From positions 5,185 to 69,184 of the forward strand of contig DATFIZ010000036.1 in NCBI GenBank assembly GCA_035269575.1: a stretch of 64,000 nucleotides of DNA. Reading direction: 5' to 3'. A program made the translations under genes and the position numbers. This document shows, one piece after another, positions 1 to 64,000 of this stretch (positions within the stretch are counted from its first letter, which is position 1; the number at the start of each line of letters is the position of its first letter). A model generated the notes under the pieces. The model searched no databases. It worked only from the letters and a program-made list of their open reading frames with translations, and was not told the DNA's origin. The DNA is from Bacteroidales bacterium (GTDB lineage Bacteria; Bacteroidota; Bacteroidia; Bacteroidales; UBA12077).

Positions 1-268
1 GCGACTGATAAGACGTATCGATTAAGTCATCGATGGGTAAACCATCAAGCTCGCAACGAAAAAGCACTGAAGGTCCTTCTTTCTTTCCTTTAAAAACCAC
101 AGCAACCCCATGTCCGCCAATTTCAGTTATTATCTGATCCGGATGATAAGACTCCATAACGTTAATTATCCGAAGAGCTGTTTGCGCTTCGGAATCAGAC
201 AACTCCGGATACTGATGTAATTCATGCCGAAGAGATATTATTTTTTCTTTATCAAATAGTTTTTTCAT
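1..268 (-). CDS. M20-family amidohydrolase (Ama/HipO/AbgB-like), N-terminal fragment; the gene runs off the left edge
   Basis: Truncated ORF absent from the track. Reverse translation from ATG at 266-268 gives MKKLFDKEKIISLRHELHQYPELSDSEAQTALRIINVMESYHPDQIITEIGGHGVAVVFKGKKEGPSVLFRCELDGLPIDD... The LRHxLHxxPELS ... FRxxLDxLPI pattern is the typical N-terminus of this family. Confidence 0.8.
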   Translation of the reverse strand, partial: MKKLFDKEKIISLRHELHQYPELSDSEAQTALRIINVMESYHPDQIITEIGGHGVAVVFKGKKEGPSVLFRCELDGLPIDDLIDTSYQS

Positions 269-494
269 AAATTAATCATCATGAACAATTGTTATTCAAA
301 ATAACCACACCTTAAAACAAACAAAAGTAAAGGGCAATCACCAATAAAAAAGAAAAACAACCGTTTCAGCACAACAAAATTAATATTTTTTACGAAAAAA
401 ACAAAATGCCAAAAAGTTTACAACGCGCGTAATTATTGGTATTAAAGAAAAAAGTCATACAAAAACACTCAAAGAATATGTTCTGCTGAAACAA

Positions 495-980
495 TTATTC
501 GTTCTCATGATAAATATTTTCATCAACAGTAATCAAAGGTGATGCGTCAATACTATCAATATCGAGGTATTTGATAATCAAATCCAACGCCTCGTTTATT
601 TCCTTTTGCCGTTGTCCTGAAATATTTTCCAGCTGTTTAGAAAGCCTTTCATGTAATAATGAAGGGGTTTTCTCCAACAATTCTGATCCTTTCGAAGTTA
701 ATATTATATACGTAGTTCTTTTATCTACTTTTTTAGGCAACCGGGCAATACATCCTTTTTTTTCCAAGCGGTTTATAATGCCGGTTACCGTACTCGAATT
801 TAAATTCAGATAATCCCTGATATTTTTCTGTGTTGACTGAAATCCTTCAGACTTATGCAAAAATTCAAGGCAAAGCAATTGCGGAATGCTTAAACCATGT
901 TCCCTTTGTATTTTTTTCGATTCAATATTAATTGAACGTACAATCTTCCTGATTTTTATTAAAATATCTGTTGAATTCAT
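495..980 (-). CDS. MarR-family transcriptional regulator
   Basis: 161-aa ORF with a winged-helix MarR signature: LNLNSSTVTGIINRLEKKGCIARLPKKVDKRTTYIILTSKG. Confidence 0.9.
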   Translation of the reverse strand: MNSTDILIKIRKIVRSINIESKKIQREHGLSIPQLLCLEFLHKSEGFQSTQKNIRDYLNLNSSTVTGIINRLEKKGCIARLPKKVDKRTTYIILTSKGSELLEKTPSLLHERLSKQLENISGQRQKEINEALDLIIKYLDIDSIDASPLITVDENIYHENE

Positions 981-1007
981 TCAAATAATAATAGTTTCTA
1001 CAGAACA

Positions 1008-1015
1008 CAAATATA
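1008..1015 (-). promoter_or_regulatory. Bacteroidota-type -7 box (TATATTTG) for marR
   Basis: Exact match to TAnnTTTG on the minus strand, 27 nt upstream of the ATG at 980. Confidence 0.45.
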
Positions 1016-1104
1016 TTTTATTTAAACCATAACAAAAAGCAAGTCCAAATTTTTCTTTTCTCGCGAACAAAAATCAATAATAAAATATAACTTCGCATCC
1101 TGTT

Positions 1105-2028
1105 ATGAAAAAAAATTTTGCAACCGCTTACATTGCTGTTAGTTTGGCAATGATATTTTGGAGTTTTACCTTTATCTGGTATAAAATAGTATATCAGTTT
1201 TATAATCCTATTACCACTGTATTCTTCCGTCTTATTATATCTTCCATTTTCCTTTTTGCATTAATGTATCCCCTCAAAAAAATTGAAAAAATTCGAAAAG
1301 GAGATTTAAAATATTTTTTACTGGTTTCGGTATTTAATCCATTTCTCTATTTTATTGGAGAAAGCTATGGCGTTAAATTGGTATCATCAACGCTGGCTGC
1401 TGTTATTATTGCTACTATTCCTTTATTTACTTCATTTACCTCATCGTTTTTCTTGAATGAAAAGATTACCCGAATGAATCTTATGGGTATTATATTCTCC
1501 ATAATAGGGGTAAGCTTTATTATTTTTGAGAAAAACGAAGGGATAACCGTATCACCACTAGGTATTGCCATGTTGATGCTTGCTGTTGTTGCAGCCATTG
1601 GCTATTCAATCGTTTTAAAAAATTTATCAAACAAATACAACTCAATCACTATTGTCTCTTATCATAACCTTATCGGTATATTTTTATTTGCCCCACTATT
1701 TTTTATTTTTGATTTTAACGATTTTAAACAAACAGGATTATCCCAGGAAGCTTGGATTCCGTTACTTGAACTTGCATTTTTCGGATCATCTTTTGCTTTT
1801 ATCTTTTTTACTTTTGCCATTAAAAGAATAGGTGTTGGGAAAGCCAATGCTTTCACTAATCTTATACCTGTATTAACAGCTATCATAGCTTTTATTGTTC
1901 TCGGAGAAATAATAAACCTTACCAAAATTTTTGGAATTTCATTAGTTATTGGGGGATTATTCCTGTCGCAAATCAAAACCAACGGATTAAGAGATAAAAT
2001 AAGAAATTATATCAGACCCAGTGAATAA
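1105..2028 (+). CDS. DMT/EamA-family transporter
   Basis: 307-aa polytopic membrane ORF with the two-fold repeat hydrophobic pattern typical of EamA. Divergent from marR. Confidence 0.85.
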   Translation: MKKNFATAYIAVSLAMIFWSFTFIWYKIVYQFYNPITTVFFRLIISSIFLFALMYPLKKIEKIRKGDLKYFLLVSVFNPFLYFIGESYGVKLVSSTLAAVIIATIPLFTSFTSSFFLNEKITRMNLMGIIFSIIGVSFIIFEKNEGITVSPLGIAMLMLAVVAAIGYSIVLKNLSNKYNSITIVSYHNLIGIFLFAPLFFIFDFNDFKQTGLSQEAWIPLLELAFFGSSFAFIFFTFAIKRIGVGKANAFTNLIPVLTAIIAFIVLGEIINLTKIFGISLVIGGLFLSQIKTNGLRDKIRNYIRPSE

Positions 2029-2537
2029 TGAGCTTTTCAAATCAGATCCCCATAATGGAAATCAAAAACAGAGCACAGGATTTATGGCAAGAAAATAAAA
2101 TCTTCTTTGCCCGGCTCAAAAAGAAAAAACCAAAAAAACTGGATAAAACTGTTCATGAGCTCCACGATGAAGTTTTTCAGGAGATAGACTGTCTGGATTG
2201 TGCCAATTGTTGTAAATCGATTAGCCCAACCCTTTACGACAAAGATATTGAAAGACTGTCCAAAAATTTAAAAATTAAACCTTCACAATTTCTGGAGGAA
2301 TATCTTTATCTTGATGATGAAGGGGATTATGTATTTAAACAAACGCCATGTCCTTTTTTGCTTCCCGATAATTATTGTCAGGTTTACGAAAGCCGCCCCA
2401 AAGCTTGCAGGGAATATCCACACACCGACCGATCCCGGTTTTATCAATTATTAAACCTTACCTTAAAAAATTCGTTGATATGTCCTGCTGTTTTTGAATT
2501 GATAGAAAGATTAAAACAAAGAAAAGAACAGTTTTAA
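2028..2537 (+). CDS. YkgJ-family cysteine-cluster (putative Zn/Fe-binding) protein
   Basis: CLDCANCCKS near the N-terminus and PCPFL...CQVYESRPKACREYP later. Start overlaps the EamA stop by 1 nt. Confidence 0.8.
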   Translation: MSFSNQIPIMEIKNRAQDLWQENKIFFARLKKKKPKKLDKTVHELHDEVFQEIDCLDCANCCKSISPTLYDKDIERLSKNLKIKPSQFLEEYLYLDDEGDYVFKQTPCPFLLPDNYCQVYESRPKACREYPHTDRSRFYQLLNLTLKNSLICPAVFELIERLKQRKEQF

Positions 2538-3412
2538 GAAACAATAACATTTAAACCTTCAGGGATTACTTTAATATTTAATATTTCACCCATTTCCAGT
2601 GGTTCTCCATCATAATGAATAACCCCCGGGATTTGACGCTTCACCACAATGTTTTTACAACGAAAGGTTTCGACATAACGGCTTCTATCAATATTTTTTG
2701 CAAAGAGACGAATTCCAAGATGAGGGGCTGAAACTATAGGGAAAGCCTTCATTATTTCAACATCTAACTCCCCATCGCTAATTTGTGCTTTAGGAGCAAT
2801 ATGCGCATTATTCCCATATTGTGATGCATTGGCAAAAGTAATCAGAAAAGCATCACGCATATAGGTAGTACCGTTCATAGATATTTCATAGCGCTCTGGC
2901 AGATATCGTCTAAATTCTGAAAGGGTTGCTTTTAAATAACTGGTAAATCCACGACGTTGAGTTTTCGAAAAAACATGCCCGATATGAGCATCAAAACCCA
3001 CTCCTGTGGTACAAAAAAATTTCTGATCATTAATGGTCCCAAAATCCATTTTTATTTGATGCCCTTTTTTAATAATCACTAGAGCTTTTCTAACATTCAT
3101 CGGAATTTTAAGATGACGAGCTAATCCATTCCCCGAACCGGTAGGGATAATACCTAATACCCCATCCGTTTCTGTAATTGCCGAAGCAACCTCGTTTACG
3201 GTTCCATCTCCTCCAACAGCGACTACTTTTTTATATCCCTGGTTAAAAAATTGCTTTACAATTTGAGGTGCTTCACCCGAAAAAGAGGTATTAATAATTT
3301 TTATATCATAAATATCATCCGCAAAGATTTGCTTAATTAGTTCCGGAATATAATCTTTAGATTTCTTCCCGGAAACAGGATTAATAACAAACAATATTTT
3401 TTTATTCATCAA
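2534..3412 (-). CDS. Diacylglycerol-kinase-family lipid kinase (YegS/BmrU-like)
   Basis: ILFVINPVSGKK ... VVAVGGDGTVNEV ... GIIPTGSGNGLARHL motifs of the DAGK catalytic domain. Confidence 0.9.
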   Translation of the reverse strand: MMNKKILFVINPVSGKKSKDYIPELIKQIFADDIYDIKIINTSFSGEAPQIVKQFFNQGYKKVVAVGGDGTVNEVASAITETDGVLGIIPTGSGNGLARHLKIPMNVRKALVIIKKGHQIKMDFGTINDQKFFCTTGVGFDAHIGHVFSKTQRRGFTSYLKATLSEFRRYLPERYEISMNGTTYMRDAFLITFANASQYGNNAHIAPKAQISDGELDVEIMKAFPIVSAPHLGIRLFAKNIDRSRYVETFRCKNIVVKRQIPGVIHYDGEPLEMGEILNIKVIPEGLNVIVS

Positions 3413-3443
3413 ACAATCCTCTCATCTATTTTAAAAATTCTGT

Positions 3444-3451
3444 CAAAAATA
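3444..3451 (-). promoter_or_regulatory. -7 box (TATTTTTG) for the lipid kinase gene
   Basis: Exact TAnnTTTG on the minus strand, about 32 nt upstream of the ATG at 3412. Confidence 0.45.
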
Positions 3452-3622
3452 GATAGAACATTTTTTATAAAAAACTATTATTCAAAAAAATATAAATATG
3501 CTGTTTAATCGCTTCATAGTATTTAAATTTGTTAAATACTAATCTTTGCAACAGAAACGTTTTATAATACTATTATTTTATATCAGTAGCTGGGATTTTA
3601 TCAATATTTGTATTTTTACCAA

Positions 3623-4660
3623 ATGAAAAAAATTTTAACTGTTTTTATCTTTTTTCTTACTATCCAGGCTTTTGCTCAAATTGGAGGTTCTCATACTTAC
3701 AGCTTTTTAAATTTAATCAACTCTGCCCGTGTAGCTTCTCTTGGCGGTGATGTTATTGCCATTAATGATAATGACCTAAACCTTACTTATCATAATCCGG
3801 CACTATTAACCCCTGAAATGAACCAGGACCTGGTATTAAATTATATCAACTACTTTACAGATATTAATTATGGATATGTTGCCTATGCGACAACTATTAA
3901 AGACAAAGGAATTTTTTCGGGTGGAATACAATACATCAATTACGGGAAATTTATTGCTGCCGATGAGAAAGGAATTATTACCGGTGAATTTAAAGCTGCC
4001 GAATATGCCTTTAACCTGGGTTATTCACGCTCCATTGATAGCTCTTTTCGTTTAGGAGTGAATGTTAAGCCAATTATTTCAACCCTCGAAAAATACACTT
4101 CGTTAGGCATCGCTGCAGATTTTGGAATCCTGTATCAAAATTCAAATCATTTATTTAATGCAGCGCTGGTGGTAAAAAATTTAGGAGCTCAATTGAAAGG
4201 ATATACCAGCGAAAAAGAAACTCTCCCTTTCAATATTCAGCTGGGAATATCACAAAAGTTAAGGCATGCACCATTACGTTTCACCGTAACTTTTGATCAT
4301 TTGGAAAAACCTGATTTAACTTATGATGTTCCGCAAAGCGAGTCTTCTGCAGATCCATTTTTTGAAGAATCCAAAGAGTCTAAAATAGATCAAATAGCCG
4401 ACCAGGTGATGCGGCATGTAATTTTAGGCATTGAGTTCAGTCCGCTGGAAAATCTTTATCTAAGAGCCGGATACAACTATCGCCGCCGTAAAGAGATGCT
4501 TATCGAATCCAACACATCAACCATCGGTTTTTCATGGGGATTTGGGGTAAAAATTTCCAAATTACATATTAGCTATGGGCGGGCAACCTACCACTTAGCC
4601 GGGGCTACCGATCATTTTTCAATTACCACCAATCTGGACCATTTTGGGCAGGGATGGTAA
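3623..4660 (+). CDS. porQ: Type IX secretion system outer-membrane barrel protein, PorQ-like
   Basis: ORF 3608..4660. ATG at 3623 gives the signal peptide MKKILTVFIFFLTIQAFAQ. The motif GGSHTYSFLNLINSARVASLGG...NPALL and a beta-strand-like alternating pattern to the C-terminus match PorQ. Family assignment is from memory. Confidence 0.7.
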   Translation: MKKILTVFIFFLTIQAFAQIGGSHTYSFLNLINSARVASLGGDVIAINDNDLNLTYHNPALLTPEMNQDLVLNYINYFTDINYGYVAYATTIKDKGIFSGGIQYINYGKFIAADEKGIITGEFKAAEYAFNLGYSRSIDSSFRLGVNVKPIISTLEKYTSLGIAADFGILYQNSNHLFNAALVVKNLGAQLKGYTSEKETLPFNIQLGISQKLRHAPLRFTVTFDHLEKPDLTYDVPQSESSADPFFEESKESKIDQIADQVMRHVILGIEFSPLENLYLRAGYNYRRRKEMLIESNTSTIGFSWGFGVKISKLHISYGRATYHLAGATDHFSITTNLDHFGQGW

Positions 4661-4970
4661 ATTATGGTAACCTGCTGCCAGGCTAAAAAAAGAAAGCACT
4701 GTTTATATTTTTTATTAAACCGTAACATTTGGAGATTCTTTTAACCTTAGTGGCTTCCCACTATAATAAAAAATACCAACAGGAAAAGAAAAAGATAAAT
4801 AAAATATCAAATATATTTTCAACCTTTGCGTTCGAATAAAAATGAAATAACAAAACAAAAAAATAAATTGCTCCCTGTTTAACGTTCTTTATTTAAATGA
4901 CATCCTCATTTTGCTTTGAGAATCTCAAAATCTCCAATCTCCAAAATTTGTCTAACGACAATTTTGGATT

Positions 4971-4978
4971 TACCTTTG
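4971..4978 (+). promoter_or_regulatory. -7 box (TACCTTTG) for the cmk-ispH-pfkA-priA block
   Basis: Exact TAnnTTTG 22 nt upstream of ATG 5000, with TTTG at 4947-4950 at about the -33 spacing. Confidence 0.5.
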
Positions 4979-4999
4979 ATGTTTTATTATTTTTACCAA

Positions 5000-5710
5000 A
5001 TGACAATCAAGAATAAAATTATCATAGCCATCGACGGATATTCATCCTCAGGAAAAAGCACCTTAGCTAAAGCTATTGCAAAACACCTGGGATATAAATA
5101 TATTGACAGCGGAGCCATGTATCGTGCAGTTACCTTATTTGCACTCCAAAACAATTTAGTTGACATACAAAATCATCAGGTAAATGAAAAAGAGCTAAAC
5201 TCTTCACTTGATGAGATAAAAATAAACTTCCGTTATAATCCCCGGAAGAACAGGCAGGAAACGTACCTCAATGAAAAAAATGTAGAAGATGAAATTCGCA
5301 AAATGGAAGTCTCCAATGCTGTAAGTATTGTTAGCAAACTAAAATTTGTCAGACAAAAGATGGTGCGTATTCAGCAAACCATGGGAAAAGAAAAAGGGAT
5401 TGTTATGGATGGACGCGATATTGGAACGGTTGTTTTTCCGGATGCTGAAATTAAAATTTTCATGAATGCCCAAGCAGAAGTAAGAGCCGAGCGAAGATAT
5501 AAGGAGCTTAAAGAAAATAAGCTGAACGTTAGTTACGACGAAATCCTGGAGAATGTCAAAAAACGCGACCATCTTGATGAAACCAGGAAAGAAAGTCCGC
5601 TAAAAAAAGCCGACGATGCAATTGAACTGGATAACAGCAACATGACTGAAAAAGAACAATTGCAATGGGTTTTAAGTTTAATACAGGAAAGAATGAATAA
5701 AATGGCTTAA
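5000..5710 (+). CDS. cmk: Cytidylate kinase
   Basis: ATG at 5000 gives MTIKNKIIIAIDGYSSSGKSTLAKAIA...IDSGAMYRA...DGRDIGTVVFPDA. The 28 codons upstream in the track ORF (from 4916) overlap a -7 box and are probably not translated. Confidence 0.93.
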   Translation: MTIKNKIIIAIDGYSSSGKSTLAKAIAKHLGYKYIDSGAMYRAVTLFALQNNLVDIQNHQVNEKELNSSLDEIKINFRYNPRKNRQETYLNEKNVEDEIRKMEVSNAVSIVSKLKFVRQKMVRIQQTMGKEKGIVMDGRDIGTVVFPDAEIKIFMNAQAEVRAERRYKELKENKLNVSYDEILENVKKRDHLDETRKESPLKKADDAIELDNSNMTEKEQLQWVLSLIQERMNKMA

Positions 5711-5722
5711 AACTTTTTTATC

Positions 5723-6604
5723 ATGCAAATAGAAATCGATAATAACTCGGGTTTTTGTTTTGGAGTGGTTAATGCTATTCAACTGGCAGAAAAAGAGTTG
5801 GATAAAAATGACACCTTATATTGCCTGGGAGATATTGTACACAATAGCGCCGAAGTAGAACGGTTAAAGTTAAAAGGATTGATTACCGTTAACCACGAAC
5901 AGTTTAAGGACTTAAAAAACTGCAAAGTTTTGCTTCGTGCACATGGAGAACCTCCGGAAACTTATGAAATTGCCAAACAGAATAACATACAACTGATTGA
6001 TGCTTCGTGCCCTGTAGTTTTAAAACTACAAAACAATATTAAGCTCGGATTTGATAAATTTTTAAGGAAGGGCGGACAAGTCGTTATTTACGGAAAAGAA
6101 GGTCATGCTGAAGTCAACGGACTGGTAGGTCAAACCAATGGCAAAGCAATAGTAATTGGTGGGCTCAACGATTTAGATAAAATAAATTTCAGCAAACCGG
6201 TCAATCTTTTTTCACAGACCACAAAAAGTATTGAAGGTTTTTATGAGGTACAAAAAGAAATCAAAAACCGAATGAAAGCGAATCAGGGAACCGAAGATAT
6301 TGATTTTATCATCAACGACACGATATGCAGGCAGGTCTCCCATCGTCAACCCCAGCTACGAAATTTTGTAAAAAAACACGATGTAGTTATTTTTGTAAGT
6401 GGCAAAAAAAGCTCCAATGGCCGCATGTTATTTCAAGTATGCCAGACTGAAAATCCAAACACTTACTTTGTGTCCAAACAGTCGGAGCTGGAACAGAAAT
6501 GGTTTGATAATGCATCATCAGTAGGTGTTTGTGGTGCCACATCAACACCCAGGTGGCTGATGGAAAAGGTTGCTTTGGAAATTAATAAAATAGCAAAATC
6601 ATAA
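5723..6604 (+). CDS. ispH: 4-hydroxy-3-methylbut-2-enyl diphosphate reductase
   Basis: SGFCFGVVNAI ... RAHGEPP ... DASCPVV ... CRQVSHRQ ... GATSTP match IspH/LytB. Confidence 0.95.
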   Translation: MQIEIDNNSGFCFGVVNAIQLAEKELDKNDTLYCLGDIVHNSAEVERLKLKGLITVNHEQFKDLKNCKVLLRAHGEPPETYEIAKQNNIQLIDASCPVVLKLQNNIKLGFDKFLRKGGQVVIYGKEGHAEVNGLVGQTNGKAIVIGGLNDLDKINFSKPVNLFSQTTKSIEGFYEVQKEIKNRMKANQGTEDIDFIINDTICRQVSHRQPQLRNFVKKHDVVIFVSGKKSSNGRMLFQVCQTENPNTYFVSKQSELEQKWFDNASSVGVCGATSTPRWLMEKVALEINKIAKS

Positions 6605-6616
6605 AAAATAACAATT

Positions 6617-7597
6617 ATGGCTAAAATAAAAACCATTGGTGTTTTAACTTCCGGAGGTGATGCTCCGGGAATGAACGCAGCCATCAGAGCTGTTGCCCGT
6701 ACAGCGATATACAATAATATTAAAGTAATTGGTATTCGCCATGGATATCAAGGATTAATTCAGGGTCACTTTAAACAGCTGAAATCCCATATGGTAAGTG
6801 ACATTATACAAAAAGGGGGAACCATATTAAAGACAGCCCGAAGCGAGGAGTTTAAAACGCTTGAAGGACGCAAAGTTGCCTATCAGAATTTAAAAAAAGC
6901 AGGAATTGATGCAGCGGTTGTTATCGGTGGTGATGGTACATTTAAGGGAGCCCGCAAATTTACCGAAGAATTTGATATTCCCTTTGTGGGAATCCCTGGA
7001 ACTATTGATAATGATTTATATGGCACCGATTACACCATCGGATACGATACTGCCCTTAATACTATTGTACAAGCTGTAGACAAAATAAGAGATACAGCAA
7101 GCTCACACAACCGCTTGTTTTTTATTGAAGTAATGGGAAGGGATGCAGGATTTTTAGCACTTAGAAGTGGTATAGCATGCGGAGCCGAAGCAATCCTTAT
7201 CCCCGAAAGTGAAACCGACTCTAAAAACCTTAAGGCATATCTCGAATCTGGGTATAAACGTAAAAAAGCATCCAACATTATTTTAGTTGCCGAAGGCGAT
7301 GAAAGTGGTGGTGCTTACGCTATGGCAAAAAAAGTAAAAAATGATTTTAAAGATTATGATATCCGGGTGACTGTACTAGGGCATATTCAGCGAGGAGGCT
7401 CTCCATCAGCTTTTGACCGGGTTATTGCAAGCCAGTTGGGTGTAGCAGCTGTAGAAGCACTCCTTGATGATCAGCAAAGCATTATGGTGGGAATGATGAA
7501 CCGGGAAATTGTGCATGTCCCTTTTAATAAAACCATCAAGCACAACAAAGATGTGGATAATAGGTTGCTTGAAATTCTCGATTTCTTAAATATTTAA
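6617..7597 (+). CDS. pfkA: ATP-dependent 6-phosphofructokinase
   Basis: IGVLTSGGDAPGMNAAIRAV ... IGGDGT ... GIPGTIDND ... EVMGR ... LGHIQRGG. Confidence 0.95.
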   Translation: MAKIKTIGVLTSGGDAPGMNAAIRAVARTAIYNNIKVIGIRHGYQGLIQGHFKQLKSHMVSDIIQKGGTILKTARSEEFKTLEGRKVAYQNLKKAGIDAAVVIGGDGTFKGARKFTEEFDIPFVGIPGTIDNDLYGTDYTIGYDTALNTIVQAVDKIRDTASSHNRLFFIEVMGRDAGFLALRSGIACGAEAILIPESETDSKNLKAYLESGYKRKKASNIILVAEGDESGGAYAMAKKVKNDFKDYDIRVTVLGHIQRGGSPSAFDRVIASQLGVAAVEALLDDQQSIMVGMMNREIVHVPFNKTIKHNKDVDNRLLEILDFLNI

Positions 7598-7609
7598 TTT
7601 GCTTTTAAT

Positions 7610-10087
7610 ATGAGCAGTTCTCCTGTTTTTGCCGATGTAATTCTTCCCCTCCCTTTAAAACAGCTGTTTACCTACAGCATTCCTAAATCACTGGAAAAAT
7701 CAGCAAAAACAGGAAAAAGGGTAATTGTACAATTTGGAAGCCGCAAAATTTTTGCAGCAATCATCCATACCATTCATCACAAGAAGCCTGCAGATTACGA
7801 AACAAAAGATATTTTTTCGGTATTAGATGAACACCCCATTGTAAATGATTCGCAACTAAAATTATGGCAATGGATTGCCGATTATTACATGTGCTCGCTG
7901 GGCGAAGTATTTAAAGCCTCTCTGCCGTCCGGATTAAAGCTTGAATCGGAAACAAAAGTTATTTATAATGCAAACCATATCGAAAATGAGATATTTACGA
8001 ATACAGAATCATTAGTTCTCGATTTTCTAAATAAAATAAACATTGCCAGTGTAAACGATATTGCCCGGGCACTGAATAAAAAAAATGCTCTGCCGGTCAT
8101 CAAATCACTTATCGATAAAAAAGCGGTCATTCTTGAAGAAAAACTAAAAGAGAGTTACAAACCTAAAACAGAAACCTATATTGGCCTGCACGAATCAATT
8201 ACAACCGAAAAACAATTAAACGATGCATTTGACTGGTTAAAAAATGCGCCCAAACAGCTTGATGTGCTCATCAGTTTCATCCAGCTATCGGGGGAATTTT
8301 CAAAAAAGGACCCTGCTGAAGTCAGCAGGCAGGCTTTAATCAAAAAATCGGGGACAAACCATCAAATCATCAAAACATTAATGAAGAAAAATATTTTAAC
8401 CGAGTATGAAAAAACAGCCAGTCGTCTCGACCATTCATCAAGCGTTGCCCAAAAGGCAAAACAACTGTCAATAGCCCAGGAGCAGGCACTTCAATCCATT
8501 CAAAAACAATTTTCTGAAAAACAAGTGGTTTTGTTACATGGCGTAACCTCGAGCGGAAAAACAGAAATATATATTCAACTGATACAGGAACAGCTTGACC
8601 AGGGCAAACAGGTTTTATATTTATTGCCTGAAATTGCTTTAACTGCACAAATCATTAACCGTCTGAAATCGGTATTTGGCAACAGGGTGGGAATCTATCA
8701 CTCTAAATTTAACGATGGCGAACGGGTTGAAGTTTATCAGAATGTTCTGAAAAACAGTAAAGAAAACCATTATGATATCATCCTGGGGGTTCGTTCATCC
8801 CTGTTTTTGCCTTTTTCGAAGCTGGGATTAATTATTATTGACGAAGAGCACGAAAACACCTACAAACAATATGACCCGGCACCACGCTACAATGCCCGTG
8901 ACAGTGCCATTGTACTGGCTCAAATTCACCATGCCAACGTACTGCTCGGAACAGCAACCCCGTCTGTTGAAAGCTATTTTAATGCAAAAACGGATAAATA
9001 CGGACTTGTAGAGCTAAATTCAAGATTTCAGGAAATTAAGCTCCCCGAAATAATATTGAGCGATACGCTGAAGGCAAGAAAAAAGAAACAGATGAAGTCG
9101 CATTTTAGCCCGGCATTACTGGATAGTATTAAAGCATCGCTCGAAAACAACGAGCAAATCATCCTTTTCCAGAACAGGCGTGGCTTTGCTCCTTTTTTAG
9201 AATGCGAAACCTGTGGGTGGATACCTTATTGTACCCACTGCGATGTAACGATGACCTATCACAAGCAGCATAATGAGCTGGTTTGTCACTATTGCGGTTA
9301 CACCATCAAAAACCCAAAAGTATGTAAAGCCTGTGGCAATCCTTCGTTATCGACCCGTGGCTTTGGCACCGAAAAAATTGAAGACGAGATAAAAATCTTT
9401 TTTCCGGATGCCAAAGTTAAGCGTATGGATCTGGACTCCACAAGATCCAAGTATGCTTACGAAAATATCATTGCCGGATTTGAGCAGGGAGAAATTGATA
9501 TCTTAATTGGCACCCAAATGGTATCGAAAGGATTGGATTTTGATAATGTGTCACTGGTAGGAATTTTGAATGCCGACAATATGCTGAATTATCCCGATTT
9601 CAGGGCTTTTGAGCGCAGCTATCAATTAATGGCCCAGGTAAGCGGACGGGCCGGGCGAAAAAACAAACAAGGCAAAGTGATTATCCAGACCAGTCATCCG
9701 GAACATCAGATTTTACAATTTGTATTGGATAATAAATACCAGGAAATGTACAAATCACAATTGCTTGAACGTAAAAATTTCAATTACCCACCATTTTGCC
9801 GGTTGATTTATATCAGCATAAAACACAAAAAAGCCGATTTAGTAGAAAACTCTGCCAACCATTTAGCCAATAACTTAAAAAAAATTTTCGGTAAAAGAGT
9901 GTTAGGCCCCGAATCTCCGGTAATTGGGAGGATACAAAATATGTATATCAAAAAAATATTGATCAAAATCGAACGGCAACGGTCCTTTCAAAAAGCAAAA
10001 ACACTTTTGGATGAACAAATCATTCAGCTGGTTACAACAGATAGCTACAAAACCATTCAAATATCCATTGATATCGATCCGATTTAA
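7610..10087 (+). CDS. priA: Primosomal replication-restart helicase PriA
   Basis: FADVILPLPL N-terminus, GVTSSGKTE Walker A, IIDEEHE, and a Cys-rich zinc region CETCGW...CTHCD...CHYCG...CKACG. Confidence 0.95.
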   Translation: MSSSPVFADVILPLPLKQLFTYSIPKSLEKSAKTGKRVIVQFGSRKIFAAIIHTIHHKKPADYETKDIFSVLDEHPIVNDSQLKLWQWIADYYMCSLGEVFKASLPSGLKLESETKVIYNANHIENEIFTNTESLVLDFLNKINIASVNDIARALNKKNALPVIKSLIDKKAVILEEKLKESYKPKTETYIGLHESITTEKQLNDAFDWLKNAPKQLDVLISFIQLSGEFSKKDPAEVSRQALIKKSGTNHQIIKTLMKKNILTEYEKTASRLDHSSSVAQKAKQLSIAQEQALQSIQKQFSEKQVVLLHGVTSSGKTEIYIQLIQEQLDQGKQVLYLLPEIALTAQIINRLKSVFGNRVGIYHSKFNDGERVEVYQNVLKNSKENHYDIILGVRSSLFLPFSKLGLIIIDEEHENTYKQYDPAPRYNARDSAIVLAQIHHANVLLGTATPSVESYFNAKTDKYGLVELNSRFQEIKLPEIILSDTLKARKKKQMKSHFSPALLDSIKASLENNEQIILFQNRRGFAPFLECETCGWIPYCTHCDVTMTYHKQHNELVCHYCGYTIKNPKVCKACGNPSLSTRGFGTEKIEDEIKIFFPDAKVKRMDLDSTRSKYAYENIIAGFEQGEIDILIGTQMVSKGLDFDNVSLVGILNADNMLNYPDFRAFERSYQLMAQVSGRAGRKNKQGKVIIQTSHPEHQILQFVLDNKYQEMYKSQLLERKNFNYPPFCRLIYISIKHKKADLVENSANHLANNLKKIFGKRVLGPESPVIGRIQNMYIKKILIKIERQRSFQKAKTLLDEQIIQLVTTDSYKTIQISIDIDPI

Positions 10088-10456
10088 AATTTCCGGTAAT
10101 CACAACGTTTGTAAAAAATTAAAACGTTCAAAAAATGCTTCTGTACACGGTTACCCGGGCACAAAAAACCTGAAAACAAAATCAACATGGCCACTTAACA
10201 CAACCGCCACTGCCACAACAATTTATAATTTTGTTGTACAGCAATAAAAAGGCATTAAAAAGTCTCTATTTTCTTCAAAAAACAAATGTTATAAACAGTC
10301 AAGCAATTAAAACCATCCTTATTAACAACAAATTGTTAATAAATAATAAGAAAAACAGGGATGAGCTATTAAAAATTGAAGTAATTTTAATTTTGAAATT
10401 TTTAAAAGTTGAAACTATTTTAACTTTTTATTAACCTTTAAAACTTAAAATGAATT

Positions 10457-11098
10457 ATGAAAAAAGTATTATTGATTTCAATTGCATTATTTGCTTTTAT
10501 TCTAACATCTAATGCACAGGTGTCATTTGGCCCAAAAGTTGGTTTAAACCTGGCTAACGTATATGGTGACAATATGGATGATGCAGAAATGAAAATTGGA
10601 GCACAAGTTGGTGTAGCTGTTGATTTTGCATTTTCTGATGCTATATCCCTTCAAACAGGACTTTTGTTTTCTCAAAAAGGATTTAAAGAATCCGAAGGAG
10701 ATTTTACGAGCACCTTTAATATAAATTATCTTGACATACCAGTTCACGCTGTTTATGGGCTAGATTTAGGAGGCAACAAACTTCAATTCTTTGTTGGGCC
10801 ATATGTTGGTGTTGGTTTAACAGGAAAGGCTAAACTCGAAATGGGCGACATGGAGGAAGAGATTGATTTTCAGTTTGTTAATGACGTTACTGATGCTGAT
10901 GAAGATAAATATCCAGTAAAAAGATTTGATGTTGGATTAGATTTTGGCGCAGGTTTTATGGTTAGCAATTTTCAAATCCAAGCTCAATATGGTTTAGGTA
11001 TGGCTAATTTAATGCCAAAATACGATGGAGAAGATCCTGAAGATAAAATGTCGAATGGAGTAATTAATTTATCTGTTACCTATTTCTTCGGAAAATAA
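10457..11098 (+). CDS. Small outer-membrane beta-barrel (porin-family/OmpA-barrel-like) protein
   Basis: Signal peptide ending SNAQ, alternating hydrophobic strands, and a C-terminal ...LSVTYFFGK. Followed by a terminator hairpin. Confidence 0.75.
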   Translation: MKKVLLISIALFAFILTSNAQVSFGPKVGLNLANVYGDNMDDAEMKIGAQVGVAVDFAFSDAISLQTGLLFSQKGFKESEGDFTSTFNINYLDIPVHAVYGLDLGGNKLQFFVGPYVGVGLTGKAKLEMGDMEEEIDFQFVNDVTDADEDKYPVKRFDVGLDFGAGFMVSNFQIQAQYGLGMANLMPKYDGEDPEDKMSNGVINLSVTYFFGK

Positions 11099-11125
11099 AC
11101 TTTTCATTCAATAAGCAATACAAAA

Positions 11126-11157
11126 GAGGCTGTCCAACACGTGGGCAGCCTTTTTTT
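11126..11157 (+). terminator. Rho-independent terminator after the porin-family gene
   Basis: GGCTGTCC (11128-11135) / GGGCAGCC (11143-11150) stem with one G-U pair and a 7-nt loop, followed by T7. Confidence 0.75.
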
Positions 11158-11321
11158 GTCTATCCAATCCTGCAAGCCGTTGACAAAACTTTTAATATCC
11201 TGCACTTAATACAGAAAATAAAAAGATAGCTAACTATTATTTTCTGCCTGATGTATCGCAAATCAAACGAACCCAAAAATAAGAATCAAAAAATTCATTG
11301 AACGTTTCGGGTCGTTTTTCT

Positions 11322-11329
11322 TATCTTTG
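11322..11329 (+). promoter_or_regulatory. -7 box (TATCTTTG) for rfaE1
   Basis: Exact TAnnTTTG, with TTG at 11298-11300 at about -33. GTG 11355 lies 26 nt downstream. Confidence 0.5.
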
Positions 11330-11354
11330 CATTTTAATTTCAAAATTTTACCTG

Positions 11355-12353
11355 GTGAAAAAAATTGATATTCAATCTGTATTCGATGCATTTAATCAAT
11401 TCAACATCCTGATTATTGGCGATGTAATGATTGATTCATACTTATGGGGAAAAGTAAACCGCATTTCGCCCGAGGCTCCGGTACCTATAATTATGAGCTC
11501 AAAACAAGAAAACCGACTGGGAGGAGCAGCCAACGTAGCCTTAAATGTACAGGCCTTAGGAGCCAAACCCATATTATGTTCGGTTGTTGGTAAAGATACA
11601 AAATCAAGGACATTTTTCAGTTTACTAAAAAAACGCAACCTTACCGGTGAAGGAATCGTTGAAGATGCAAGCCGTAAAACAACCGTAAAAACCAGGATAA
11701 TCGCCGATAATCAGCATTTATTAAGGGTTGATGAGGAAATAGATGAGGTTTTAGCGAAAGATACCGAATCAAGGTTTATCCATCATATTTTAAGTATACT
11801 GGCAGACCAAAAAATCCATGCCATAATTTTTGAAGATTATGATAAAGGATGTATTACCCCAAAAGTAATCCATTCGGTAGTTGAGTATGCCAATAAAAAT
11901 GATATCCCTACCCTGGTTGATCCTAAAAAAAGAAATTTTATGGAATATCATGAAGTTACTCTTTTCAAACCCAATTTTAAAGAACTGGTTGAAGGATCTA
12001 AAATTGATATCCCAAAAGGTGATTTTAAAGGCATTTATGAAGCTTCAAAACTGTTGCATCAAAAATTATCAGCCAAATATATTTTTGTTACGCTTTCAGA
12101 ATTAGGAGTATTTATCAGCAATCAGGATGATTACCAAACGATTCCTGCCGAAATAAGAGATATTGCTGATGTTTCGGGGGCTGGCGACACACTGATTGGC
12201 ACAGCAAGTCTTTGTTTGGCTGCAGGATTAGAACCCGAAACTATAGCAACAATATCTAACCTTGCCGGAGGGCAGGTATGTGAAAAAGTAGGTGTTGTTC
12301 CGGTAAATAAAGAACAACTGGTTAAAGAAACGTTAGCAAAATATGGTGGTTAA
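11355..12353 (+). CDS. rfaE1: D-glycero-beta-D-manno-heptose-7-phosphate kinase (RfaE domain I, PfkB family)
   Basis: ILIIGDVMIDSYLWGKVNRISPEAPVPI ... GGAANVA ... DVSGAGDT. The track ORF begins at TTG 11298, but a perfect -7 box at 11322-11329 lies inside that extension, so GTG 11355 (VKKIDIQ...) is preferred. The start is uncertain. Confidence 0.85.
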   Translation: MKKIDIQSVFDAFNQFNILIIGDVMIDSYLWGKVNRISPEAPVPIIMSSKQENRLGGAANVALNVQALGAKPILCSVVGKDTKSRTFFSLLKKRNLTGEGIVEDASRKTTVKTRIIADNQHLLRVDEEIDEVLAKDTESRFIHHILSILADQKIHAIIFEDYDKGCITPKVIHSVVEYANKNDIPTLVDPKKRNFMEYHEVTLFKPNFKELVEGSKIDIPKGDFKGIYEASKLLHQKLSAKYIFVTLSELGVFISNQDDYQTIPAEIRDIADVSGAGDTLIGTASLCLAAGLEPETIATISNLAGGQVCEKVGVVPVNKEQLVKETLAKYGG

Positions 12354-12489
12354 ATATCCTTCGAAGCTATTTATTATAAATCAGCCCTTTGAATATTTAT
12401 CATTTCATTTTGTTAATAAAATGTTTATAACTCAAAAAAAAATGTTTACAATTCTTATCGCACGAAAAATAATAAAAGGGATAAAATTG

Positions 12490-12497
12490 TATTTTTG
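12490..12497 (+). promoter_or_regulatory. -7 box (TATTTTTG) for parAB
   Basis: Exact TAnnTTTG 59 nt upstream of ATG 12556. Confidence 0.4.
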
Positions 12498-12555
12498 AAT
12501 TTCTGATTTTTAAAAATCGGGAGAATTTCAACGGCAAAATCAAAAAAAGGAATAT

Positions 12556-13356
12556 ATGGCAAAAGTTATTGCACTAGCAAACCAAAAAGGCGGAGTAGGA
12601 AAAACCACATCCGCTATAAACTTGGCAGCCAGCTTAGCTATTTTAGAAAAAAAGGTATTAATTATTGATGCGGATCCGCAAGCCAATGCTACTTCCGGAA
12701 TAGGTTTCGATATAAGAGCAATAAAAACGAGTATCTACGAATGCCTTATCGAGGATCAGGATCCAAAAAATATCATTCTAAATAGTGAGGTAGAGCGACT
12801 GGATATCATCCCATCGCATATCGATCTGGTAGGTGCCGAAATAGAAATGCTTAATCAGCAAAACAGAGAATACAAGCTTAAGCAGGTGGTTGAAAAAGTC
12901 AAAGATGATTACGATTATGTTTTAATTGATTGTTCACCCTCATTAGGCCTGATTACCGTTAACGCCCTTACAGCTTCTGACTCGGTTGTTATTCCTGTAC
13001 AGTGTGAATATTTCGCACTTGAAGGATTGGGTAAGTTACTTAATACGATAAAAATTATTCAAAGTAGATTAAACAAAGAACTTGAGATTGAAGGTTTTCT
13101 ATTAACCATGTATGATCCAAGGTTAAGATTATCCAACCAGGTGGTTGATGAGGTGAAAAAACATTTTCAGGAAATGGTATTTGAAACCATTATTCAGCGA
13201 AACATCAAACTCAGCGAATCTCCCAGTTACGGAAAGCCTGTAGTAATGTACGATGCAGCTTCCAAGGGAGCACTGAATTATCTGAATCTTGCGAAAGAGC
13301 TTTTACAAAATAATGACCAAACGAAGATGGCAAATGCCGATAAAATAGTTGATTAA
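12556..13356 (+). CDS. parA: Chromosome-partitioning ATPase ParA/Soj
   Basis: IALANQKGGVGKTTSAINLAA (deviant Walker A), then IIDADPQANATS and LIDCSPSLG. Confidence 0.93.
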   Translation: MAKVIALANQKGGVGKTTSAINLAASLAILEKKVLIIDADPQANATSGIGFDIRAIKTSIYECLIEDQDPKNIILNSEVERLDIIPSHIDLVGAEIEMLNQQNREYKLKQVVEKVKDDYDYVLIDCSPSLGLITVNALTASDSVVIPVQCEYFALEGLGKLLNTIKIIQSRLNKELEIEGFLLTMYDPRLRLSNQVVDEVKKHFQEMVFETIIQRNIKLSESPSYGKPVVMYDAASKGALNYLNLAKELLQNNDQTKMANADKIVD

Positions 13357-13382
13357 AAAATTTAATATTAAGCATAAAGAAG

Positions 13383-14249
13383 ATGGCAAAACGAAATGCA
13401 CTTGGAAGAGGATTAGGAGCATTAATTGACGATGCAGGACAAGAACGAACCGTAACGGCTGATGCTGTTAATGAAATTGATATAACCCGGATTGAGACGA
13501 ATCCTTTTCAGCCCCGCTCGAATTTTGACAATGAAGCGTTAAACGAGCTGGCTGACTCCATCCGCCAGCTTGGAATTATTCAGCCGATTACAGTACGTAA
13601 AGTTGATGATACCAAATTTCAACTTATCACAGGAGAAAGACGTTATCGTGCAGCCCAAATTGCAGGATTAAAAAAAATCCCTGCGTATGTTCGTTTTGCT
13701 GACGATCAGGCCATGCTGGAATTGGCCCTGGTAGAAAATATACAACGCGAAGACCTTGATGCCATTGAAATTGCCATCAGCTATCAGCGGCTAATGGAAG
13801 AATGCAAGCTTACCCAGGAAAGCATGAGCGACCGTGTAGGAAAAAAACGTTCAACCATATCAAACTATTTAAGATTATTAAAGCTTCCTGCAGAAATTCA
13901 ACTGGGTATCCGGGATAAACAAATTTCTATGGGTCATGCCCGCGCATTAATAAATATTGAAGACTCAAAAACCCAGTTAAAGATTTATTACAAAGTTATT
14001 GACGAAGGATTATCGGTTCGTAAAACCGAGGATATTATCCGCGACATTAACCGCCCGAAAAAAGATAACGACAAAGAAAAAATTCGTTTACCCGAGGAAT
14101 ACCAACAATTACAAAAACACCTGAAAGACCATTTTAAATCCGAAGTGGACTTTCGAAGAAACAACAAAGGCAGCGGGAAAATTATTATTCCTTTCAAATC
14201 GGATGAAGATCTAGAAAGAATAATGGGAATTATCGATAAAATGAAATAA
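13383..14249 (+). CDS. parB: Chromosome-partitioning protein ParB/Spo0J
   Basis: GLGRGLGALI, NPFQPR, GIIQPITVR, GERRYRAA and an HTH region. Confidence 0.95.
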   Translation: MAKRNALGRGLGALIDDAGQERTVTADAVNEIDITRIETNPFQPRSNFDNEALNELADSIRQLGIIQPITVRKVDDTKFQLITGERRYRAAQIAGLKKIPAYVRFADDQAMLELALVENIQREDLDAIEIAISYQRLMEECKLTQESMSDRVGKKRSTISNYLRLLKLPAEIQLGIRDKQISMGHARALINIEDSKTQLKIYYKVIDEGLSVRKTEDIIRDINRPKKDNDKEKIRLPEEYQQLQKHLKDHFKSEVDFRRNNKGSGKIIIPFKSDEDLERIMGIIDKMK

Positions 14250-14281
14250 TTTTGCCCCGGTAAACATTTAAAACAAGTATT

Positions 14282-14857
14282 TTGCTGGGACTAAACATTT
14301 ACAAACCCATAGCTGTATTTTTTCTAACAGGGATTCTACTATTTACTGTTCATCATTGTTCGGCACAAGGTCAGGAAAATGAACAGAAAAAGGATATTCT
14401 ACAAAATATTGAAAAAGTACACTCACCCCATAAAGCAACAATGTATTCTGCTGTTGTTCCGGGATTAGGACAGGTTTACAATCAAAAATACTGGAAACTG
14501 CCCATCATCTATGGGTTAACAGGAATATTTATCTATGCCTTTGATTTTAATAACAATCAATACAATAAATATAAGAATGCTTATGCCGAATTTGATGCCG
14601 GAAAAATAAATGTTTTCGAGGGTTATCGTAATAAAGAAACAATCCTTCGTATCAAAGACTACTATCAACGTAACCGGGATTTGAATGTTATTGTTATGGC
14701 TGGTATTTATATGCTTAATATTATTGATGCTACTGTTGATGCTCACTTGTTTGATTATGATATTAGTGATAATTTATCATTGAATGTTCAACCATCGCTT
14801 TTGCGTTCGCTTGATAATCAAAGGGCAATGGGACTAACCTGCAGGTTTTACTTTTAA
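14282..14857 (+). CDS. DUF5683-domain membrane protein (conserved partner downstream of parB in Bacteroidota)
   Basis: SAVVPGLGQVYNQKYWKLPIIYG motif. Only a TTG start is available in this frame. Confidence 0.8.
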   Translation: MLGLNIYKPIAVFFLTGILLFTVHHCSAQGQENEQKKDILQNIEKVHSPHKATMYSAVVPGLGQVYNQKYWKLPIIYGLTGIFIYAFDFNNNQYNKYKNAYAEFDAGKINVFEGYRNKETILRIKDYYQRNRDLNVIVMAGIYMLNIIDATVDAHLFDYDISDNLSLNVQPSLLRSLDNQRAMGLTCRFYF

Positions 14858-15103
14858 TTTTATCAAATTTTTTCTCGATTATAGAATATTTACTCACTTT
14901 TGTTCATTCTTTAATAATGAGACACAAAACATTAAAAATCATAATCATATCTATACCAAATAATGTATAATTTTAATAGATTGTAAACTTCCACAAAGGC
15001 TTATTTTGGTTAACATTTTATAACAAATTATATTTTAATTTTTCATTTATTGTTCGTTATTTTGAGTTTCTTAAAAATTATCATCGCTCATAAAACAAAA
15101 ACT

Positions 15104-16654
15104 ATGACTAAAAAAATTATTCTATCTATTATATTATCATTCTCTTTATCCTTTTCAGCTTTCACAAATCATACAACACAGAAAAATGACACGCTAAAAG
15201 TACCTGCAAATACTCAGACCAATTTTAGTCAGAACCTTGATAGTCTCCTAAATTTGTGGTACATACAAAATGCAGTAAAAACCAACTATACCCTAAGCGA
15301 TGAAGATGTCAACCCGGCTATACCTGAATTTCCCGATTCAGTTTACATTCATCGATTACAACAGCTCCCTTCGGTAGTTGATCTTTCTTACAACAAAATC
15401 GTCAGAAATTACATCCATGTATATACCAAACAACGACGTGAAAGTGTTGAAGCCATGATTGGCCTTTCAGATTATTATTTTCCGAAAATTGAAGAAATAT
15501 TCGAAAGCTATGGCCTGCCTACCGAGTTAAAATACCTGGCCATAATTGAATCTGCCCTTAATCCACGTGCAGTATCCCGGGTAGGAGCCACCGGCATGTG
15601 GCAGTTTATGTATGCTACCGCCCGAATGTATGATTTAACCATAAACTCCTTTGTAGATGAAAGACGTGATCCCATAAAATCAGCTCATGCTGCCGCGCTG
15701 TTTATGAAAGATTTATACAGCATGTTTAACGATTGGACATTAGTAATTGCAGCCTACAATTGCGGACCCGGCAATGTAAACAAAGCAATCAGAAGAACCG
15801 GGGGAAGCAGAGATTTCTGGAAGCTCTATTATTATCTGCCACGCGAAACCAGGGGGTATGTCCCTGCATATATTGCAGCCACCTATACCATGAACTATTA
15901 TCATGAACATAACCTTAATCCAAAATATCCTGAGATTTCATTGGCAACGGATACTATAATTATTAATGATAACCTGCACTTAAAACAGGTATCCGAGGTT
16001 TTGGATATTCCACTCAAAGCGTTACGCGATTTGAATCCACAATACAAGCTGGACATTATTCCTGCCAAAGGTTCAGCATTTGGGTTAACACTACCCATGG
16101 AATTTACCGGAAATTTTATTGATTTTCAAGATTCCATTTTTAATTATAAAGATTCGGTATTTTTTAGCACTGACAATACCATCCGAAATCCACAACGATC
16201 TTACTATATTCCTCCTGCGCCCACAAACCGGGATAAGCTGGTTTATACCGTAAAATCAGGAGACAATCTGGGCTTTATTGCCGAATGGTATAATGTCCGT
16301 GCTTCGGAAATTCGCTACTGGAACAATATCCGGGGAAACATAATACGGGTTGGGCAAAAATTAAATATCTATGTCCCCAAAGGTTCTGCAGCCAAATATG
16401 CAGATATCAATAAACTCTCTTTTGCAGAAAAACAACGCCGGATTGGAAAAACTGTTTCTGCACCCCAAAAGACCAGCAGCCAGACTACAGACGACAATTA
16501 TGTCTATTACAAAGTAGGTTCAGGAGACACCATTTGGGAAATTGCTAAAAAATATCCGGGGGTAACCGAAACCGAGATACTACAATTGAATAATATGACC
16601 AGCGGAAAATCACTTAAAGCCGGCCAGTATATTAAAATCAAACCTAAAAGTTAA
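15104..16654 (+). CDS. Lytic transglycosylase (SLT domain) with two C-terminal LysM domains, MltD-like
   Basis: ATG 15104 gives an MTKKIILSIILSF signal. SLT catalytic region AIIESALNPRAVSRVGATGMWQFM...AAYNCGPGNV. Two LysM repeats: YTVKSGDNLGFIAEWY... and YYKVGSGDTIWEIAKKY... Confidence 0.88.
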   Translation: MTKKIILSIILSFSLSFSAFTNHTTQKNDTLKVPANTQTNFSQNLDSLLNLWYIQNAVKTNYTLSDEDVNPAIPEFPDSVYIHRLQQLPSVVDLSYNKIVRNYIHVYTKQRRESVEAMIGLSDYYFPKIEEIFESYGLPTELKYLAIIESALNPRAVSRVGATGMWQFMYATARMYDLTINSFVDERRDPIKSAHAAALFMKDLYSMFNDWTLVIAAYNCGPGNVNKAIRRTGGSRDFWKLYYYLPRETRGYVPAYIAATYTMNYYHEHNLNPKYPEISLATDTIIINDNLHLKQVSEVLDIPLKALRDLNPQYKLDIIPAKGSAFGLTLPMEFTGNFIDFQDSIFNYKDSVFFSTDNTIRNPQRSYYIPPAPTNRDKLVYTVKSGDNLGFIAEWYNVRASEIRYWNNIRGNIIRVGQKLNIYVPKGSAAKYADINKLSFAEKQRRIGKTVSAPQKTSSQTTDDNYVYYKVGSGDTIWEIAKKYPGVTETEILQLNNMTSGKSLKAGQYIKIKPKS

Positions 16655-16782
16655 TATTGAATAAAAAATTAATGCCTCTATATCAGTCCCTTTATATAAA
16701 AAATACTAACATAGAAGCTAAAAGCATTAAGTAAAACCAGCAGGCCTAAATATCATTTTTAAAAATTACAAAATAAACACTA

Positions 16783-17247
16783 CTAAAGATTTCTCCTTCT
16801 TCCTTTGCGGGAATTAGCCCAAAATGGCTTTAAATTATCATCTCTAAGTTTATATTGATTATTTCCATAAGAGAAATTTTTTGCAACATAATGATTTTCC
16901 GGCAAGCCATCTGCATGATATACATTCAAATCAATATCTGTTCCGGATACTAGTTCATCAACCATTTCAGATACAAGTTTAGCTGGTCCCAAATGAATAT
17001 TTGATACTTGTTCCTTATCATTAATATTATGTTTAATAAGCAAGTGGGTACCCGTTGAATACTTCCCAGTAGTCTCTGTGCAAGGTTCTTCAATTACTTT
17101 AACCAAGCTTCCGGATATTTCATTCACTTGAGTTTGTATACCCTCTTGCGCAATTCCACGGTTATCCCCTACTCCTTTTTGAGCAAAACTAAATACTGTT
17201 AAACTCGCTAAAACTAATGTAGTTAATAAAATTTTTGTCCAATTCAT
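16783..17247 (-). CDS. Secreted protein of unknown function
   Basis: 154-aa ORF with signal peptide MNWTKILLTTLVLASLTVFSFAQ. The central HLGP...LRDDNLKPFW pattern recalls a small periplasmic family sometimes labelled MamS/MamX-like; that is an unverified memory. The C-terminus is basic (RKGRRRNL). Confidence 0.6.
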   Translation of the reverse strand: MNWTKILLTTLVLASLTVFSFAQKGVGDNRGIAQEGIQTQVNEISGSLVKVIEEPCTETTGKYSTGTHLLIKHNINDKEQVSNIHLGPAKLVSEMVDELVSGTDIDLNVYHADGLPENHYVAKNFSYGNNQYKLRDDNLKPFWANSRKGRRRNL

Positions 17248-17372
17248 ATCAATTCCTTTTTTAATTAGTTATTATATGTTTATATCTATATACTTTAATA
17301 TATGTGACACCATATGTTTTAATTTATTACACAAAAAATATTGCATCGATTCTGAAACCTTGATTTTATTTA

Positions 17373-17656
17373 TCATTGAACGATTTCTTATTTCAGGGGC
17401 TTTGCCCCGGACCCCACATACTTTCTTGTCTTGAAACAAGAAAGTAAGCAAAGAAATTCAAGGCTGCGCCCGCCTCACTCGAAAAACTACGCGATGTGAG
17501 CTAAAAAATCTAAACTTGCACTTCCCTACGGTCAGTGGTTGCCTTCGGCGAGCTCGCACAAAACGCTCGGTTCGAACAACAGATTTTTTTTAACGCTCAC
17601 TGTGCTTGTTTTTCGGCTCGCCGGACAAGGCCAATCCGAAAACGAATCGTCAATCA
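17373..17656. other. GC-rich imperfect palindromic element (candidate structured RNA or MITE-like insertion)
   Basis: The outer arms pair: 17373-17410 (tcattgaacgatttcttatttcaggggctttgccccgg) with 17621-17656 (ccggacaaggccaatccgaaaacgaatcgtcaatca). The middle arms pair: 17481-17511 with 17581-17614. An 11-bp hairpin sits at 17419-17446. The apical region holds the perfect palindromes GCGAGCTCGC (17548-17557) and GTTCGAAC (17570-17577). Composition is visibly GC-richer than the flanks. Confidence 0.6.
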
Positions 17657-17778
17657 TTTTTTTATCGGACAATAATGAAAAAATATTTAAAAAAACAGAT
17701 TGAAGTTGATAACAAATAAAGCTTCTTCTTTTGTTTCGGTATTCTTTTCAATAATTTTATGACAAAATACCATTTGAC

Positions 17779-20700
17779 ATGAAATTTATTGCCGATTTAC
17801 ATATCCACTCCCATTTTTCAATGGCTACCAGCAAAAAGCTGACCCCCGAACATCTTGACTATTGGGCTAAGCTAAAAGGAATTAAAGTTGTCGGAACGGG
17901 GGATTTCTCTCATCCGGGATGGACTGCAGAATTGAAAGAAAAAATTGAACCGGCAGAACCGGGTTTATTTAAGCTGAAAGATGAATTTAAAATCAAAAGT
18001 CCGGTTCCGGAGAGTAACACGAATGCACCACGCTTTTTGTTAAGTGCCGAAATAAGCAATATTTACAAGAAAAACGGGAAAGTACGTAAAATACATAATG
18101 TAATTCTGGCTCCCAATTTTGAGGTGGTAGATAAAATTCAGCAGAAGCTTAGCCACATGAATTTCAACATTACCTCAGACGGACGTCCGATTCTTGGGCT
18201 AGATGCAAAACATCTGTTAGAAATGTGCCTGGAAATCTCGGATAAATTTTTTTTTATTCCGGCACATATCTGGACGCCCTGGTTTTCTGCATTAGGTTCC
18301 AAATCAGGATTTAACAGTATTGAAGAATGTTTCGAGGACTTGTCGAAACATATTTATGCGTTGGAGACAGGACTTTCAACCGACCCGGCATTAAACTGGA
18401 TGTGTAGTTTTCTCGATCGCTATACGTTAATTTCCAATTCCGATGCCCATTCACCCGAAAAATTAGGCCGAAATGCCAATCTTTTCGATACAGACGTTAA
18501 CTATTATTCAATAACGGAGGCTCTTAAAACCAGTGATGAAAGGTTTTCTGGAACCTTTGACATGTTCCCGCAGGAAGGGAAATATCATTACGACGGACAC
18601 CGGAAATGCAAGGTCTGCTGGGATCCGGTTCAAACCATGAAACATCATAGCATTTGTCCTGTTTGTGGCAAAAAGGTTACGGTAGGTGTTGTAAATCGCA
18701 TTGTAGAGTTATCTGACAGGGTAAATATTGAAGAGCGTCCAAACCGGAAACCTTTTTACTCGATTATCCCCCTTTCTGAAATTTTAGCGGAGATAGAAGG
18801 TGTTGGAGAAAAATCACAAAAAGTAAAAAAACAGTATGAGCAGCTCATCGCCAAAGCGGGTTCAGAATTCAATATTTTACATTTCTTACCGGTTGAACAA
18901 CTAAAAGAAATGGGTGGAGAAGTATTAAGTGAAGCTATCCAAAGAATGCGAAACCATCAAATCATCATCAAAGAAGGATTTGACGGAGAATATGGTGAGA
19001 TAAAAGTTTTCCATCCCGACGAATCAAAAATTTTTAAAGACAAATCGGCTTTGTTCGAAACAACAAATTTACCGGAGATACCTCAACGTAAACTGCTCAA
19101 TTTCGATCTGCAACAATTCCAAAAGTTAAAAGCTATAAACAAATCTTCTGATATAGCTGCAGAACCGGAAACTATGTATATAACAAAACAAGAAGGGTTA
19201 TTACAAGGCTTAAACCCTGAACAGGCTAAGGCGGTAAAACATGACAAAGGGCCGGCTATTATACTGGCAGGCCCAGGCACAGGAAAAACAAATGTCTTGA
19301 CACGAAGAATTGCTTATCTGGTAAAGGAAAAACAGATAAAACCTGAAAACATTTTAGCTGTAACGTTTACCAACCAGGCAGCCGAAGAGATGCTTTCCCG
19401 TACCCAAAAACTATTAGAGCAAAAGATGGATTTGGAGAAGCTCCATATCTCAACATTCCATGCCCTGGGTTATTCAATACTAAACGACTATTACCGGGGA
19501 AAAAATCAAAACAGCATCCATATTATCAACGACGAGGATAAATTTTTTATGCTACAATACCTTTTCCCTGAAAAAAAGAAAACAGAACTGAAACACTGGA
19601 AACAAAAAATTACAGAAATTAAGCAAAAAGGTTTATTCCCTGATGATATTGAACATGAAACGACACGCACCCTGTTCGAACAATATTCGGCAGAGCTGCA
19701 AAAAAACCATCTGTTTGATTTGGACGATATGATTTATGAGCCTCTGCTAATTTTACGTAAAGATGAAATGCTTCTGCAAAAACTACGGCAACGGTTTCAA
19801 TGGATAATGATTGATGAATATCAGGACATTAACGATGCACAATACCAACTTATTAAATTATTATCTACAAATGAAAACCAGCATATTACGGTAATTGGTG
19901 ATCCCAACCAGGCTATTTACGGTTTTCGCGGTTCAAACTCCAAATACATCAGCCGGTTTATTGAAGATTTCCCTAAAGCAGCAATTTACAAACTTAACCT
20001 GAGTTACCGATGTACGAAAAACATATTAAAAGCTTCGGGCAATATTTTAAAGGAAGATAATTTTTTACAAGGATTAGACGATGGTTTACAGATAAAAGTA
20101 TCGACCCAACAAACCGATAAAAGTGAAGCTGAATATATTGCGCGCGAAATAGAAAGCTTATCCGGCGGATTGCGCTTTTTCTCTATGGATAGCAATGTTT
20201 CGAACGGAGAAAAAGACACCGAAATTGAAAGTTTATCGGATTTTGCCATATTGTGCCGCACCAAAGCTCAAATGGCGGCCATTGAAAAAGCATTGCATGA
20301 CCACAGCATTCCATGCCAAAAGATTAATGAAGATGAATTTTTAAAACACCGCATCACACGAGTACTGATAAACCTGTTAAAATTCAGCGGTGAACCGGAA
20401 AACCTGTTTCTGCGGAATAAAATTACAAGTCAGCTAAATATCAACCCCATATTACTGGATAAAATTCACAACCAATCCAACGATTTGCAATTAAATGAAT
20501 ACCTAAATTTTTTGTGGACAGAATTTATAGTAAATAAAACCGATGAAGACCAAAGGATTTTTGACAAATTTAAACACCTGGCTGCTAAATACAGGAATGA
20601 ACCGGAGAACTTTATTAAACATATTACATTAGGTCAGCCGGCAGATTTGTACCAACCGGAAATTGAGAAGGTAAGTTTAATGACTATTCATGCAGCAAAA

Positions 20701-21000
20701 GGACTGGAGTTTACATGTGTTTTTATTGCCGGATGCGAAAACGGGTTAATTCCCTACTCTCTTTTTAAAGAACAAAAAACTGATAACGACGAAGAAAAGC
20801 GATTGCTTTATGTGGGCATGACCCGGGCCAAAACAATGCTTTATTTAACGCATGCCAAAAAGCGTTTTCTTAAAGGCCGTGAGTTACAACTGCCTAAAAG
20901 CCCCTTCCTGGGTCTTATCGAAAAACAGCTTACCGAGCAAACCAAAAGCGATTACAGGAAAACAGATAAAAATCACGGGCAATTAAGTTTGTTTGGTTAA
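17779..21000 (+). CDS. Fusion protein: Endonuclease-Q-like PHP nuclease plus zinc finger (N-terminal, about aa 1-415) and UvrD/PcrA-type SF1 helicase (about aa 475-1073)
   Basis: N-terminal part: ADLHIHSHFSMATS, GTGDFSHPGW, NSDAHSPEKLG, EGKYHYDGHRKCKVCWDPVQTMKHHSICPVCGKKV, GFDGEYGEI. C-terminal part: LNPEQAKAV, AGPGTGKT, TFTNQAAEEM, MIDEYQD, GDPNQAIYGFRGS, SYRC, TIHAAKGLEF, LLYVGMTRAK. Confidence 0.9.
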   Translation: MKFIADLHIHSHFSMATSKKLTPEHLDYWAKLKGIKVVGTGDFSHPGWTAELKEKIEPAEPGLFKLKDEFKIKSPVPESNTNAPRFLLSAEISNIYKKNGKVRKIHNVILAPNFEVVDKIQQKLSHMNFNITSDGRPILGLDAKHLLEMCLEISDKFFFIPAHIWTPWFSALGSKSGFNSIEECFEDLSKHIYALETGLSTDPALNWMCSFLDRYTLISNSDAHSPEKLGRNANLFDTDVNYYSITEALKTSDERFSGTFDMFPQEGKYHYDGHRKCKVCWDPVQTMKHHSICPVCGKKVTVGVVNRIVELSDRVNIEERPNRKPFYSIIPLSEILAEIEGVGEKSQKVKKQYEQLIAKAGSEFNILHFLPVEQLKEMGGEVLSEAIQRMRNHQIIIKEGFDGEYGEIKVFHPDESKIFKDKSALFETTNLPEIPQRKLLNFDLQQFQKLKAINKSSDIAAEPETMYITKQEGLLQGLNPEQAKAVKHDKGPAIILAGPGTGKTNVLTRRIAYLVKEKQIKPENILAVTFTNQAAEEMLSRTQKLLEQKMDLEKLHISTFHALGYSILNDYYRGKNQNSIHIINDEDKFFMLQYLFPEKKKTELKHWKQKITEIKQKGLFPDDIEHETTRTLFEQYSAELQKNHLFDLDDMIYEPLLILRKDEMLLQKLRQRFQWIMIDEYQDINDAQYQLIKLLSTNENQHITVIGDPNQAIYGFRGSNSKYISRFIEDFPKAAIYKLNLSYRCTKNILKASGNILKEDNFLQGLDDGLQIKVSTQQTDKSEAEYIAREIESLSGGLRFFSMDSNVSNGEKDTEIESLSDFAILCRTKAQMAAIEKALHDHSIPCQKINEDEFLKHRITRVLINLLKFSGEPENLFLRNKITSQLNINPILLDKIHNQSNDLQLNEYLNFLWTEFIVNKTDEDQRIFDKFKHLAAKYRNEPENFIKHITLGQPADLYQPEIEKVSLMTIHAAKGLEFTCVFIAGCENGLIPYSLFKEQKTDNDEEKRLLYVGMTRAKTMLYLTHAKKRFLKGRELQLPKSPFLGLIEKQLTEQTKSDYRKTDKNHGQLSLFG

Positions 21001-21124
21001 CAATAATATCCATACAAATAAAATTTCTATAATTCTTTAATTTGCATACAATAAACTTTTCTCCAATATTAAACTTTCATTTCAAAGAAATATTGATATA
21101 TTTAGGTTTCAAAAAACACGCTGA

Positions 21125-22657
21125 ATGAAACCTTATAAAATCTTACTATACTTAATAAGTATATTTGTATTATTGGCGGTGGTTTCGTTCATCTTTCCCA
21201 AAGAAGGATTACATCTTGGAAGCAACTTGCTTTTACGTTTTCCGGATATTAATCATTTTATCACACAGCAACAATCCAATCAATTAACCATACAAGATAT
21301 ATTAGATCCCCAACAGCTACGTTTGCTAACAGATAGCAGTATCTCTCAAACAAAAGACAGCCTGACAGCCAAAAAAGATTCAATTTCCACCTTTCCCGAT
21401 TCATTAAAAACAGCAACGAAAACCGATACACTTTCTGTTTCCGATTCAACATTACCAAAGAAGGAAGCAAAAGCTCCAGGCTCCATTCATCAGTATCTGG
21501 AATATCCGGAAAATGACAAATCTGTATTGTATCCGTTTTTTAATCATCTCCGTCGCTTAAAAAATACAGGCGAACTAATAAGAGTTTTACATTATGGGGA
21601 TTCGCAAATCGAAGGCGACCGGATTACATCATACATACGAAATGAGCTACAGCAACAATTTGGAGGTTCAGGAGTCGGTTTATTTCCTCCGGTACTCATC
21701 AAGGGAACCAATATCTCTTTACAACATCAGTTAAGTGGAAGCTGGGAACGGTATACCATAAAAAGTATTGAAAACGGAAATATTTATCATAAAAGACTAG
21801 GTGCTTTAATGAGTTTTGGCAGATTTGCACCTGTTTATGCACGCTCCAAAGATTTATATGCCGGCGAAATAATCCTAAAAAAATCAAGCATCACTTACCT
21901 TCGAACCCGTGAATTTAAAAGGTGTAGAGTGTTTTACGGATACAATGAAAAACCTTTTATTGCCGAATTAAAATATAAAGATCAAACCCTCGATGCAGAG
22001 CTTATTCCTCCAACGCACCAATTGCAAACCTTATCATGGGATATTGACGGTTCATTAAATGAAATCACCCTAAGTTTCAGAGGCGAAGACAGTCCGGATA
22101 TTTTTGCTGTGGCAATTGACGATCATACAGGAGTAGCTGTAGATAACATTCCACTTCGCGGCAGCAGCGGTACAGATTTCACCCGAACCGACATGCCTTT
22201 TTTCCGTTCCATGTACCAGAAATTAAATGCCAAGCTCATAATCATGCAGTTTGGAGTTAACCTGGTTCCGCATATTATCGATGATTACAGCTATTATGAA
22301 AATCAATTTTACAAACAACTCAAAACATTAAAAGAATTACGTCCCGATTTAAGCATTATTGTTATTGGTGTATCTGATATGTCGAGAAATGTGATGGGTC
22401 GGTATGAATCGTATCCCAATATTGAAAAAATCAGAGAGGCTCAGAAAAATGCAGCTTTTAAAGCCGGATGTGCATTTTGGGATATGTACGAAGCCATGGG
22501 CGGAAAGAACTCAATGCCTGCATGGGTAAATGCTAACCCACCACTTGCAAAAACAGATTTTACACATTTTACCTGGAAAGGCTCGGTGGTTGTTTCTAAA
22601 ATGTTTTACGATGCTTTTATAAACGATTATTACGAATACATTAAAAAAAGAAAATAA
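21125..22657 (+). CDS. Membrane-anchored SGNH/GDSL-like hydrolase-fold protein
   Basis: N-terminal TM helix, a Ser/Thr/Asp-rich linker, then VLHYGDSQIEGDRIT (GDS block) and a late DxxH-like region (KTDFTHF). Confidence 0.75.
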   Translation: MKPYKILLYLISIFVLLAVVSFIFPKEGLHLGSNLLLRFPDINHFITQQQSNQLTIQDILDPQQLRLLTDSSISQTKDSLTAKKDSISTFPDSLKTATKTDTLSVSDSTLPKKEAKAPGSIHQYLEYPENDKSVLYPFFNHLRRLKNTGELIRVLHYGDSQIEGDRITSYIRNELQQQFGGSGVGLFPPVLIKGTNISLQHQLSGSWERYTIKSIENGNIYHKRLGALMSFGRFAPVYARSKDLYAGEIILKKSSITYLRTREFKRCRVFYGYNEKPFIAELKYKDQTLDAELIPPTHQLQTLSWDIDGSLNEITLSFRGEDSPDIFAVAIDDHTGVAVDNIPLRGSSGTDFTRTDMPFFRSMYQKLNAKLIIMQFGVNLVPHIIDDYSYYENQFYKQLKTLKELRPDLSIIVIGVSDMSRNVMGRYESYPNIEKIREAQKNAAFKAGCAFWDMYEAMGGKNSMPAWVNANPPLAKTDFTHFTWKGSVVVSKMFYDAFINDYYEYIKKRK

Positions 22658-22662
22658 AACAG

Positions 22663-23877
22663 ATGAACTTAATTAAGCTTACGATATTTATTCTAACATT
22701 CTTATTATCAATACAAGTATCGGGACAAAACATATACGACACCCTCCCTTTTATCTGCCATGATCAAAATATCCTACATTTTGCAATAAATGATGAGCCA
22801 ACAAAGAACTTAAAAGAAAGATTCCAAAACATCAATCTGCCGGGTTCAAAAAAAATAAATATTTTGCACATTGGGGACTCTCACCTCCAGGCAGCTTTTT
22901 TAACCGAAGAAATCAGACAAAACCTTTTTCAACACTATTTTCCTGAAGACACGATGACCGAACCGGGTTTTATTTTTCCTTACACACTGGCAAACACCAA
23001 TAATCCTTATTATTACAAGGTAGGCTATACCGGAAACTGGGAGATGAATAAAAATACCAACGACACGTTAAGTTTCAAATTAGGATTATCAGGAATTACA
23101 GTTGCCACTGATGATACGGCGGCCTCTTTTTGGATAAAAATGCAAAACAGCAAATACGATTTTCCGGCAAAGTACTATTTTAACAAAATAAAAATATACC
23201 ATTCCGTAAATGTAGGAACTACTGTAAAAGTTAATGGTTTATATGCCCATACAGATAAAAATTATTCATCCCTTGATTTGCAAAACCCATGCGATTCAAT
23301 ATTTGTGGAACTGACAAACCCCGACACAACACAAGCGTTGGAATTGTACGGGCTAATGCTGGGAAATGATAAAAACAAATTAGGGTATCACACCATTGGT
23401 GTTAACGGAGCTACGGCACAGTCGTACTTAAAATGCGAATTGCTGTCTCCCCATTTAAAAGAAATAAATCCTGATTTGGTAATTCTTTCGTTGGGAACAA
23501 ACGAAACTTTTAATGAAAACTTTTCTTCTTTGGAAAATGAGCTTATTTTAAAAGATCTTATTTATCAAATACGAATAACCGTTCCAAAATCAGTAATTAT
23601 TTTAACCATACCAGGTGACCATATGAAGAACGAAGTTACCAATCCAAATATTAATATTTATCGGGAGAGTCTCTTGCAACTTAAAAAAGAGCTGAATATA
23701 GGAATTTGGGATTTCTATTCGATCATGGGTGGGGAGAATGCTATTTTGCTATGGAATAATTCCAATTTTACAGCTAACGATAAAATTCATTTAAACCGCT
23801 CTGGTTATCAGCTTCAAGGGCAGTTATTTGTAAAGGCATTTTTGCATTTTTTTGATGATAAAAAACTAAAAAATTGA
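22663..23877 (+). CDS. Secreted SGNH/GDSL-family esterase or acyltransferase
   Basis: Signal peptide, ILHIGDSHLQAAF (GDS block), GVNGA, SLGTNE, and NDKIHLN (DxxH block). Confidence 0.75.
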   Translation: MNLIKLTIFILTFLLSIQVSGQNIYDTLPFICHDQNILHFAINDEPTKNLKERFQNINLPGSKKINILHIGDSHLQAAFLTEEIRQNLFQHYFPEDTMTEPGFIFPYTLANTNNPYYYKVGYTGNWEMNKNTNDTLSFKLGLSGITVATDDTAASFWIKMQNSKYDFPAKYYFNKIKIYHSVNVGTTVKVNGLYAHTDKNYSSLDLQNPCDSIFVELTNPDTTQALELYGLMLGNDKNKLGYHTIGVNGATAQSYLKCELLSPHLKEINPDLVILSLGTNETFNENFSSLENELILKDLIYQIRITVPKSVIILTIPGDHMKNEVTNPNINIYRESLLQLKKELNIGIWDFYSIMGGENAILLWNNSNFTANDKIHLNRSGYQLQGQLFVKAFLHFFDDKKLKN

Positions 23878-25412
23878 CAGAATTATTAAAAGACATATTT
23901 CTTTATTCTGAATCGAAACCTCTGCTATTTACTCGACTGTACTTCTGGGGCTTTTTGGGAATATTACTTTTATTTTATTCATTCTTATACAAAAAAAAGG
24001 TCCTCAGAAATGCCTATTTGTTTTTAATGAGCTTATTTTTCTACTATAAATCGGGTGGTTATTTTTTTTCCTTACTCATTTTCTCTACCATAGCCGATTT
24101 TACTCTCGGACAACTCATTTATAAAGCCAAAACCAATACAAGAAAAAAATTATTTTTGGCCACAAGTGTATTTATTAATTTACTGGTTTTGGGGTACTTT
24201 AAATACACCTATTTCTTTACGGATATTCTTAACGCTATTTTTAACACCAACTTTCAGGCCGTTAACTATCTTGCTTTGTGGACAAATCAAGTAACAGGCA
24301 CATCATTTGATATTTCAAGCATTATTTTACCGGTGGGGATTTCTTTTTATACTTTCCAAACGATAAGTTATACCGTTGATGTTTACAGAAATAAAGTTAA
24401 ACCGGTAAGAAATATTGTCGATTTTGGATTTTATGTTTCTTTCTTTCCACAATTAGTTGCAGGGCCTATTGTACGTGCTGCAGAATTTATTCCACAGCTT
24501 TACCAGAAATTTAAACTCAGCAGACAGGAGTTTGGGCATGCTGTATTTCTAATTCTAAGCGGACTGCTAAAAAAAATGATGATATCGGATTACATCTCCA
24601 TCAACTTTGTCGACCGGGTATTTACCTCGCCGGGTTCTTTTACCGGATTCGAAAATTTAATGGCAGTTTACGGCTATTCTATTCAGATTTATTGTGATTT
24701 TTCCGGGTATACCGATATCGCTATTGGCGTTGCATTGCTCCTCGGATTTCGTTTGCCTGTCAACTTTAACTCGCCTTATAAAGCAATAAACATTACCGAT
24801 TTCTGGCATCGATGGCACATCTCTCTGTCATCGTGGCTGCGTGACTATCTGTACATTCCGCTCGGCGGAAACCGCAAAGGAAAAACCAGAACCTACATTA
24901 ACATTATGATAACTATGCTTTTAGGTGGATTGTGGCATGGGGCAAATATACGGTTTGTTATTTGGGGAGGACTGCATGGACTAGGTTTGGTTATTCATAA
25001 AGTATGGATGAAGATGAATCTTTCCCTAAGTAAATACTATCAAACTCAAACCAGTAAAAATCATTGGTACCGCTTTTTCTCAGTTTTTACCACATTCCAC
25101 CTGGTAACCTTTGCCTGGATATTTTTCAGGGCCCAAAATATGGATGATGCAATGACCATCATCAACCAAATTATCACAAATTTCCAGGTAACACTTATTC
25201 CTGTTATGGTAACATCATATTATAAAGTTTTTATAATTATATTCCTGGGATTTTTCTTGCATTGGTTGCCTTCGTCATTTAAAGAAAGGTACCGGGGATG
25301 GTTTATTAAGAGCCCTATGGCTATAAAAATATTAATCTCACTGCTTGTAATCTTTATTATCTTCCAGATTAAATCGTCGGAAATACAGCCATTTATCTAT
25401 TTCCAGTTTTAA
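23874..25412 (+). CDS. MBOAT-family O-acyltransferase (AlgI/DltB/PatA-like)
   Basis: Polytopic membrane protein with FWHRWHISLSSWLRDYLYIPLGGNR...LGGLWHGA. Start overlaps the upstream stop (ATGA). Confidence 0.92.
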   Translation: MTELLKDIFLYSESKPLLFTRLYFWGFLGILLLFYSFLYKKKVLRNAYLFLMSLFFYYKSGGYFFSLLIFSTIADFTLGQLIYKAKTNTRKKLFLATSVFINLLVLGYFKYTYFFTDILNAIFNTNFQAVNYLALWTNQVTGTSFDISSIILPVGISFYTFQTISYTVDVYRNKVKPVRNIVDFGFYVSFFPQLVAGPIVRAAEFIPQLYQKFKLSRQEFGHAVFLILSGLLKKMMISDYISINFVDRVFTSPGSFTGFENLMAVYGYSIQIYCDFSGYTDIAIGVALLLGFRLPVNFNSPYKAINITDFWHRWHISLSSWLRDYLYIPLGGNRKGKTRTYINIMITMLLGGLWHGANIRFVIWGGLHGLGLVIHKVWMKMNLSLSKYYQTQTSKNHWYRFFSVFTTFHLVTFAWIFFRAQNMDDAMTIINQIITNFQVTLIPVMVTSYYKVFIIIFLGFFLHWLPSSFKERYRGWFIKSPMAIKILISLLVIFIIFQIKSSEIQPFIYFQF

Positions 25413-25484
25413 TATCCCTGCAAAAAAAAATGATTTATTAAATGGTACTAAATTTTTATCATCGGCATTACAAAATAAATTTCC

Positions 25485-25492
25485 TACATTTG
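25485..25492 (+). promoter_or_regulatory. -7 box (TACATTTG) for the ABC exporter gene
   Basis: Exact TAnnTTTG 32 nt upstream of ATG 25524. Confidence 0.45.
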
Positions 25493-25523
25493 CCAGTTAT
25501 ATATCTTATAAAAAAAGAATGGT

Positions 25524-27344
25524 ATGAAAGGTTACAAGAAAATTTTTGAATATATTTTACCCTACTGGGGAAAAGGATTAACAAGTATTTTATTTGCTTT
25601 CCTGGCCACTGTTTTTTCACTGTTTTCATTCACAGGGGTAATCCCATTCCTTGGAATACTTTTTAAAAACCAACCTATCATTGAGAGTCCCGTCCCCTGG
25701 GAAGTTAGTTCCGAAGCAATAATGCATAATATTAACTACCACCTAAGTCAAATTATTCTTAGTCAGGGAGAAAAGGTTGCCTTACTAACTGTAAGTATAA
25801 TGGTTGTCCTCTTTGTATTACTAAAAACATCCATGCAATATTCCAGCAATTATGTAATGGCACCATTACGTAACGGGGTGGTACGGGACATAAGAAATAA
25901 ATTAAACAGAAAAATATTAAGTTTACAACTCTCCTATTTCACCGAAGAGCGTAAAGGTGATATTATTTCAAGAATGACCAGCGATGTTCAAGAATTTGAA
26001 GCCTCGGTTGTAAATTCCTTAAGCAATGGAATTAAAGCACCCATTACAATTGTCATTTATCTTGCGGTTTTATTTACTATCAATCCTTTTCTTACCCTTT
26101 TTGTTTTAATTCTTTTGCCCATTACCGGAGGAGTTGTCGGTCGTATTGGAAAATCCTTGCGACGAAAATCAGAAAAAGGGCAGTCTCAACTAGGTTTGAT
26201 TTTATCTTATATTGAAGAAACTCTTTTTGGTTTAAGAATTATTAAAGCCTTTAATACCGAAGACAAAATACACAATCGTTTCGTGAAAGAAAACAATGCA
26301 TATACCCGTTTAATGAATCGTATATGGCGACGTAAAGACTTAGCCGGCCCTTTCAGTGAATTTATGGCCACAGCAGTAATTGTAATTATCATGTGGTACG
26401 GTGGAAGTATGGTTTTAAATAATGATGCCTCTATGAGTCCACAAACATTTATATTTTACCTCATTGTTTTCTCACAAATTATTCCTCCTTCTAAAGATTT
26501 ATCAACGGTATATTACAATGTACAACGCGGACTGGCATCGCTTGACCGTGTAGAAAATATTCTAACTGCCAGTATAAAAATTACAGAAAAACCTAATGCC
26601 CAACGCATTAAAGACTTTGAAGATAAAATTGAATATAAAAATGTAAACTTTAAATATATTGAAGATTATGTGTTAAAAGATATTGAACTGACTATCCAAA
26701 AAGGGCAAATAATTGCATTAGTAGGGCAATCGGGGTCCGGGAAGTCTACCCTGGTAGATTTATTACCCCGCTTTTATGACATTATGGAGGGTGAAATTAC
26801 TATTGACGGAAAGAATATTCAAGATTTAAAAATTTTAGACCTGCGCAATTTAATGGGTATTGTCAGCCAGGAATCTATTCTGTTTAATGATACAATTTAT
26901 AACAATATAGCCTTTGGCATGGAAACAGCCTCCGAAGAAGAAATTATTGCAGCGGCCAAAGTGGCTAATGCACACGAATTTATATTACAAACCGAACATG
27001 GCTACCAAACCAATATCGGCGACCGGGGAAGTAAACTTTCCGGGGGCCAAAGACAACGTATCAGCATTGCGCGTGCCGTACTAAAAAATCCTCCGATAAT
27101 GATTCTGGACGAAGCAACTTCATCGTTAGATACCGAATCGGAAAAACTGGTACAGGATGCATTATTTAAATTAATGGAGAACCGAACTTCGATTGTAATC
27201 GCTCATAGGCTTTCAACGGTTAGAAATGCTGATGAAATTTGTGTTTTACAAGAAGGAAGAATTATTGAGCGGGGTAAACATGATGAATTAATTGAACGTA
27301 AAGGAGTTTATAAAAAATTAAATGATTTACAATCTTTTGCTTAA
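25524..27344 (+). CDS. ABC exporter, fused permease/ATPase (MsbA-like)
   Basis: Six-TM N-terminal domain, then GQSGSGKST, LSGGQRQRISIARA and ILDEATSSLD. Confidence 0.92.
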   Translation: MKGYKKIFEYILPYWGKGLTSILFAFLATVFSLFSFTGVIPFLGILFKNQPIIESPVPWEVSSEAIMHNINYHLSQIILSQGEKVALLTVSIMVVLFVLLKTSMQYSSNYVMAPLRNGVVRDIRNKLNRKILSLQLSYFTEERKGDIISRMTSDVQEFEASVVNSLSNGIKAPITIVIYLAVLFTINPFLTLFVLILLPITGGVVGRIGKSLRRKSEKGQSQLGLILSYIEETLFGLRIIKAFNTEDKIHNRFVKENNAYTRLMNRIWRRKDLAGPFSEFMATAVIVIIMWYGGSMVLNNDASMSPQTFIFYLIVFSQIIPPSKDLSTVYYNVQRGLASLDRVENILTASIKITEKPNAQRIKDFEDKIEYKNVNFKYIEDYVLKDIELTIQKGQIIALVGQSGSGKSTLVDLLPRFYDIMEGEITIDGKNIQDLKILDLRNLMGIVSQESILFNDTIYNNIAFGMETASEEEIIAAAKVANAHEFILQTEHGYQTNIGDRGSKLSGGQRQRISIARAVLKNPPIMILDEATSSLDTESEKLVQDALFKLMENRTSIVIAHRLSTVRNADEICVLQEGRIIERGKHDELIERKGVYKKLNDLQSFA

Positions 27345-27459
27345 CATTCATTCTATTTGCTTTTATATAAAGTGCATTATATTTTAGGATTCATTGCTTT
27401 TAAGGATCCATTCATCAAGGTTTTAAATAAGATCATAAAAAGAATTTCATATTTAATAA

Positions 27460-27503
27460 AATAACGGATAAAAATGTATCTTTTGATATTTTTATCCGTT
27501 ATT
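27460..27503. terminator. Very strong hairpin between the ABC exporter and the TPR-SpoIIE gene (terminator or regulatory stem)
   Basis: Perfect 16-bp stem AATAACGGATAAAAAT (27460-27475) / ATTTTTATCCGTTATT (27488-27503), plus an inner ATC/GAT pairing closing a TTTT loop. No clean U-tract follows. Confidence 0.5.
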
Positions 27504-27532
27504 AATATATTGTCAAAACCTTATTTGCTGAT

Positions 27533-29476
27533 ATGAAAAAACCATTACCAGCTTTTTATGTTTTTTATTTAATTCCGCTATTCGTTATTGGTCATTTTAA
27601 TCTTTTCGCACAGCAAAACAACCCCGATTCACTGGAAACAATCCTTAAAAACATTCCTTCCGATACATCAAAAATACCTTACTACTATACACTTTCCGAG
27701 TACTATATTACAAATGCTCCGGATAAAGCTATACCCATAGCCAATGAGTTTTTACTTTTAGGAGAAAAATATGACAGTCTAACTATTATCAATTATTGTT
27801 ATTTAATTTTAGGTGAAGCACATTTTTATCAAAATAATTTGCAAAAATCATTAACATATTTTACAAGTTATTTGGAAAACCAAGAAGAACAAGGAAACAG
27901 ACTAAAAATGGCACAAGCCTACAACAACCTTGGAATTGTATCACGAGCAATGAATAATTATCCTCAAGCCATTAATTATTATAATGATGCAATGGCTATT
28001 TACCAGGAATTTAACGATACAAATAGCTTAAATAGTGTTTACAATAACCTGGGCGTAATTAATGAGCATTTAAATTTATTTTCACAAGCACTCAATTATT
28101 ATCAAAAATCGCTGAATATTGAAAAGAAAATTAATAATCCGGAAGGGATTTCTACCTCCTACTTAAACCTTGGTGGAATATACCTTAAATTAAAACAATA
28201 TAATCAGGCACTTAGCTACGGCAAAAAAGCAATTTCTATTTGCGACTCACTGGGTTTTATGGTTACACTCGAAATGACTTATGAATTAATGTATAAAATC
28301 TATCGCGAAATTGATCAACCCAAACAAGCACTAATTTATTTCGAAAAATTTTATGATTTAAATCATAAAAGAATCAATCAGGAAACACAATCCAGAATTG
28401 CAGAGTTAGAGATAAAATACGGAACAGATAAAAAACAAAAAGAGATTGCAATACTAAACAGGCAAAAAAAGCAAAAAACAACAATAAATATCATTCTTTT
28501 AATAGCTATTGGAGTTGTTGTTATTCAAGCGTTAATATTACTCAAAATAATCGCCAAAAGAAAACGCAATAATCAGGTTTTGCGATTACAAAATGAGGAG
28601 ATGCATAAGCAGAACGAAGAAATTGAAACACAGAGAGATGAAATTGAAGCCCAACGCGATGAAATACAACGACAAAAAGAGTTTTCTGACAAACAAACCG
28701 ATTTCATTTTAAGACAAAAAAAGGATATCACAGATAGCATTGAATATGCGAAACACATACAAATTGCTTTATTTCCTGATAAGTTAACATTTCAAAAAAT
28801 TCTGCGCGAAGGATTTTGTTTATTTAAACCTAAAGATATTGTTAGTGGTGATTTTTATTGGGTAGATGAGATAGACGGAAAGTCGATAGTTGTTGCCGCA
28901 GACTGCACAGGGCATGGTGTCCCTGGGGCATTCATGAGTATTATCGGGATTAATTTTTTAAACGAAATTGTTTTTGATGAGCATGAGTTAAATCCGGCAG
29001 AGATACTAAATCGTTTACGTGAAAAAGTAGTTAAAACACTGGTTCATTCTAATCGTCTGGAGGAAGCGAGAGACGGAATGGACATCTCGCTGGTTATCAT
29101 TGATCATGATAATATGAAGTTGCAATATGCAGGTGCTTATAACCATTTGTATTTTATTCGTGGACATATGCTTGAAATTATTAAAGCAGACCGTATGCCT
29201 GTTGGCCTATCGGCAAAAGAAACGAAATCTTTTACAAACCATGAAATAGATATTCTGCCGGGCGATTTATTTTATATGTTTACCGATGGTTATGCCGATC
29301 AATTTGGAGGTCCTCTTCGCAAGAAATTCCGCATTGGGAACTTACGCGAGCTGCTCTTAGAAATCCACGAAAAAAATATCCAGGAACAAAAACAAATTTT
29401 ATATGAAAGTTTTATAAACTGGAAAGGAAAACAACCCCAGGTTGACGATGTTTTAGTGATCGGTTTTAAGATTTAA
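27533..29476 (+). CDS. TPR-repeat sensor / SpoIIE (PP2C)-family protein phosphatase with a central TM segment and coiled coil
   Basis: Signal peptide; repeated YNNLG(I/V)... TPR units; TM segment INIILLIAIGVVVIQALILLKII; E/Q/R-rich coil; GDFYWV...AADCTGHGVPGA...TDGYADQ...DDVLVIGFKI. Confidence 0.85.
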   Translation: MKKPLPAFYVFYLIPLFVIGHFNLFAQQNNPDSLETILKNIPSDTSKIPYYYTLSEYYITNAPDKAIPIANEFLLLGEKYDSLTIINYCYLILGEAHFYQNNLQKSLTYFTSYLENQEEQGNRLKMAQAYNNLGIVSRAMNNYPQAINYYNDAMAIYQEFNDTNSLNSVYNNLGVINEHLNLFSQALNYYQKSLNIEKKINNPEGISTSYLNLGGIYLKLKQYNQALSYGKKAISICDSLGFMVTLEMTYELMYKIYREIDQPKQALIYFEKFYDLNHKRINQETQSRIAELEIKYGTDKKQKEIAILNRQKKQKTTINIILLIAIGVVVIQALILLKIIAKRKRNNQVLRLQNEEMHKQNEEIETQRDEIEAQRDEIQRQKEFSDKQTDFILRQKKDITDSIEYAKHIQIALFPDKLTFQKILREGFCLFKPKDIVSGDFYWVDEIDGKSIVVAADCTGHGVPGAFMSIIGINFLNEIVFDEHELNPAEILNRLREKVVKTLVHSNRLEEARDGMDISLVIIDHDNMKLQYAGAYNHLYFIRGHMLEIIKADRMPVGLSAKETKSFTNHEIDILPGDLFYMFTDGYADQFGGPLRKKFRIGNLRELLLEIHEKNIQEQKQILYESFINWKGKQPQVDDVLVIGFKI

Positions 29477-29491
29477 TTTGAAAGATATTTC

Positions 29492-29995
29492 TTATTTGAT
29501 TAAACCCACCAATGTATTAACGTTAAGGTTCATTCCATTCACTTTATACTTGGCCTGTTTGTAATATGATTTTCTTTTCGATAGAAGTTCCTCTGCATAA
29601 ACCGTTAAATCCTCTTTTGATTTCCCCCAAATTAACGGTCTGTCTTTTTTAGCATACATTAAACGATGAACCAGCGTTTGAACATCTACCTCAATGTAGA
29701 TGGTTATCCCGTTGTTTTGCATGGTTTGCATATTGTCGAAATAACAAGGAGTACCACCTCCTGTGGAAATCACAGCCTTATTAAATTTATTAACTACCTC
29801 GACTAATGCTTCTTTTTCTATTTCTCTAAACTCGTTTTCTCCTTTTTCATACATTAAAATCCGTATCGTCGTGTTAAATTTTTCTTCAATATAAGAATCG
29901 AGGTCAACAAAAGGTAAATTCAATTTATTGGCTAATTTTTTCCCAATGGTTGATTTTCCGCTAGCCATAAATCCAATTAAGAAAATTCTCATCAT
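29492..29995 (-). CDS. aroK: Shikimate kinase
   Basis: IFLIGFMASGKSTIGKKLA...FVDLD...STGGGTPC. Confidence 0.92.
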   Translation of the reverse strand: MMRIFLIGFMASGKSTIGKKLANKLNLPFVDLDSYIEEKFNTTIRILMYEKGENEFREIEKEALVEVVNKFNKAVISTGGGTPCYFDNMQTMQNNGITIYIEVDVQTLVHRLMYAKKDRPLIWGKSKEDLTVYAEELLSKRKSYYKQAKYKVNGMNLNVNTLVGLIK

Positions 29996-30037
29996 CCGTT
30001 TTTTTTGATTAAATCATAAAATTACAAAAAAATAGAC

Positions 30038-32668
30038 TTAATTTTTACCATTCTGGAACAAACTCATTTGTGATGTATCGTCTTGTTCATCATCAGCTGG
30101 CTCATTTGATTTTTCTTCCTCTTTTTGAATTAAGGGCTCAAGTTCTTTAACTACTTTAACCTCATAATTCGATAGCCTTTTACCACGGGCTTTATAACTT
30201 TTAACACTAATAAAATCAGCAATTTCAATTATCTCACTATCCCGATTTTTATGTTTCCCTCCAAATGATACTTCCAATCGAGGATATTCCACTTCGGTAA
30301 TTTTTATTAAGCGCGACGCTTCATTATCTCCAATGAAGCTTGTGATTTTTTCTGTAGGGTCGATCATAAAACGCTTAACATAATAATACTCCAGGTCAGC
30401 ATCGTAATAAACAGCCGAAAATATTTTATCAGGTCTGAATTTTTCAACAAATAATACATCATCTTCGAAATGATTCATTAAATCATACGAGGTCAATCTA
30501 TACTTCCCTGATTTTGTAATCACCAGAATTTTATCATCGCTATGGAACTCTCCCAGATATAATCCACGACCATCATCATTTAAACGAAGTACCTCCTCTT
30601 CAAACCATATTTTTCTGCCCCCAAGTGTAGATATACCTTCATCTTTAAGTACTATTTTATGCAATGCATATTTGGTAAGAATATTACCCATCGATTGACG
30701 ACCTTTAATGGCCAGTTCGCTAAAATCAAATTCGAAAACCGGTTTTTTTAACCTGGGTCTTGGGCGTAAGTAAACTTTTACAATCTCAGCTTCTCCGTTT
30801 GGGTTGGCTGTCATATATAATATTTTCGAGCCTTGAGTACCTTTGGTAATATCATACTCTTTATCGCGGGTAATACCTTTTATAGCACATCGTTTAACCA
30901 TTATATTACCATTTACCCCATCGCGATAAATTACATTGTAAATAGTACGGGTATCGTTTCGTTTAAAAACGGCTGCATGAATAATATCTTTTCCAACAAA
31001 CGTTTTTTCCGATACTTTGGTAATGAGATATTTTCCGTTGCGAAGGAAAACAATAATCTCATCAATATCAGAACAGTCACACACATATTCATCTTTACGC
31101 AACGATGTGCCTATGAAGCCCTCCTGCTGGTCGGCATAAAGTTTCTGATTAGCAACAACCACCTGTGTTGCTTCTATAGATTCTAAATTTCGTATTTCGG
31201 TTTTTCGGTCTCGCCCGTCGCCATGTTTTTTCCGTATTTGTTTAAAATAATTAATGGCAAAATCAACAATATTATCTAAATGATTCTGAACCTCTTTCAT
31301 TTCACCTTCGAGGCCTCTGATTATTTCATCCGATTTTTTGGAATCATACTTAGAAATTCGTTTGATTTTAATCTCGGTAAGTTTTATAATATCCTCACGG
31401 GTAACCTCCCTTATTAGTTGCTTTTTATAAGGCTCAAGTCCTTTGTCAATGGTTTCAATTACACTCTCCCAGGTTTCACTTTCCTCAATATCCCGATAAA
31501 TCTTATTTTCGATAAAAATTTTCTCGAGCGACGACATGTGCCATGACTCCTTAAGCTCGGCCATTTTTATTTCAAGCTCACATTTAAGTAAATGAACCGT
31601 ACTATCGGTAGATATCTTAAGCATTTCGGTTACCCCTATAAACAGAGGTTTTGCATCTTTAATCACACAAGCATTGGGTGAAACAGACACCTCACAATCG
31701 GTAAAAGCGTACAATGCATCAATGGTTTGATCGGGTGAGGTTCCTGAGGGAAGGTGGATTAGAATCTCTACATGTTCGGCTGTATTATCATCAATTTTGC
31801 GTATTTTAATTTTTCCTTTATCGATGGCTTTAATAATAGAATCAATTAAACTTTGGGTCGTTTTTCCAAAAGGCAGTTCGGTTATTTTTAGTGTTTTTTT
31901 GTCTTCCTTCTCAATTTTAGCCCTGATTTTAACAGAGCCACCACGAAGGCCATCGTTATATTTATTAAAATCGGCAATTCCACCGGTTGGGAAATCAGGA
32001 TATAACTCAAAATCTTTACCTTTAAGATAAGCTATAGAGGCATCGATTAACTCATTAAAATTATGCGGTAAAATTTTGGAGGCCAGTCCAACAGCAATAC
32101 CCTCTACTCCCTGTGCTAATAGTAAGGGAAATTTAATGGGCAGTGTAACCGGTTCTTCATTACGTCCGTCATACGACTTTTTCCATTCGGTTGTTTTTGG
32201 GTTAAAAACAACATCCAGGGCAAACTTTGTTAGCCGGGCTTCAATATACCTGGGGGCTGCAGAACTATCTCCTGTAAACGTGTTACCCCAGTTACCCTGA
32301 GTATCAACCAGGATATCTTTTTGACCTATTTGAACCAAAGCATCACCAATGGAAGCATCACCATGAGGGTGATATTGCATGGTATAACCAATAATATTAG
32401 CTACTTTATTGTACCGTCCGTCATCAAGCTTTTTCATCGCATGCAATATCCTACGCTGAACAGGCTTTAATCCATCATGCAAATGAGGGACAGCACGTTC
32501 AAGAATTACATACGACGCATAATCAAGAAACCAGTCTTTATACATTCCCGACAAATGCATAATTTTATGCAATTCTTCACCTGATTTCTCTTTACCGTCT
32601 GTATTAGTGTCTTTTGCTAATTCTTTATTTTCAGATTGTTCAAGATTATCTTTATTATCATTACTCAT
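30038..32668 (-). CDS. parC: DNA topoisomerase IV subunit A
   Basis: YKDWFLDYASYVILERAVPHLHDGLKPVQRRILHAM ... QYHPHGD ... AAPRYIEARL. Adjacent to the B subunit, as in the Bacteroidota topo IV pair. Confidence 0.9.
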   Translation of the reverse strand: MSNDNKDNLEQSENKELAKDTNTDGKEKSGEELHKIMHLSGMYKDWFLDYASYVILERAVPHLHDGLKPVQRRILHAMKKLDDGRYNKVANIIGYTMQYHPHGDASIGDALVQIGQKDILVDTQGNWGNTFTGDSSAAPRYIEARLTKFALDVVFNPKTTEWKKSYDGRNEEPVTLPIKFPLLLAQGVEGIAVGLASKILPHNFNELIDASIAYLKGKDFELYPDFPTGGIADFNKYNDGLRGGSVKIRAKIEKEDKKTLKITELPFGKTTQSLIDSIIKAIDKGKIKIRKIDDNTAEHVEILIHLPSGTSPDQTIDALYAFTDCEVSVSPNACVIKDAKPLFIGVTEMLKISTDSTVHLLKCELEIKMAELKESWHMSSLEKIFIENKIYRDIEESETWESVIETIDKGLEPYKKQLIREVTREDIIKLTEIKIKRISKYDSKKSDEIIRGLEGEMKEVQNHLDNIVDFAINYFKQIRKKHGDGRDRKTEIRNLESIEATQVVVANQKLYADQQEGFIGTSLRKDEYVCDCSDIDEIIVFLRNGKYLITKVSEKTFVGKDIIHAAVFKRNDTRTIYNVIYRDGVNGNIMVKRCAIKGITRDKEYDITKGTQGSKILYMTANPNGEAEIVKVYLRPRPRLKKPVFEFDFSELAIKGRQSMGNILTKYALHKIVLKDEGISTLGGRKIWFEEEVLRLNDDGRGLYLGEFHSDDKILVITKSGKYRLTSYDLMNHFEDDVLFVEKFRPDKIFSAVYYDADLEYYYVKRFMIDPTEKITSFIGDNEASRLIKITEVEYPRLEVSFGGKHKNRDSEIIEIADFISVKSYKARGKRLSNYEVKVVKELEPLIQKEEEKSNEPADDEQDDTSQMSLFQNGKN

Positions 32669-32721
32669 TCCTGTATCCCCAATGTTTAAAATATTTTTTT
32701 ATCTATCTTTTACGATTCAGG

Positions 32722-34557
32722 TTATCGTTCTTCAATCACATCAATATTAAGATTATCAACAATAAAATCCTGTCTTTCGGGTGTGTTTTTTCCCATATAA
32801 AATTCCAGCAGATCATTTATGGCATCTTCACGACGTAACCTTACCGGGTCGAGCCGAATATCCTTGCCGATAAAATGTTTAAATTCATCGGGAGAGATTT
32901 CTCCCAATCCTTTAAATCGTGTTATTTCCGGACTGTTTTTTAACTTTTTTATCGCCTGGTCTTTTTCTTCTTCACTATAGCAGTAAACCGTTTCTTTTTT
33001 ATTTCTTACTCTAAACAAAGGTGTTTGAAGGATAAACAAATGCCCGTTTTTAATCAGATCAGGAAAAAATTGCAAAAAGAATGTTAATAATAACAACCGG
33101 ATATGCATTCCGTCAACATCAGCATCCGTAGCAACAATTACACTTTTGTATCGTAAGTGCTCAATACCTTCTTCAATATTCAAAGCAGCCTGCAGCAAAT
33201 TAAATTCTTCGTTTTCGTAAACAATTTTCTTGGTTAACCCATACGTGTTTAATGGTTTTCCTTTTAAACTAAAAACAGCCTGGGTGTTTACATCGCGCGA
33301 TTTTGTAATGGAGCCACTAGCTGAGTCTCCCTCGGTAATAAAAATCATGGTATTATTTTTTCGTTCATCGCTTGAGTTATAATGAACCCTGCAATCGCGT
33401 AGTTTCCGATTATGGAGACTCGCTTTCTTGGCTCGTTGTTTAGCCAGTTTTTTAATCCCCGAAATCGCTTTTCGTTCTTTTTCCGATTCATGAATTTTCT
33501 TTAACAGGGTATCTGCTGCTTCCTGGTTTCTGTGTAAGTAGTTATCTAATTCATTTTTTAAAAAATCGGCAATAAAATTACGTATAGATACTCCATTAGG
33601 AGAAATGTTTTTTGATCCAAGCTTGGTTTTGGTTTGTGATTCGAAAACCGGTTCTTCTACCTTAAGACTTACAGCAGCAACAATTGACATGCGTATATCA
33701 GAAGGTTCAAAATCTTTTCGGTAATAATCACGAATTGTTTTCACATAGGCCTCACGAAAAGCGGCTAAATGAGTCCCTCCCTGGGTAGTATGCTGGCCGT
33801 TTACAAAGCTGTAATATTCTTCTCCATATTGATTTCCGTGGGTTATTGCAATTTCAATATCCTCTTCTTTGATATGAATAATCGGATAAATTCCATCGGA
33901 GCTCATATTTTCTTCCAACAAATCACGTAATCCGTTCTCAGAGAAAAATTTCTCGCCATTTAATCGAATAACCAATCCGGAATTGAGGTAAACATAGTTT
34001 CTTACCATTGATTCCACGTACTCTTTCATATAGTGGTAACTGCCAAAAAGATCTTTATCGGGTTCGAAAGAAACCATGGTTCCGTTTTTCTCCTTCGTTG
34101 ACTGAACCTGAGCATCTAGTACAACATTTCCTTTTTCAAACTCTATTTGTTTTCTTTCACCTTCACGATATGCTTCGATACGAAAATTTTCGGAAAGAGC
34201 ATTTACCGCCTTGATACCTACTCCGTTTAATCCGACAGATTTTTTAAACACTTTTGAATCGTACTTAGCCCCGGTATTCATTTTTGAGGAAACATCCAAT
34301 AATTTTCCCAAAGGGATCCCTCGCCCATAATCTCTAATTCTTACACTATTATCAGTAACCTCAATATCAATTGTTTTCCCAAACCCCATCATAAACTCAT
34401 CGATAGAATTATCCATTACTTCTTTGAGTAATACATAGATTCCATCATCAGGAGATGAGCCATCACCCAACTTGCCAATGTACATCCCGGGACGTTTCCG
34501 GATATGTTCTTTCCACTCGAGCGTTCGAATACTATCTTCTGTATAATTCGTCGTCAT
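32722..34557 (-). CDS. parE: DNA topoisomerase IV subunit B
   Basis: ATG at 34557 gives [33 protein letters not shown] and TOPRIM motifs are present ([21 protein letters not shown]). The 40 upstream codons in the track ORF look non-coding. Confidence 0.9.
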
Positions 34558-34718
34558 TTCTACTAAATTTTCGTAAATATAACCAAAAGAAAATTCCCTG
34601 ATAAAATTGTTTATCAACAGGCTTACGTAAGAAACTGTTAATAAATAGTTAAATGATGCAAAATAAATAAAAACCAATTATAATATGAAGTACAAGGTTG
34701 TTGAAAAGTTATCAACAA

Positions 34719-36521
34719 CTAAAAAATACCCATTTGTTGCATTAATACGGAAGCATTCATATTTTTTGTTATTCCATTGCGTAATTTATAATCAAAGAAA
34801 ATTTCTTGTCCGCTAATTTCTACTTCAAAACATTGATTGTTTATTTTTCCTGGATTTTTGTTTTCCAGCTCACACAACGTTAAATCATGTGTTGCAATAA
34901 CACCTGTTGCGTTAAGCCTGATTAAATGTTCGACATACTTCCATGATCCTTTGGCTTTATCAACAGAATTTGTCCCTTTTAATATTTCATCCAAAAGAAT
35001 AAATAGTTCCTTTCCCGATTTTAATTCATTAATGATTTGCTTTAATCTTTTTAACTCGGCATAAAAATAGGATTCGTTTTCTTTTAACGAATCAGAAGTG
35101 CGCATCCCTGAGAAGAGGTGCACCAGACTAAAATTAAACTGTTTTGCACAAACCGGCATACCCGTCATTGCTAAAATCAAATTAACACCTATCGTACGCA
35201 GGAAAGTGCTCTTACCGGCCATATTTGCTCCTGTAATTATATTTATTTGTCCTGCTTTATTAATTTTAAAATCATTATCAACTCTTTTTTCAGGCAAAAT
35301 TAAGGGATGTCCGAGTTCTTTAGTTTCTAAAACGACATGGTTTACTATTTCGGGAAAAACAAACTCCGGATGTTTACATGTGAAGTCTGCCATACAGCAA
35401 TATGCATCCAGTTGTCCAATCGCATTAATCCATTGCGTTATATTTTTACCGTATTGTTTTTTCCAGGCTTCTAAACGCATTAACGATAACAAATCCCACA
35501 TTAACGTGGCATTTAATATCAGCCCTACTATTAAATTTAACCGCGAATCAAAAGCATCAATAATTCGGGTAAGTTTCTTTAAAATAGTACTGGCAGATTG
35601 TTTATTGTGATTTACATAAAACTGTTTTTTCAGCTGATTAAGCTCAAAACTATGAAATGAAGAATCTTCAATGATTTGAATCAATTGATGATAATTTTTT
35701 AAAATGGCTGCTTCTTCAGTAATTATTCGTTGTTCTTTATTCGTACGGTGCATAATAATACTGGCAAACAGCAACTGGCATAAAGCCAGGAAAGCGAATA
35801 CCGAATAATGCATCCATCCAACCATTAACAAAAATAATGAAAGGATTGTTAATACTGGAAAGATCCAAACAATCAATTTATAATACCATTTATGAATGAA
35901 ATACTCAGGCTCATTAATCCATACATTAATTTTCTGGTTATCATCGGGCGAAATTTGTACTAACATACCGGTAGCTTGTAAATACTGTCGCCAATCAATT
36001 TTTACGGATAGCTCCTGAACGGCTTGCTGTGTATGTTCAATTTTTTGTTTGTCAAGAAGAGGGTTTAATAACCTGTTGGCTAAAAATGTTCTTCCTGCTT
36101 GTGTAAATGCCCGATTTAAATACTGAAACAGAGAACCTTCACCAAACAAATCCAGATCATATGCATAGGCATGTTCACGATGAGTGAACTGTTCTCCATT
36201 ATTAAATGCAGTAAAATCATACCTCAATGCTTTAAGTTCCAGCTTGTTTATTTGTATTAAACGCTGCACCAGTTTTAACTTTTGATTTTGCGTCGCATGC
36301 AAAGCAACAAGTCCAACAAATACAGTAACCCATGCAATAGAAATGCCTATTTTAATCCAGGAAAAATCTTTTACCGTAATCACAATTCCAACGCAAAAAA
36401 GAACAAATGAAACAAACCGAAACACCCCAAGCCATATAATTTTTTGCTTAATGTCGGATTCTTTTTGCTGGAAAGTTTGAACTCTACTCTTATAGATATT
36501 TTTAATATCGAATGCTGACAT
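34719..36521 (-). CDS. MutS-related protein: N-terminal membrane domain plus MutS domain-V ATPase, with no mismatch-binding domain
   Basis: Several hydrophobic helices in the first half. C-terminal ITGANMAGKSTFLRTIG, ILLDEILKGTNS and IATHDL. No GxFxE-type domain I. Confidence 0.85.
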   Translation of the reverse strand: MSAFDIKNIYKSRVQTFQQKESDIKQKIIWLGVFRFVSFVLFCVGIVITVKDFSWIKIGISIAWVTVFVGLVALHATQNQKLKLVQRLIQINKLELKALRYDFTAFNNGEQFTHREHAYAYDLDLFGEGSLFQYLNRAFTQAGRTFLANRLLNPLLDKQKIEHTQQAVQELSVKIDWRQYLQATGMLVQISPDDNQKINVWINEPEYFIHKWYYKLIVWIFPVLTILSLFLLMVGWMHYSVFAFLALCQLLFASIIMHRTNKEQRIITEEAAILKNYHQLIQIIEDSSFHSFELNQLKKQFYVNHNKQSASTILKKLTRIIDAFDSRLNLIVGLILNATLMWDLLSLMRLEAWKKQYGKNITQWINAIGQLDAYCCMADFTCKHPEFVFPEIVNHVVLETKELGHPLILPEKRVDNDFKINKAGQINIITGANMAGKSTFLRTIGVNLILAMTGMPVCAKQFNFSLVHLFSGMRTSDSLKENESYFYAELKRLKQIINELKSGKELFILLDEILKGTNSVDKAKGSWKYVEHLIRLNATGVIATHDLTLCELENKNPGKINNQCFEVEISGQEIFFDYKLRNGITKNMNASVLMQQMGIF

Positions 36522-36525
36522 TCTA

Positions 36526-37260
36526 TTACTCTATTTTTGACCTTTCATTTTCAATAATTTCACGGGTTTGTCTTGTAAATTCTTTAACATCCAGATTACA
36601 AAAATTATCATAGGGTATATCGTCTAATATTTTTAATGTAACTGTATGTTTCCCGTAAAACAAACCATGACGATTAAGAATATTGGGTACTGTGCCAGAT
36701 ATAATAACTGGAAGAATGGTTCTTTTGGTTGTATAAGCCAACCGGAATGCTCCTTCTTTAAAATTTCCCAACCGACCATTTTTAGAGCGTGTTCCTTCGG
36801 GAAAAATAACCATATTACAACCTAACCTAAGGACTTTTTCTCCATCGACAATCATTTTTTTTATACTGGTTTTGCTCGTACGTAGTAATCGTATATCTCC
36901 TTTTAAACGCATAAGCCATCCATAAACCGGGATTCTAAAGACCTCTGCCTTAGAAACCCAACGAAAAGGAATCCCTAACCGATACATTACGATAACATCT
37001 TCTATTGATTGATGATTGGCTATAATAATATATGTTTTATCCTTTTTAATCTTTTCTTTTCCCTCAACACGAACTTTCCACCAGGGAATCAGCCTGGTAT
37101 AGAGGCTTCCCCAAAAAATCGAATAACTATTCAAAACATAAAGTCGTTTATCAAACCAAAAGGTAAATCCCCAAATGAAAAGGAAAATTGGCGTAAGAAA
37201 TAGTACTGTTAATAATACAATAATCCAAATATATATAGAATAGGGTATTTTTTTTATCAT
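36526..37260 (-). CDS. plsC: 1-acyl-sn-glycerol-3-phosphate acyltransferase
   Basis: ANHQSIEDV (HX4D) and FPEGTRS blocks, with an N-terminal TM anchor. Confidence 0.9.
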   Translation of the reverse strand: MIKKIPYSIYIWIIVLLTVLFLTPIFLFIWGFTFWFDKRLYVLNSYSIFWGSLYTRLIPWWKVRVEGKEKIKKDKTYIIIANHQSIEDVIVMYRLGIPFRWVSKAEVFRIPVYGWLMRLKGDIRLLRTSKTSIKKMIVDGEKVLRLGCNMVIFPEGTRSKNGRLGNFKEGAFRLAYTTKRTILPVIISGTVPNILNRHGLFYGKHTVTLKILDDIPYDNFCNLDVKEFTRQTREIIENERSKIE

Positions 37261-37288
37261 AATTAAGTTGACGGATTAAAATACTTAT

Positions 37289-37296
37289 CAAAAATA
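37289..37296 (-). promoter_or_regulatory. -7 box (TATTTTTG) for the plsC / MutS-related operon
   Basis: Exact TAnnTTTG on the minus strand, 29 nt upstream of ATG 37260. Confidence 0.45.
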
Positions 37297-37451
37297 CATT
37301 TTTAAAATTGTTTTTTTCTAAAAACCCAATAAATCAAACGAATTTATTTCGGGTAAAAAATAAATGGACAGTAAAAATGGTACATTTTTTGATTATTTAA
37401 TGATAACTTATTAATTTCACAAGCTCTATTGAGCAAAAAACAGCGTAAATT

Positions 37452-38009
37452 ATGAAGATAAAAACCATTCTCACCCTATTTTTAATAATATTCATTAGTT
37501 TACCTTCTTTTTCTCAGAAGGATGAGACCAACAACCTAGATACAATTTATCTGCTGGGTGGAAGAAAGAAGATTGTTGAAATAAAAAACATTTCAGCAGC
37601 GACTGTTCGTTATAATGAGCCCGGCGATGATGAAACGGTTACTTTAGAAAGAAAGCAAATACAAAAAATCATCTTTAGCAACGGGCGGGTTGAGGTGTTT
37701 AACAAACCTGTTTTTATGATGGTTGATGAGGGCGACTGGAAAACAGTAATTGTTACCGACAATAAAGATGATGTATCCGGATTATACGAACTGGGGAAAG
37801 TAGACGCAAGATCATCAGCAGGAAGCAGGAGTGCCAAATCGGCAAAAAAAAGTGCAACGATACGCATTCAAAAGAAAACGGCTAACTTAGGCGGATTAAT
37901 TGTGCTGATAACAAAAGAAGAATCTGTGGGTGGTTTTGGAGAAGCACCTACCTATTTTATAGAAGGTATTGCTTATGGTTATGAGCCATTGCCAGACGAA
38001 AATAAATAG
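37452..38009 (+). CDS. Small secreted protein of unknown function (paralog of 58408..59022)
   Basis: Signal peptide ending SFSQ. Full-length similarity to the 58408..59022 product, for example DDVSGLYELGKVDARS...SATIRIQKKTANLGGLIVLIT versus DDVDGMIEVAKLEARA...SATIILRRKAALVNGEMVLIT. Confidence 0.65.
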   Translation: MKIKTILTLFLIIFISLPSFSQKDETNNLDTIYLLGGRKKIVEIKNISAATVRYNEPGDDETVTLERKQIQKIIFSNGRVEVFNKPVFMMVDEGDWKTVIVTDNKDDVSGLYELGKVDARSSAGSRSAKSAKKSATIRIQKKTANLGGLIVLITKEESVGGFGEAPTYFIEGIAYGYEPLPDENK

Positions 38010-38174
38010 AATAAAAAAAGAGAGTGTCTAACCTATTGTTCAACGACTTTCCCCCTTCTATTTCCTAAAAGGGAAGACTTTGAAAACCAGCCTTCCTATA
38101 GTCCCAAAAACCTTCAGGTCGCTTCACATTAACTATATAGTCTAATGAACGATTCAGACACCCTCCCTTTCATT

Positions 38175-39827
38175 TTAATCTTCTAATCCAAGCACATCTA
38201 ATCCTTGTTCAAATACCACATCTTTGGGAATATTTTCTTTCTGAATTCTGTATAAATCATCTAAGAGTTCATCTCTGATATAACCATTTTGTTCTACCAG
38301 TTTTTTTGCTGCATCATAATTACCATCTCCCTGAATTAACAATATTTCTTCGGCCAGTTGAAGCATTGCTTTCTGCATTTTTTCGAAATCAATTTTATAC
38401 GTTCCAAGCTTATTGTTTCTGGTAAATGCACCTTTTTCCTGGAAATAATAAAACCTAATCATGTTGGCAACACCCTGATCGTTAGAGATTCCAAAACGAA
38501 CGGAACGAAAAATATCGGCCATATAAGTAACATAATTATCCATAAGATCTGTTTCCTGCAGTTCACCCATTTCATGGAGTTTAGTTAAAAAAAACAGACT
38601 CAAAATATCATTTTTACACTCTTCAATTACATTATATTGATCTTTTAACCCATCACGAACAGGTCCTTTTTGGGTTACCATATTTTTTAAACCAAGAGCG
38701 CTACCAACTTCGTAAAACATGGTGTTTTGGAAAAAAGCATCGAACTTAACATGTTTTCTTTGATCTTTCTCAATAAGTAAATGGGCAATCGGTTTTAAAA
38801 TTTTTTCAAATTTTGCTTCCATTACATTTTTAAATTGTAATTTTCGACTACCTACTTCTAACTGTACTCTCCCGTCACGGGGCAAAGTAATGGCAATCTT
38901 TTTACTTCCGGCATTCCAGTTTCCTGAACAATAAATAACATCATATACCATAATATCCGAAAGAGCTCCAGGAAATTCTTTTTTATATTTTTCATCAACC
39001 GGCAAATTCTTCTGTAAATAAGGTACTAATAATGAAAACTTCTCCATGTTTTTGCTCGATTCAACATCTCTGACAAGTACCATCGATTGATAAGAAGCTT
39101 TAGAATAGTAAAGTCTGTCCTCGACATCTTCAATAGGCCCAACAATAAAATCAACAACATTATCTTTCATCATCATCCATGCGATATTACTTTGGTAATA
39201 GTCATCATTTAATAATGCATCAGCTCTTTTAACGAGATAATTTTGAAAATCATTATCTTCGGCTAAAGAGGCTGCTTGCTTCATTAATTCTGCTATTTTT
39301 TCCAGTTTATTTTTATAGGCTTTATGATAAGGAACCGTCTGAAGGCCACCTACTTCATTTCTACGTAAAAGAGTATACGAATCAAACTTTCTAAGATTGT
39401 CAAAGGTATCAAATTCCTGATAGGTCATATCCTCCGGATAAAAGTTAGCTCCCTTAGGTTTGGCTCCTATGTCATCTACAAAAGGTTTCATTCCGTTAAG
39501 CCTATCCCAGGGACCATAGTTGATATAAAAATATTTCCGGATTTTCTCGTTGGTAATTGATTGTAAGTATTTTTCTTTATTTCCGCAGGTTTGAATCCAA
39601 TATAGTTCATCAATAATTTTGGCTGCTTCAAAAAGTAGGGGTAGCATTTCTTTCTGATTTTTGCTTAAAACACCCAAATCAGTTGTTAATTCTACATCAG
39701 CATAATTAGCTAATAATTTGTCTATTTTTGTCTGCTTTTGAGTTTGTTGTTTTTCAGTTTTATTTTTACAGGTTGTAAAAAACAGGGGAACCGATAACAA
39801 ACATAAAACGATCATCTTTTTATACAT
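38175..39827 (-). CDS. DPP3 (M49)-family lipoprotein, possibly catalytically degenerate
   Basis: Lipoprotein-like signal (LFFTTC). Size and overall pattern fit the short bacterial DPP III-like group. The second metal motif EECKND is present, but the first motif reads FYEVGSALG where I expect HExxH. Confidence 0.75.
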   Translation of the reverse strand: MYKKMIVLCLLSVPLFFTTCKNKTEKQQTQKQTKIDKLLANYADVELTTDLGVLSKNQKEMLPLLFEAAKIIDELYWIQTCGNKEKYLQSITNEKIRKYFYINYGPWDRLNGMKPFVDDIGAKPKGANFYPEDMTYQEFDTFDNLRKFDSYTLLRRNEVGGLQTVPYHKAYKNKLEKIAELMKQAASLAEDNDFQNYLVKRADALLNDDYYQSNIAWMMMKDNVVDFIVGPIEDVEDRLYYSKASYQSMVLVRDVESSKNMEKFSLLVPYLQKNLPVDEKYKKEFPGALSDIMVYDVIYCSGNWNAGSKKIAITLPRDGRVQLEVGSRKLQFKNVMEAKFEKILKPIAHLLIEKDQRKHVKFDAFFQNTMFYEVGSALGLKNMVTQKGPVRDGLKDQYNVIEECKNDILSLFFLTKLHEMGELQETDLMDNYVTYMADIFRSVRFGISNDQGVANMIRFYYFQEKGAFTRNNKLGTYKIDFEKMQKAMLQLAEEILLIQGDGNYDAAKKLVEQNGYIRDELLDDLYRIQKENIPKDVVFEQGLDVLGLED

Positions 39828-39995
39828 AATCCTGGGTTTTAGGGTTAAAAATAATTTGAACAGGTATATTGACAGAGGTTAGTAAAATATTCAATTAAAT
39901 TTACAAATAATATTAACCCATGTCAACACTATCAAAACTAATTTAACATAAACCAGTATTAATGTCTAAAAAGCAGGTAAAACAGCAGATAAAAT

Positions 39996-40985
39996 TTAAA
40001 ACAAAGCAGTAATAAATTCGTTAATGGAAATATTGTGAAAATATTTTTCGAAATCAATGGCTTCTAAAACTTGACGAATTTCATCTTCCTGATGTCTTTT
40101 ATGTTTAAGTAGGTCTTCAATATCTACAATATCTTTTTCTCCAAAAAAATCACCAAAAATTTTCAGGTCTGAGATGATTCCTTTCTCAACATTTAGATGA
40201 ACTTCCAAATTTCCTCCATGGGTTCTGATAAGTTTCTCGAAATTGTATTTTGGAGAGTAACCAAAATTCCAGTCCCAGGAATTATATTTTTTTTCGGCTA
40301 ATTGATTAATTTTCTCAACATCATCATCAGTATATTCATATAATACGGCATCTTTTTCTGATTTTACCATAAAATCAAAAATTTTATCATGAAACTCCAT
40401 AACAGACATTTTTTCAGGCAAATGTCCGCTAATATTAGTTACACGGCTACGTACCGACTTTACTCCTTTGTCCTGATATTTTAAGGGATTAACTTTTAAC
40501 GCTTTCGATAAATCGCCCATTACTGATGAAAACAATAACGTTCCATGATGTAACACTCTTCGTTTAAAGATATGCTCTGCATTACCAGATACTTTTCGCC
40601 CATTGATCATAATATCGTTGCGTCCTTCAAATTTTGCATCCACACCAAGTTGTTTCAGCACATCAATCACCGGTTGAGTATATTTTTTAAAATCAACCAA
40701 ATTACCTTCATTCCCCGCATTTTTTATAAAAGTAAAGTTAAGGTTCCCCAGATCATGAAATACAGCACCTCCTCCGGAGAGCCTTCTTACCACATCAATA
40801 TTGTTTTCGTTTACATAATCGATATTTATTTCGGCCAGGGTATTCTGATGCTTACCAACAATTATAGATGGTCTGTTGCGCCAAAGCATAAAACAGTTCT
40901 CGTTAAAATTTTTAAGTACGTATTCTTCAGCTGCCAGATTGAAATAGGGATTGGTTTCCGGATTTTTTATACAAAGCATAATCAT
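39996..40985 (-). CDS. lplA: Lipoate-protein ligase
   Basis: NPYFNLAAEEY, RRLSGGGAVFHDLGN, GRKVSGNA. Confidence 0.92.
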   Translation of the reverse strand: MIMLCIKNPETNPYFNLAAEEYVLKNFNENCFMLWRNRPSIIVGKHQNTLAEINIDYVNENNIDVVRRLSGGGAVFHDLGNLNFTFIKNAGNEGNLVDFKKYTQPVIDVLKQLGVDAKFEGRNDIMINGRKVSGNAEHIFKRRVLHHGTLLFSSVMGDLSKALKVNPLKYQDKGVKSVRSRVTNISGHLPEKMSVMEFHDKIFDFMVKSEKDAVLYEYTDDDVEKINQLAEKKYNSWDWNFGYSPKYNFEKLIRTHGGNLEVHLNVEKGIISDLKIFGDFFGEKDIVDIEDLLKHKRHQEDEIRQVLEAIDFEKYFHNISINEFITALF

Positions 40986-41024
40986 TCAATTTAATCGTAA
41001 ATTAAATTAGATAACAATCCGAAA

Positions 41025-41594
41025 TTAAAATTGTTTGACAATTTTTCCCGAGGTGTATTGATAAAGGTAAAAAACGGAAACACCTATTATAGATCCTAAA
41101 ATTGCACCGCCAATCACATCTAACGGATAATGAACACCTAAATATATCCTGCTATAGGATACAACTACAGCCCATAAGATAATAAAAACAGAAAAATATT
41201 TTTTTTCAACTAATTTCTTAAGAAAGAAAGCCACTGCAAATGTATTCGTTGCGTGCGAAGATACAAACCCATACCTCCCTCCACATTTATTATTTACCAG
41301 ATGAACAATATCTTGCAGTTCAGGATTATGGCAGGGACGCAATCGTTGAAAAACCTCTTTGAAAGCGTGAACAGAAATCTGGTCGGCCAGCGTTACAACC
41401 AGGGCAATAAAAAGCAATGTAATGATTGCTTTCCACCTTTGTTTAAAAATGATATATGCAATAATTATTAAATACAGAGGCAGCCAAAAAAACTTTCCGG
41501 AGAACCACCACATTATCTGATCCCAGAACGGTGAATTTAGTCCATTTAAAAAAATAAAAAGCTGGGCATCTATGTTTTTTAATATTTCTATCAT
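41025..41594 (-). CDS. PAP2-family phosphatase (undecaprenyl-diphosphatase/lipid phosphatase-like)
   Basis: KEVFQRLRP, SSHATN and SRIYLGVHYPLDV are the three PAP2 motifs. Confidence 0.9.
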   Translation of the reverse strand: MIEILKNIDAQLFIFLNGLNSPFWDQIMWWFSGKFFWLPLYLIIIAYIIFKQRWKAIITLLFIALVVTLADQISVHAFKEVFQRLRPCHNPELQDIVHLVNNKCGGRYGFVSSHATNTFAVAFFLKKLVEKKYFSVFIILWAVVVSYSRIYLGVHYPLDVIGGAILGSIIGVSVFYLYQYTSGKIVKQF

Positions 41595-41598
41595 ATGA

Positions 41599-42591
41599 CT
41601 AATCCGAATGAAGTTGTTTCCAAATCATATCTTTTAACTCCTGTATCCCTTTCTGTGCCACTGAAGAAATAAAGAGATAAGGAATTTGAGGTAAATCCTT
41701 TTTCATCTCTTGCATCAACTCATCATCAAGCATATCGGATTTGGTAATCGCCAGCAGTCTTTTTTTGTCTAGCAGTTCAGGATTATATTTTTCAATTTCC
41801 GACAGGAGTGTTCTATACTCCTTATGTATATTATCGCTATCGCAAGGAACCATAAAAAGAAGCATGGCATTTCTTTCAATATGCCGTAAAAAACGATGTC
41901 CGAGGCCTTTCCCTTCGTGGGCGCCTTCGATTATTCCAGGAATATCGGCCATAACAAACGATTGCATATCGCGGTATGAGACAATTCCCAGGTTAGGAAC
42001 CAGGGTTGTAAACGGATAATCGGCAATTTTGGGTTTCGCAGCCGATACAACGGATAGTAATGTCGATTTTCCGGCATTTGGAAAACCAACTAAACCAACA
42101 TCGGCCAGTATTTTTAGCTCTAAAATAAACCATCCTTCTTTCCCTTCTTCGCCTGGCTGTGCATAACGAGGTGTTTGGTTGGTAGATGATTTAAAATGGG
42201 TATTCCCCAATCCTCCTCTTCCCCCCGCAAGAATTATTTGCTCCTGTTGATCTTCGGTCATTTCGGCTAACACCTCATTGGATTCTGCATCTTTAGCAAC
42301 GGTTCCCAAAGGAACCTCTACAATTACATCTTTTCCATCAGCCCCTGTCCGTTGAGCACTGCCACCGGCTTGTCCACTGGTAGCAAAAATATGTTTTTGA
42401 TATTTTAAGTGTAACAGGGTCCATAACTGGGCATTTCCTTTAAGAATAATATGTCCGCCACGTCCACCATCTCCACCATCCGGTCCACCTTTAGGCACAA
42501 ACTTTTCGCGGTGTAAATGAGGGGAGCCTGCTCCCCCTCTACCCGAACGGAGAAATATCTTCACATAATCAACAAAATTAGAACCTGTCAT
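41599..42591 (-). CDS. obg: GTPase Obg/CgtA
   Basis: [18 protein letters not shown] glycine-rich Obg fold, then [19 protein letters not shown] and TKSD. Confidence 0.95.
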
Positions 42592-43167
42592 CTATTTATA
42601 TCTTTCCATTATTGAACAAATTTTATCAAAGATAACATCAATTTCTCCAATTCCATAAACCGATTCACATTTTCCCTTTGATTTGTAATAATCTTTCAGG
42701 ATTTTAGTATTCGTATTGTAAATAGCTATTCTTTTTTTTATAACATCTATGCTTTTATCATCAGGCCTTCCCGAATTATTATATCGATGAGTTAAACGTT
42801 CTATAATAGCTTTTTCATCGGTTTCGAGGGAAATCATCACATTAACTTTGGCTTCCATAACAGATAAGATACTTTCCAGTTGTTCTGCCTGAGGAATGGT
42901 TCGTGGGAAACCATCAAAAATAAAACCTTCGGCTTGTGGATATTTTTTAATTTCCTTTTTAATAATATCAACAGCCATTTCATCAGGAACATAATACCCC
43001 TTATCAATATATTTCTGTGCTTCTATCCCTAAAGGACTTCTCACTTTAATTAACTTACGCAATATCTCTCCGGTGGAAATATGTTTTAGCCGGTATTTTG
43101 CAATTATTTTTTTCGATTGCGTACCTTTCCCTGCCCCTGGCGGGCCAAATAAAACAACATTTATCAT
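42592..43167 (-). CDS. adk: Adenylate kinase
   Basis: VLFGPPGAGKGTQ...ISTGEILR...DGFPRT. Confidence 0.95.
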   Translation of the reverse strand: MINVVLFGPPGAGKGTQSKKIIAKYRLKHISTGEILRKLIKVRSPLGIEAQKYIDKGYYVPDEMAVDIIKKEIKKYPQAEGFIFDGFPRTIPQAEQLESILSVMEAKVNVMISLETDEKAIIERLTHRYNNSGRPDDKSIDVIKKRIAIYNTNTKILKDYYKSKGKCESVYGIGEIDVIFDKICSIMERYK

Positions 43168-43175
43168 TTAGAAAA

Positions 43176-43715
43176 TTAACTTTTCAGGGTATATATATCC
43201 GGAAGATTTCTTCCCAAACCATCGTAATCCAGCCCATAACCAACAATAAAATCATTAGGTATTTCCATACCTACATAATCGATTCCGATATCTTTATTAT
43301 ATGCTTCGGGTTTTAAAAGAAGAGTTGTAATCTTTACGCTTGTTGCTCCGAATTTCTTCAGTTCTTTTATAATTTGTTCCAAGGTGATTCCGGTATCCAC
43401 AATGTCTTCAAGCACAATAACATCACGGCCACTAATTTTTTCATTCACCCCGATGAGTTGTTTTACACTACCTGTTGTTGATGTCCCCCTGTATGAAGAT
43501 AACTTTAAGAAGGTTATCTCACAATCAAAATTGATTTGTTTTAATAAATCGGCAGTAAACATAAAAGAACCGTTCAGTATACTTATAAAAAGAGGAATCT
43601 TTTTATTCTTATAATCCTGATTTATTTTATGGGCAATTCCGGTAATTGCATGTTGAATCTTGTCAGATGGAATTGATACTTCGAAAACTTTATCTTTAAG
43701 TTTAACCTGCTTCAT
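43176..43715 (-). CDS. hpt: Hypoxanthine phosphoribosyltransferase
   Basis: ATG 43715 gives MKQVKLKDKVF.... PRPP-binding loop VIVLEDIVDTGITL. Confidence 0.92.
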   Translation of the reverse strand: MKQVKLKDKVFEVSIPSDKIQHAITGIAHKINQDYKNKKIPLFISILNGSFMFTADLLKQINFDCEITFLKLSSYRGTSTTGSVKQLIGVNEKISGRDVIVLEDIVDTGITLEQIIKELKKFGATSVKITTLLLKPEAYNKDIGIDYVGMEIPNDFIVGYGLDYDGLGRNLPDIYTLKS

Positions 43716-43783
43716 ATTAATAGTGATTTTCCATGGCCTACATAGCCAAATGAACATTTTTATTAAAACAATCGTTTATTTCT

Positions 43784-43791
43784 TACCTTTG
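43784..43791 (+). promoter_or_regulatory. -7 box (TACCTTTG) for purE
   Basis: Exact TAnnTTTG 81 nt upstream of ATG 43872. Confidence 0.4.
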
Positions 43792-43871
43792 TAAACGTTG
43801 AAAATATTTTGCGAAAATACAAATTAATGTTCTAAAAATAATTTTAATTGACTCTAAAATTTTAATTAAGC

Positions 43872-44378
43872 ATGAAAGCAAAAGTAAGTATTATCATGGG
43901 AAGCACATCAGACCTGCCCATAATGGAAAAAGCTGCCAACATCCTGAATGATTTTAAAATTCCGTTCGAGATTAATGCGTTATCAGCACATCGTACTCCC
44001 GAAGAAGTAGAAAAATTTGCCAAAGGAGCAAAAGAGCGTGGTGTAGAAGTTATTATTGCAGGTGCCGGGATGGCAGCTCATTTACCGGGTGTTATTGCAG
44101 CTATGACTACCCTCCCTGTAATTGGAGTACCTATAAAAGCTTCGTTAGACGGAATGGATTCGTTATTAGCTATTGTACAAATGCCTCCGGGAATCCCTGT
44201 TGCCACCGTAGGAATTAACGGAGCTCAAAATGCAGGTATCTTAGCTGCACAAATACTGGCTGCCGGAGATGAAAAAATTAAACAGGTTTTGGTGGAATAC
44301 AAAGAAAATCTCAAAACAAAAATTGTAAAAGCCAACGAAGAGTTATCGAAGGTAAATTTTGAGTTTAAAACCAATTAA
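43872..44378 (+). CDS. purE: 5-(carboxyamino)imidazole ribonucleotide mutase
   Basis: VSIIMGSTSD...SAHRTP...AGAGMAAHLPG...PVIGVP. Confidence 0.95.
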   Translation: MKAKVSIIMGSTSDLPIMEKAANILNDFKIPFEINALSAHRTPEEVEKFAKGAKERGVEVIIAGAGMAAHLPGVIAAMTTLPVIGVPIKASLDGMDSLLAIVQMPPGIPVATVGINGAQNAGILAAQILAAGDEKIKQVLVEYKENLKTKIVKANEELSKVNFEFKTN

Positions 44379-44418
44379 GACCTGCTTTATTTAATGATTT
44401 GATGTGACGTTAGATATA

Positions 44419-44455
44419 AAGTCCGAAGGACTGAAACCTTCGGACTTATTTGCTT
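44419..44455 (+). terminator. Rho-independent terminator after purE
   Basis: Perfect 11-bp stem AAGTCCGAAGG / CCTTCGGACTT with loop ACTGAAA, followed by a T-rich tail ATTTGCTTT. Confidence 0.75.
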
Positions 44456-44550
44456 TAATATAATACTAACTTAAGCATAAAATAGCCATTTAAGTATTAT
44501 TGATTAAAAACCCAATAGATATTCGTTAAAAGTTTACTTCAATACTAATC

Positions 44551-44709
44551 CTAAAAATCATTCTGAATTTCATCCATATTTTCCTGATTTTTTTTCATTT
44601 CGTTTAACTCTTCAATCTCCGGATGAGTAGCAAAAACTGGATGTCGCTTTTTGCGCAAACTCTGAACTCTTTCAAACGCTTGGCATGAGCTTACTTCTAA
44701 TAATTCAAA
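44551..44709 (-). pseudogene. Possible remnant of the C-terminus of an M48-type (BepA/HtpX-like) metallopeptidase
   Basis: A start-less open frame reads ...SCQAFERVQSLRKKRHPVFATHPEIEELNEMKK...*. The FE(R/K)(L/V)Q ... F(x)THP pattern resembles M48 C-termini. Nothing protein-like lies upstream. Confidence 0.3.
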
Positions 44710-44886
44710 TCACCCATAAATAGTTTTTCACGGCTGCTAAATTGTTAATTAAAAGACAATTAATTATTTTTATTCCTGTTAAATTTAATATTCGCAGCCA
44801 AAAAAATATTTACAATAAAGTAAACTATGTCCAATAAAAAATTATAATTGTATCTTTATTCCTGGGTATTGAATAAAAAAAACTTC

Positions 44887-45705
44887 ATGAAACAAAAACA
44901 TTTCAAAAAAATTAATATAATTTTTTTAATATGCCTATGTTTATGGCATTCTGATTCTTTTGCTCAAAACGTAAAAGTTGAAGCAGGGAAATCGGCGGCA
45001 ATGAGTAACACATCTGTTACAATAACTGATATTTGGTCTGTTTACAATAACCAGGCAGGGCTGGGTTATTTGAATAATATTTCTGCAGGCATCTTTCATC
45101 AGTCGGGATTCGTTAAACAGCAAAACATACAAGGTATTGGCTTTGCCTTACCGACAAAAACCGGAACCATTGCTGCCTCATATTCTTATTTTGGTTTTTC
45201 ACAATATAACGAAATGCAGGCCGGCCTGGCCTTTGGCCGCTCATTTACCCGATATTTTGCCGCAGGATTGCAAATCAATTACTTAAGTACCCGAATTGCC
45301 GATAACTATGGATCATCTAATACAGTTAATTTCGAAGTGGGTGTGCTTTCACAACCCATTGAGAATCTATTTATAGGAGCCCATGTATATAATCCATCAA
45401 GAAGTAAAATCGGGGACGAAGATATTCCTACTATATTTAAACTGGGGGCAGGATATTTATTTTCTGAAAAAGTATATTTTGGCATTGAAACGGAAAAAGA
45501 TCTTAAACACGATGCTATTTTTAAATCAGGACTCCATTATCAGTTAATAGAATATGTGTCTCTACAGGCAGGGATTTCAACAAATCCCACAAGATACTCG
45601 TTTGGAGTAGGGTTTCATTACACCAACATTCATGCTCATGTAGGATTCTTAAGACATCAAACGTTAGGTTTCACCCCATCATTTACGCTAGGTTATGGTT
45701 TTTAA
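44887..45705 (+). CDS. PorV/PorQ-like small outer-membrane beta-barrel protein
   Basis: ATG 44887 gives a signal peptide ending SFAQ. AGKSAAMSNTSVTITDIWSVYNNQAGLG parallels the PorQ N-terminal motif found in this window. C-terminal ...FTLGYGF. Confidence 0.6.
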   Translation: MKQKHFKKINIIFLICLCLWHSDSFAQNVKVEAGKSAAMSNTSVTITDIWSVYNNQAGLGYLNNISAGIFHQSGFVKQQNIQGIGFALPTKTGTIAASYSYFGFSQYNEMQAGLAFGRSFTRYFAAGLQINYLSTRIADNYGSSNTVNFEVGVLSQPIENLFIGAHVYNPSRSKIGDEDIPTIFKLGAGYLFSEKVYFGIETEKDLKHDAIFKSGLHYQLIEYVSLQAGISTNPTRYSFGVGFHYTNIHAHVGFLRHQTLGFTPSFTLGYGF

Positions 45706-47788
45706 ACGATTTCATCTTTTAAATTCCGTTTTGATGGTATTAATTTTATGGGGTATCAATGATAAAACATTTGCCCAAACCGAACCTTTCAACAAACAAA
45801 CCATTGAAGACCTGATTGAAGAAATAGCTACATCAACTGATGAAGAGCTTGACTATACAACACTTTACGACAACTTAACCTTTTATTTATATAATCCTCT
45901 AAATATCAATACAGCAACGCAGGAAGAACTTGAAAAACTTCATTTGTTGAACGACTTTCAGATAAAAAGCCTTCAGGACTATATTTCCAGAAACGGAGAA
46001 ATGGTTTCTCTCTATGAACTTCAATTGGTGCACGGATTCTCATTGGATCAAATTGAAATGATTCTGCCTTTTGTATCTGTTTCTGAAGAAATAACCCAAA
46101 GAAAAACTTCAATCAAAAATATTTTAAAATACGGCAACAATCAAATTTTTATCCGCGCTCAAAATGTATTAGAAGAACAGGTTGGGTACAGTTCTATTTC
46201 AGATTCATCCCTTGCAGTCAGCCCGAACTCAAGATACTTGGGAAGTTCATACAGAATTTACTCACGTTACAAATTTCAATACAGAGATAAAGTGTATTTC
46301 GGATTTACCGCAGAGAAAGATCAGGGCGAAGAGTTTTTCAAAGGAAATAACAAACAAGGTTTTGATTATTATTCTGCCCATCTACAAATAAATAATATCG
46401 GTATTTTTAAAACAATAACATTGGGAGACTTTGAGGCTAAATACGGGCAGGGACTGGTTTTATGGTCGGGCTTTGGAATGGGCAAATCACCCTATGTTTT
46501 AAATATAAGAAAAAGAGTCCAGGGACTGAGAAAATACTCCTCAACAAACGAAAATCTTTTTATGCGTGGTGCAGGAACAACTGTTGCCATTAAAGACTTT
46601 GATATATCTACCTTTTTATCCTATAAAAATATAGATGCAAACATTCAGGATAGTGTTGACAATGAAATTGCCACGGTAACATCATTCCAGAATACAGGAA
46701 TACATGCAACACCTTCTCAAATGGAGGATAAAGATGCAATTCGAGAAAATATCGTAGGAGGAAATATAACCTATAATCATACAAAATTTAAAGTAGGTAT
46801 TACGGGCGTATATTATAATTATGGGGCCGAACTGGTAAAAGACATTACACCCCAGAACCAATTTTATTACAAGGGCAAAGAAAATACGAATCTCAGCCTG
46901 GATTACCAGTTCAGTTTCCGGGATTTTTACTTTTTTGGAGAGGAGGCTATAAGCCAAAACGGAGGAAAGGCATTTTTAAATAGCATGATGATTAACCTGG
47001 CTCCGCAAATATCATTTTCAGCTTTACACAGGCACTACGACAAAAACTATCAGGCAAACAACAGCAATGCTTTTGGCGAAACCAGTAATGTTCGTAACGA
47101 ATCGGGATTATATCTCGGCCTTGAAGTACACCCGATAAAAAACTGGAAAATATCATCTTACTTTGATACATACCGTTTTTTGTGGTTAAAAACCGGGGTT
47201 GATGCCCCGTCGCAGGGTAATGAGTGGTTTGTTCAGGCTGATTATAACCCAACGCGCAACGTTAGTATCTACCTCAGATTAAAAAATGATATGAAACAAA
47301 AAGATAGAAATGCAGCAACAGGGATTGACGAGTTGGTGGATGAAAAGTTACTAAAAACACGTTTACACATAGCGTACCAGATTAATCAACGGTTTGCCCT
47401 TAAAAGCAGGGTAGAAACGACGAAATACCAAACAGATAATCAAGCAGCTGAATATGGATATATGATTTATCAGGATATTTTTTATGATCTACTAAAAATA
47501 CCATTATCTCTCAATACACGTTTTGCTGTTTTTGATACTGAATCGTATAACACCAGGATTTATGCATACGAGAGTGATATATTATATGCCTTTTCCATTC
47601 CGGCATATTATTCAAAAGGAACCCGTTTTTATTTTAACCTTAAGTATACTTTAGCTGAATTTATTGATTTATGGATTAGATATTCACAAACATTTTACGC
47701 TGATAAAAATGTCATTTCATCAGGGCTAAATCAAATTAACGGGAATACAAAATCGGAAATCAAGGCCCAACTACGTTTTAAACTCTAA
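45695..47788 (+). CDS. Outer-membrane beta-barrel-like protein with N-terminal ComEA-type helix-hairpin-helix module
   Basis: Signal peptide ending TFAQ. LNINTATQEELEKLHLLNDFQIKSLQDYISRNGEMVSLYELQLVHGFSLDQIEMILPFVSV follows the ComEA HhH pattern. The remaining ~560 aa are rich in alternating aromatic/polar strands. Overlaps the upstream gene by 11 nt. Confidence 0.7.
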   Translation: MVFKRFHLLNSVLMVLILWGINDKTFAQTEPFNKQTIEDLIEEIATSTDEELDYTTLYDNLTFYLYNPLNINTATQEELEKLHLLNDFQIKSLQDYISRNGEMVSLYELQLVHGFSLDQIEMILPFVSVSEEITQRKTSIKNILKYGNNQIFIRAQNVLEEQVGYSSISDSSLAVSPNSRYLGSSYRIYSRYKFQYRDKVYFGFTAEKDQGEEFFKGNNKQGFDYYSAHLQINNIGIFKTITLGDFEAKYGQGLVLWSGFGMGKSPYVLNIRKRVQGLRKYSSTNENLFMRGAGTTVAIKDFDISTFLSYKNIDANIQDSVDNEIATVTSFQNTGIHATPSQMEDKDAIRENIVGGNITYNHTKFKVGITGVYYNYGAELVKDITPQNQFYYKGKENTNLSLDYQFSFRDFYFFGEEAISQNGGKAFLNSMMINLAPQISFSALHRHYDKNYQANNSNAFGETSNVRNESGLYLGLEVHPIKNWKISSYFDTYRFLWLKTGVDAPSQGNEWFVQADYNPTRNVSIYLRLKNDMKQKDRNAATGIDELVDEKLLKTRLHIAYQINQRFALKSRVETTKYQTDNQAAEYGYMIYQDIFYDLLKIPLSLNTRFAVFDTESYNTRIYAYESDILYAFSIPAYYSKGTRFYFNLKYTLAEFIDLWIRYSQTFYADKNVISSGLNQINGNTKSEIKAQLRFKL

Positions 47789-49521
47789 ATCTCTTGTTTC
47801 TTTCCTCTTCTTACTTTCATATCTTTTATATTCAGCTGCATAGAAGTAATACCTCTAAAACAATTTTCATCCACCGAGTAACAGATATCAAAAAAGTCTC
47901 CCGAATGTATATAGTCGTATTGATTTGCCTGCTGAAAAGCGATGGCTGCAAAATTCCTAAAAGGATCCTTTTCCTGAATTAACGATAGTTTTAAATGTTC
48001 TTTACTAACACCGACAATTCGTCCTTCTCCATTATCTGCCACATCGTGAGTTATAAAAACCGGAGCCATATTTTCAGGGCCAAAAGGTTGAAACTGTTTT
48101 AAAATACGGTTAAATTTAGGGGTTATATCATTAAGGTTCAACTCAGCATCTATCTCAACCTGAGGGATAAGCTGATCTTTGGTAATGGTTTCGCTAACCA
48201 CCTTCTCAAAACGTTCGCGAAATTCATCCACTTTATTAATTTGTAACGTTAACCCCGCGGCATACATGTGTCCGCCAAAATTTTCCAACAAATCGCTGCA
48301 TGCTTCAATCGCCTGGTAGATATCAAATCCGATAACCGATCTTGCTGAACCGGTAGCAAACCCGTTTGATTGGGTCAAGACTATGGTTGGCCTGTAATAG
48401 GTTTCAATTAATCGTGAAGCTACAATGCCCACAACTCCTTTATGCCAATCCGGATGATATAAAACCGTCGTCTTTCTCTCTCCCATCTCCTGTTCTTGGG
48501 CTAGTATTCTTAAAGCTTCCTGGGTAATATGACGGTCGATATTTTTGCGTGCATCATTAAAATAGTTTACACTATTAGCAGCAGTTCTTGCTTTTGCCGA
48601 ATTCTTTGATAATAATAATTCAACTGCTTTATCTGCAGACTCCATTCTTCCGGCCGCATTAATTCTTGGCCCAATTTTAAATACAATATCATCAATACTA
48701 ATAGTCTTTCCTTTCAACCCCGCGAGATTTATTATTGATTTTAATCCTTGCCTGGGTTTTTCATTTAGCTGAATTAACCCATAGTAAGCTAAAATTCTGT
48801 TCTCATCAACAATGGGAACAATATCCGACGCGATGCTAACTACCACTAAATCAAGATACGTAATTAATTTTTCAAAAGGGATATTATTTGTTCTGGCATA
48901 AGCCTGAATCAGTTTAAACCCGACTCCACATCCGGACAATTCTTTAAAGGGATAGTTGCAATCGCTACGCTTAGGATCAAGCACAGCTGTTGCACAAGGC
49001 AGTTCATTGGCAGGGTAATGATGATCACAAATAATAAAATCGATACCCTGTTTCCGGGCGTATTCTACTTTTTCATTTGCTTTTATTCCACAATCCAAAG
49101 CAATTATTAACGAATAATTATTTTCCTGTGCATATTGAACACCCTGTGTAGAAACCCCATATCCCTCACTATACCTGTCGGGGACATAATAACCAACATT
49201 ATCATAAAAATCTTTTAAAAAGGTATATACTAAGGCAACGGATGTTGTTCCATCCACATCATAATCGCCATATATTAAGATATTCTCATTATTTTGAACA
49301 GCCCTCTCAATGCGATCAATAGCCAGGTTCATATCCTTCATTAAAAAAGGATCATACAAATTTTCAAGGCTTGGACGAAAAAATGCTTTCGCCTGGTCAA
49401 ATGTTTTAACTCCCCTTTGAACCAAAAGAGTTGCTAAAACAGGTTCTATATTTAATTCTTTGGCTAATTTCTGTACGTCTTCTTCATTGCCCTGTGGTTT
49501 TAGTACCCATCTTTTTTCCAT
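47785..49521 (-). CDS. recJ: Single-stranded-DNA-specific exonuclease RecJ
   Basis: IYGDYDVDGTTS, LDCG, ICDHH, GGHMYAAG. Confidence 0.95.
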   Translation of the reverse strand: MEKRWVLKPQGNEEDVQKLAKELNIEPVLATLLVQRGVKTFDQAKAFFRPSLENLYDPFLMKDMNLAIDRIERAVQNNENILIYGDYDVDGTTSVALVYTFLKDFYDNVGYYVPDRYSEGYGVSTQGVQYAQENNYSLIIALDCGIKANEKVEYARKQGIDFIICDHHYPANELPCATAVLDPKRSDCNYPFKELSGCGVGFKLIQAYARTNNIPFEKLITYLDLVVVSIASDIVPIVDENRILAYYGLIQLNEKPRQGLKSIINLAGLKGKTISIDDIVFKIGPRINAAGRMESADKAVELLLSKNSAKARTAANSVNYFNDARKNIDRHITQEALRILAQEQEMGERKTTVLYHPDWHKGVVGIVASRLIETYYRPTIVLTQSNGFATGSARSVIGFDIYQAIEACSDLLENFGGHMYAAGLTLQINKVDEFRERFEKVVSETITKDQLIPQVEIDAELNLNDITPKFNRILKQFQPFGPENMAPVFITHDVADNGEGRIVGVSKEHLKLSLIQEKDPFRNFAAIAFQQANQYDYIHSGDFFDICYSVDENCFRGITSMQLNIKDMKVRRGKKQEI

Positions 49522-49539
49522 ATATAATTTTCATATTTT

Positions 49540-50253
49540 TTACTTTTTTAGGTTCATCCCGAATACTTCTTTAATCTTTAATTTTAAAACATCTTTTACC
49601 TTCTCGTAATCAACCTTTTTCCCCAACTCCTTCTCCATTGATGTTACTCCCTTGTCTACAAATCCACAAGGATTAATATGATTAAAATATTCGAGATTGG
49701 TGTTCACATTAAATGCAAATCCATGCATGGTAATAAACCGGCTTGCTTTAACACCAATTGCACAAATTTTGCGGGCGTTGGCATTGTCGGCATCCAGCCA
49801 AACACCTGTTGCACCCGTCAACCTTCCGGCATAAATTCCAAACTCTTCCAGCGTTAGAATTATTGATTCCTCCAATTTAGCAATATATTGTTTTACCTGC
49901 AAGTTAAATCTTTCCAGATCAATTATCGGATATCCGACAATTTGTCCGGGGCCATGGTATGTAATATCTCCACCACGATTAATTTTATAATACGTGGCAT
50001 TAATTTTTTTTAGGAACGCATCACTAATTAATAAGTTATTTTGTTGTCCGCTTTTTCCCAAGGTATAAACATGCGGGTGCTCACAAAGTATCAATTTATT
50101 ATCTATAGGCACCTGCTTATTAGCTGGCAAATCCCTGTTTTTGGCTTTGATCTGTAAAAAGTCGGAAAAAATTTCTTCCTGGTAATCCCAGGCTACTTTA
50201 TAATCAACCAAACCTAAATCGATATACTGAACATCAATACTTTTCATTTTCAA
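49540..50253 (-). CDS. lipB: Lipoyl(octanoyl) transferase
   Basis: CEHPHVYTLG, RGGDITYHGPGQ, KICAIGV. Confidence 0.93.
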   Translation of the reverse strand: MKMKSIDVQYIDLGLVDYKVAWDYQEEIFSDFLQIKAKNRDLPANKQVPIDNKLILCEHPHVYTLGKSGQQNNLLISDAFLKKINATYYKINRGGDITYHGPGQIVGYPIIDLERFNLQVKQYIAKLEESIILTLEEFGIYAGRLTGATGVWLDADNANARKICAIGVKASRFITMHGFAFNVNTNLEYFNHINPCGFVDKGVTSMEKELGKKVDYEKVKDVLKLKIKEVFGMNLKK

Positions 50254-51125
50254 TTACTCTGTTTAACATGTTTTTCAGCCTGATAAGAAGATCTTACCAA
50301 CGGGCTGCTTTCAACAAACCGGAATCCTTTTTCCAATCCTGCCTCCCGATATTGGTCAAATTTCTCTGGTTCAACATACTCTTTTACAGGCAGATGATTT
50401 GCTGAAGGGGCTAAATATTGTCCAATGGTCATTACTTCACAGCCCACAGCGATTAAATCATCCATGGTTTGTAAAACTTCCTCTTCCGACTCACCTAACC
50501 CAAGCATTATTCCTGACTTTGCAGTAATTCCCGACCGGGAGATATATTCTAAAACGCTGAGACTTCTTCTGTAACGTGCTTTAGTCCTTATTTGTGAAGT
50601 TAATCTTTCGGTTGTTTCCAGGTTGTGCGAAATAACTTCAGGCTTAGCATCAATAACCTTTTGAATAAACTCTCCATTCCCGTCAAAATCAGGGATAAGG
50701 GCTTCAATGGTTGTATCAGGATTAACCTCCTTAATTTTCATTATTGTTTCTGCCCAAAATGCAGCACCTCCATCATTAAGGTCATCACGGTCTACTGAAG
50801 TAATTACACAATGCTTAACATTCATTAAACGAACCGATTCGGCAATCCTTTTAGGTTCATCCCAATCGGGAGGCAACGGTTTGCCTGTTTTTACCCCACA
50901 AAATTTACATGAGCGGGTACATATATCCCCTAAAATCATAAACGTTGCGGTTCCCCGGTTCCAGCATTCACCAATATTCGGACAATTGCCACTGGTACAA
51001 ATCGTATGTAAATGATATTTTTCAACAATATTTTTTACTTTCGAATAAGATTCTCCTTTAGGCATTTGCATCTTCATCCATCGTGGTAATCTACGCCTGT
51101 TATTTCTTCCGGAATCCATAATCAC
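50250..51125 (-). CDS. lipA: Lipoyl synthase
   Basis: TICTSGNCPNIGECW and CTRSCKFCGV cluster motifs. The codon at 51125 is GTG, with an alternative ATG at 51119. Overlaps lipB by 4 nt. Confidence 0.95.
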   Translation of the reverse strand: MIMDSGRNNRRRLPRWMKMQMPKGESYSKVKNIVEKYHLHTICTSGNCPNIGECWNRGTATFMILGDICTRSCKFCGVKTGKPLPPDWDEPKRIAESVRLMNVKHCVITSVDRDDLNDGGAAFWAETIMKIKEVNPDTTIEALIPDFDGNGEFIQKVIDAKPEVISHNLETTERLTSQIRTKARYRRSLSVLEYISRSGITAKSGIMLGLGESEEEVLQTMDDLIAVGCEVMTIGQYLAPSANHLPVKEYVEPEKFDQYREAGLEKGFRFVESSPLVRSSYQAEKHVKQSN

Positions 51126-51158
51126 AGAATATTTAATCCTTCATTTTTAATTATCATA

Positions 51159-51166
51159 CAAAATTA
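51159..51166 (-). promoter_or_regulatory. -7 box (TAATTTTG) for lipA-lipB(-recJ)
   Basis: Exact TAnnTTTG on the minus strand, about 34 nt upstream of the lipA start. Confidence 0.45.
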
Positions 51167-51333
51167 AATTATTCTAAATAAAAACAGGTATGATTTATGA
51201 TTTTATCCATAAGACCAGCTAAAGCGGCCTAAAATTCAACACTTTATATTTTTATTAAATACATATAATCAATAACTTGTTCAAAATTAATATATTGATC
51301 TATCTATACATCCATAAATTAATGATTAAATTA

Positions 51334-51341
51334 TATCTTTG
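51334..51341 (+). promoter_or_regulatory. -7 box (TATCTTTG) for lysS-gpsA-pgi
   Basis: Exact TAnnTTTG 41 nt upstream of ATG 51382. Confidence 0.45.
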
Positions 51342-51381
51342 TACCGTTTTTTACAAATACCATTTAATACTAAAATAATAT

Positions 51382-53121
51382 ATGATGAACTTAGAGTTGA
51401 GCGAACAGGAAATAATTCGCAGACAATCATTAGAGGAGTTGAAAAAGTTAGGGATTAACCCCTATCCTGCAGAAGAATTTGAGAGCAATACAAATTCACA
51501 GGAAATATTATCCCATTATGATACGAATAAGAACAATTTTCAAGATGTAAGTATTGCCGGCCGAATCATGAGCCGCAGAATAATGGGTAATGCCTCATTT
51601 ATTGAACTACAGGATGATAAAGGAAAAATTCAGGTTTACATTAAGCGTGACAACCTATGTCCTGATGAAGATAAGACACTTTATAATACGGTATTTAAAA
51701 AATTATTAGATATTGGTGACATCATTGGTATTAAAGGAAATGTTTTTGTTACAAAAGTAGGAGAAACGTCAGTAAATGCCACAGAGCTAACACTGCTAAG
51801 CAAATCGATAAAACCTTTACCGGTAGTAAAAGAAAAAGATGGTAAAATATATGATGCTTTTTCCGATGCAGAACAGCGTTACCGCCAACGTCATCTGGAT
51901 TTAATTGTGAATCCTTCGACCAAAGAAGCTTTTGTAAAAAGGACAAAGCTAACCAATTCGATGCGTGGGTTTCTAAACAACAAAGGGTATCTGGAGGTTG
52001 AAACACCTATTCTTCAACCTCTTTACGGAGGAGCAGCTGCGCGTCCATTTAAAACATTCCATAACACATTAGATCAAACCTTATATTTACGTATTGCTAA
52101 CGAACTTTACTTAAAACGACTAATTGTAGGTGGTTTTGAAGGGGTCTATGAATTTGCCAAAGATTTCCGCAACGAAGGGATGAGTCGTTTCCATAATCCG
52201 GAATTTACCCAGATGGAGCTTTATGTAGCCTATAAAGATTACAACTGGATGATGGATTTAGTGGAAGAGATGGTGGAAAAAATCGCTATTGACATTCACG
52301 GAACAACAAAAGTAAACGTCGGCAACCACGAAATTGATTTTAAACGTCCATGGAAAAGATATACTATGTTCGAGGCTATTGAAGAATTTACCGGAATAGA
52401 TATTTCGGAGATGGACGAAAAGAAACTGGCCAAAACCGCTAAAAATCTTGATGTGGAAATTGATGAAACGATGGGCAAAGGGAAGCTTATTGATGAAATT
52501 TTCGGAGAAAAATGTGAGTCAAAACTTATACAACCCACTTTTATAACCGATTATCCCATCGAAATGTCTCCGCTAGCAAAAAAACACCGAAGCAAAGAAG
52601 GGTTGGTTGAACGTTTCGAAGCCATTTGTAATGGAAAAGAAATTTGCAATGCCTATTCGGAGCTAAATGACCCCATCGACCAGCGCGAACGTTTTGAGCA
52701 ACAATTAATCTTAGGTAAACGGGGTGATGAAGAAGCCATGGTGCTAGACGAAGATTTCTTACAAACCATTGAATATGGTATGCCGCCAACAGCGGGACTG
52801 GGTATTGGAATCGACCGCTTAACGATGATCATGACCGATTCACCATCGATTCAGGATGTATTATTTTTCCCGCAAATGCGTCCCGAAAGAAAAGCACAAA
52901 AAGATGAACCGGCAAAATATATGGAGCTCGGAATCCCTGAAGAGTGGGTGCCTGTTGTTCAAAAATCGGGTTATTTAACCGTAGAAAGTATGATGGATGT
53001 TAATCCGGGAGCTTTGCATCAAAAGTTATGCGGAATCAATAAAAAACATAAATTGGGATTAAAAAACCCCAGTCAGGAAGACGTAAAAAACTGGATTGAA
53101 AATATGAATAAAACAGCATGA
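51382..53121 (+). CDS. lysS: Lysine-tRNA ligase (class II) with C-terminal extension
   Basis: Anticodon-binding OB region, then RQRHLDL, FRNEG and GLGIGIDRL motifs. About 70 extra C-terminal residues. Confidence 0.95.
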
Positions 53122-54113
53122 GTCAGGAACCTAAAATAGCAGTATTAGGTGGTGGTAGCTGGGCGACAGCAATTATTAAAATGCTGCTCGAAAATACCAA
53201 TCATATTCATTGGTATATGCGAAGCAAAGAAAAAATTGAGTTTATCAAACAACATAAACACAACAACTTTTATTTAAGCGCTGTTTCCCTCGACACTCAG
53301 AAAATTTCATTTTACAGCAATTTAAGTGATGCTGTGGAAAATGCAGATATTCTTATTTTTGCTATACCATCTGCTTTTCTTAAATCGGCACTGGAAAACT
53401 TATCCAATGACATAAGCCATAAAACCATCGTTTCTGCTATAAAAGGAATTGTTCCTGATGAAAATCTAATTATTGGGGAATTCTTCAATCAACATTATCA
53501 GGTTCCTTTCGATAATTTTTCAGTAATTTCCGGCCCATGTCATGCTGAGGAAGTGGCCTTTGAACGGTTATCGTACCTTACCATAGCTTCGCAAAATTTA
53601 AAAATTGCCCGCCAGATTGCCGATTTATTATCTACGCATTATATCAAAACAAGTATTTCGGACGATATTTACGGAACGGAATATTCGGCAGTTTTAAAAA
53701 ATGTTTTTGCTATTGCAGCAGGTATTTGTCATGGATTGGGCTATGGCGACAATTTTAATGCAGTTCTTATTGCCAATGCCATACAGGAGATAAAACGATT
53801 TGTAGATGCTGTGCACCCTATTCAACGAGACATTAAAGGCTCAGCCTATTTAGGCGATTTAATGGTTACTGCATATTCTCAATTTAGCCGGAACAGAACC
53901 TTTGGAAATATGATTGGAAAAGGCTATTCTGTAAAATCAGCACAATTAGAAATGAATATGATTGCCGAAGGTTATTATGCTGTAAAATCAATCGTTGAAA
54001 TCAACAAAAGATATATAGTAAACATGCCCATTACCGAAGCTGTTTACAACATTCTGTACGAAAAAATTTCTCCTGCAATAGAAATAAAGTTACTTACTGA
54101 AAATTTACGATAA
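53118..54113 (+). CDS. gpsA: NAD(P)H-dependent glycerol-3-phosphate dehydrogenase
   Basis: [13 protein letters not shown]...SGPCHAEEV...LKNV.AIA.G. Start overlaps the lysS stop. Confidence 0.93.
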
Positions 54114-54125
54114 AAATTGTTTGCA

Positions 54126-55466
54126 ATGAAAAACATTCAAATCGACATACGTAATATTTTGCCTTTTATTCAATCGGAAAAATTAAATGTCTACAAAACG
54201 CTGATTAAAGAAAAAGTGCAAATGCTAGATGAAAAAACCGGCAAAGGAAACGATTTTCTTGGTTGGTTAGACCTTCCGAAGAATATTACTCAACAAGAAA
54301 TGGATGATATCAAAAATACCGCTACGGATCTACAAAAAAAATCAGATGTAATTGTGGTTATAGGAATCGGAGGATCTTACCTCGGTTCAAAAGCAGTTAT
54401 TGAAGCACTTTCCGGGCATTTTAAAAAAAGAACTTCATCTCCAGAAATAATTTTTGCCGGACATAATCTATCAGAAGATTATCATTACGAATTAGCAGAA
54501 TATCTAAAAGATAAATCTTTTTCCATTATTGTAATTTCTAAATCAGGAACCACAACCGAACCAGCGATAGCATTCAGGATTTTAAGAAAAGAACTCGAAG
54601 AAAAAGTAGGGAAAGCTGCATCGCAAAAAAGAATTGTTGCCATAACCGATGCAGAAAAAGGAGCCCTAAAAACATTAGCAACACAGGAAAATTACAAAAC
54701 GTTTACAATTGCCGACGACATTGGGGGACGGTATTCGGTATTAACTCCTGTAGGGCTATTACCTATTGCTTGTGCAGGATTTAATATCGAAGAGCTTATT
54801 AACGGAGCTAAAAAAATGCTTGAGATTAGCAATACAGCTCCATTTGACAAAAATCCGGTTTATCAATATGCGGTGAGCCGTCAATTGCTTTATCAAAAAG
54901 AAAAAAACATTGAAATCCTTGCTAACTATGATTTACGCTTAAACTTTATTGCCGAATGGTGGAAACAATTATTTGGCGAAAGTGAAGGAAAAGAGCATAA
55001 AGGAATTTTTCCGGCAAGTGTTAGCTTTACAACCGACCTGCATTCATTAGGTCAATATATTCAGGAAGGACGAAGAAACATCTTTGAAACCGTTATGTCG
55101 ATTGAAGAAAACAATTTTACATTAGAAATACCTTCTGACAAAGATAATTTTGATAAACTCAACTATCTGGCAGGTAAGCCCATTGACTTTGTGAATAAAA
55201 TGGCTGATAAGGGCACTATGCTGGCCCATATCGATGGAGAAGTGCCCAATATATCAATTACAATACCCCGGCTTAACGAGTTCTTTATTGGGCAATTATT
55301 ATATTTTTTTGAAAAATCATGCGCTATCAGTGGATATTTTTTAGAAATCAATCCATTTAACCAGCCAGGAGTTGAAGCCTATAAAAACAATATGTTTGCT
55401 TTACTGGGAAAACCCGGATTTGAAGAAAAATCAAAAAAGATGAGACAACGAATAGAAAAAAAATAA
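54126..55466 (+). CDS. pgi: Glucose-6-phosphate isomerase (short type)
   Basis: VVIGIGGSYLGSKA, ISKSGTTTEP, DIGGRYSVL, GESEGK. Confidence 0.93.
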   Translation: MKNIQIDIRNILPFIQSEKLNVYKTLIKEKVQMLDEKTGKGNDFLGWLDLPKNITQQEMDDIKNTATDLQKKSDVIVVIGIGGSYLGSKAVIEALSGHFKKRTSSPEIIFAGHNLSEDYHYELAEYLKDKSFSIIVISKSGTTTEPAIAFRILRKELEEKVGKAASQKRIVAITDAEKGALKTLATQENYKTFTIADDIGGRYSVLTPVGLLPIACAGFNIEELINGAKKMLEISNTAPFDKNPVYQYAVSRQLLYQKEKNIEILANYDLRLNFIAEWWKQLFGESEGKEHKGIFPASVSFTTDLHSLGQYIQEGRRNIFETVMSIEENNFTLEIPSDKDNFDKLNYLAGKPIDFVNKMADKGTMLAHIDGEVPNISITIPRLNEFFIGQLLYFFEKSCAISGYFLEINPFNQPGVEAYKNNMFALLGKPGFEEKSKKMRQRIEKK

Positions 55467-55470
55467 AAAA

Positions 55471-55899
55471 TCAACTTTTTATCTCAACATTAATTTTAGA
55501 TAATTTCTCGTTAATAAGTACCATTTTATTCATATTCCCAAACGAAAAGAAATCCTGTTTATCGTTAAGGAAGTAGTATATCTTTAAAGTATTCTTAAAA
55601 ACTTTCTGGCTTTGCCTTAAATCATTCTGTTCTAGCAAGATATCGCCATGTTCACTTAATAATTCGGCTAAAGTTGATAATTGCCCGGATGTCAATTTCT
55701 TTTTCTGTTTTAATGCATCCATAAAAAAGTCTTCGGAAACAGAGAAAACAAAATCAGAATCCAGATGGAAATATTCCAAAAGTGTTTTATCAATCTTTTC
55801 CAACGCTTCGCGAAATCGTCCTTTCCTTTTTAATTCAATTAAAAAAGAAAGCACTTCCGAAACTTCATCGATAAGTTTTAAAACTTCATTATTATCCAC
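55471..55899 (-). CDS. Hypothetical all-helical cytoplasmic protein
   Basis: 142-aa ORF filling the gap between pgi and the symporter gene. No recognisable motif. Coding status rests on length and position only. Confidence 0.55.
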   Translation of the reverse strand: MDNNEVLKLIDEVSEVLSFLIELKRKGRFREALEKIDKTLLEYFHLDSDFVFSVSEDFFMDALKQKKKLTSGQLSTLAELLSEHGDILLEQNDLRQSQKVFKNTLKIYYFLNDKQDFFSFGNMNKMVLINEKLSKINVEIKS

Positions 55900-56091
55900 A
55901 AGTTATGCCGGTTTATTTATTTTTTAACTAAAGCGAGGTTAGTAATGTAAATTTATAAATCTTAGCCTACAAAATCGAATGAAAAGTTATTTTTTTGATA
56001 AAACATTCAACATGTTTTATGAATAAATTAAGATTACAGATTAATATTCATTTCAAATTGTTTATTTTTACGCGCAACTAAAAAATGAATT

Positions 56092-57027
56092 ATGACTGGA
56101 AATTCTCTTGAAGTTTTAGATAAAATTCATCTCAATTTTAGTCAGGGTGGATTATTGTTTATGAATATTACACTGGCATTTATTATGTTTGGTGTAGCAC
56201 TTGAAATTGACTTTAAAAGTTTTAAAAAAATAATAAAAAAACCCAAATCATTAATCACGGGCGTTATCTCTCAATTTTTTTTATTGCCTTTTATCACGTT
56301 TATCTTTATTCTGATTATAGAACCTACACCTGCCGTAGCCTTAGGAATGATACTGGTATCTTCTTGTCCGGGAGGCAATATTTCAAATTTTATATCTTCA
56401 ATGGCCAAGGCAAATATTGCTTTATCTGTCAGCATGACTGCTGTAGCAACTTTAGGGGCCATTTTTATGACGCCTGTAAATTTCGCTTTTTGGGGTGGTT
56501 TATATGCAAAATCCCATCCATTATTAAGGCCCATTGAAATTGATCCGTTTCAAATGTTCCAAACGGTTTTTATTATTTTAGGAATTCCCTTACTCATAGG
56601 AATGCTATTTGCAAAAAAATTCCCCGAATTAACCAATAAAATCAAAAAGCCTATTAAAGTTCTCTCTTTATTAATTTTTGCCGGCTATGTTGTAGCTGCA
56701 TTATCCAATAACTTTAGTTATTTTATTAAATATATTCATCTAATTGCACTGATTGTTTTTATTCATAATGCATTGGCATTATTAACCGGTTTTACATTTA
56801 GTTCAATTCTAAAAGTTCCAAGGAGAGACAGACGTTCAATTTCCATAGAAACGGGTATTCAGAATTCAGGTTTGGGATTAGTGCTTATATTTAACCCCAA
56901 AATTTTTCCTCCCGAATTAGAATTAGGAGGTATGGCATTTATAGCTGCCTGGTGGGGTATCTGGCATATTGTTGCCGGAATAGGAATAGCCTCCCTTTGG
57001 TCCAGAAAAAAAATTGAGGAATCATAA
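56092..57027 (+). CDS. Bile acid:sodium symporter (BASS)-family transporter
   Basis: Polytopic membrane protein with the SSCPGGNISN signature. Confidence 0.88.
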   Translation: MTGNSLEVLDKIHLNFSQGGLLFMNITLAFIMFGVALEIDFKSFKKIIKKPKSLITGVISQFFLLPFITFIFILIIEPTPAVALGMILVSSCPGGNISNFISSMAKANIALSVSMTAVATLGAIFMTPVNFAFWGGLYAKSHPLLRPIEIDPFQMFQTVFIILGIPLLIGMLFAKKFPELTNKIKKPIKVLSLLIFAGYVVAALSNNFSYFIKYIHLIALIVFIHNALALLTGFTFSSILKVPRRDRRSISIETGIQNSGLGLVLIFNPKIFPPELELGGMAFIAAWWGIWHIVAGIGIASLWSRKKIEES

Positions 57028-57041
57028 ATTCATTTTATTTT

Positions 57042-58400
57042 ATGGCAATAAGTAGAGAAACTATAGAGAAAAAAAAACTGGGATATACAATTTTAAGGCC
57101 ATATGTAAATTTTGTTACTAAAATCTATTTCAGAACAACGGTTCATAATTTAGATAATATCCCCAAAGATGATGTAATTATTTTTGCACCCAATCATCAA
57201 AATGCCTTGATGGATGCCTTAGCTATTCTTGCTACGGTTAAAACTGAACCTGTTTTTTTAGCCCGGGCCGATATCTTCAAAAAGAAATCCATCGCTAAAA
57301 TTCTTACTTTTCTAAAAATACTTCCTATATACCGAATCAGGGACGGAAAAGAAAGTCTGAAAAATAATGAACAAATATTTCGAAAGACAGTAGATGTACT
57401 AAAAAATAAAAACGGACTGGTTATTCTTCCTGAAGGAAACCATGCCGGAATAAGAAAATTACGGACGTTAAAAAAAGGAATTTCAAGAATTGCTTTCGAA
57501 GCTGAAGAAGCGAATAATTTTTCCTTTGATATTAAAATTATTCCTGTAGGTTTAGACTGGACTCACTATTCCAATTTCCGCAGCCGACTGTTTGTGAATT
57601 TCGGGCAACCTATCTCTGTTTCTGATTACTACGAAGAGTATAAGAACAATCCTCCCAGAGGGATGAATCTACTTCGCGAAAGAATCGCTGAAGAGTTAAA
57701 AAAGTACATGATTCATATCGAAAGTGAAGATTATTATGAGATGTTTGATATTATCAGGTATCTATATCTTCCACAAATGATTAAAAAAATGGGGTTAAAA
57801 AAGAACAAACAACCCTACAACTTTTATGCACAGAAAAAAATTATTAATGCCTTAAATCAATTTACTGAAGAAAACACCGAAGAAGCCAGCTCCCTTTATA
57901 AGTTAACGCATCGATATGGATATTTATTAAGGAAATTAAATCTTCGTCACTGGGTCTTTCAAAAAAAGAATTTTACTGTTACAGGATTAATCGGACAATC
58001 ATTATTGGCTATACTTCTTTTACCTGTTTATCTTTATGGATCTATTCTTAACTATCTACCTTATAAAATTCCGGTTTGGGCAACTAAAAAAGTTAAAGAT
58101 CCTCAATTTGTGAGTTCTTTTAGAACAGTTATTGCTCTGCTGTTGTTTCCTGTTTATTATATTATTCTGGCTATTATTGGAACCAACATTTTCAGTTCAG
58201 GTTGGATAATTTTAGCCTTTATTCTTACCTTACCCTTCTTCGGGCTATTTGCTTTTCATTATTTTATAGGAATAAAAAAATTACTGGCCAAAATCAGGTT
58301 TAAGTTTATGCAGTGGTTTAAAAATAAGGATTTACTCGAAACAGAAGGGTTGTTCGCTCAAATTACAAGTAAGATGGATAAAATAACAGACCACGAATAA
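57042..58400 (+). CDS. Lysophospholipid acyltransferase (PlsC-like) with C-terminal membrane domain
   Basis: APNHQNALMDAL (HX4D) and LPEGNHA blocks. TM helices in the C-terminal third. Confidence 0.85.
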   Translation: MAISRETIEKKKLGYTILRPYVNFVTKIYFRTTVHNLDNIPKDDVIIFAPNHQNALMDALAILATVKTEPVFLARADIFKKKSIAKILTFLKILPIYRIRDGKESLKNNEQIFRKTVDVLKNKNGLVILPEGNHAGIRKLRTLKKGISRIAFEAEEANNFSFDIKIIPVGLDWTHYSNFRSRLFVNFGQPISVSDYYEEYKNNPPRGMNLLRERIAEELKKYMIHIESEDYYEMFDIIRYLYLPQMIKKMGLKKNKQPYNFYAQKKIINALNQFTEENTEEASSLYKLTHRYGYLLRKLNLRHWVFQKKNFTVTGLIGQSLLAILLLPVYLYGSILNYLPYKIPVWATKKVKDPQFVSSFRTVIALLLFPVYYIILAIIGTNIFSSGWIILAFILTLPFFGLFAFHYFIGIKKLLAKIRFKFMQWFKNKDLLETEGLFAQITSKMDKITDHE

Positions 58401-58407
58401 ATATCCC

Positions 58408-59022
58408 TTATCGATAAGAATAAGCTGTTCCGTATAAAATGGTAAATGGTATTTCACCAAAGGCAATATGTACTTTTTTATCGGTGATCAAAACCATTTC
58501 GCCATTCACGAGTGCTGCTTTTCTTCTTAAAATAATTGTTGCGGAACGTTCAAGGCTTTTGATTGAAGAATAATTCCGCTCACTTCCTTCAGCTCTGGCC
58601 TCTAACTTTGCTACTTCAATCATCCCATCCACATCATCAGGATCATAAGTAACTTTAACCTTTCTGTAATCATTTATTTCCCTGACCGTTTTAGGTTCCT
58701 CGTTTAAAACCTCCATCTGTCCCGACTTATATTCAATCTTATAAACCAGGCGCTGATCCATTTGATTTACTTTGGTTTCACCAGGAAGTGAATAATAGAT
58801 ATTATTTTGATAAATTCTTTTTATATCAACCTGCATAACGGTTTCGTCATGTAAATAAATCTTATCTGCTATAATATCTTCTTCATTAACCTCTTTGCCA
58901 GACAAATCTTTTGCATCAACCTTATTTGTTTTTGTAGTATCAGGTTCATCCGGTAAAATTACCTGCGCACTTAAAGGTATATTCAGAAACAGAAACAATA
59001 TGAATAAAACAAAGATTTTCAT
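58408..59022 (-). CDS. Small secreted protein of unknown function (paralog of 37452..38009)
   Basis: ATG 59022 gives MKIFVLFILFLFLNIPLSAQ. The -7 box at 59055-59062 sits 3 nt upstream of the alternative ATG at 59052, too close to serve it. Full-length similarity to the 37452..38009 product. Confidence 0.65.
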   Translation of the reverse strand: MKIFVLFILFLFLNIPLSAQVILPDEPDTTKTNKVDAKDLSGKEVNEEDIIADKIYLHDETVMQVDIKRIYQNNIYYSLPGETKVNQMDQRLVYKIEYKSGQMEVLNEEPKTVREINDYRKVKVTYDPDDVDGMIEVAKLEARAEGSERNYSSIKSLERSATIILRRKAALVNGEMVLITDKKVHIAFGEIPFTILYGTAYSYR

Positions 59023-59054
59023 ATATATTTTAATTAGTAGATCAAACAACATTA

Positions 59055-59062
59055 CAAAAATA
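59055..59062 (-). promoter_or_regulatory. -7 box (TATTTTTG) for the 58408..59022 gene
   Basis: Exact TAnnTTTG on the minus strand, 33 nt upstream of ATG 59022. Confidence 0.45.
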
Positions 59063-59113
59063 CGTTAATTATTAAAAATTTCAACCTAACAAGTATCCAA
59101 AATCATGCCAGTA

Positions 59114-59151
59114 TAAAAAAGACTGTCTCGATAATTGAGACAGTCTCTTTT
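59114..59151 (-). terminator. Rho-independent terminator after the COG2403 gene (bidirectional-looking)
   Basis: 10-bp perfect stem AGACTGTCTC / GAGACAGTCT with loop GATAATT, flanked by an A-run (59115-59120, a U-tract on the minus strand) and TCTTTT on the plus strand. Confidence 0.8.
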
Positions 59152-59172
59152 CTGGAATATAGTTGTTATTAA

Positions 59173-60513
59173 TTATTTCAAATTATTTTTTTTAATAAAA
59201 TCATTAACTGCCTGAGATAAGTCTGGTTGACCAATTTCCTGAAGGTCATAGCCTATTTTTACAGTAGGCTTATTAATTTTCACAATGCGTGTTAGATCAA
59301 TTGGTGTTGCAATAACAACAGCATCACAAGGGGTTTTCTCAATGGTTGCTTCAAGATCTTTTATCTGTTGATCGCCATATCCCATTGCTGGTAATAAGGT
59401 ACCAATATTAGGATAAATTTTAAATGTTTCAGCTAATTTACCAACAGCATATTCCCTTGGATCAACCAGTTCAGAAGCACCACATTTATTGGCAGCAACA
59501 GTACCGGCACCAATTTTCATTTCACCATGTGTCAATGTTGGTCCGTCTTCAATAACTAATACTTTTTTCCCTCTTACCAACTCCGGTTTATCAATGGTAA
59601 GTGGAGAAGCACCATCAACAACCACTGCATCAGGATTAACTTTAGCAATATTGTCTCTTACAATTTGAATTGCCGGGGCATCGGCAGAATCCATTTTATT
59701 AATAACTACATAGTCTGCCAAACGTAAAGTAGCTTCACCGGGGTAATAAGACAGTTCGTGTCCTGGTCGGTGTGGGTCAACAACTGTAACCATTAAATCC
59801 GGCTTATAAAAAGGAAAGTCGTTATTTCCACCATCCCAAAGAATAACATCACAACCATCAGGATCATTTTCTGCTTCTCTTAAAATGGCTTCATAATCAA
59901 CTCCTGCATAAATAACATTTCCGCGTTGTACATGAGGTTCATATTCTTCCATTTCCTCAATAGTACATTTATGTTTTGCTAAATCATCAATTGTTGCAAA
60001 ACGTTGAACCTTTTGGGCTACAAGGTCACCATAAGGCATCGGATGTCGAATAGCTACAACTTTCAGCCCTTGCTCCATCAACAATTCAATAATACGACGT
60101 GAAGTTTGTGATTTACCACAACCTGTACGAACAGCACCAACAGCAATAAGTGGTTTCGTGCTTTCAATCATCGTTTTGCCCGGACCTAATAAAACAAAGT
60201 TAGCTCCTGCAGCATTAACCATTGCACCAATATTCATTACAACCTGATAAGGTACATCACTGTATGAAAATACACAATCTTCAACATTTAATTCTTTGAT
60301 TAATCTTTCTAAATCATCCTGAGCATAAATTGGAATGCCATCGGGATATAAACTACCCGCTAACTCGGCAGGATATTTTCGCCCGTCGATATCCGGAATC
60401 TGAGCTGCAGTAAAAGCAACTACATTATAATCATCATTATCTCTGTAATAAGTGTTAAAATTGTGGAAGTCTCTTCCAGCGGCTCCGATAATAAGAACAT
60501 TTTTCTTTGCCAT
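59173..60513 (-). CDS. COG2403-type predicted P-loop GTPase (family often annotated as cyclic 2,3-diphosphoglycerate synthetase-like)
   Basis: NVLIIGAAGRDFHNFN N-terminus, P-loop GAVRTGCGKSQTS, and NKMD (NKxD-like). GGAG sits 5 nt upstream of the ATG. Family name is from memory. Confidence 0.7.
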   Translation of the reverse strand: MAKKNVLIIGAAGRDFHNFNTYYRDNDDYNVVAFTAAQIPDIDGRKYPAELAGSLYPDGIPIYAQDDLERLIKELNVEDCVFSYSDVPYQVVMNIGAMVNAAGANFVLLGPGKTMIESTKPLIAVGAVRTGCGKSQTSRRIIELLMEQGLKVVAIRHPMPYGDLVAQKVQRFATIDDLAKHKCTIEEMEEYEPHVQRGNVIYAGVDYEAILREAENDPDGCDVILWDGGNNDFPFYKPDLMVTVVDPHRPGHELSYYPGEATLRLADYVVINKMDSADAPAIQIVRDNIAKVNPDAVVVDGASPLTIDKPELVRGKKVLVIEDGPTLTHGEMKIGAGTVAANKCGASELVDPREYAVGKLAETFKIYPNIGTLLPAMGYGDQQIKDLEATIEKTPCDAVVIATPIDLTRIVKINKPTVKIGYDLQEIGQPDLSQAVNDFIKKNNLK

Positions 60514-60566
60514 AATTTCTCCTTTTTTATGTTTTAAAATATTAACTTTTTTAAAAAATTGCTTAA

Positions 60567-60574
60567 CAAAGTTA
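60567..60574 (-). promoter_or_regulatory. -7 box (TAACTTTG) for the COG2403 gene
   Basis: Exact TAnnTTTG on the minus strand, 54 nt upstream of ATG 60513. Confidence 0.4.
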
Positions 60575-60810
60575 ATTTTTAAACCGAAAAATCATAACTT
60601 TCAGGGGTTAAAGTTATTTTCAGCCAAATGGACAAGCATAATATAAATAAGATTTTTCGTTATTTTTCAGGTAGTTCAAAAATAGATTTTTAAAAATATG
60701 TTAAGAAACATATGAAATAAATAAAAAATTATTTAAGGTTTGAACAATTTGCTAAAAACAAACTTTAACTTAGTAAACATTAGATTTTATAGCGTCAAAT
60801 AATATATCCG

Positions 60811-61407
60811 ATGAACTTTTTAGCACACATATATCTTTCAGGAAAAGAGGAACAAATAAAGATTGGCAACTTTATGGGGGATTATATCAAAGGGAAAGCT
60901 TTCCATATTTACCCTGATAAGATAAAAGAGGGAATCTTATTGCATCGTTATATTGACAGCTTTACAGATAGCAATAAAAATACCATTGAAGCGAAACAAC
61001 TTTTCACCCCAAAATACCGAAAATACTCAGGAATTATTATTGATATTATCTACGACCATTTTTTGGCAGGTAACTGGGAGCAATTTTCTTCTATTCATCT
61101 AAAAGATTATATTGAAGATTTTCATCAGCTATTATACAAATATCAAGAAATGATGCCTTCCGATGTTCAGGAAATGTTTCCCCGGTTAATCAGGAATCAG
61201 CGTTTATATTCATACCGCAAGGTTGAAGGCATTAAAGATGTATTTAGCACTATGGCAAAATACACCTCTTTACCTGAACATTCTGAATTTGCAATAATTA
61301 CTCTTCAGGAGAATTATGGATACCTGAAAAATTTATTTTTTAAATTTTTCAAAGAAATTATTTATTACATAGAAACAGTCCATAACGTCGACTTGACCAG
61401 TGAATAG
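60811..61407 (+). CDS. acpH: Acyl carrier protein phosphodiesterase
   Basis: MNFLAHIYLSG...GNFMGDYIKG...LHRYIDSFTD, typical of AcpH. Confidence 0.85.
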   Translation: MNFLAHIYLSGKEEQIKIGNFMGDYIKGKAFHIYPDKIKEGILLHRYIDSFTDSNKNTIEAKQLFTPKYRKYSGIIIDIIYDHFLAGNWEQFSSIHLKDYIEDFHQLLYKYQEMMPSDVQEMFPRLIRNQRLYSYRKVEGIKDVFSTMAKYTSLPEHSEFAIITLQENYGYLKNLFFKFFKEIIYYIETVHNVDLTSE

Positions 61408-61488
61408 GCTCTGTTTAGCAATTATTGCATTTTGATTTTTCCAATTATTTTCATTAATTTGTAACATCTAACTAAACTAACACTGCCA

Positions 61489-61496
61489 TATTTTTG
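61489..61496 (+). promoter_or_regulatory. -7 box (TATTTTTG) for the long kamA-family gene
   Basis: Exact TAnnTTTG 126 nt upstream of ATG 61622, implying a long leader containing small hairpins. Confidence 0.35.
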
Positions 61497-61621
61497 GTAA
61501 GCCCCCTTTTATTTTAGGGATTTAATTACTTTCACTTTTGTGTAAGTAATAATTATTCAAAATAAGTGTTTTGACTTATTCATGGAGTTGTTGTGATTAT
61601 AAATAAAAACGAGGAAATGTT

Positions 61622-63799
61622 ATGGTGGATAGAATTAATGAAGAAAAAGTAAAAATAAGCCCAAAGGCTAACCGAATATTAGACTTGCTTTTACAAGAAA
61701 ACCCAAAATTAAATGATATCCTTTCTCTATCTGAGCAAGAAGCTACAGATCAATTAAAAAAATGGGCTGAAGAAGAACTAAAACAAAATAATCTAGCTTA
61801 CAAATATTACCAGGGAGAGTTAAAGGGGAGAAAACCTTACGAAAAATTAAAGTGGAAAGATTTTGCGTCAATCAGAATGCTGGATTATATTAACTATGCA
61901 AACCTTGAATACGAAGATCTCAACTTAAGAGGAAAAAAAGATATTAGCAATCCTTTTCGGGTGTTGTGGCTTGCAGCTAACCATGGAAACGGCGGAGGTG
62001 ATTACTTATTTTTTCTTGACATGCTTGAGCTTTTCAGACAGTTTAACGGAAAAAACAAGCTTAACAAGCCTGGTACAGTTCAGGTGCAGGAATGGATGGA
62101 CAGACATCCTTCGGGATTAGATCAGGAAATTATTGAGGCCAGAAAAGAAAACAAACAACGCATTTTAAAAATTATTCTGGAAATGATTGATTCCGGAGAA
62201 GTTAAGTCCAGCAGCTTTTCTTTTGAGTCGGGAGCACCCTTTGAAGAAAAAATGAAGAAGATGAATGAATGGTGGGAGTCTAAGCTTTTCCATTTAAAAT
62301 TTGCTGTACGCAAACCCGACCTTTTGAATAAGATGCTAGATTACTCTCTTGATCCGGAAACCATGCAAACGTTGCATGCAGCTAAAGAAGCAGGAATTCC
62401 TTTTTTTGTTAATCCCTATTATCTTTCATTACTCGATACTAAAGACCGCACTAAGGCTGATTTAGCTATCAGAGATTATATTATTTACAGTCAGGAACTT
62501 ATTGATGAGTTTGGACATATTGTAGCATGGGAAAAAGAGGATATTGTTGAACCCGGAAAGCCAAATGCTGCCGGATGGCTACTTCCTTCAGATCATAACA
62601 TCCACCGACGTTATCCCGAAGTGGCCATATTAATACCTGATTCGATGGGAAGAGCTTGTGGAGGGCTATGTGTTTCTTGTCAACGAATGTATGATTTTCA
62701 AAGAGGAAATCTAAACTTCAACCTGGACAAACTAAAACCTACTGAAACCTGGCCCAAGAAACTTATCCGTTTATTAAAATACTTTGAAGAAGACACCCAG
62801 CTCAGAGATATTCTCATAACAGGAGGGGATGCTTTAATGAGCTCTGATAAATCGCTGAAAAGAATTCTTGATGCGGTTTACGATATGGCTTTGATTAAAA
62901 AGAAAAACAACAAATATTTAAAAGAGGGTGAAAAGCATGCTGAAATGTTACGTGTAAGACTGGGAACAAGACTACCTGTTTACCTACCGCAAAGGCTTAC
63001 GGATGAACTTGCTGGAATTTTATCTGAATTTAAACAAAAAGCATCGAAAATAGGGATTAAACAATTTGTTATTCAAACACACTTTGAATCCGCAATGGAA
63101 GTTACTCCCGAAACGGTAACTGGGTTAAAAAAACTAATCTCTGCCGGATGGACCATAACGAATCAAATGGTTTTTACTACAGCTGCTTCGCGGCGCGGAC
63201 ATACTGCTAAACTAAGAAAAGTTCTTAATGACGCAGGGGTATTAACCTATTACACTTTCTCTGTAAAAGGATATATGGAAAATTATCACAATTTTGCAAC
63301 CAATGCAAGAGCAGTGCAAGAGCAGCTTGAAGAAAAAAGATTAGGCGTTATTCCTAAAGAGTATAATGAGCTGGTTCATACATTCCCCGAAAATGGCGAA
63401 AATATGATAGAAAATATAAACGCTCTCCGGGAGAAAGCAGATATCCCATTTCTTGCCACAGACAGAAATGTACTCAATCTTCCGGGAGTTGGCAAAAGCC
63501 TAACATTCAGAACTGTAGGAATCACCAGACAAGGCAGAAGAATACTTGAATTTGATCATGATGCCAATAGAATACATAGTCCTATAATCGATCAAATGGG
63601 AAAAGTTATTATAGTTGAATCAAAACCTATTGGAGAATACCTGAACCAGATTGAAGAAATGGGTGAAGACATAAATGAATATAAAAATTTATGGGGCTAC
63701 ACCATTGGAGAAACCGAAGAAAGAATGCCTATATATATTTATCCTGAATACGATTTTAAGATTACAGAAGAATTTACAAACCTTGAACTACAAGAATAA
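61622..63799 (+). CDS. Long KamA-family (lysine 2,3-aminomutase-like) radical SAM protein
   Basis: CGGLCVSCQR (CxxxCxxC) at about aa 345, preceded by HRRYPEVAILIP and followed by ITGGDALM. About 300 extra N-terminal residues and a long C-terminus relative to classical KamA. Confidence 0.85.
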   Translation: MVDRINEEKVKISPKANRILDLLLQENPKLNDILSLSEQEATDQLKKWAEEELKQNNLAYKYYQGELKGRKPYEKLKWKDFASIRMLDYINYANLEYEDLNLRGKKDISNPFRVLWLAANHGNGGGDYLFFLDMLELFRQFNGKNKLNKPGTVQVQEWMDRHPSGLDQEIIEARKENKQRILKIILEMIDSGEVKSSSFSFESGAPFEEKMKKMNEWWESKLFHLKFAVRKPDLLNKMLDYSLDPETMQTLHAAKEAGIPFFVNPYYLSLLDTKDRTKADLAIRDYIIYSQELIDEFGHIVAWEKEDIVEPGKPNAAGWLLPSDHNIHRRYPEVAILIPDSMGRACGGLCVSCQRMYDFQRGNLNFNLDKLKPTETWPKKLIRLLKYFEEDTQLRDILITGGDALMSSDKSLKRILDAVYDMALIKKKNNKYLKEGEKHAEMLRVRLGTRLPVYLPQRLTDELAGILSEFKQKASKIGIKQFVIQTHFESAMEVTPETVTGLKKLISAGWTITNQMVFTTAASRRGHTAKLRKVLNDAGVLTYYTFSVKGYMENYHNFATNARAVQEQLEEKRLGVIPKEYNELVHTFPENGENMIENINALREKADIPFLATDRNVLNLPGVGKSLTFRTVGITRQGRRILEFDHDANRIHSPIIDQMGKVIIVESKPIGEYLNQIEEMGEDINEYKNLWGYTIGETEERMPIYIYPEYDFKITEEFTNLELQE

Positions 63800-63881
63800 G
63801 AAACTCTAAACAGATTGTCCAAAAAGGTTATAAACCAGTAAAGTTGAGAACATAAATTATTATCCTTTTTGAACAGCCTGT

Positions 63882-64000
63882 TTATCTTAACATCTCCAAC
63901 CGGCTGGCATCCAGGCGTAAAAAGATAAATAGCAATAGGGTAAAAGCCCAAAGAGAGGATCCTCCATAACTAAAAAACGGAAGGGGGATTCCAATTACAG
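63882..64000 (-). CDS. SEDS-family protein (RodA/FtsW) C-terminal fragment; the gene runs off the right edge
   Basis: Not in the track. The reverse frame reads VIGIPLPFFSYGGSSLWAFTLLLFIFLRLDASRLEMLR*, and G(I/L)PLPF(F/I)SYGGSS is the conserved SEDS C-terminal motif. The track ORF 63739..63951 is in a different, probably spurious frame. Confidence 0.8.
   Translation of the reverse strand, partial: VIGIPLPFFSYGGSSLWAFTLLLFIFLRLDASRLEMLR

Follow-up and report, generated by a model that had tools for sequence, protein, structure and literature searches.

The self-complementary block upstream of the EndoQ-UvrD gene in the window (the whole 64-kb stretch of DNA that was analysed) is probably a ~340-bp copy of a non-autonomous, multi-copy, noncoding repeat that was inserted in this lineage, and not a regulator of the repair gene. 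Selection would preserve the fold itself, and the spread of the element would depend on that fold, which may serve as a substrate for a trans-acting enzyme on a single-stranded intermediate or, alternatively, may be a cap that protects the transcript of the element. For the host, the copy in the window is most likely neutral cargo, which would push two divergent genes apart and add a strong fold-back structure.

Limits and parts of the inserted block

In composition, the block stands out from its intergenic surroundings: 100-nt segments spanning 17400–17650 have GC contents of 46 to 49% (~48%), versus 18 to 27% in the remaining intergenic gap. Neighbouring genes reach 44 to 51% GC, such that the preliminary description of the block as GC-richer than anything around it holds for the intergenic flanks but not for the genes. 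Self-folding, also proposed there, is borne out: RNA folds of 17365–17665 reach −84 kcal/mol (z = −3.9) for the + strand and −100.5 kcal/mol (z = −3.8) for the − strand, and 0 of 100 shuffles equal the native fold on either strand. The outer arms are paired in the minimum-free-energy fold, the perfect 11-bp hairpin is present (17419–17429/17436–17446), as are the middle arms (AAAAAATCT/AGATTTTTT, TGTGAGC../..GCTCA, and CGAAAAAC/GTTTTTCG), and the open reading frames overlapping the block are all ≤59 aa, none of which explains it.

The unit is longer than the ~284 nt (17373–17656) first assigned to it and extends over ~17340–17677. BLAST homology with an independent copy (L154, 93% identical, on another Bacteroidales contig with unrelated flanks) covers 17334–17689. 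A three-copy alignment that includes a second Bacteroidales copy (L150/L153, 83% identical over 17393–17678, again with unrelated flanks) gives a common right end at ~17677 and an extra outer inverted repeat (ATTGCATCGAT/ATCGGACAAT). The parts of the element, plus a candidate promoter outside it, are as follows.

17340–17677, unstranded: whole inserted element, ~340 bp; left limit between 17334 and 17340; delimited by homology with L154 and L150/L153 and by the element-free spacers of relatives L006 and L011
17340–17350, unstranded: outermost left inverted-repeat block ATTGCATCGAT; pairs with 17664–17673; kept in L154
17664–17673, unstranded: outermost right inverted-repeat block ATCGGACAAT; kept in the window, L154, and L150
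17373–17386, unstranded: outer left arm TCATTGAACGATTT; pairs with 17643–17656 in minimum-free-energy folds; the left side is common to L154 only
17643–17663, unstranded: outer right arm CGAATCGTCAATCA, then a T7 run; kept, with a T run of 8 to 9, in L154 and L150
17396–17418, unstranded: hp0, GC hairpin GGGGC-TTT-GCCCC, then GGACCCCACA; immediately 5′ of the module; in the window, L154, and L150
17417–17429, + strand: S1a, CATACTTTCTTGT, the pyrimidine arm of the signature hairpin; in 24 family members, 97.7% of helix 1 is paired
17430–17435, + strand: loop X, CTTGAA; complementary to X′ at 17457–17462
17436–17448, + strand: S1b, purine arm ACAAGAAAGTAAG, of the form A2-G-A3
17449–17456, + strand: L, second purine tract CAAAGAAA, of the form A3-G-A3; mirror of S1b; predicted third strand of an intrastrand triplex
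17457–17462, + strand: X′, TTCAAG; pseudoknot partner of loop X
17463–17633, + strand: long imperfect hairpin, helices P2–P6; closes directly after X′; supported by RNAalifold and the covariance model
17512–17518, + strand: left half of the apical motif, AAACTTG (family consensus AAACTCG); from alignments
17571–17582, + strand: right half of the apical motif, TTCGAACAACAG (family consensus CTCAAACAG; TTCAAACAGCAG in L154); from alignments
17537–17568, unstranded: copy-specific 32-nt apical insertion holding GCGAGCTCGC; missing from L150/L153
17730–17759, + strand: candidate promoter of the EndoQ-UvrD gene, outside the element; −33 TTTG at 17730–17733, −7 TAATTTTA at 17752–17759

Several features that had seemed central are peculiar to this copy. 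The apical palindrome GCGAGCTCGC and the 5′ half of a supposedly switchable pairing (GGCGAGC/GCTCGCC) both fall within the stretch missing from L150, and three further loci (L141, L144, and L158) have a far shorter apex without this sequence; the other apical palindrome, GTTCGAAC, is one base off the conserved ..TTCAAACAG motif of the family. None of the three is conserved. What had been called a left-arm insertion does hold the 11-bp hairpin but is actually the most conserved part of the element, namely, the signature module of a family that spans phyla. In most other lineages, the module is preceded by a GC hairpin analogous to hp0 or by the 3′ end of a tRNA.

Judging from orthologous loci, the block was inserted, in this lineage, into the DNA that separates the EndoQ-UvrD gene from the 154-aa gene. 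This spacer measures 531 nt here and 212 nt, without the element, in the closest relative (L006, whose helicase is 90% identical), and the element is likewise missing upstream of the orthologous gene in L007/L008 (86% helicase identity; the 154-aa gene is also absent) and L011 (75%). The only conserved sequence upstream of the ATG, at 17700–17778, lies downstream of the element and is kept in the element-free L006 and L011. The promoter consensus of Bacteroidetes is TTTG/TAnnTTTG, and by their match to it we take the −33 TTTG and −7 TAATTTTA as the promoter candidate of the EndoQ-UvrD gene.

These comparisons bear on the cis-regulatory leader or small RNA for the repair gene that was envisaged in the preliminary description. 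A leader or riboswitch for the EndoQ-UvrD gene is unsupported because the block is absent from the closest relative and the putative promoter lies downstream of the block; the element sits upstream of the predicted promoter and not between promoter and start codon. More broadly, it is scarcely credible that a cis leader, riboswitch, attenuator, or antisense small RNA here controls the EndoQ-UvrD gene (120 nt downstream) or the divergent 154-aa gene: the element is close to both genes and offers alternative pairings and a T run (17657–17663), but orthologous loci lack it, a conserved promoter-like block follows it, the same element occurs beside unrelated genes in any orientation, the proposed switch helix falls partly in the copy-specific insertion, and Rfam yields no match. 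For this locus, a tempting annotation, that of a leader or riboswitch of the EndoQ-UvrD gene, can be dropped as wrong.

The element is 98.6 to 100% identical in all five contigs of the same species, three of which end in or next to it, and its presence explains why metagenome contigs break at this point. Such identity, together with an intact module, pseudoknot pair, and most helices, makes it very improbable that the copy is a dead, decaying remnant, as might be suggested by its departures from consensus (CA for CT at the hairpin base, AAACTTG for AAACTCG, TTCGAACAACAG for CTCAAACAG, and the 32-nt apical insertion) and its imperfect P2 helix. A remnant would, moreover, be compatible with the inserted-repeat explanation and does not constitute a true alternative to it.

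Copies, host range, and mobility

Neither BLAST nor the covariance model, whose match in the window spans 17417–17635 (193.9 bits), finds a second copy within the 64 kb. Outside the window, besides L154 and L150/L153, there is a solo right-arm fragment. The protein beside the L150 copy (HKL09786.1) and the helicase of the window (HKL07551.1) are both recorded as “MAG TPA: Bacteroidales bacterium” in a common accession series; one Bacteroidales copy probably sits in the same MAG as the window.

A family search by a pattern with 28 specified bases returned at least 120 stretches from many phyla, the carriers among the matches listed including Burkholderiales, Neisseria, Haemophilus, Clostridia, Lentisphaerae, Patescibacteria, and Bacteroidota, among others. 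One Burkholderia genome has at least 16 matches, and a Ralstonia wenshanensis megaplasmid carries the element at 18 places on a single replicon. The module was matched neither in phage records nor in 5,426 complete Escherichia coli genomes, and matches in plasmid records are confined to chromid-type megaplasmids (Ralstonia, Variovorax, and Comamonas) and an Ilyobacter replicon. Scanning viral contigs with four 22- to 24-mers produced a single match, in contig L012, in which only the hp0 hairpin is shared (an identical 22-mer); a looser hairpin pattern produced seven matches there, which look like chance.

Against Rfam 15, the whole window has no match at gathering thresholds, the block region has only chance-level matches at E values up to 10, 16 family loci match only tRNAs, and one Variovorax copy matches no family. 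Full-text literature searches for the module sequence returned no relevant paper, nor did those on MITEs in Burkholderia return a relevant report, and we could not find an earlier description of the family.

Of the candidates first put forward, a MITE-like non-autonomous mobile element appears closest to the evidence from sequence comparison. Copies are multiple, lie in unrelated contexts, and are randomly oriented with respect to neighbouring genes, and presence at a site is polymorphic, as in Ralstonia, where comparison of L013 with L159 reveals filled and empty sites between two cobalamin genes. Left without counterpart is the autonomous partner: no insertion sequence with matching terminal repeats was found, no transposase or integrase recurs within 2.5 kb of ~140 copies, no RAYT-like neighbour recurs near them, and all-against-all clustering of 1,628 open reading frames around these copies recovers only repeat-derived spurious frames and generic families. 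Copies elsewhere, which would separate a MITE from a single syntenic RNA, do exist in diverged form and unrelated contexts, but target-site duplication is not established: the copy in the window is flanked by AAAAAAT (17333–17339 and 17678–17684), L154 has no flanking repeat, and the Ralstonia flanks are too diverged. Imperfect terminal repeats of 10 to 14 nt are present.

Many copies, including that in the window, have a single module instead of two inverted ends, and many are truncated, nested, or arranged in inverted pairs. Three copies adjoin a tRNA, some starting exactly after CCA (none of them the window copy or another Bacteroidota locus), and in one array, a 24-nt tRNA 3′ fragment is repeated ahead of each unit. 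With only three such copies, tRNA linkage was dropped as a general rule.

A covarying fold with a predicted triple helix

Members of the family share four parts: (i) a 13-bp hairpin, CTTACTTTCTTT.../...AAAGAAAGTAAG; (ii) after this hairpin, a purine tract that always mirrors the purine arm of the hairpin; (iii) 5 to 6 bases directly 3′ of the tract, which pair with the hairpin loop; and (iv) a long hairpin that keeps its pairing while its sequence varies, with the apex AAACTCG-[small hairpin]-CTCAAACAG.

Pairing in the long hairpin is supported by covariation: an RNAalifold consensus of six copies contains eight compensatory pairs, and when 24 members from several phyla are aligned to a covariance model, 94.6% of cells are paired (versus 63.9% when shuffled and ~50% when the 3′ partner is shifted by 1 to 3 columns), with changes on both sides in 43 of 47 pairs. 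Loop X and X′ also covary. Among 90 unique modules, the longest complementary run averages 4.44, versus 3.16 ± 0.09 for shuffled partners, placing the covariation ~15 standard deviations above the latter; sister copies have CTTGAC/GTCAAG and CTTGAT/ATCAAG as loop and X′.

The mirror rule (p = n) is obeyed by each of the seven asymmetric classes of hairpin arm listed, in more than 90 instances, the variant modules being drawn from loci first picked by the canonical pattern; the exceptions, three instances at two loci, look like chance matches. A mirrored tract amounts to three-way covariation and thus implies an intrastrand triplex. We infer that the module folds, when one strand is unpaired, as such a triplex capped by the loop pseudoknot, which would stack on the long hairpin. 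An alternative Watson-Crick hairpin between the second purine tract and the pyrimidine arm was considered and is ruled out by the mirror rule in every asymmetric variant. The 5-bp base of the hairpin, CTTAC/GTAAG, is sterically incompatible with the full triplex and cannot coexist with it, such that two alternative states must be assumed.

The two strands would differ in what they can form: the strand shown (+) would give a purine-motif class II triplex, available to DNA only, and the complementary strand a class IV triplex of U·A-U and C+·G-C triples, available to RNA or DNA. Pyrimidine-motif triplexes form in RNA, whereas purine-motif ones do not (PMC4666352). Under an RNA reading, a transcript of the complementary strand, on which tract L reads UUUCUUUG, would end in ...AAAGAAAGUAAG. 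Indicators of the active strand diverge: G-U outnumbers A-C by 41:21 on the + strand, in an alignment biased by the model, and 22 of 23 members fold with a lower free energy on the − strand, the z-scores of the two strands being equal. A scan for sigma-70 promoters and terminators identified no promoter on either strand and was uninformative. In Clostridium locus L035, the module lies between a tRNA and an intrinsic terminator and is very probably transcribed, from the + strand.

Other readings of the family can be set beside the inserted-repeat explanation. It is unlikely, although worth weighing, that the element is a stable noncoding RNA gene or part of one, in which the triplex pseudoknot would behave as the triple-helix stability elements of MALAT1, PAN, and plant and fungal transposon RNAs do, sequestering an A-rich end and blocking exonucleases; the hairpin and apical loop would be functional, and the copies would represent either paralogues of an RNA gene or cargo carried at the RNA level. 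All helices and the pseudoknot covary strongly, the base-triple code of the complementary strand is the RNA-compatible one (PMC4666352), the purine tract on that strand is 3′-terminal with a sharp unit boundary, and the copies in the window, L154, and L150 are each followed by a T run. The transcribed L035 module also speaks for an RNA, but its layout implies the + strand, where an RNA triplex should not form; and random orientation to genes, the many truncated, nested, and inverted-pair copies, the dozens of copies per Burkholderia genome, and the lack of a promoter on either strand or of an Rfam family all weigh against it. Exact conservation of ~38 nt across phyla is, for its part, unusual for a selfish DNA repeat and fits a host-beneficial RNA better.

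Less probable still is a DNA repeat of the REP/BIME/BoxC type with a structural role or a use to the host, at which gyrase, IHF, or nucleoid proteins would bind duplex or extruded DNA or polymerases would stall, and which would owe its spread to recombination and not to dedicated transposition. In Burkholderia and Ralstonia, the element does form mosaics with microsatellites and other small repeats; it is intergenic and often placed directly after stop codons, and has the Y-R-R order of E. coli BoxC/TMECO, for which no transposase is known and which have been tied to instability of the genome (PMC4666352). Nevertheless, covariation in hairpin, pseudoknot, and triplex indicates a folded single strand and not a duplex protein site, module identity across phyla is hard to explain by host-specific proteins, and the 5,426 complete E. 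coli genomes are without a match. The block may also be a protein-bound cruciform.

More tentatively than the inserted-repeat explanation, though ahead of the RNA-gene and host-used-repeat readings, the family could represent an undescribed class of bacterial nucleic acid, mobile or selfish and spread across phyla, whose functional core is an encoded triple helix (a paperclip Y-Y-R/Y-R-R, locked by the pseudoknot and set on a long hairpin). Such a class might provide the first ENE-like, 3′-end-protecting triplex in bacterial transcripts or, alternatively, a structure-specific site where a single-stranded DNA intermediate is recognized or primed. It would spread via a host-universal enzyme and not a dedicated transposase; this would account for the near-identity of modules in hosts ranging from Patescibacteria to Burkholderia.

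The family offers a natural three-way covariation signal for a bacterial triple helix, with at least seven length variants obeying the triplex code; apart from a few riboswitches and RNAs of eukaryotes or viruses, evidence of this kind is rare. Should spread or RNA stability require the triplex, the element would make a simple, testable system for the roles of triplexes in bacteria. Since the family is abundant (dozens of copies in some Burkholderiales), creates spurious “LTFFAAAKKVS...” open reading frames, and is not in Rfam, a model of it would improve annotation.

Relation to known systems

Several known structures can be set aside for want of an Rfam match or of their defining features: pistol, hatchet, and HDV-like ribozymes, STAXI, Y RNA, and 6S RNA, as well as retron msr/msd, integron attC, IS200/IS605 ends, and omega RNA.

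Like MITEs and REPINs, the element is small, noncoding, and multi-copy, has imperfect terminal inverted repeats and a long fold-back, inserts in intergenic regions in several contexts, and varies in presence between relatives (the window versus L006/L011, and Ralstonia L013 versus L159). It differs in that no parental insertion sequence or RAYT was found near its copies and its termini match no autonomous insertion sequence, in that its most conserved part is an internal asymmetric module and not the termini, and in that ~38 nt are kept across phyla, in contrast to the usual confinement of a MITE or REP family to one lineage. REP/BIME/REPIN units are palindromes of 20 to 40 nt with a conserved head tetranucleotide and a RAYT, versus a unit of 180 to 340 nt with an asymmetric module here.

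The “mobile/repeat sequence candidates” of the Breaker-lab surveys include, as far as their text description goes, a long covarying stem in diverse phyla. MRSC-65-2 is described there as a single such stem with repeated UYCCGG and dozens of copies per genome, and its authors suggest a selfish element whose structure perhaps matters as DNA (PMC11109978). The element in the window has GUCCGG twice (CCGGAC) on the − strand and TYCCGG on neither strand, and the text description of MRSC-65-2 contains no triplex module; judged by that text, identity with MRSC-65-2 is unlikely.

Among RNA triplexes, ENE plus A-rich tract stability elements are known from MALAT1, PAN RNA, and plant and fungal transposon RNAs (PMC13541005, PMC7583470), and the prokaryotic RNA triplexes listed in a 2026 review are confined to riboswitches and group II introns. 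As in the ENE, a U-rich strand on the complementary strand of our family could lay U·A-U and C+·G-C triples on a U-A duplex whose A-rich strand lies at the unit's 3′ edge; here, too, the carrier is a repeated and probably mobile element, adjoined by tRNA or tRNA-like hairpins. The architecture is different, however: the window family would form a bacterial “paperclip” (Y-Y-R) that includes a loop pseudoknot, where the ENE clamps a tail in a U-rich internal loop, and on the − strand, the U-rich tracts are joined by GCUUAC and not by a stem-loop, with the A tract within the same hairpin. H-type triplex pseudoknots (telomerase RNA, SAM-II, and preQ1-II) similarly pair a loop with a flanking strand and place a connector in the groove as base triples, but the window family is repeated, has a much longer stem, lacks a ligand or gene association, and has no Rfam match.

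The closest known kind are the intrastrand-triplex repeats called PIT, BoxC, or TMECO, which occur in E. coli and further Proteobacteria (PMC4666352, Holder et al. 2015, and Hoyne et al. 2000 cited therein). These share three consecutive Y-R-R blocks on one strand with short loops, class II on that strand and the pyrimidine-motif class on the other, and they are multi-copy, intergenic, without fixed orientation or transposase, and variable in copy number between close strains. In our family, S1a, S1b, and L supply the three blocks, the third of which follows triplex rules; the spacer is 6 nt, and the first loop, at 4 to 14 nt, lies partly beyond the 1 to 6 nt of ITxF. The sequences themselves diverge: the G/C-rich CCCTCNCCC..GGGNGAGGG of PIT/BoxC/TMECO contrasts with the A/T-rich CTTTCTTT..AAAGAAAG..AAAGAAA of the window family, whose module does not match the TMECO pattern CCCTCNCCC N3-6 GGGNGAGGG N3 GGGNGAGGG, and neither AAAGAAA nor TTTCTTT appears in the text of PMC4666352. 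In further contrast with PIT/BoxC/TMECO, the family of the window has no match in the 5,426 complete E. coli genomes but extends across phyla, and it adds to the three-block module a covarying loop pseudoknot and a covarying hairpin of 150 to 200 nt with an apical motif.

Insertion beside the EndoQ-UvrD gene

The GC-rich palindromic block lies between two genes on opposite strands, in a setting that comprises the following features:

16783-17247, - strand: 154-aa ORF without a Pfam match
Intergenic gap of 531 nt, containing 17373-17656, the block as first delimited
17730-17733 and 17752-17759: TTTG and TAATTTTA, a promoter candidate
17779-21000, + strand: gene for an EndoQ-like/UvrD helicase (1073 aa; Pfam UvrD domains, with PF27218 in the precomputed table)

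All of the pairings named in the preliminary description are present in the sequence, and an ORF search found no frame accounting for the block, as had been stated there. The fold of the block beats 100 of 100 dinucleotide shuffles on both strands (z = -3.9 and -3.8). GC content is 46-49% in windows across 17400-17650, versus 18-27% in the remaining gap; the neighbouring genes reach 44-51%, such that the block is GC-richer than the rest of the gap but not, as had been claimed, than everything around it.

In five independent, conspecific metagenome contigs, the gap is 98.6-100% identical and the block is present. Three of these contigs end in or beside it (at window positions 17290, 17362, and 17405), which fits an assembly break at a multicopy or fold-back repeat. 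More distant relatives of the locus are as follows:

Relatives of the window locus, by helicase identity
L006: 90%; gap of 212 nt, without the block
L007/L008: 86%; gap of 70 nt, the 154-aa gene also missing
L011: 75%; gap of 280 nt, without the block

What all of these relatives retain is the sequence immediately 5′ of the ATG (17700-17778). Because this conserved stretch holds the promoter candidate, whose spacing matches the published Bacteroidetes -33/-7 consensus, the block lies upstream of the probable promoter. The suggestion that it is a cis-regulatory leader for EndoQ-UvrD is thus not supported: the block is missing in relatives, sits upstream of the putative promoter, and has no match in Rfam 15 (search of the window and the block region). 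The block is an insertion rather than a conserved leader, and most likely irrelevant to the EndoQ-UvrD gene; at the level of the locus, this repeat insertion is an ordinary finding and not a regulator.

The 154-aa ORF, kept in L006 and L011 (155 aa, in L011 with a weak MamS_MamX match) and missing in L007/L008, is a variable small gene next to the insertion site. Fusions of an EndoQ-like domain (PF27218, MJ0043_C) to a UvrD helicase are widespread (8000 candidates at E <= 1e-50), the matches listed being labelled Bacteroidota, Armatimonadetes, Elusimicrobia, Cloacimonadota, Aminicenantes, and others. PF14528, a family of the intein/LAGLIDADG type, is matched as well in a single 1451-aa homologue.

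Copies, limits, and genomic behaviour

Within the window the element is single copy, neither BLAST nor the covariance model detecting a second. A subfamily-specific pattern matched 18 metagenome stretches, among which the following are the closest; similarity in the others is limited to the first 45-50 nt.

Copies of the element in other contigs
L154: 93% identity over window 17334-17689; flanks unrelated to those of the window
L150/L153: 83% identity over 17393-17678, with 32 nt missing from the apex (17537-17568); a solo right-arm fragment occurs in addition in L153
L141, L144, L158: a more distant clade, ~84% identity over ~100 nt at the start of the core (17412-17516)

A three-way alignment of copies places the limits of the element at ~17340-17677, with ATTGCATCGAT / ATCGGACAAT as its outer inverted repeat; the block described at 17373-17656 exists, but those limits are too short. 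AAAAAAT, a possible target-site duplication, occurs on both sides of the window copy, but no comparable repeat surrounds L154. The proposed MITE-like reading stands in part, in its copies in unrelated contexts and its presence/absence polymorphism. The protein beside the L150 copy (HKL09786.1) and the window helicase (HKL07551.1) both carry the label "MAG TPA: ... [Bacteroidales bacterium]," and their common accession series suggests that one MAG holds at least two copies.

In L144 (11705-11867) and L158 (1213-1372), the element is joined tail to tail by another, diverged one. The small hairpin between the two is bordered by an A run and, on its opposite side, a T run, much like a bidirectional terminator. 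Elsewhere, a 4067-nt viral contig (IMGVR_UViG_3300027688_000654, L012 300-560) carries the 22-mer GGGGCTTTGCCCCGGACCCCAC of window 17397-17418 unchanged, inside ~250 nt of differing hairpins, GC-rich and lying upstream of a 646-aa ORF, with the triplex module absent nearby; this hairpin, hp0, may be an independent, widely distributed unit.

Unexpectedly, a BLAST search of plasmids matched window 17407-17456 with intergenic regions on megaplasmids of Ralstonia. A scan for TACTTTCTT-N(8-14)-AAGAAAGTAAGCAAAGAAA, with one genome per species, matched at least 120 stretches, and carriers among the matches listed include Ralstonia, Variovorax, Neisseria, Haemophilus, Pseudomonas, and Lysobacter; Clostridium, Selenomonadaceae, and Oscillospiraceae; Lentisphaerae, Patescibacteria, Nitrospirales, and Desulfuromonas; and Rikenellaceae, Saccharicrinis, and Saprospiraceae. 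Copy numbers can be high: carriers in Burkholderia and Paraburkholderia have at least 16 matches in one genome, often as inverted pairs ~490 nt apart, one Ralstonia wenshanensis megaplasmid has 18 places, and Ilyobacter (Fusobacteriota) has six on a single replicon. Complete E. coli genomes gave no match.

No protein family recurs beside the copies, the largest "clusters" being spurious ORFs through the repeat itself (e.g., ...LTFFAAAKKVSKES...). In high-GC genomes, the repeat yields long spurious ORFs at many loci (e.g., L114 1880-3589 and L054 4093-5838), whose peptides, such as ALTFFAAAKKVSKESG or YFLCFAKESKQRK, cluster like a protein family. Copies are oriented at random relative to the genes around them; several begin 4-9 nt past a stop codon, and three abut the CCA end of a tRNA gene with no intervening base. 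Modules directly follow the CCA of tRNA-Ser, tRNA-Tyr, and tRNA-Gly genes in L116 (266-760) and L035 (3760-4300). L116 contains three tandem units, and in front of each stands a 24-nt copy of the 3′ end of the tRNA, an array that looks like repeated site-specific integration at a tRNA gene.

In Ralstonia CQPS-1, a ~740-bp mosaic of microsatellite and two inverted copies fills the spacer that, in strain SL2312, extends only 22 nt from the cobaltochelatase stop codon to the start of cbiE; this cobalamin-gene spacer is an insertion hot spot. Some Ralstonia strains (CP022785.1 and CP144383.1) have an IS5-family insertion in the same spacer. Element pairs in Burkholderia and Ralstonia are flanked by (TGGTT)n / (AACCA)n and (TTGGGTTGGTA)n microsatellites (L023 5540-5605 and 6270-6330; L013 1345-1440), together forming a ~700-bp mosaic that is a near-perfect giant palindrome.

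Conserved fold and third-strand signal

Members share one layout, in the following order; all parts but the first are present in every member.

Part 1: GC hairpin hp0 or a tRNA 3′ end (usual)
Part 2: hairpin S1, CTTACTTTCTTT(K) - loop X - (M)AAAGAAAGTAAG
Part 3: tract L, CAAAGAAA
Part 4: X', the complement of loop X
Part 5: long hairpin P2-P6
Part 6: hairpin apex, AAACTCG-[small hairpin]-CTCAAACAG

Across 90 unique modules, the longest complementary run between loop X and X' averages 4.44, versus 3.16 +/- 0.09 with partners shuffled between loci, and close sister copies show double changes (CTTGAA/TTCAAG in the window versus CTTGAC/GTCAAG and CTTGAT/ATCAAG). RNAalifold predicts the long hairpin from six copies, with 8 compensatory pairs. 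R1, the covariance model built from those six, recovers full-length members from Ralstonia, Noviherbaspirillum, Undibacterium, Rikenellaceae, Haemophilus, and others. In a 24-sequence alignment, fitted to the model and hence giving somewhat inflated figures, 94.6% of cells are paired versus 63.9% when shuffled, and both sides change in 43 of 47 pairs; shifting the 3′ partners by 1-3 columns leaves ~50% of cells paired.

If A(m)-G-A(n) denotes the S1 purine arm and A(p)-G-A(q) denotes tract L, then p = n in every asymmetric class found, those listed being (2,3), (2,4), (2,5), (3,4), (4,2), (4,3), and (5,3), and q = m usually; L thus mirrors the purine arm and is never a direct copy. These classes together comprise more than 90 instances in many taxa; only three instances, at two loci, depart from the rule, and these resemble chance matches. 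The window copy conforms (arm A2-G-A3, L A3-G-A3). The mirror relation, exactly what a putative third strand requires, rules out Watson-Crick pairing between L and the pyrimidine arm. On this strand, L would lie antiparallel to the purine arm (A.A-T / G.G-C, class II); on the complementary strand, a pyrimidine tract would lie parallel to it (U.A-U / C+.G-C, class IV; class names from Holder et al. 2015, PMC4666352). The geometry is self-consistent, in that the third-strand end adjoining X' falls at the loop end of the hairpin, the site of X. The 5-bp hairpin base (CTTAC/GTAAG) cannot coexist with a full-length triplex, implying two alternating states or a partial triplex.

Strand and relation to known repeats

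G-U pairs outnumber A-C mismatches 41:21 in the + orientation, although the alignment itself favours G-U. Of 23 members, 22 have the lower free energy on the complementary strand; z-scores are equal, making this a composition effect. In Clostridium (L035), a tRNA and an intrinsic terminator bracket the module, an arrangement that implies + strand transcription of the module at this locus. In RNA, purine-motif triplexes do not form and pyrimidine-motif triplexes do (Holder et al. 2015, PMC4666352); if the element acts as RNA, triplex chemistry favours the complementary strand. The apex motif AAACTCG...CTCAAACAG (window 17512-17518 / 17571-17582) is a mirror repeat, AAACTC / CTCAAA, for which the complementary strand is predicted to have tandem G.A/A.G and then U.G and U.U pairs; judged from sequence, this apical internal loop looks RNA-like or protein binding.

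The element is thus repeated, insertion polymorphic, and noncoding, with a conserved fold. We propose that triplex, pseudoknot, and long hairpin would form in the single-stranded state and that this fold would be required for the element's propagation or for the persistence of its transcript. The family is unusual and seemingly unnamed: neither Rfam nor the open-access literature yielded a description, although an earlier one is possible. The element agrees with MITEs and REPs in part only. "Mobile/repeat sequence candidates" such as MRSC-65-2 (PMC11109978) belong to the same general category, but the conserved motif described there differs. With the ENE-type RNA triplexes of plant and fungal transposon RNAs, the analogy is functional only, and a 2026 review gives no bacterial counterpart. 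The nearest described kind is that of the PIT/BoxC/TMECO intrastrand-triplex repeats (PMC4666352), which are alike in block order and genomic behaviour but have an unrelated G/C-rich sequence, a narrower host range, and neither the pseudoknot nor the long hairpin.

Follow-up and report, generated by a model that had tools for sequence, protein, structure and literature searches.

An EndoQ-UvrD fusion protein from a Bacteroidales bacterium belongs to a recorded but uncharacterised long form of EndoQ

Does a single Bacteroidales gene encode both a complete EndoQ-type nuclease and a complete UvrD-type helicase, and what might such a protein do? A sequence-only reading of the window (the whole 64-kb stretch of DNA analysed) had proposed this fusion in one polypeptide, and we found both modules at full length. 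The open reading frame at 17779..21000 (+) has an ATG start and encodes 1073 aa with 0 internal stops, reading through as had been described. Public data contain a protein 100% identical to its product (P0001). The same EndoQ-helicase architecture recurs in >100 homologues, 1064-1131 aa long, that were assembled independently; the fusion is therefore not an assembly artefact. The features of the gene are as follows.

17779..21000, + strand: EndoQ-UvrD fusion gene, whole (1073 aa; stop codon counted in)
17779..18564, + strand: EndoQ PHP catalytic domain, ~aa 1-262 (residue-by-residue alignment to PfuEndoQ 5zb8)
18580..18687, + strand: zinc-binding domain, ~aa 268-303 (alignment to PfuEndoQ and 44 homologues)
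18688..19023, + strand: EndoQ C-terminal helical domain, aa 304-415, ending GFDGEYG (Foldseek against 5zb8; PF27218)
19024..19197, + strand: linker, aa 416-473, mostly predicted to be disordered, with one helix at 444-454
19042..19056, + strand: internal clamp-binding-like motif KSALF (degenerate), aa 422-426, at a fixed offset after GxDGEYG
19198..20958, + strand: SF1A UvrD/PcrA-like helicase, aa 474-1060 (Pfam, Foldseek and motifs); motifs (aa) Q 482, Walker A GPGTGKT 498-504, Ia 529-535, Walker B DEYQD 679-683, III 707-718, IV YRC 743-745, V 969-978 and VI VGMTRAK 1012-1018
20980..20994, + strand: predicted C-terminal beta-clamp-binding motif QLSLF, aa 1068-1072 of 1073 (bacterial consensus QL[D/S]LF)

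The motifs by which the two modules had been recognised were where the sequence-only reading had placed them (DLHIHSH at 6-12, GTGDFSHP at 39-46, NSDAHSP at 220-226 and GFDGEYG at 400-406; in the helicase, GPGTGKT, DEYQD and VGMTRAK at the positions listed above). To that reading we also owed two suggestions, a profile search and an AlphaFold comparison with the Pyrococcus furiosus enzyme. The NCBIfam model TIGR00375 matched residues 5-408 over practically its whole length (profile positions 2-374 of 374), and Pfam UvrD-helicase and UvrD_C were both matched. PfuEndoQ chains 5zb8/7k30 were recovered by phmmer over residues 5-413 (E ~1e-54). An AF2 model of the 1073-aa protein (pLDDT 79, pTM 0.61), compared by Foldseek, placed the EndoQ module on 5zb8/7k30 with a target-normalised TM of 0.86-0.88 and an rmsd of 2.9-3.1 A over ~400 residues, and the three-domain EndoQ fold, including the C-terminal helical domain, was present. 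Precomputed annotations of homologues record Pfam PF27218 (MJ0043_C), whose match likely corresponds to that helical domain (aa 304-415). The TIGR00375 score was 167.3 bits, below the NCBIfam cut-off of 326.6 bits. This threshold is high, the model being of the hypothetical-equivalog kind; falling short of it marks a divergent subfamily, and homology stands. Because the score lies below this cut-off, the NCBI name is merely “UvrD-helicase domain-containing protein”, as seen for HKL07551.1 [Bacteroidales bacterium] in the same 90%-identity cluster.

The residues of the active site support the same assignment. The seven PHP metal ligands (H8, H10, E91, H106, H163, D222 and H224) were invariant in 44 homologues and aligned in 5zb8 with H8, H10, E76, H84, H139, D193 and H195 of the Pfu enzyme, respectively. 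The lesion-pocket residues H163, T166, E196, T197, G198, L199, S200, N220 and D222 were likewise invariant among the 44 homologues; compared with the Pfu pocket (H139, T142, E167, L168, G169, L170, S171, N191 and D193), there was one change, Leu to Thr at T197. The roles of these ligand and pocket residues come from structural work on EndoQ, in which Pfu H139, G169 and S171 are among the pocket residues conferring selectivity for uracil and hypoxanthine (PMC5961232, PMC8307549). With the lesion pocket and the zinc and C-terminal helical domains conserved, the N-terminal part is of the EndoQ type and not a generic PHP phosphoesterase.

The zinc site required a correction. It had been described as CxxC-x14-CxxC, but the gap from C280 to C293 is 12 residues and C280 is kept in just 17 of the 44 homologues. 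The predicted arrangement is instead H274-x2-C277 ... C293-P-V-C296-G, with all four ligands conserved; H274, which is invariant, aligns with the first Cys of the PfuEndoQ zinc site (CxxC...CPxCG).

The helicase module carries the full set of SF1A motifs from Q to VI that had been claimed for it, and residues Q482, K503, D679/E680, Q711, R744 and R1016 were invariant in the 44 homologues. The catalytic residues known for either module are all present and under strong purifying selection. Pfam UvrD-helicase matched residues 478-732 (E 1.6e-74), with UvrD_C at E 1.5e-39, and Foldseek aligned the AF2 model with DNA-bound Deinococcus radiodurans and Escherichia coli UvrD and with PcrA (TM 0.74-0.76), the 1A/1B/2A/2B four-subdomain fold being present. 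The NCBIfam equivalog models for PcrA, Rep and UvrD scored 359.9, 337.5 and 292 bits against cut-offs of 911, 951 and 1144 bits, respectively. Judged by these scores, the helicase is UvrD-like, not PcrA, UvrD or Rep itself, and neither module is orthologous to a characterised enzyme. The 2B region is poorly conserved and ~60 aa shorter than that of PcrA (PcrA 440-554 corresponds to query 906-960), and the stretch aligned with the PcrA “GIG” reads NINP; therefore, regulation may differ from that of UvrD. The canonical PcrA/UvrD C-terminal extension is missing, with PcrA residues past ~650 unmatched.

Further inspection revealed two candidate clamp-binding motifs, QLSLF and KSALF, both absent from the sequence-only reading. 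QLSLF stops one residue short of the C-terminus and fits the clamp-motif consensus of bacterial EndoQ, QL[D/S]LF (PMC4858679, Suppl. Fig. S1). Among long homologues, 100/117 and 99/124 (~80-85%) had a motif of the form Q[LMIVF]x[LMIF][FLWY] within their final 14 aa, and Q1068 was invariant in the alignment. The internal motif lies in the linker, where pLDDT falls below 50 at residues 422-429 and 456-471 and where the alignment also shows a conserved FDL..Y..L patch. Its family consensus is Q-x-S/A-L-F, with K in place of Q in the Bacteroidales protein, and F426 was invariant. It was found exactly 15 aa past GxDGEYG in 72/117 and 64/134 homologues, against a chance expectation of ~6 homologues for an occurrence anywhere in a 35-aa window. 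Its position coincides with the C-terminal QDSLF of a stand-alone relative (L021).

How common is this architecture? A search for the EndoQ domain returned 3,705 cluster representatives at E<=0.001. Among the best 149 of these 3,705 (50%-identity clusters), 146 included helicase sequence, and the matched phyla were Bacteroidota, Elusimicrobiota, Armatimonadota, Cloacimonadota, Planctomycetota, Aminicenantes and Riflemargulisbacteria. The survey of phyletic spread that the sequence-only reading had suggested thus shows, by these matches, that the nearest proteins with an EndoQ domain are predominantly fusions and that the fusion is widespread across many bacterial phyla. The novelty which that reading had implied is exaggerated, with the fusion so frequent, routinely annotated and its long forms tabulated in 2016. 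Stand-alone relatives also exist, including one at 62% identity (L019), and end in NQLNLF, ELSLF or QDSLF. We considered whether the EndoQ-only loci L019-L021 might be split genes and rejected this; their neighbours encode an LD-carboxypeptidase, an MFS transporter and an ORF without a Pfam match, no helicase gene lies downstream, and they are genuine stand-alone forms. Since these relatives lack an adjacent helicase, the endonuclease does not strictly need one.

The gene has a core-chromosome setting, in a window that also holds parAB, priA, topo IV, recJ and a mutS2-like gene. No conserved operon partner was found in the window or at three distant homologue loci, where the neighbours in other phyla differ and are mostly housekeeping genes. 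A possible non-coding RNA upstream of the gene was discarded, as Rfam gave no match across the whole window; the GC-rich stretch considered for it is a repeated insertion.

Taking these results together, we consider it probable, with some reservation, that long-form EndoQ acts on deaminated or abasic DNA as a clamp-tethered nick-and-unwind enzyme. The clamp motif or motifs would hold the protein on DnaN that has stayed behind on the DNA, much as the PIP box of archaeal EndoQ does with PCNA. The EndoQ module would flip out a uracil, hypoxanthine, xanthine or abasic site and cut the bond immediately 5' of the lesion, leaving a 3'-OH and a lesion-bearing 5'-phosphate. The tethered helicase would then load at the nick on the intact strand and run along it 3'->5', the same way as repair synthesis proceeds; we infer this polarity from family membership alone. 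In doing so the helicase would displace the lesion-carrying 5' strand, in the manner of PcrA behind the Rep nickase or UvrD after UvrC or MutH incision. A polymerase would extend the 3'-OH, and a 5' flap nuclease or exonuclease together with ligase would complete the repair. Overall, the scheme would amount to a glycosylase-free form of alternative excision, or nucleotide incision repair, for deaminated and abasic DNA. Which lesions the long form accepts, the polarity of its helicase, its loading at nicks and its binding to the clamp are extrapolated here, and the proposed coupling of incision to strand displacement is reasonable.

An alternative account is that the two activities are independent, with the helicase simply the clamp-associated UvrD/PcrA-like enzyme of this lineage, whose fusion to EndoQ serves merely for co-expression or co-recruitment to the clamp and involves no direct hand-off from nick to unwinding. 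We regard this as unlikely, though several points favour it. Close stand-alone relatives carry their own C-terminal clamp motif and have no adjoining helicase gene, and archaeal and Bacillus EndoQ act alone (PMC4357722, PMC5961232); the stand-alone B. pumilus and B. subtilis enzymes, the sole bacterial ones reported as tested, have PfuEndoQ-like endonuclease activity (PMC5961232). The linker, moreover, is long and predicted to be disordered and the model has a pTM of 0.61; no fixed inter-domain geometry backs a direct hand-off. What weighs against independence is that the fusion has persisted across many phyla, in nearly all of the closest representatives, and that the missing C-terminal extension and divergent 2B suggest specialisation for a partner in cis.

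The remaining alternatives give the protein a different job altogether. A role as a nuclease-helicase against phage or foreign DNA, attacking uracil-containing or deaminated invading DNA or acting like “Wukong”, seems improbable to us. An antiviral role for bacterial EndoQ has been suggested and relayed in a review (PMC8307549), one homologue (L027) lies near toxin-antitoxin genes, and Wukong is superficially alike in size and in its layout of N-terminal PHP and C-terminal ATPase and degrades DNA in vitro (10.1101/2024.12.27.630466). Yet the published description of Wukong is of a CRISPR-repressed exonuclease/ATPase and not of an EndoQ/UvrD protein. PADLOC models for the UvrD-type GajB match the helicase half, but these matches (GajB and RTasHel) concern the generic UvrD part, with none on the EndoQ half, and no GajA-like partner was found in the window. 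The core-chromosome setting with unconserved, mostly housekeeping neighbours and the conserved terminal beta-clamp motif, typical of replication and repair factors, also argue against defence, as does the near absence of the EndoQ domain from mobile elements (0 matches in 50,697 phage records and 1 match in 72,556 plasmid records). Very improbable, in our view, is an AddA/RecB-style end-processing helicase-nuclease whose PHP domain would degrade DNA processively in the 3'-5' direction, like those of PolX or Pol III alpha. In both PolX and DnaE the PHP domain is a 3'-5' exonuclease, and the model shows weak structural likeness to AddA, AdnB and RecB (Foldseek ranks 30-50); however, the likeness to AddA/RecB is limited to the helicase core (TM 0.3-0.5 normalised by target length), no partner subunits lie near the gene in the window or at the three homologue loci, and the N-terminal module is EndoQ-homologous throughout, including its zinc and C-terminal domains and its base-recognition pocket.

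The clamp-tethered nick-and-unwind reading can be extended, tentatively and with more doubt than confidence, to a broader proposal: that bacterial EndoQ exists principally in the long form, as a self-contained beta-clamp-tethered machine, possibly using two motifs to fill both pockets of the DnaN dimer. Following the replication fork, this machine would excise deaminated and abasic bases independently of glycosylases, and would do so in many phyla, most of them anaerobic or uncultured. If this were true, it would be a bacterial repair pathway never reconstituted so far. Reviews present EndoQ as an archaeal enzyme found in just “a few bacteria”, whereas we counted 3,705 EndoQ-domain representatives, the closest 149 of which are nearly all fusions. 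For the step after the nick, models for archaea invoke an unidentified helicase or strand displacement (PMC4357722, Figure 10 legend). A natural combination of nickase, UvrD-type motor and clamp-docking peptide offers a direct handle on that step; the value of the fusion lies in experimental access to the downstream reaction, the architecture itself having been recorded previously.

In line with the sequence-only reading, which knew of no experimental description of the fusion, a full-text literature search found no biochemical study of it and no measured activity for any long-form EndoQ. Archaeal EndoQ (P. furiosus PF1551 and T. kodakarensis TK0887; 5zb8, 7k30) has the three-domain fold in common with the Bacteroidales protein at ~32% identity and shares its metal ligands and, except for Leu to Thr at T197, its lesion-pocket residues. 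By contrast, the archaeal enzyme is stand-alone, with ~400-424 aa and a Cys4 zinc site, whereas the Bacteroidales protein has a zinc site predicted from the alignment to be His-Cys3 and adds a ~60-aa linker and a 600-aa SF1A helicase. The archaeal enzyme docks on PCNA through a C-terminal PIP box, which boosts cleavage (PMC4858679), and the Bacteroidales protein would dock on its clamp through the predicted bacterial QLSLF, likewise at the C-terminus.

With UvrD, PcrA and Rep (2is1, 3pjr, 1uaa, 4c2t) the helicase shares the SF1A motifs and the four-subdomain fold at 25-30% identity, with scores far under the equivalog cut-offs; it differs in its shorter 2B without GIG, its lack of the C-terminal extension and the nickase fused in cis. 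UvrD, PcrA and Rep start from nicks made by partner nucleases (UvrC, MutH and RepD). Wukong combines a PHP nuclease at the N-terminus with an ATPase at the C-terminus in one polypeptide of ~1026 aa and needs the active sites of both; it is described as a DNase/exonuclease without specificity, encoded in a CRISPR-Cas locus and toxic if de-repressed (10.1101/2024.12.27.630466). Unlike Wukong as so described, the long-form EndoQ family is chromosomal, bears a clamp motif and is EndoQ-specific.

The closest match is to proteins already on record. According to Miyazono et al. (2018), three EndoQ families “based on the domain organization” had been distinguished by Shiraishi et al. (2017) (PMC5961232). 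Shiraishi et al. (2016) grouped EndoQ by motif position into short (401-464) and long (941-1244) forms and, in Suppl. Fig. S1, listed ~34 bacterial homologues with positions 941-1244, all of which have a beta-clamp motif at the C-terminus (PMC4858679); the passages seen of that paper make no mention of an internal second motif. The architecture has been on record for ~10 years, and the Bacteroidales protein joins a known but uncharacterised kind: its 1073 aa fit the length class of the long group (~945-1244), its motif likewise sits at the very end as QL[D/S]LF, and the 2016 list covers the same phyla, including Bacteroidales (Proteiniphilum), Rhodothermus and Cloacimonetes.

The gene under study (window positions 17779-21000, plus strand) is one open reading frame with an ATG start, 1073 codons and no internal stops, in line with the continuous frame that the sequence-only reading had proposed for this fusion of an EndoQ-like nuclease with a UvrD-type helicase; each motif that it had listed was found at the position it gave. 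The NCBIfam profile TIGR00375 aligned end to end (positions 2-374 of 374) with residues 5-408, and a PDB sequence search matched residues 5-413 to Pyrococcus furiosus EndoQ (PfuEndoQ; 5zb8 and 7k30, E ~1e-54) and residues ~472-1055 to PcrA (E 7e-71), UvrD and Rep. Pfam placed UvrD-helicase at residues 478-732 (E 1.6e-74), together with UvrD_C and AAA_19. The identities of the two domains are, in our judgment, nearly certain. All 44 aligned full-length homologues (1064-1131 aa), which come from independent assemblies, share the EndoQ-helicase architecture, so a misassembly or frameshift artefact is ruled out. We built an AlphaFold2 model on this 44-homologue alignment (mean pLDDT 79, pTM 0.61), in which the linker is flexible, with pLDDT below 50 at residues 422-429 and 456-471. 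One homologue, P0102 (1451 aa), carries PF14528, a LAGLIDADG homing-endonuclease family, besides the EndoQ and UvrD domains; the extra segment may be an intein within the fusion protein.

The N-terminal module proved to be a true EndoQ rather than a generic PHP phosphoesterase, as its metal ligands, lesion pocket and three-domain fold all match PfuEndoQ. By alignment, the PfuEndoQ metal ligands (H8, H10, E76, H84, H139, D193 and H195; roles from PMC5961232) correspond to H8, H10, E91, H106, H163, D222 and H224. The PfuEndoQ pocket, formed by H139, T142, E167, L168, G169, L170, S171 and N191, lets in uracil and hypoxanthine and shuts out thymine and adenine (PMC5961232, PMC8307549); the aligned equivalents are H163, T166, E196, T197, G198, L199, S200 and N220. 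All of these ligand and pocket residues are invariant across the 44 fusion homologues, and the model superposes on PfuEndoQ over ~400 residues covering all three EndoQ domains (target-normalised TM 0.86-0.88, rmsd 2.9 A). The zinc site had been read as CxxC-x14-CxxC, which is not the conserved arrangement: C280 is kept in only 17 of 44 homologues, and 12 residues, not 14, separate it from C293. By contrast, C277, C293 and C296 are invariant, and so is H274, at the position of the leading Cys in the archaeal CxxC, giving a conserved, predicted His-Cys3 site. Because the TIGR00375 score (167 bits) falls below the NCBI cut-off of 326.6, the public counterpart HKL07551.1, which belongs to the same 90%-identity cluster, bears no more specific name than 'UvrD-helicase domain-containing protein'.

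The full SF1A motif set described from the sequence is present in the helicase module, and the key residues Q482, K503, D679/E680, Q711, R744 and R1016 are invariant in the 44-homologue alignment. The modelled helicase resembles DNA-bound UvrD and PcrA (TM 0.74-0.76). We rejected orthology to PcrA, UvrD or Rep, with equivalog scores at about one-third of the cut-offs and identities of 25-30%. Unlike PcrA and UvrD, the fusion helicase lacks ~60 residues of the 2B region (PcrA 440-554 versus query 906-960) and the C-terminal extension past about residue 650; where PcrA has its 'GIG' stretch, the query reads NINP, poorly conserved. In UvrD, Rep and PcrA, 2B acts as an autoinhibitory domain whose effect is relieved by partners such as MutL and RepD; divergence of this region beside a fused partner would fit regulation in cis. 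The protein has two complete catalytic modules, both kept by selection.

Absent from the sequence-only account were the clamp-binding motifs. The protein terminates in GQLSLFG, and QLSLF, a predicted clamp-binding motif, fits the bacterial beta-clamp consensus QL[D/S]LF (PMC4858679 Suppl. Fig. S1). A terminal motif, defined as Q[LMIVF]x[LMIF][FLWY] in the last 14 residues, occurs in 100 of 117 close homologues and, among diverse representatives 1000 aa or longer, in 99 of 124; Q1068 is kept in all 44 aligned sequences. There is also an internal Qx[SA]LF, exactly 15 residues past GxDGEYG, in 72/117 and 64/134 homologues; chance would place a motif of this type anywhere in a 35-aa window in ~6. 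The query copy is degenerate (KSALF, 422-426), with L425 and F426 still conserved. Stand-alone bacterial EndoQs among the close relatives terminate in such a motif (NQLNLF, ELSLF and QDSLF at loci L019, L020 and L021, respectively). The simplest scenario has a clamp-binding EndoQ gaining a helicase, with the old motif left as an internal relic and a new one at the new C-terminus. Archaeal EndoQ has a C-terminal PIP box that binds PCNA with a KD of 55 nM and stimulates cleavage (PMC4858679).

A phmmer search of 1.84 billion 50%-identity representatives with the EndoQ module returned 3,705 matches at E<=1e-3 and 1,033 at E<=1e-30. Among the best 149 of the 3,705, the helicase was full in 117, partial in 29 (most shorter than ~860 aa and apparently truncated) and missing from 3. 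Named sources included Bacteroidales/Bacteroidota, Elusimicrobiota, Armatimonadota, Cloacimonadota, Sedimentisphaerales, Aminicenantes and Riflemargulisbacteria. Stand-alone EndoQ forms also occur among close relatives, including a 477-aa Bacteroidales MAG protein (62% identity) with no helicase gene in its flanks. An 82%-identical orthologue of this Bacteroidales-type protein lies on a contig labelled 'MAG: Thiohalospira sp.', a gammaproteobacterium (L003, JBKHIH010000015.1); misbinning or contamination in that MAG, not horizontal transfer, is the probable cause.

The window is core chromosome, with priA, parA/parB, DUF5683, an SLT/LysM transglycosylase, topo IV, a mutS2-like gene, recJ and lysS. 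Genes flanking three distant homologues are unrelated between loci, and no conserved partner gene was found there or in the window. The EndoQ module matched none of 50,697 phage records and one of 72,556 plasmids; that one match is a stand-alone 'endonuclease Q family protein' encoded by a Brevibacillus replicon of 733 kb. PADLOC matches were to generic UvrD (GajB) models and confined to the helicase half. Features of the window, and copies of an insertion upstream of the fusion gene, are as follows.

7610-10087, plus strand: PriA
16783-17247, minus strand: ORF of 154 aa, no Pfam match reported at E<=1e-5
17334-17689: non-coding insertion of ~320-356 bp, intergenic, just upstream of the fusion gene
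17419-17429 and 17436-17446: perfect 11-nt hairpin within the insertion
34719-36521, minus strand: MutS-family protein of 600 aa with domains III and V only (MutS2-like)
38175-39827, minus strand: ORF of 550 aa, no Pfam match reported at E<=1e-6
45695-47788, plus strand: ORF of 697 aa, no Pfam match reported at E<=1e-6
47785-49521, minus strand: RecJ (DHH/DHHA1/RecJ_OB)
61622-63799, plus strand: ORF of 725 aa, no Pfam match reported at E<=1e-6
4314-4631, 4804-5122 and 8928-9243 of metagenome contig L029: three copies of the insertion

With a GC content of 46-48%, against 35% in the whole window, the insertion is GC-richer than its surroundings. It is missing from the orthologous loci L001, L002 and L011, whose ~210-bp intergenic region aligns to both its flanks. 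Metagenome contigs in which megablast detected no other similarity to the window contain copies of it at 89-94% identity: L032 has one, besides the three of L029, and L031, L033 and L035 have partial ones. Rfam gave no match for the insertion, which resembles a mobile, non-coding repeat of the MITE type.

We lean towards a coupled nick-and-unwind repair role for the fusion protein. It would be tethered to DnaN in the way that archaeal EndoQ is to PCNA. It would flip out the lesion and cut immediately 5' of dU, dI, dX or an AP site, producing a 3'-OH and a lesion-bearing 5'-phosphate. From the nick, the helicase would load onto the intact strand and travel 3'->5', in the direction of repair synthesis, peeling off the 5' end that bears the lesion, much as PcrA acts behind RepD and UvrD after UvrC or MutH. 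We favour the intact strand because translocation on the nicked strand would run away from the lesion and be unproductive. A polymerase, then a flap or 5' exonuclease, and ligase would finish the repair. RecJ is a 5'->3' ssDNA exonuclease and could in principle degrade the displaced strand; recJ lies ~27 kb from the fusion gene, and we infer no linkage to it.

Independent activities that are only co-recruited to the clamp would agree with the stand-alone relatives and the floppy linker, but retention of the fusion and specialisation of the helicase make this rather unlikely. An anti-phage or anti-foreign-DNA role is less probable still, given the genomic context, the phage and plasmid counts and the clamp motif. 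It would include possible kinship with 'Wukong', a DNase of ~1026 aa that pairs a PHP exonuclease at the N-terminus with a C-terminal ATPase (bioRxiv 10.1101/2024.12.27.630466), compared here by description only. An AddA/RecB-like end processor, contradicted by EndoQ homology over the full module length, seems very improbable.

As the sequence-only reading had supposed, our literature search found no biochemical or genetic study of any long-form protein. Nor did we find mention, in the EndoQ literature searched, of the His-Cys3 zinc site, of the relic clamp motif at a fixed offset or of the fusion being near-universal in the nearest relatives by EndoQ domain. These three points add modestly to what is known. 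The long-form architecture itself was already on record in the field. Bacterial EndoQ homologues bear beta-clamp motifs according to Shiraishi et al. 2016 (PMC4858679), whose Suppl. Fig. S1 shows 10 short homologues with the motif at 401-464 and ~34 long ones with it at 941-1244, the latter from Proteiniphilum (Bacteroidales), Rhodothermus, Cloacimonetes, Desulfovibrio, Geobacter metallireducens and Zymomonas, among others. Miyazono et al. 2018 (PMC5961232), in the passage relaying Shiraishi et al. 2017, give three EndoQ families 'based on the domain organization', of which families 2 and 3 are bacterial. Pfam also records MJ0043_C (PF27218) alongside UvrD domains on fusion homologues. The protein is thus an uncultured Bacteroidales orthologue within a known, widespread family.
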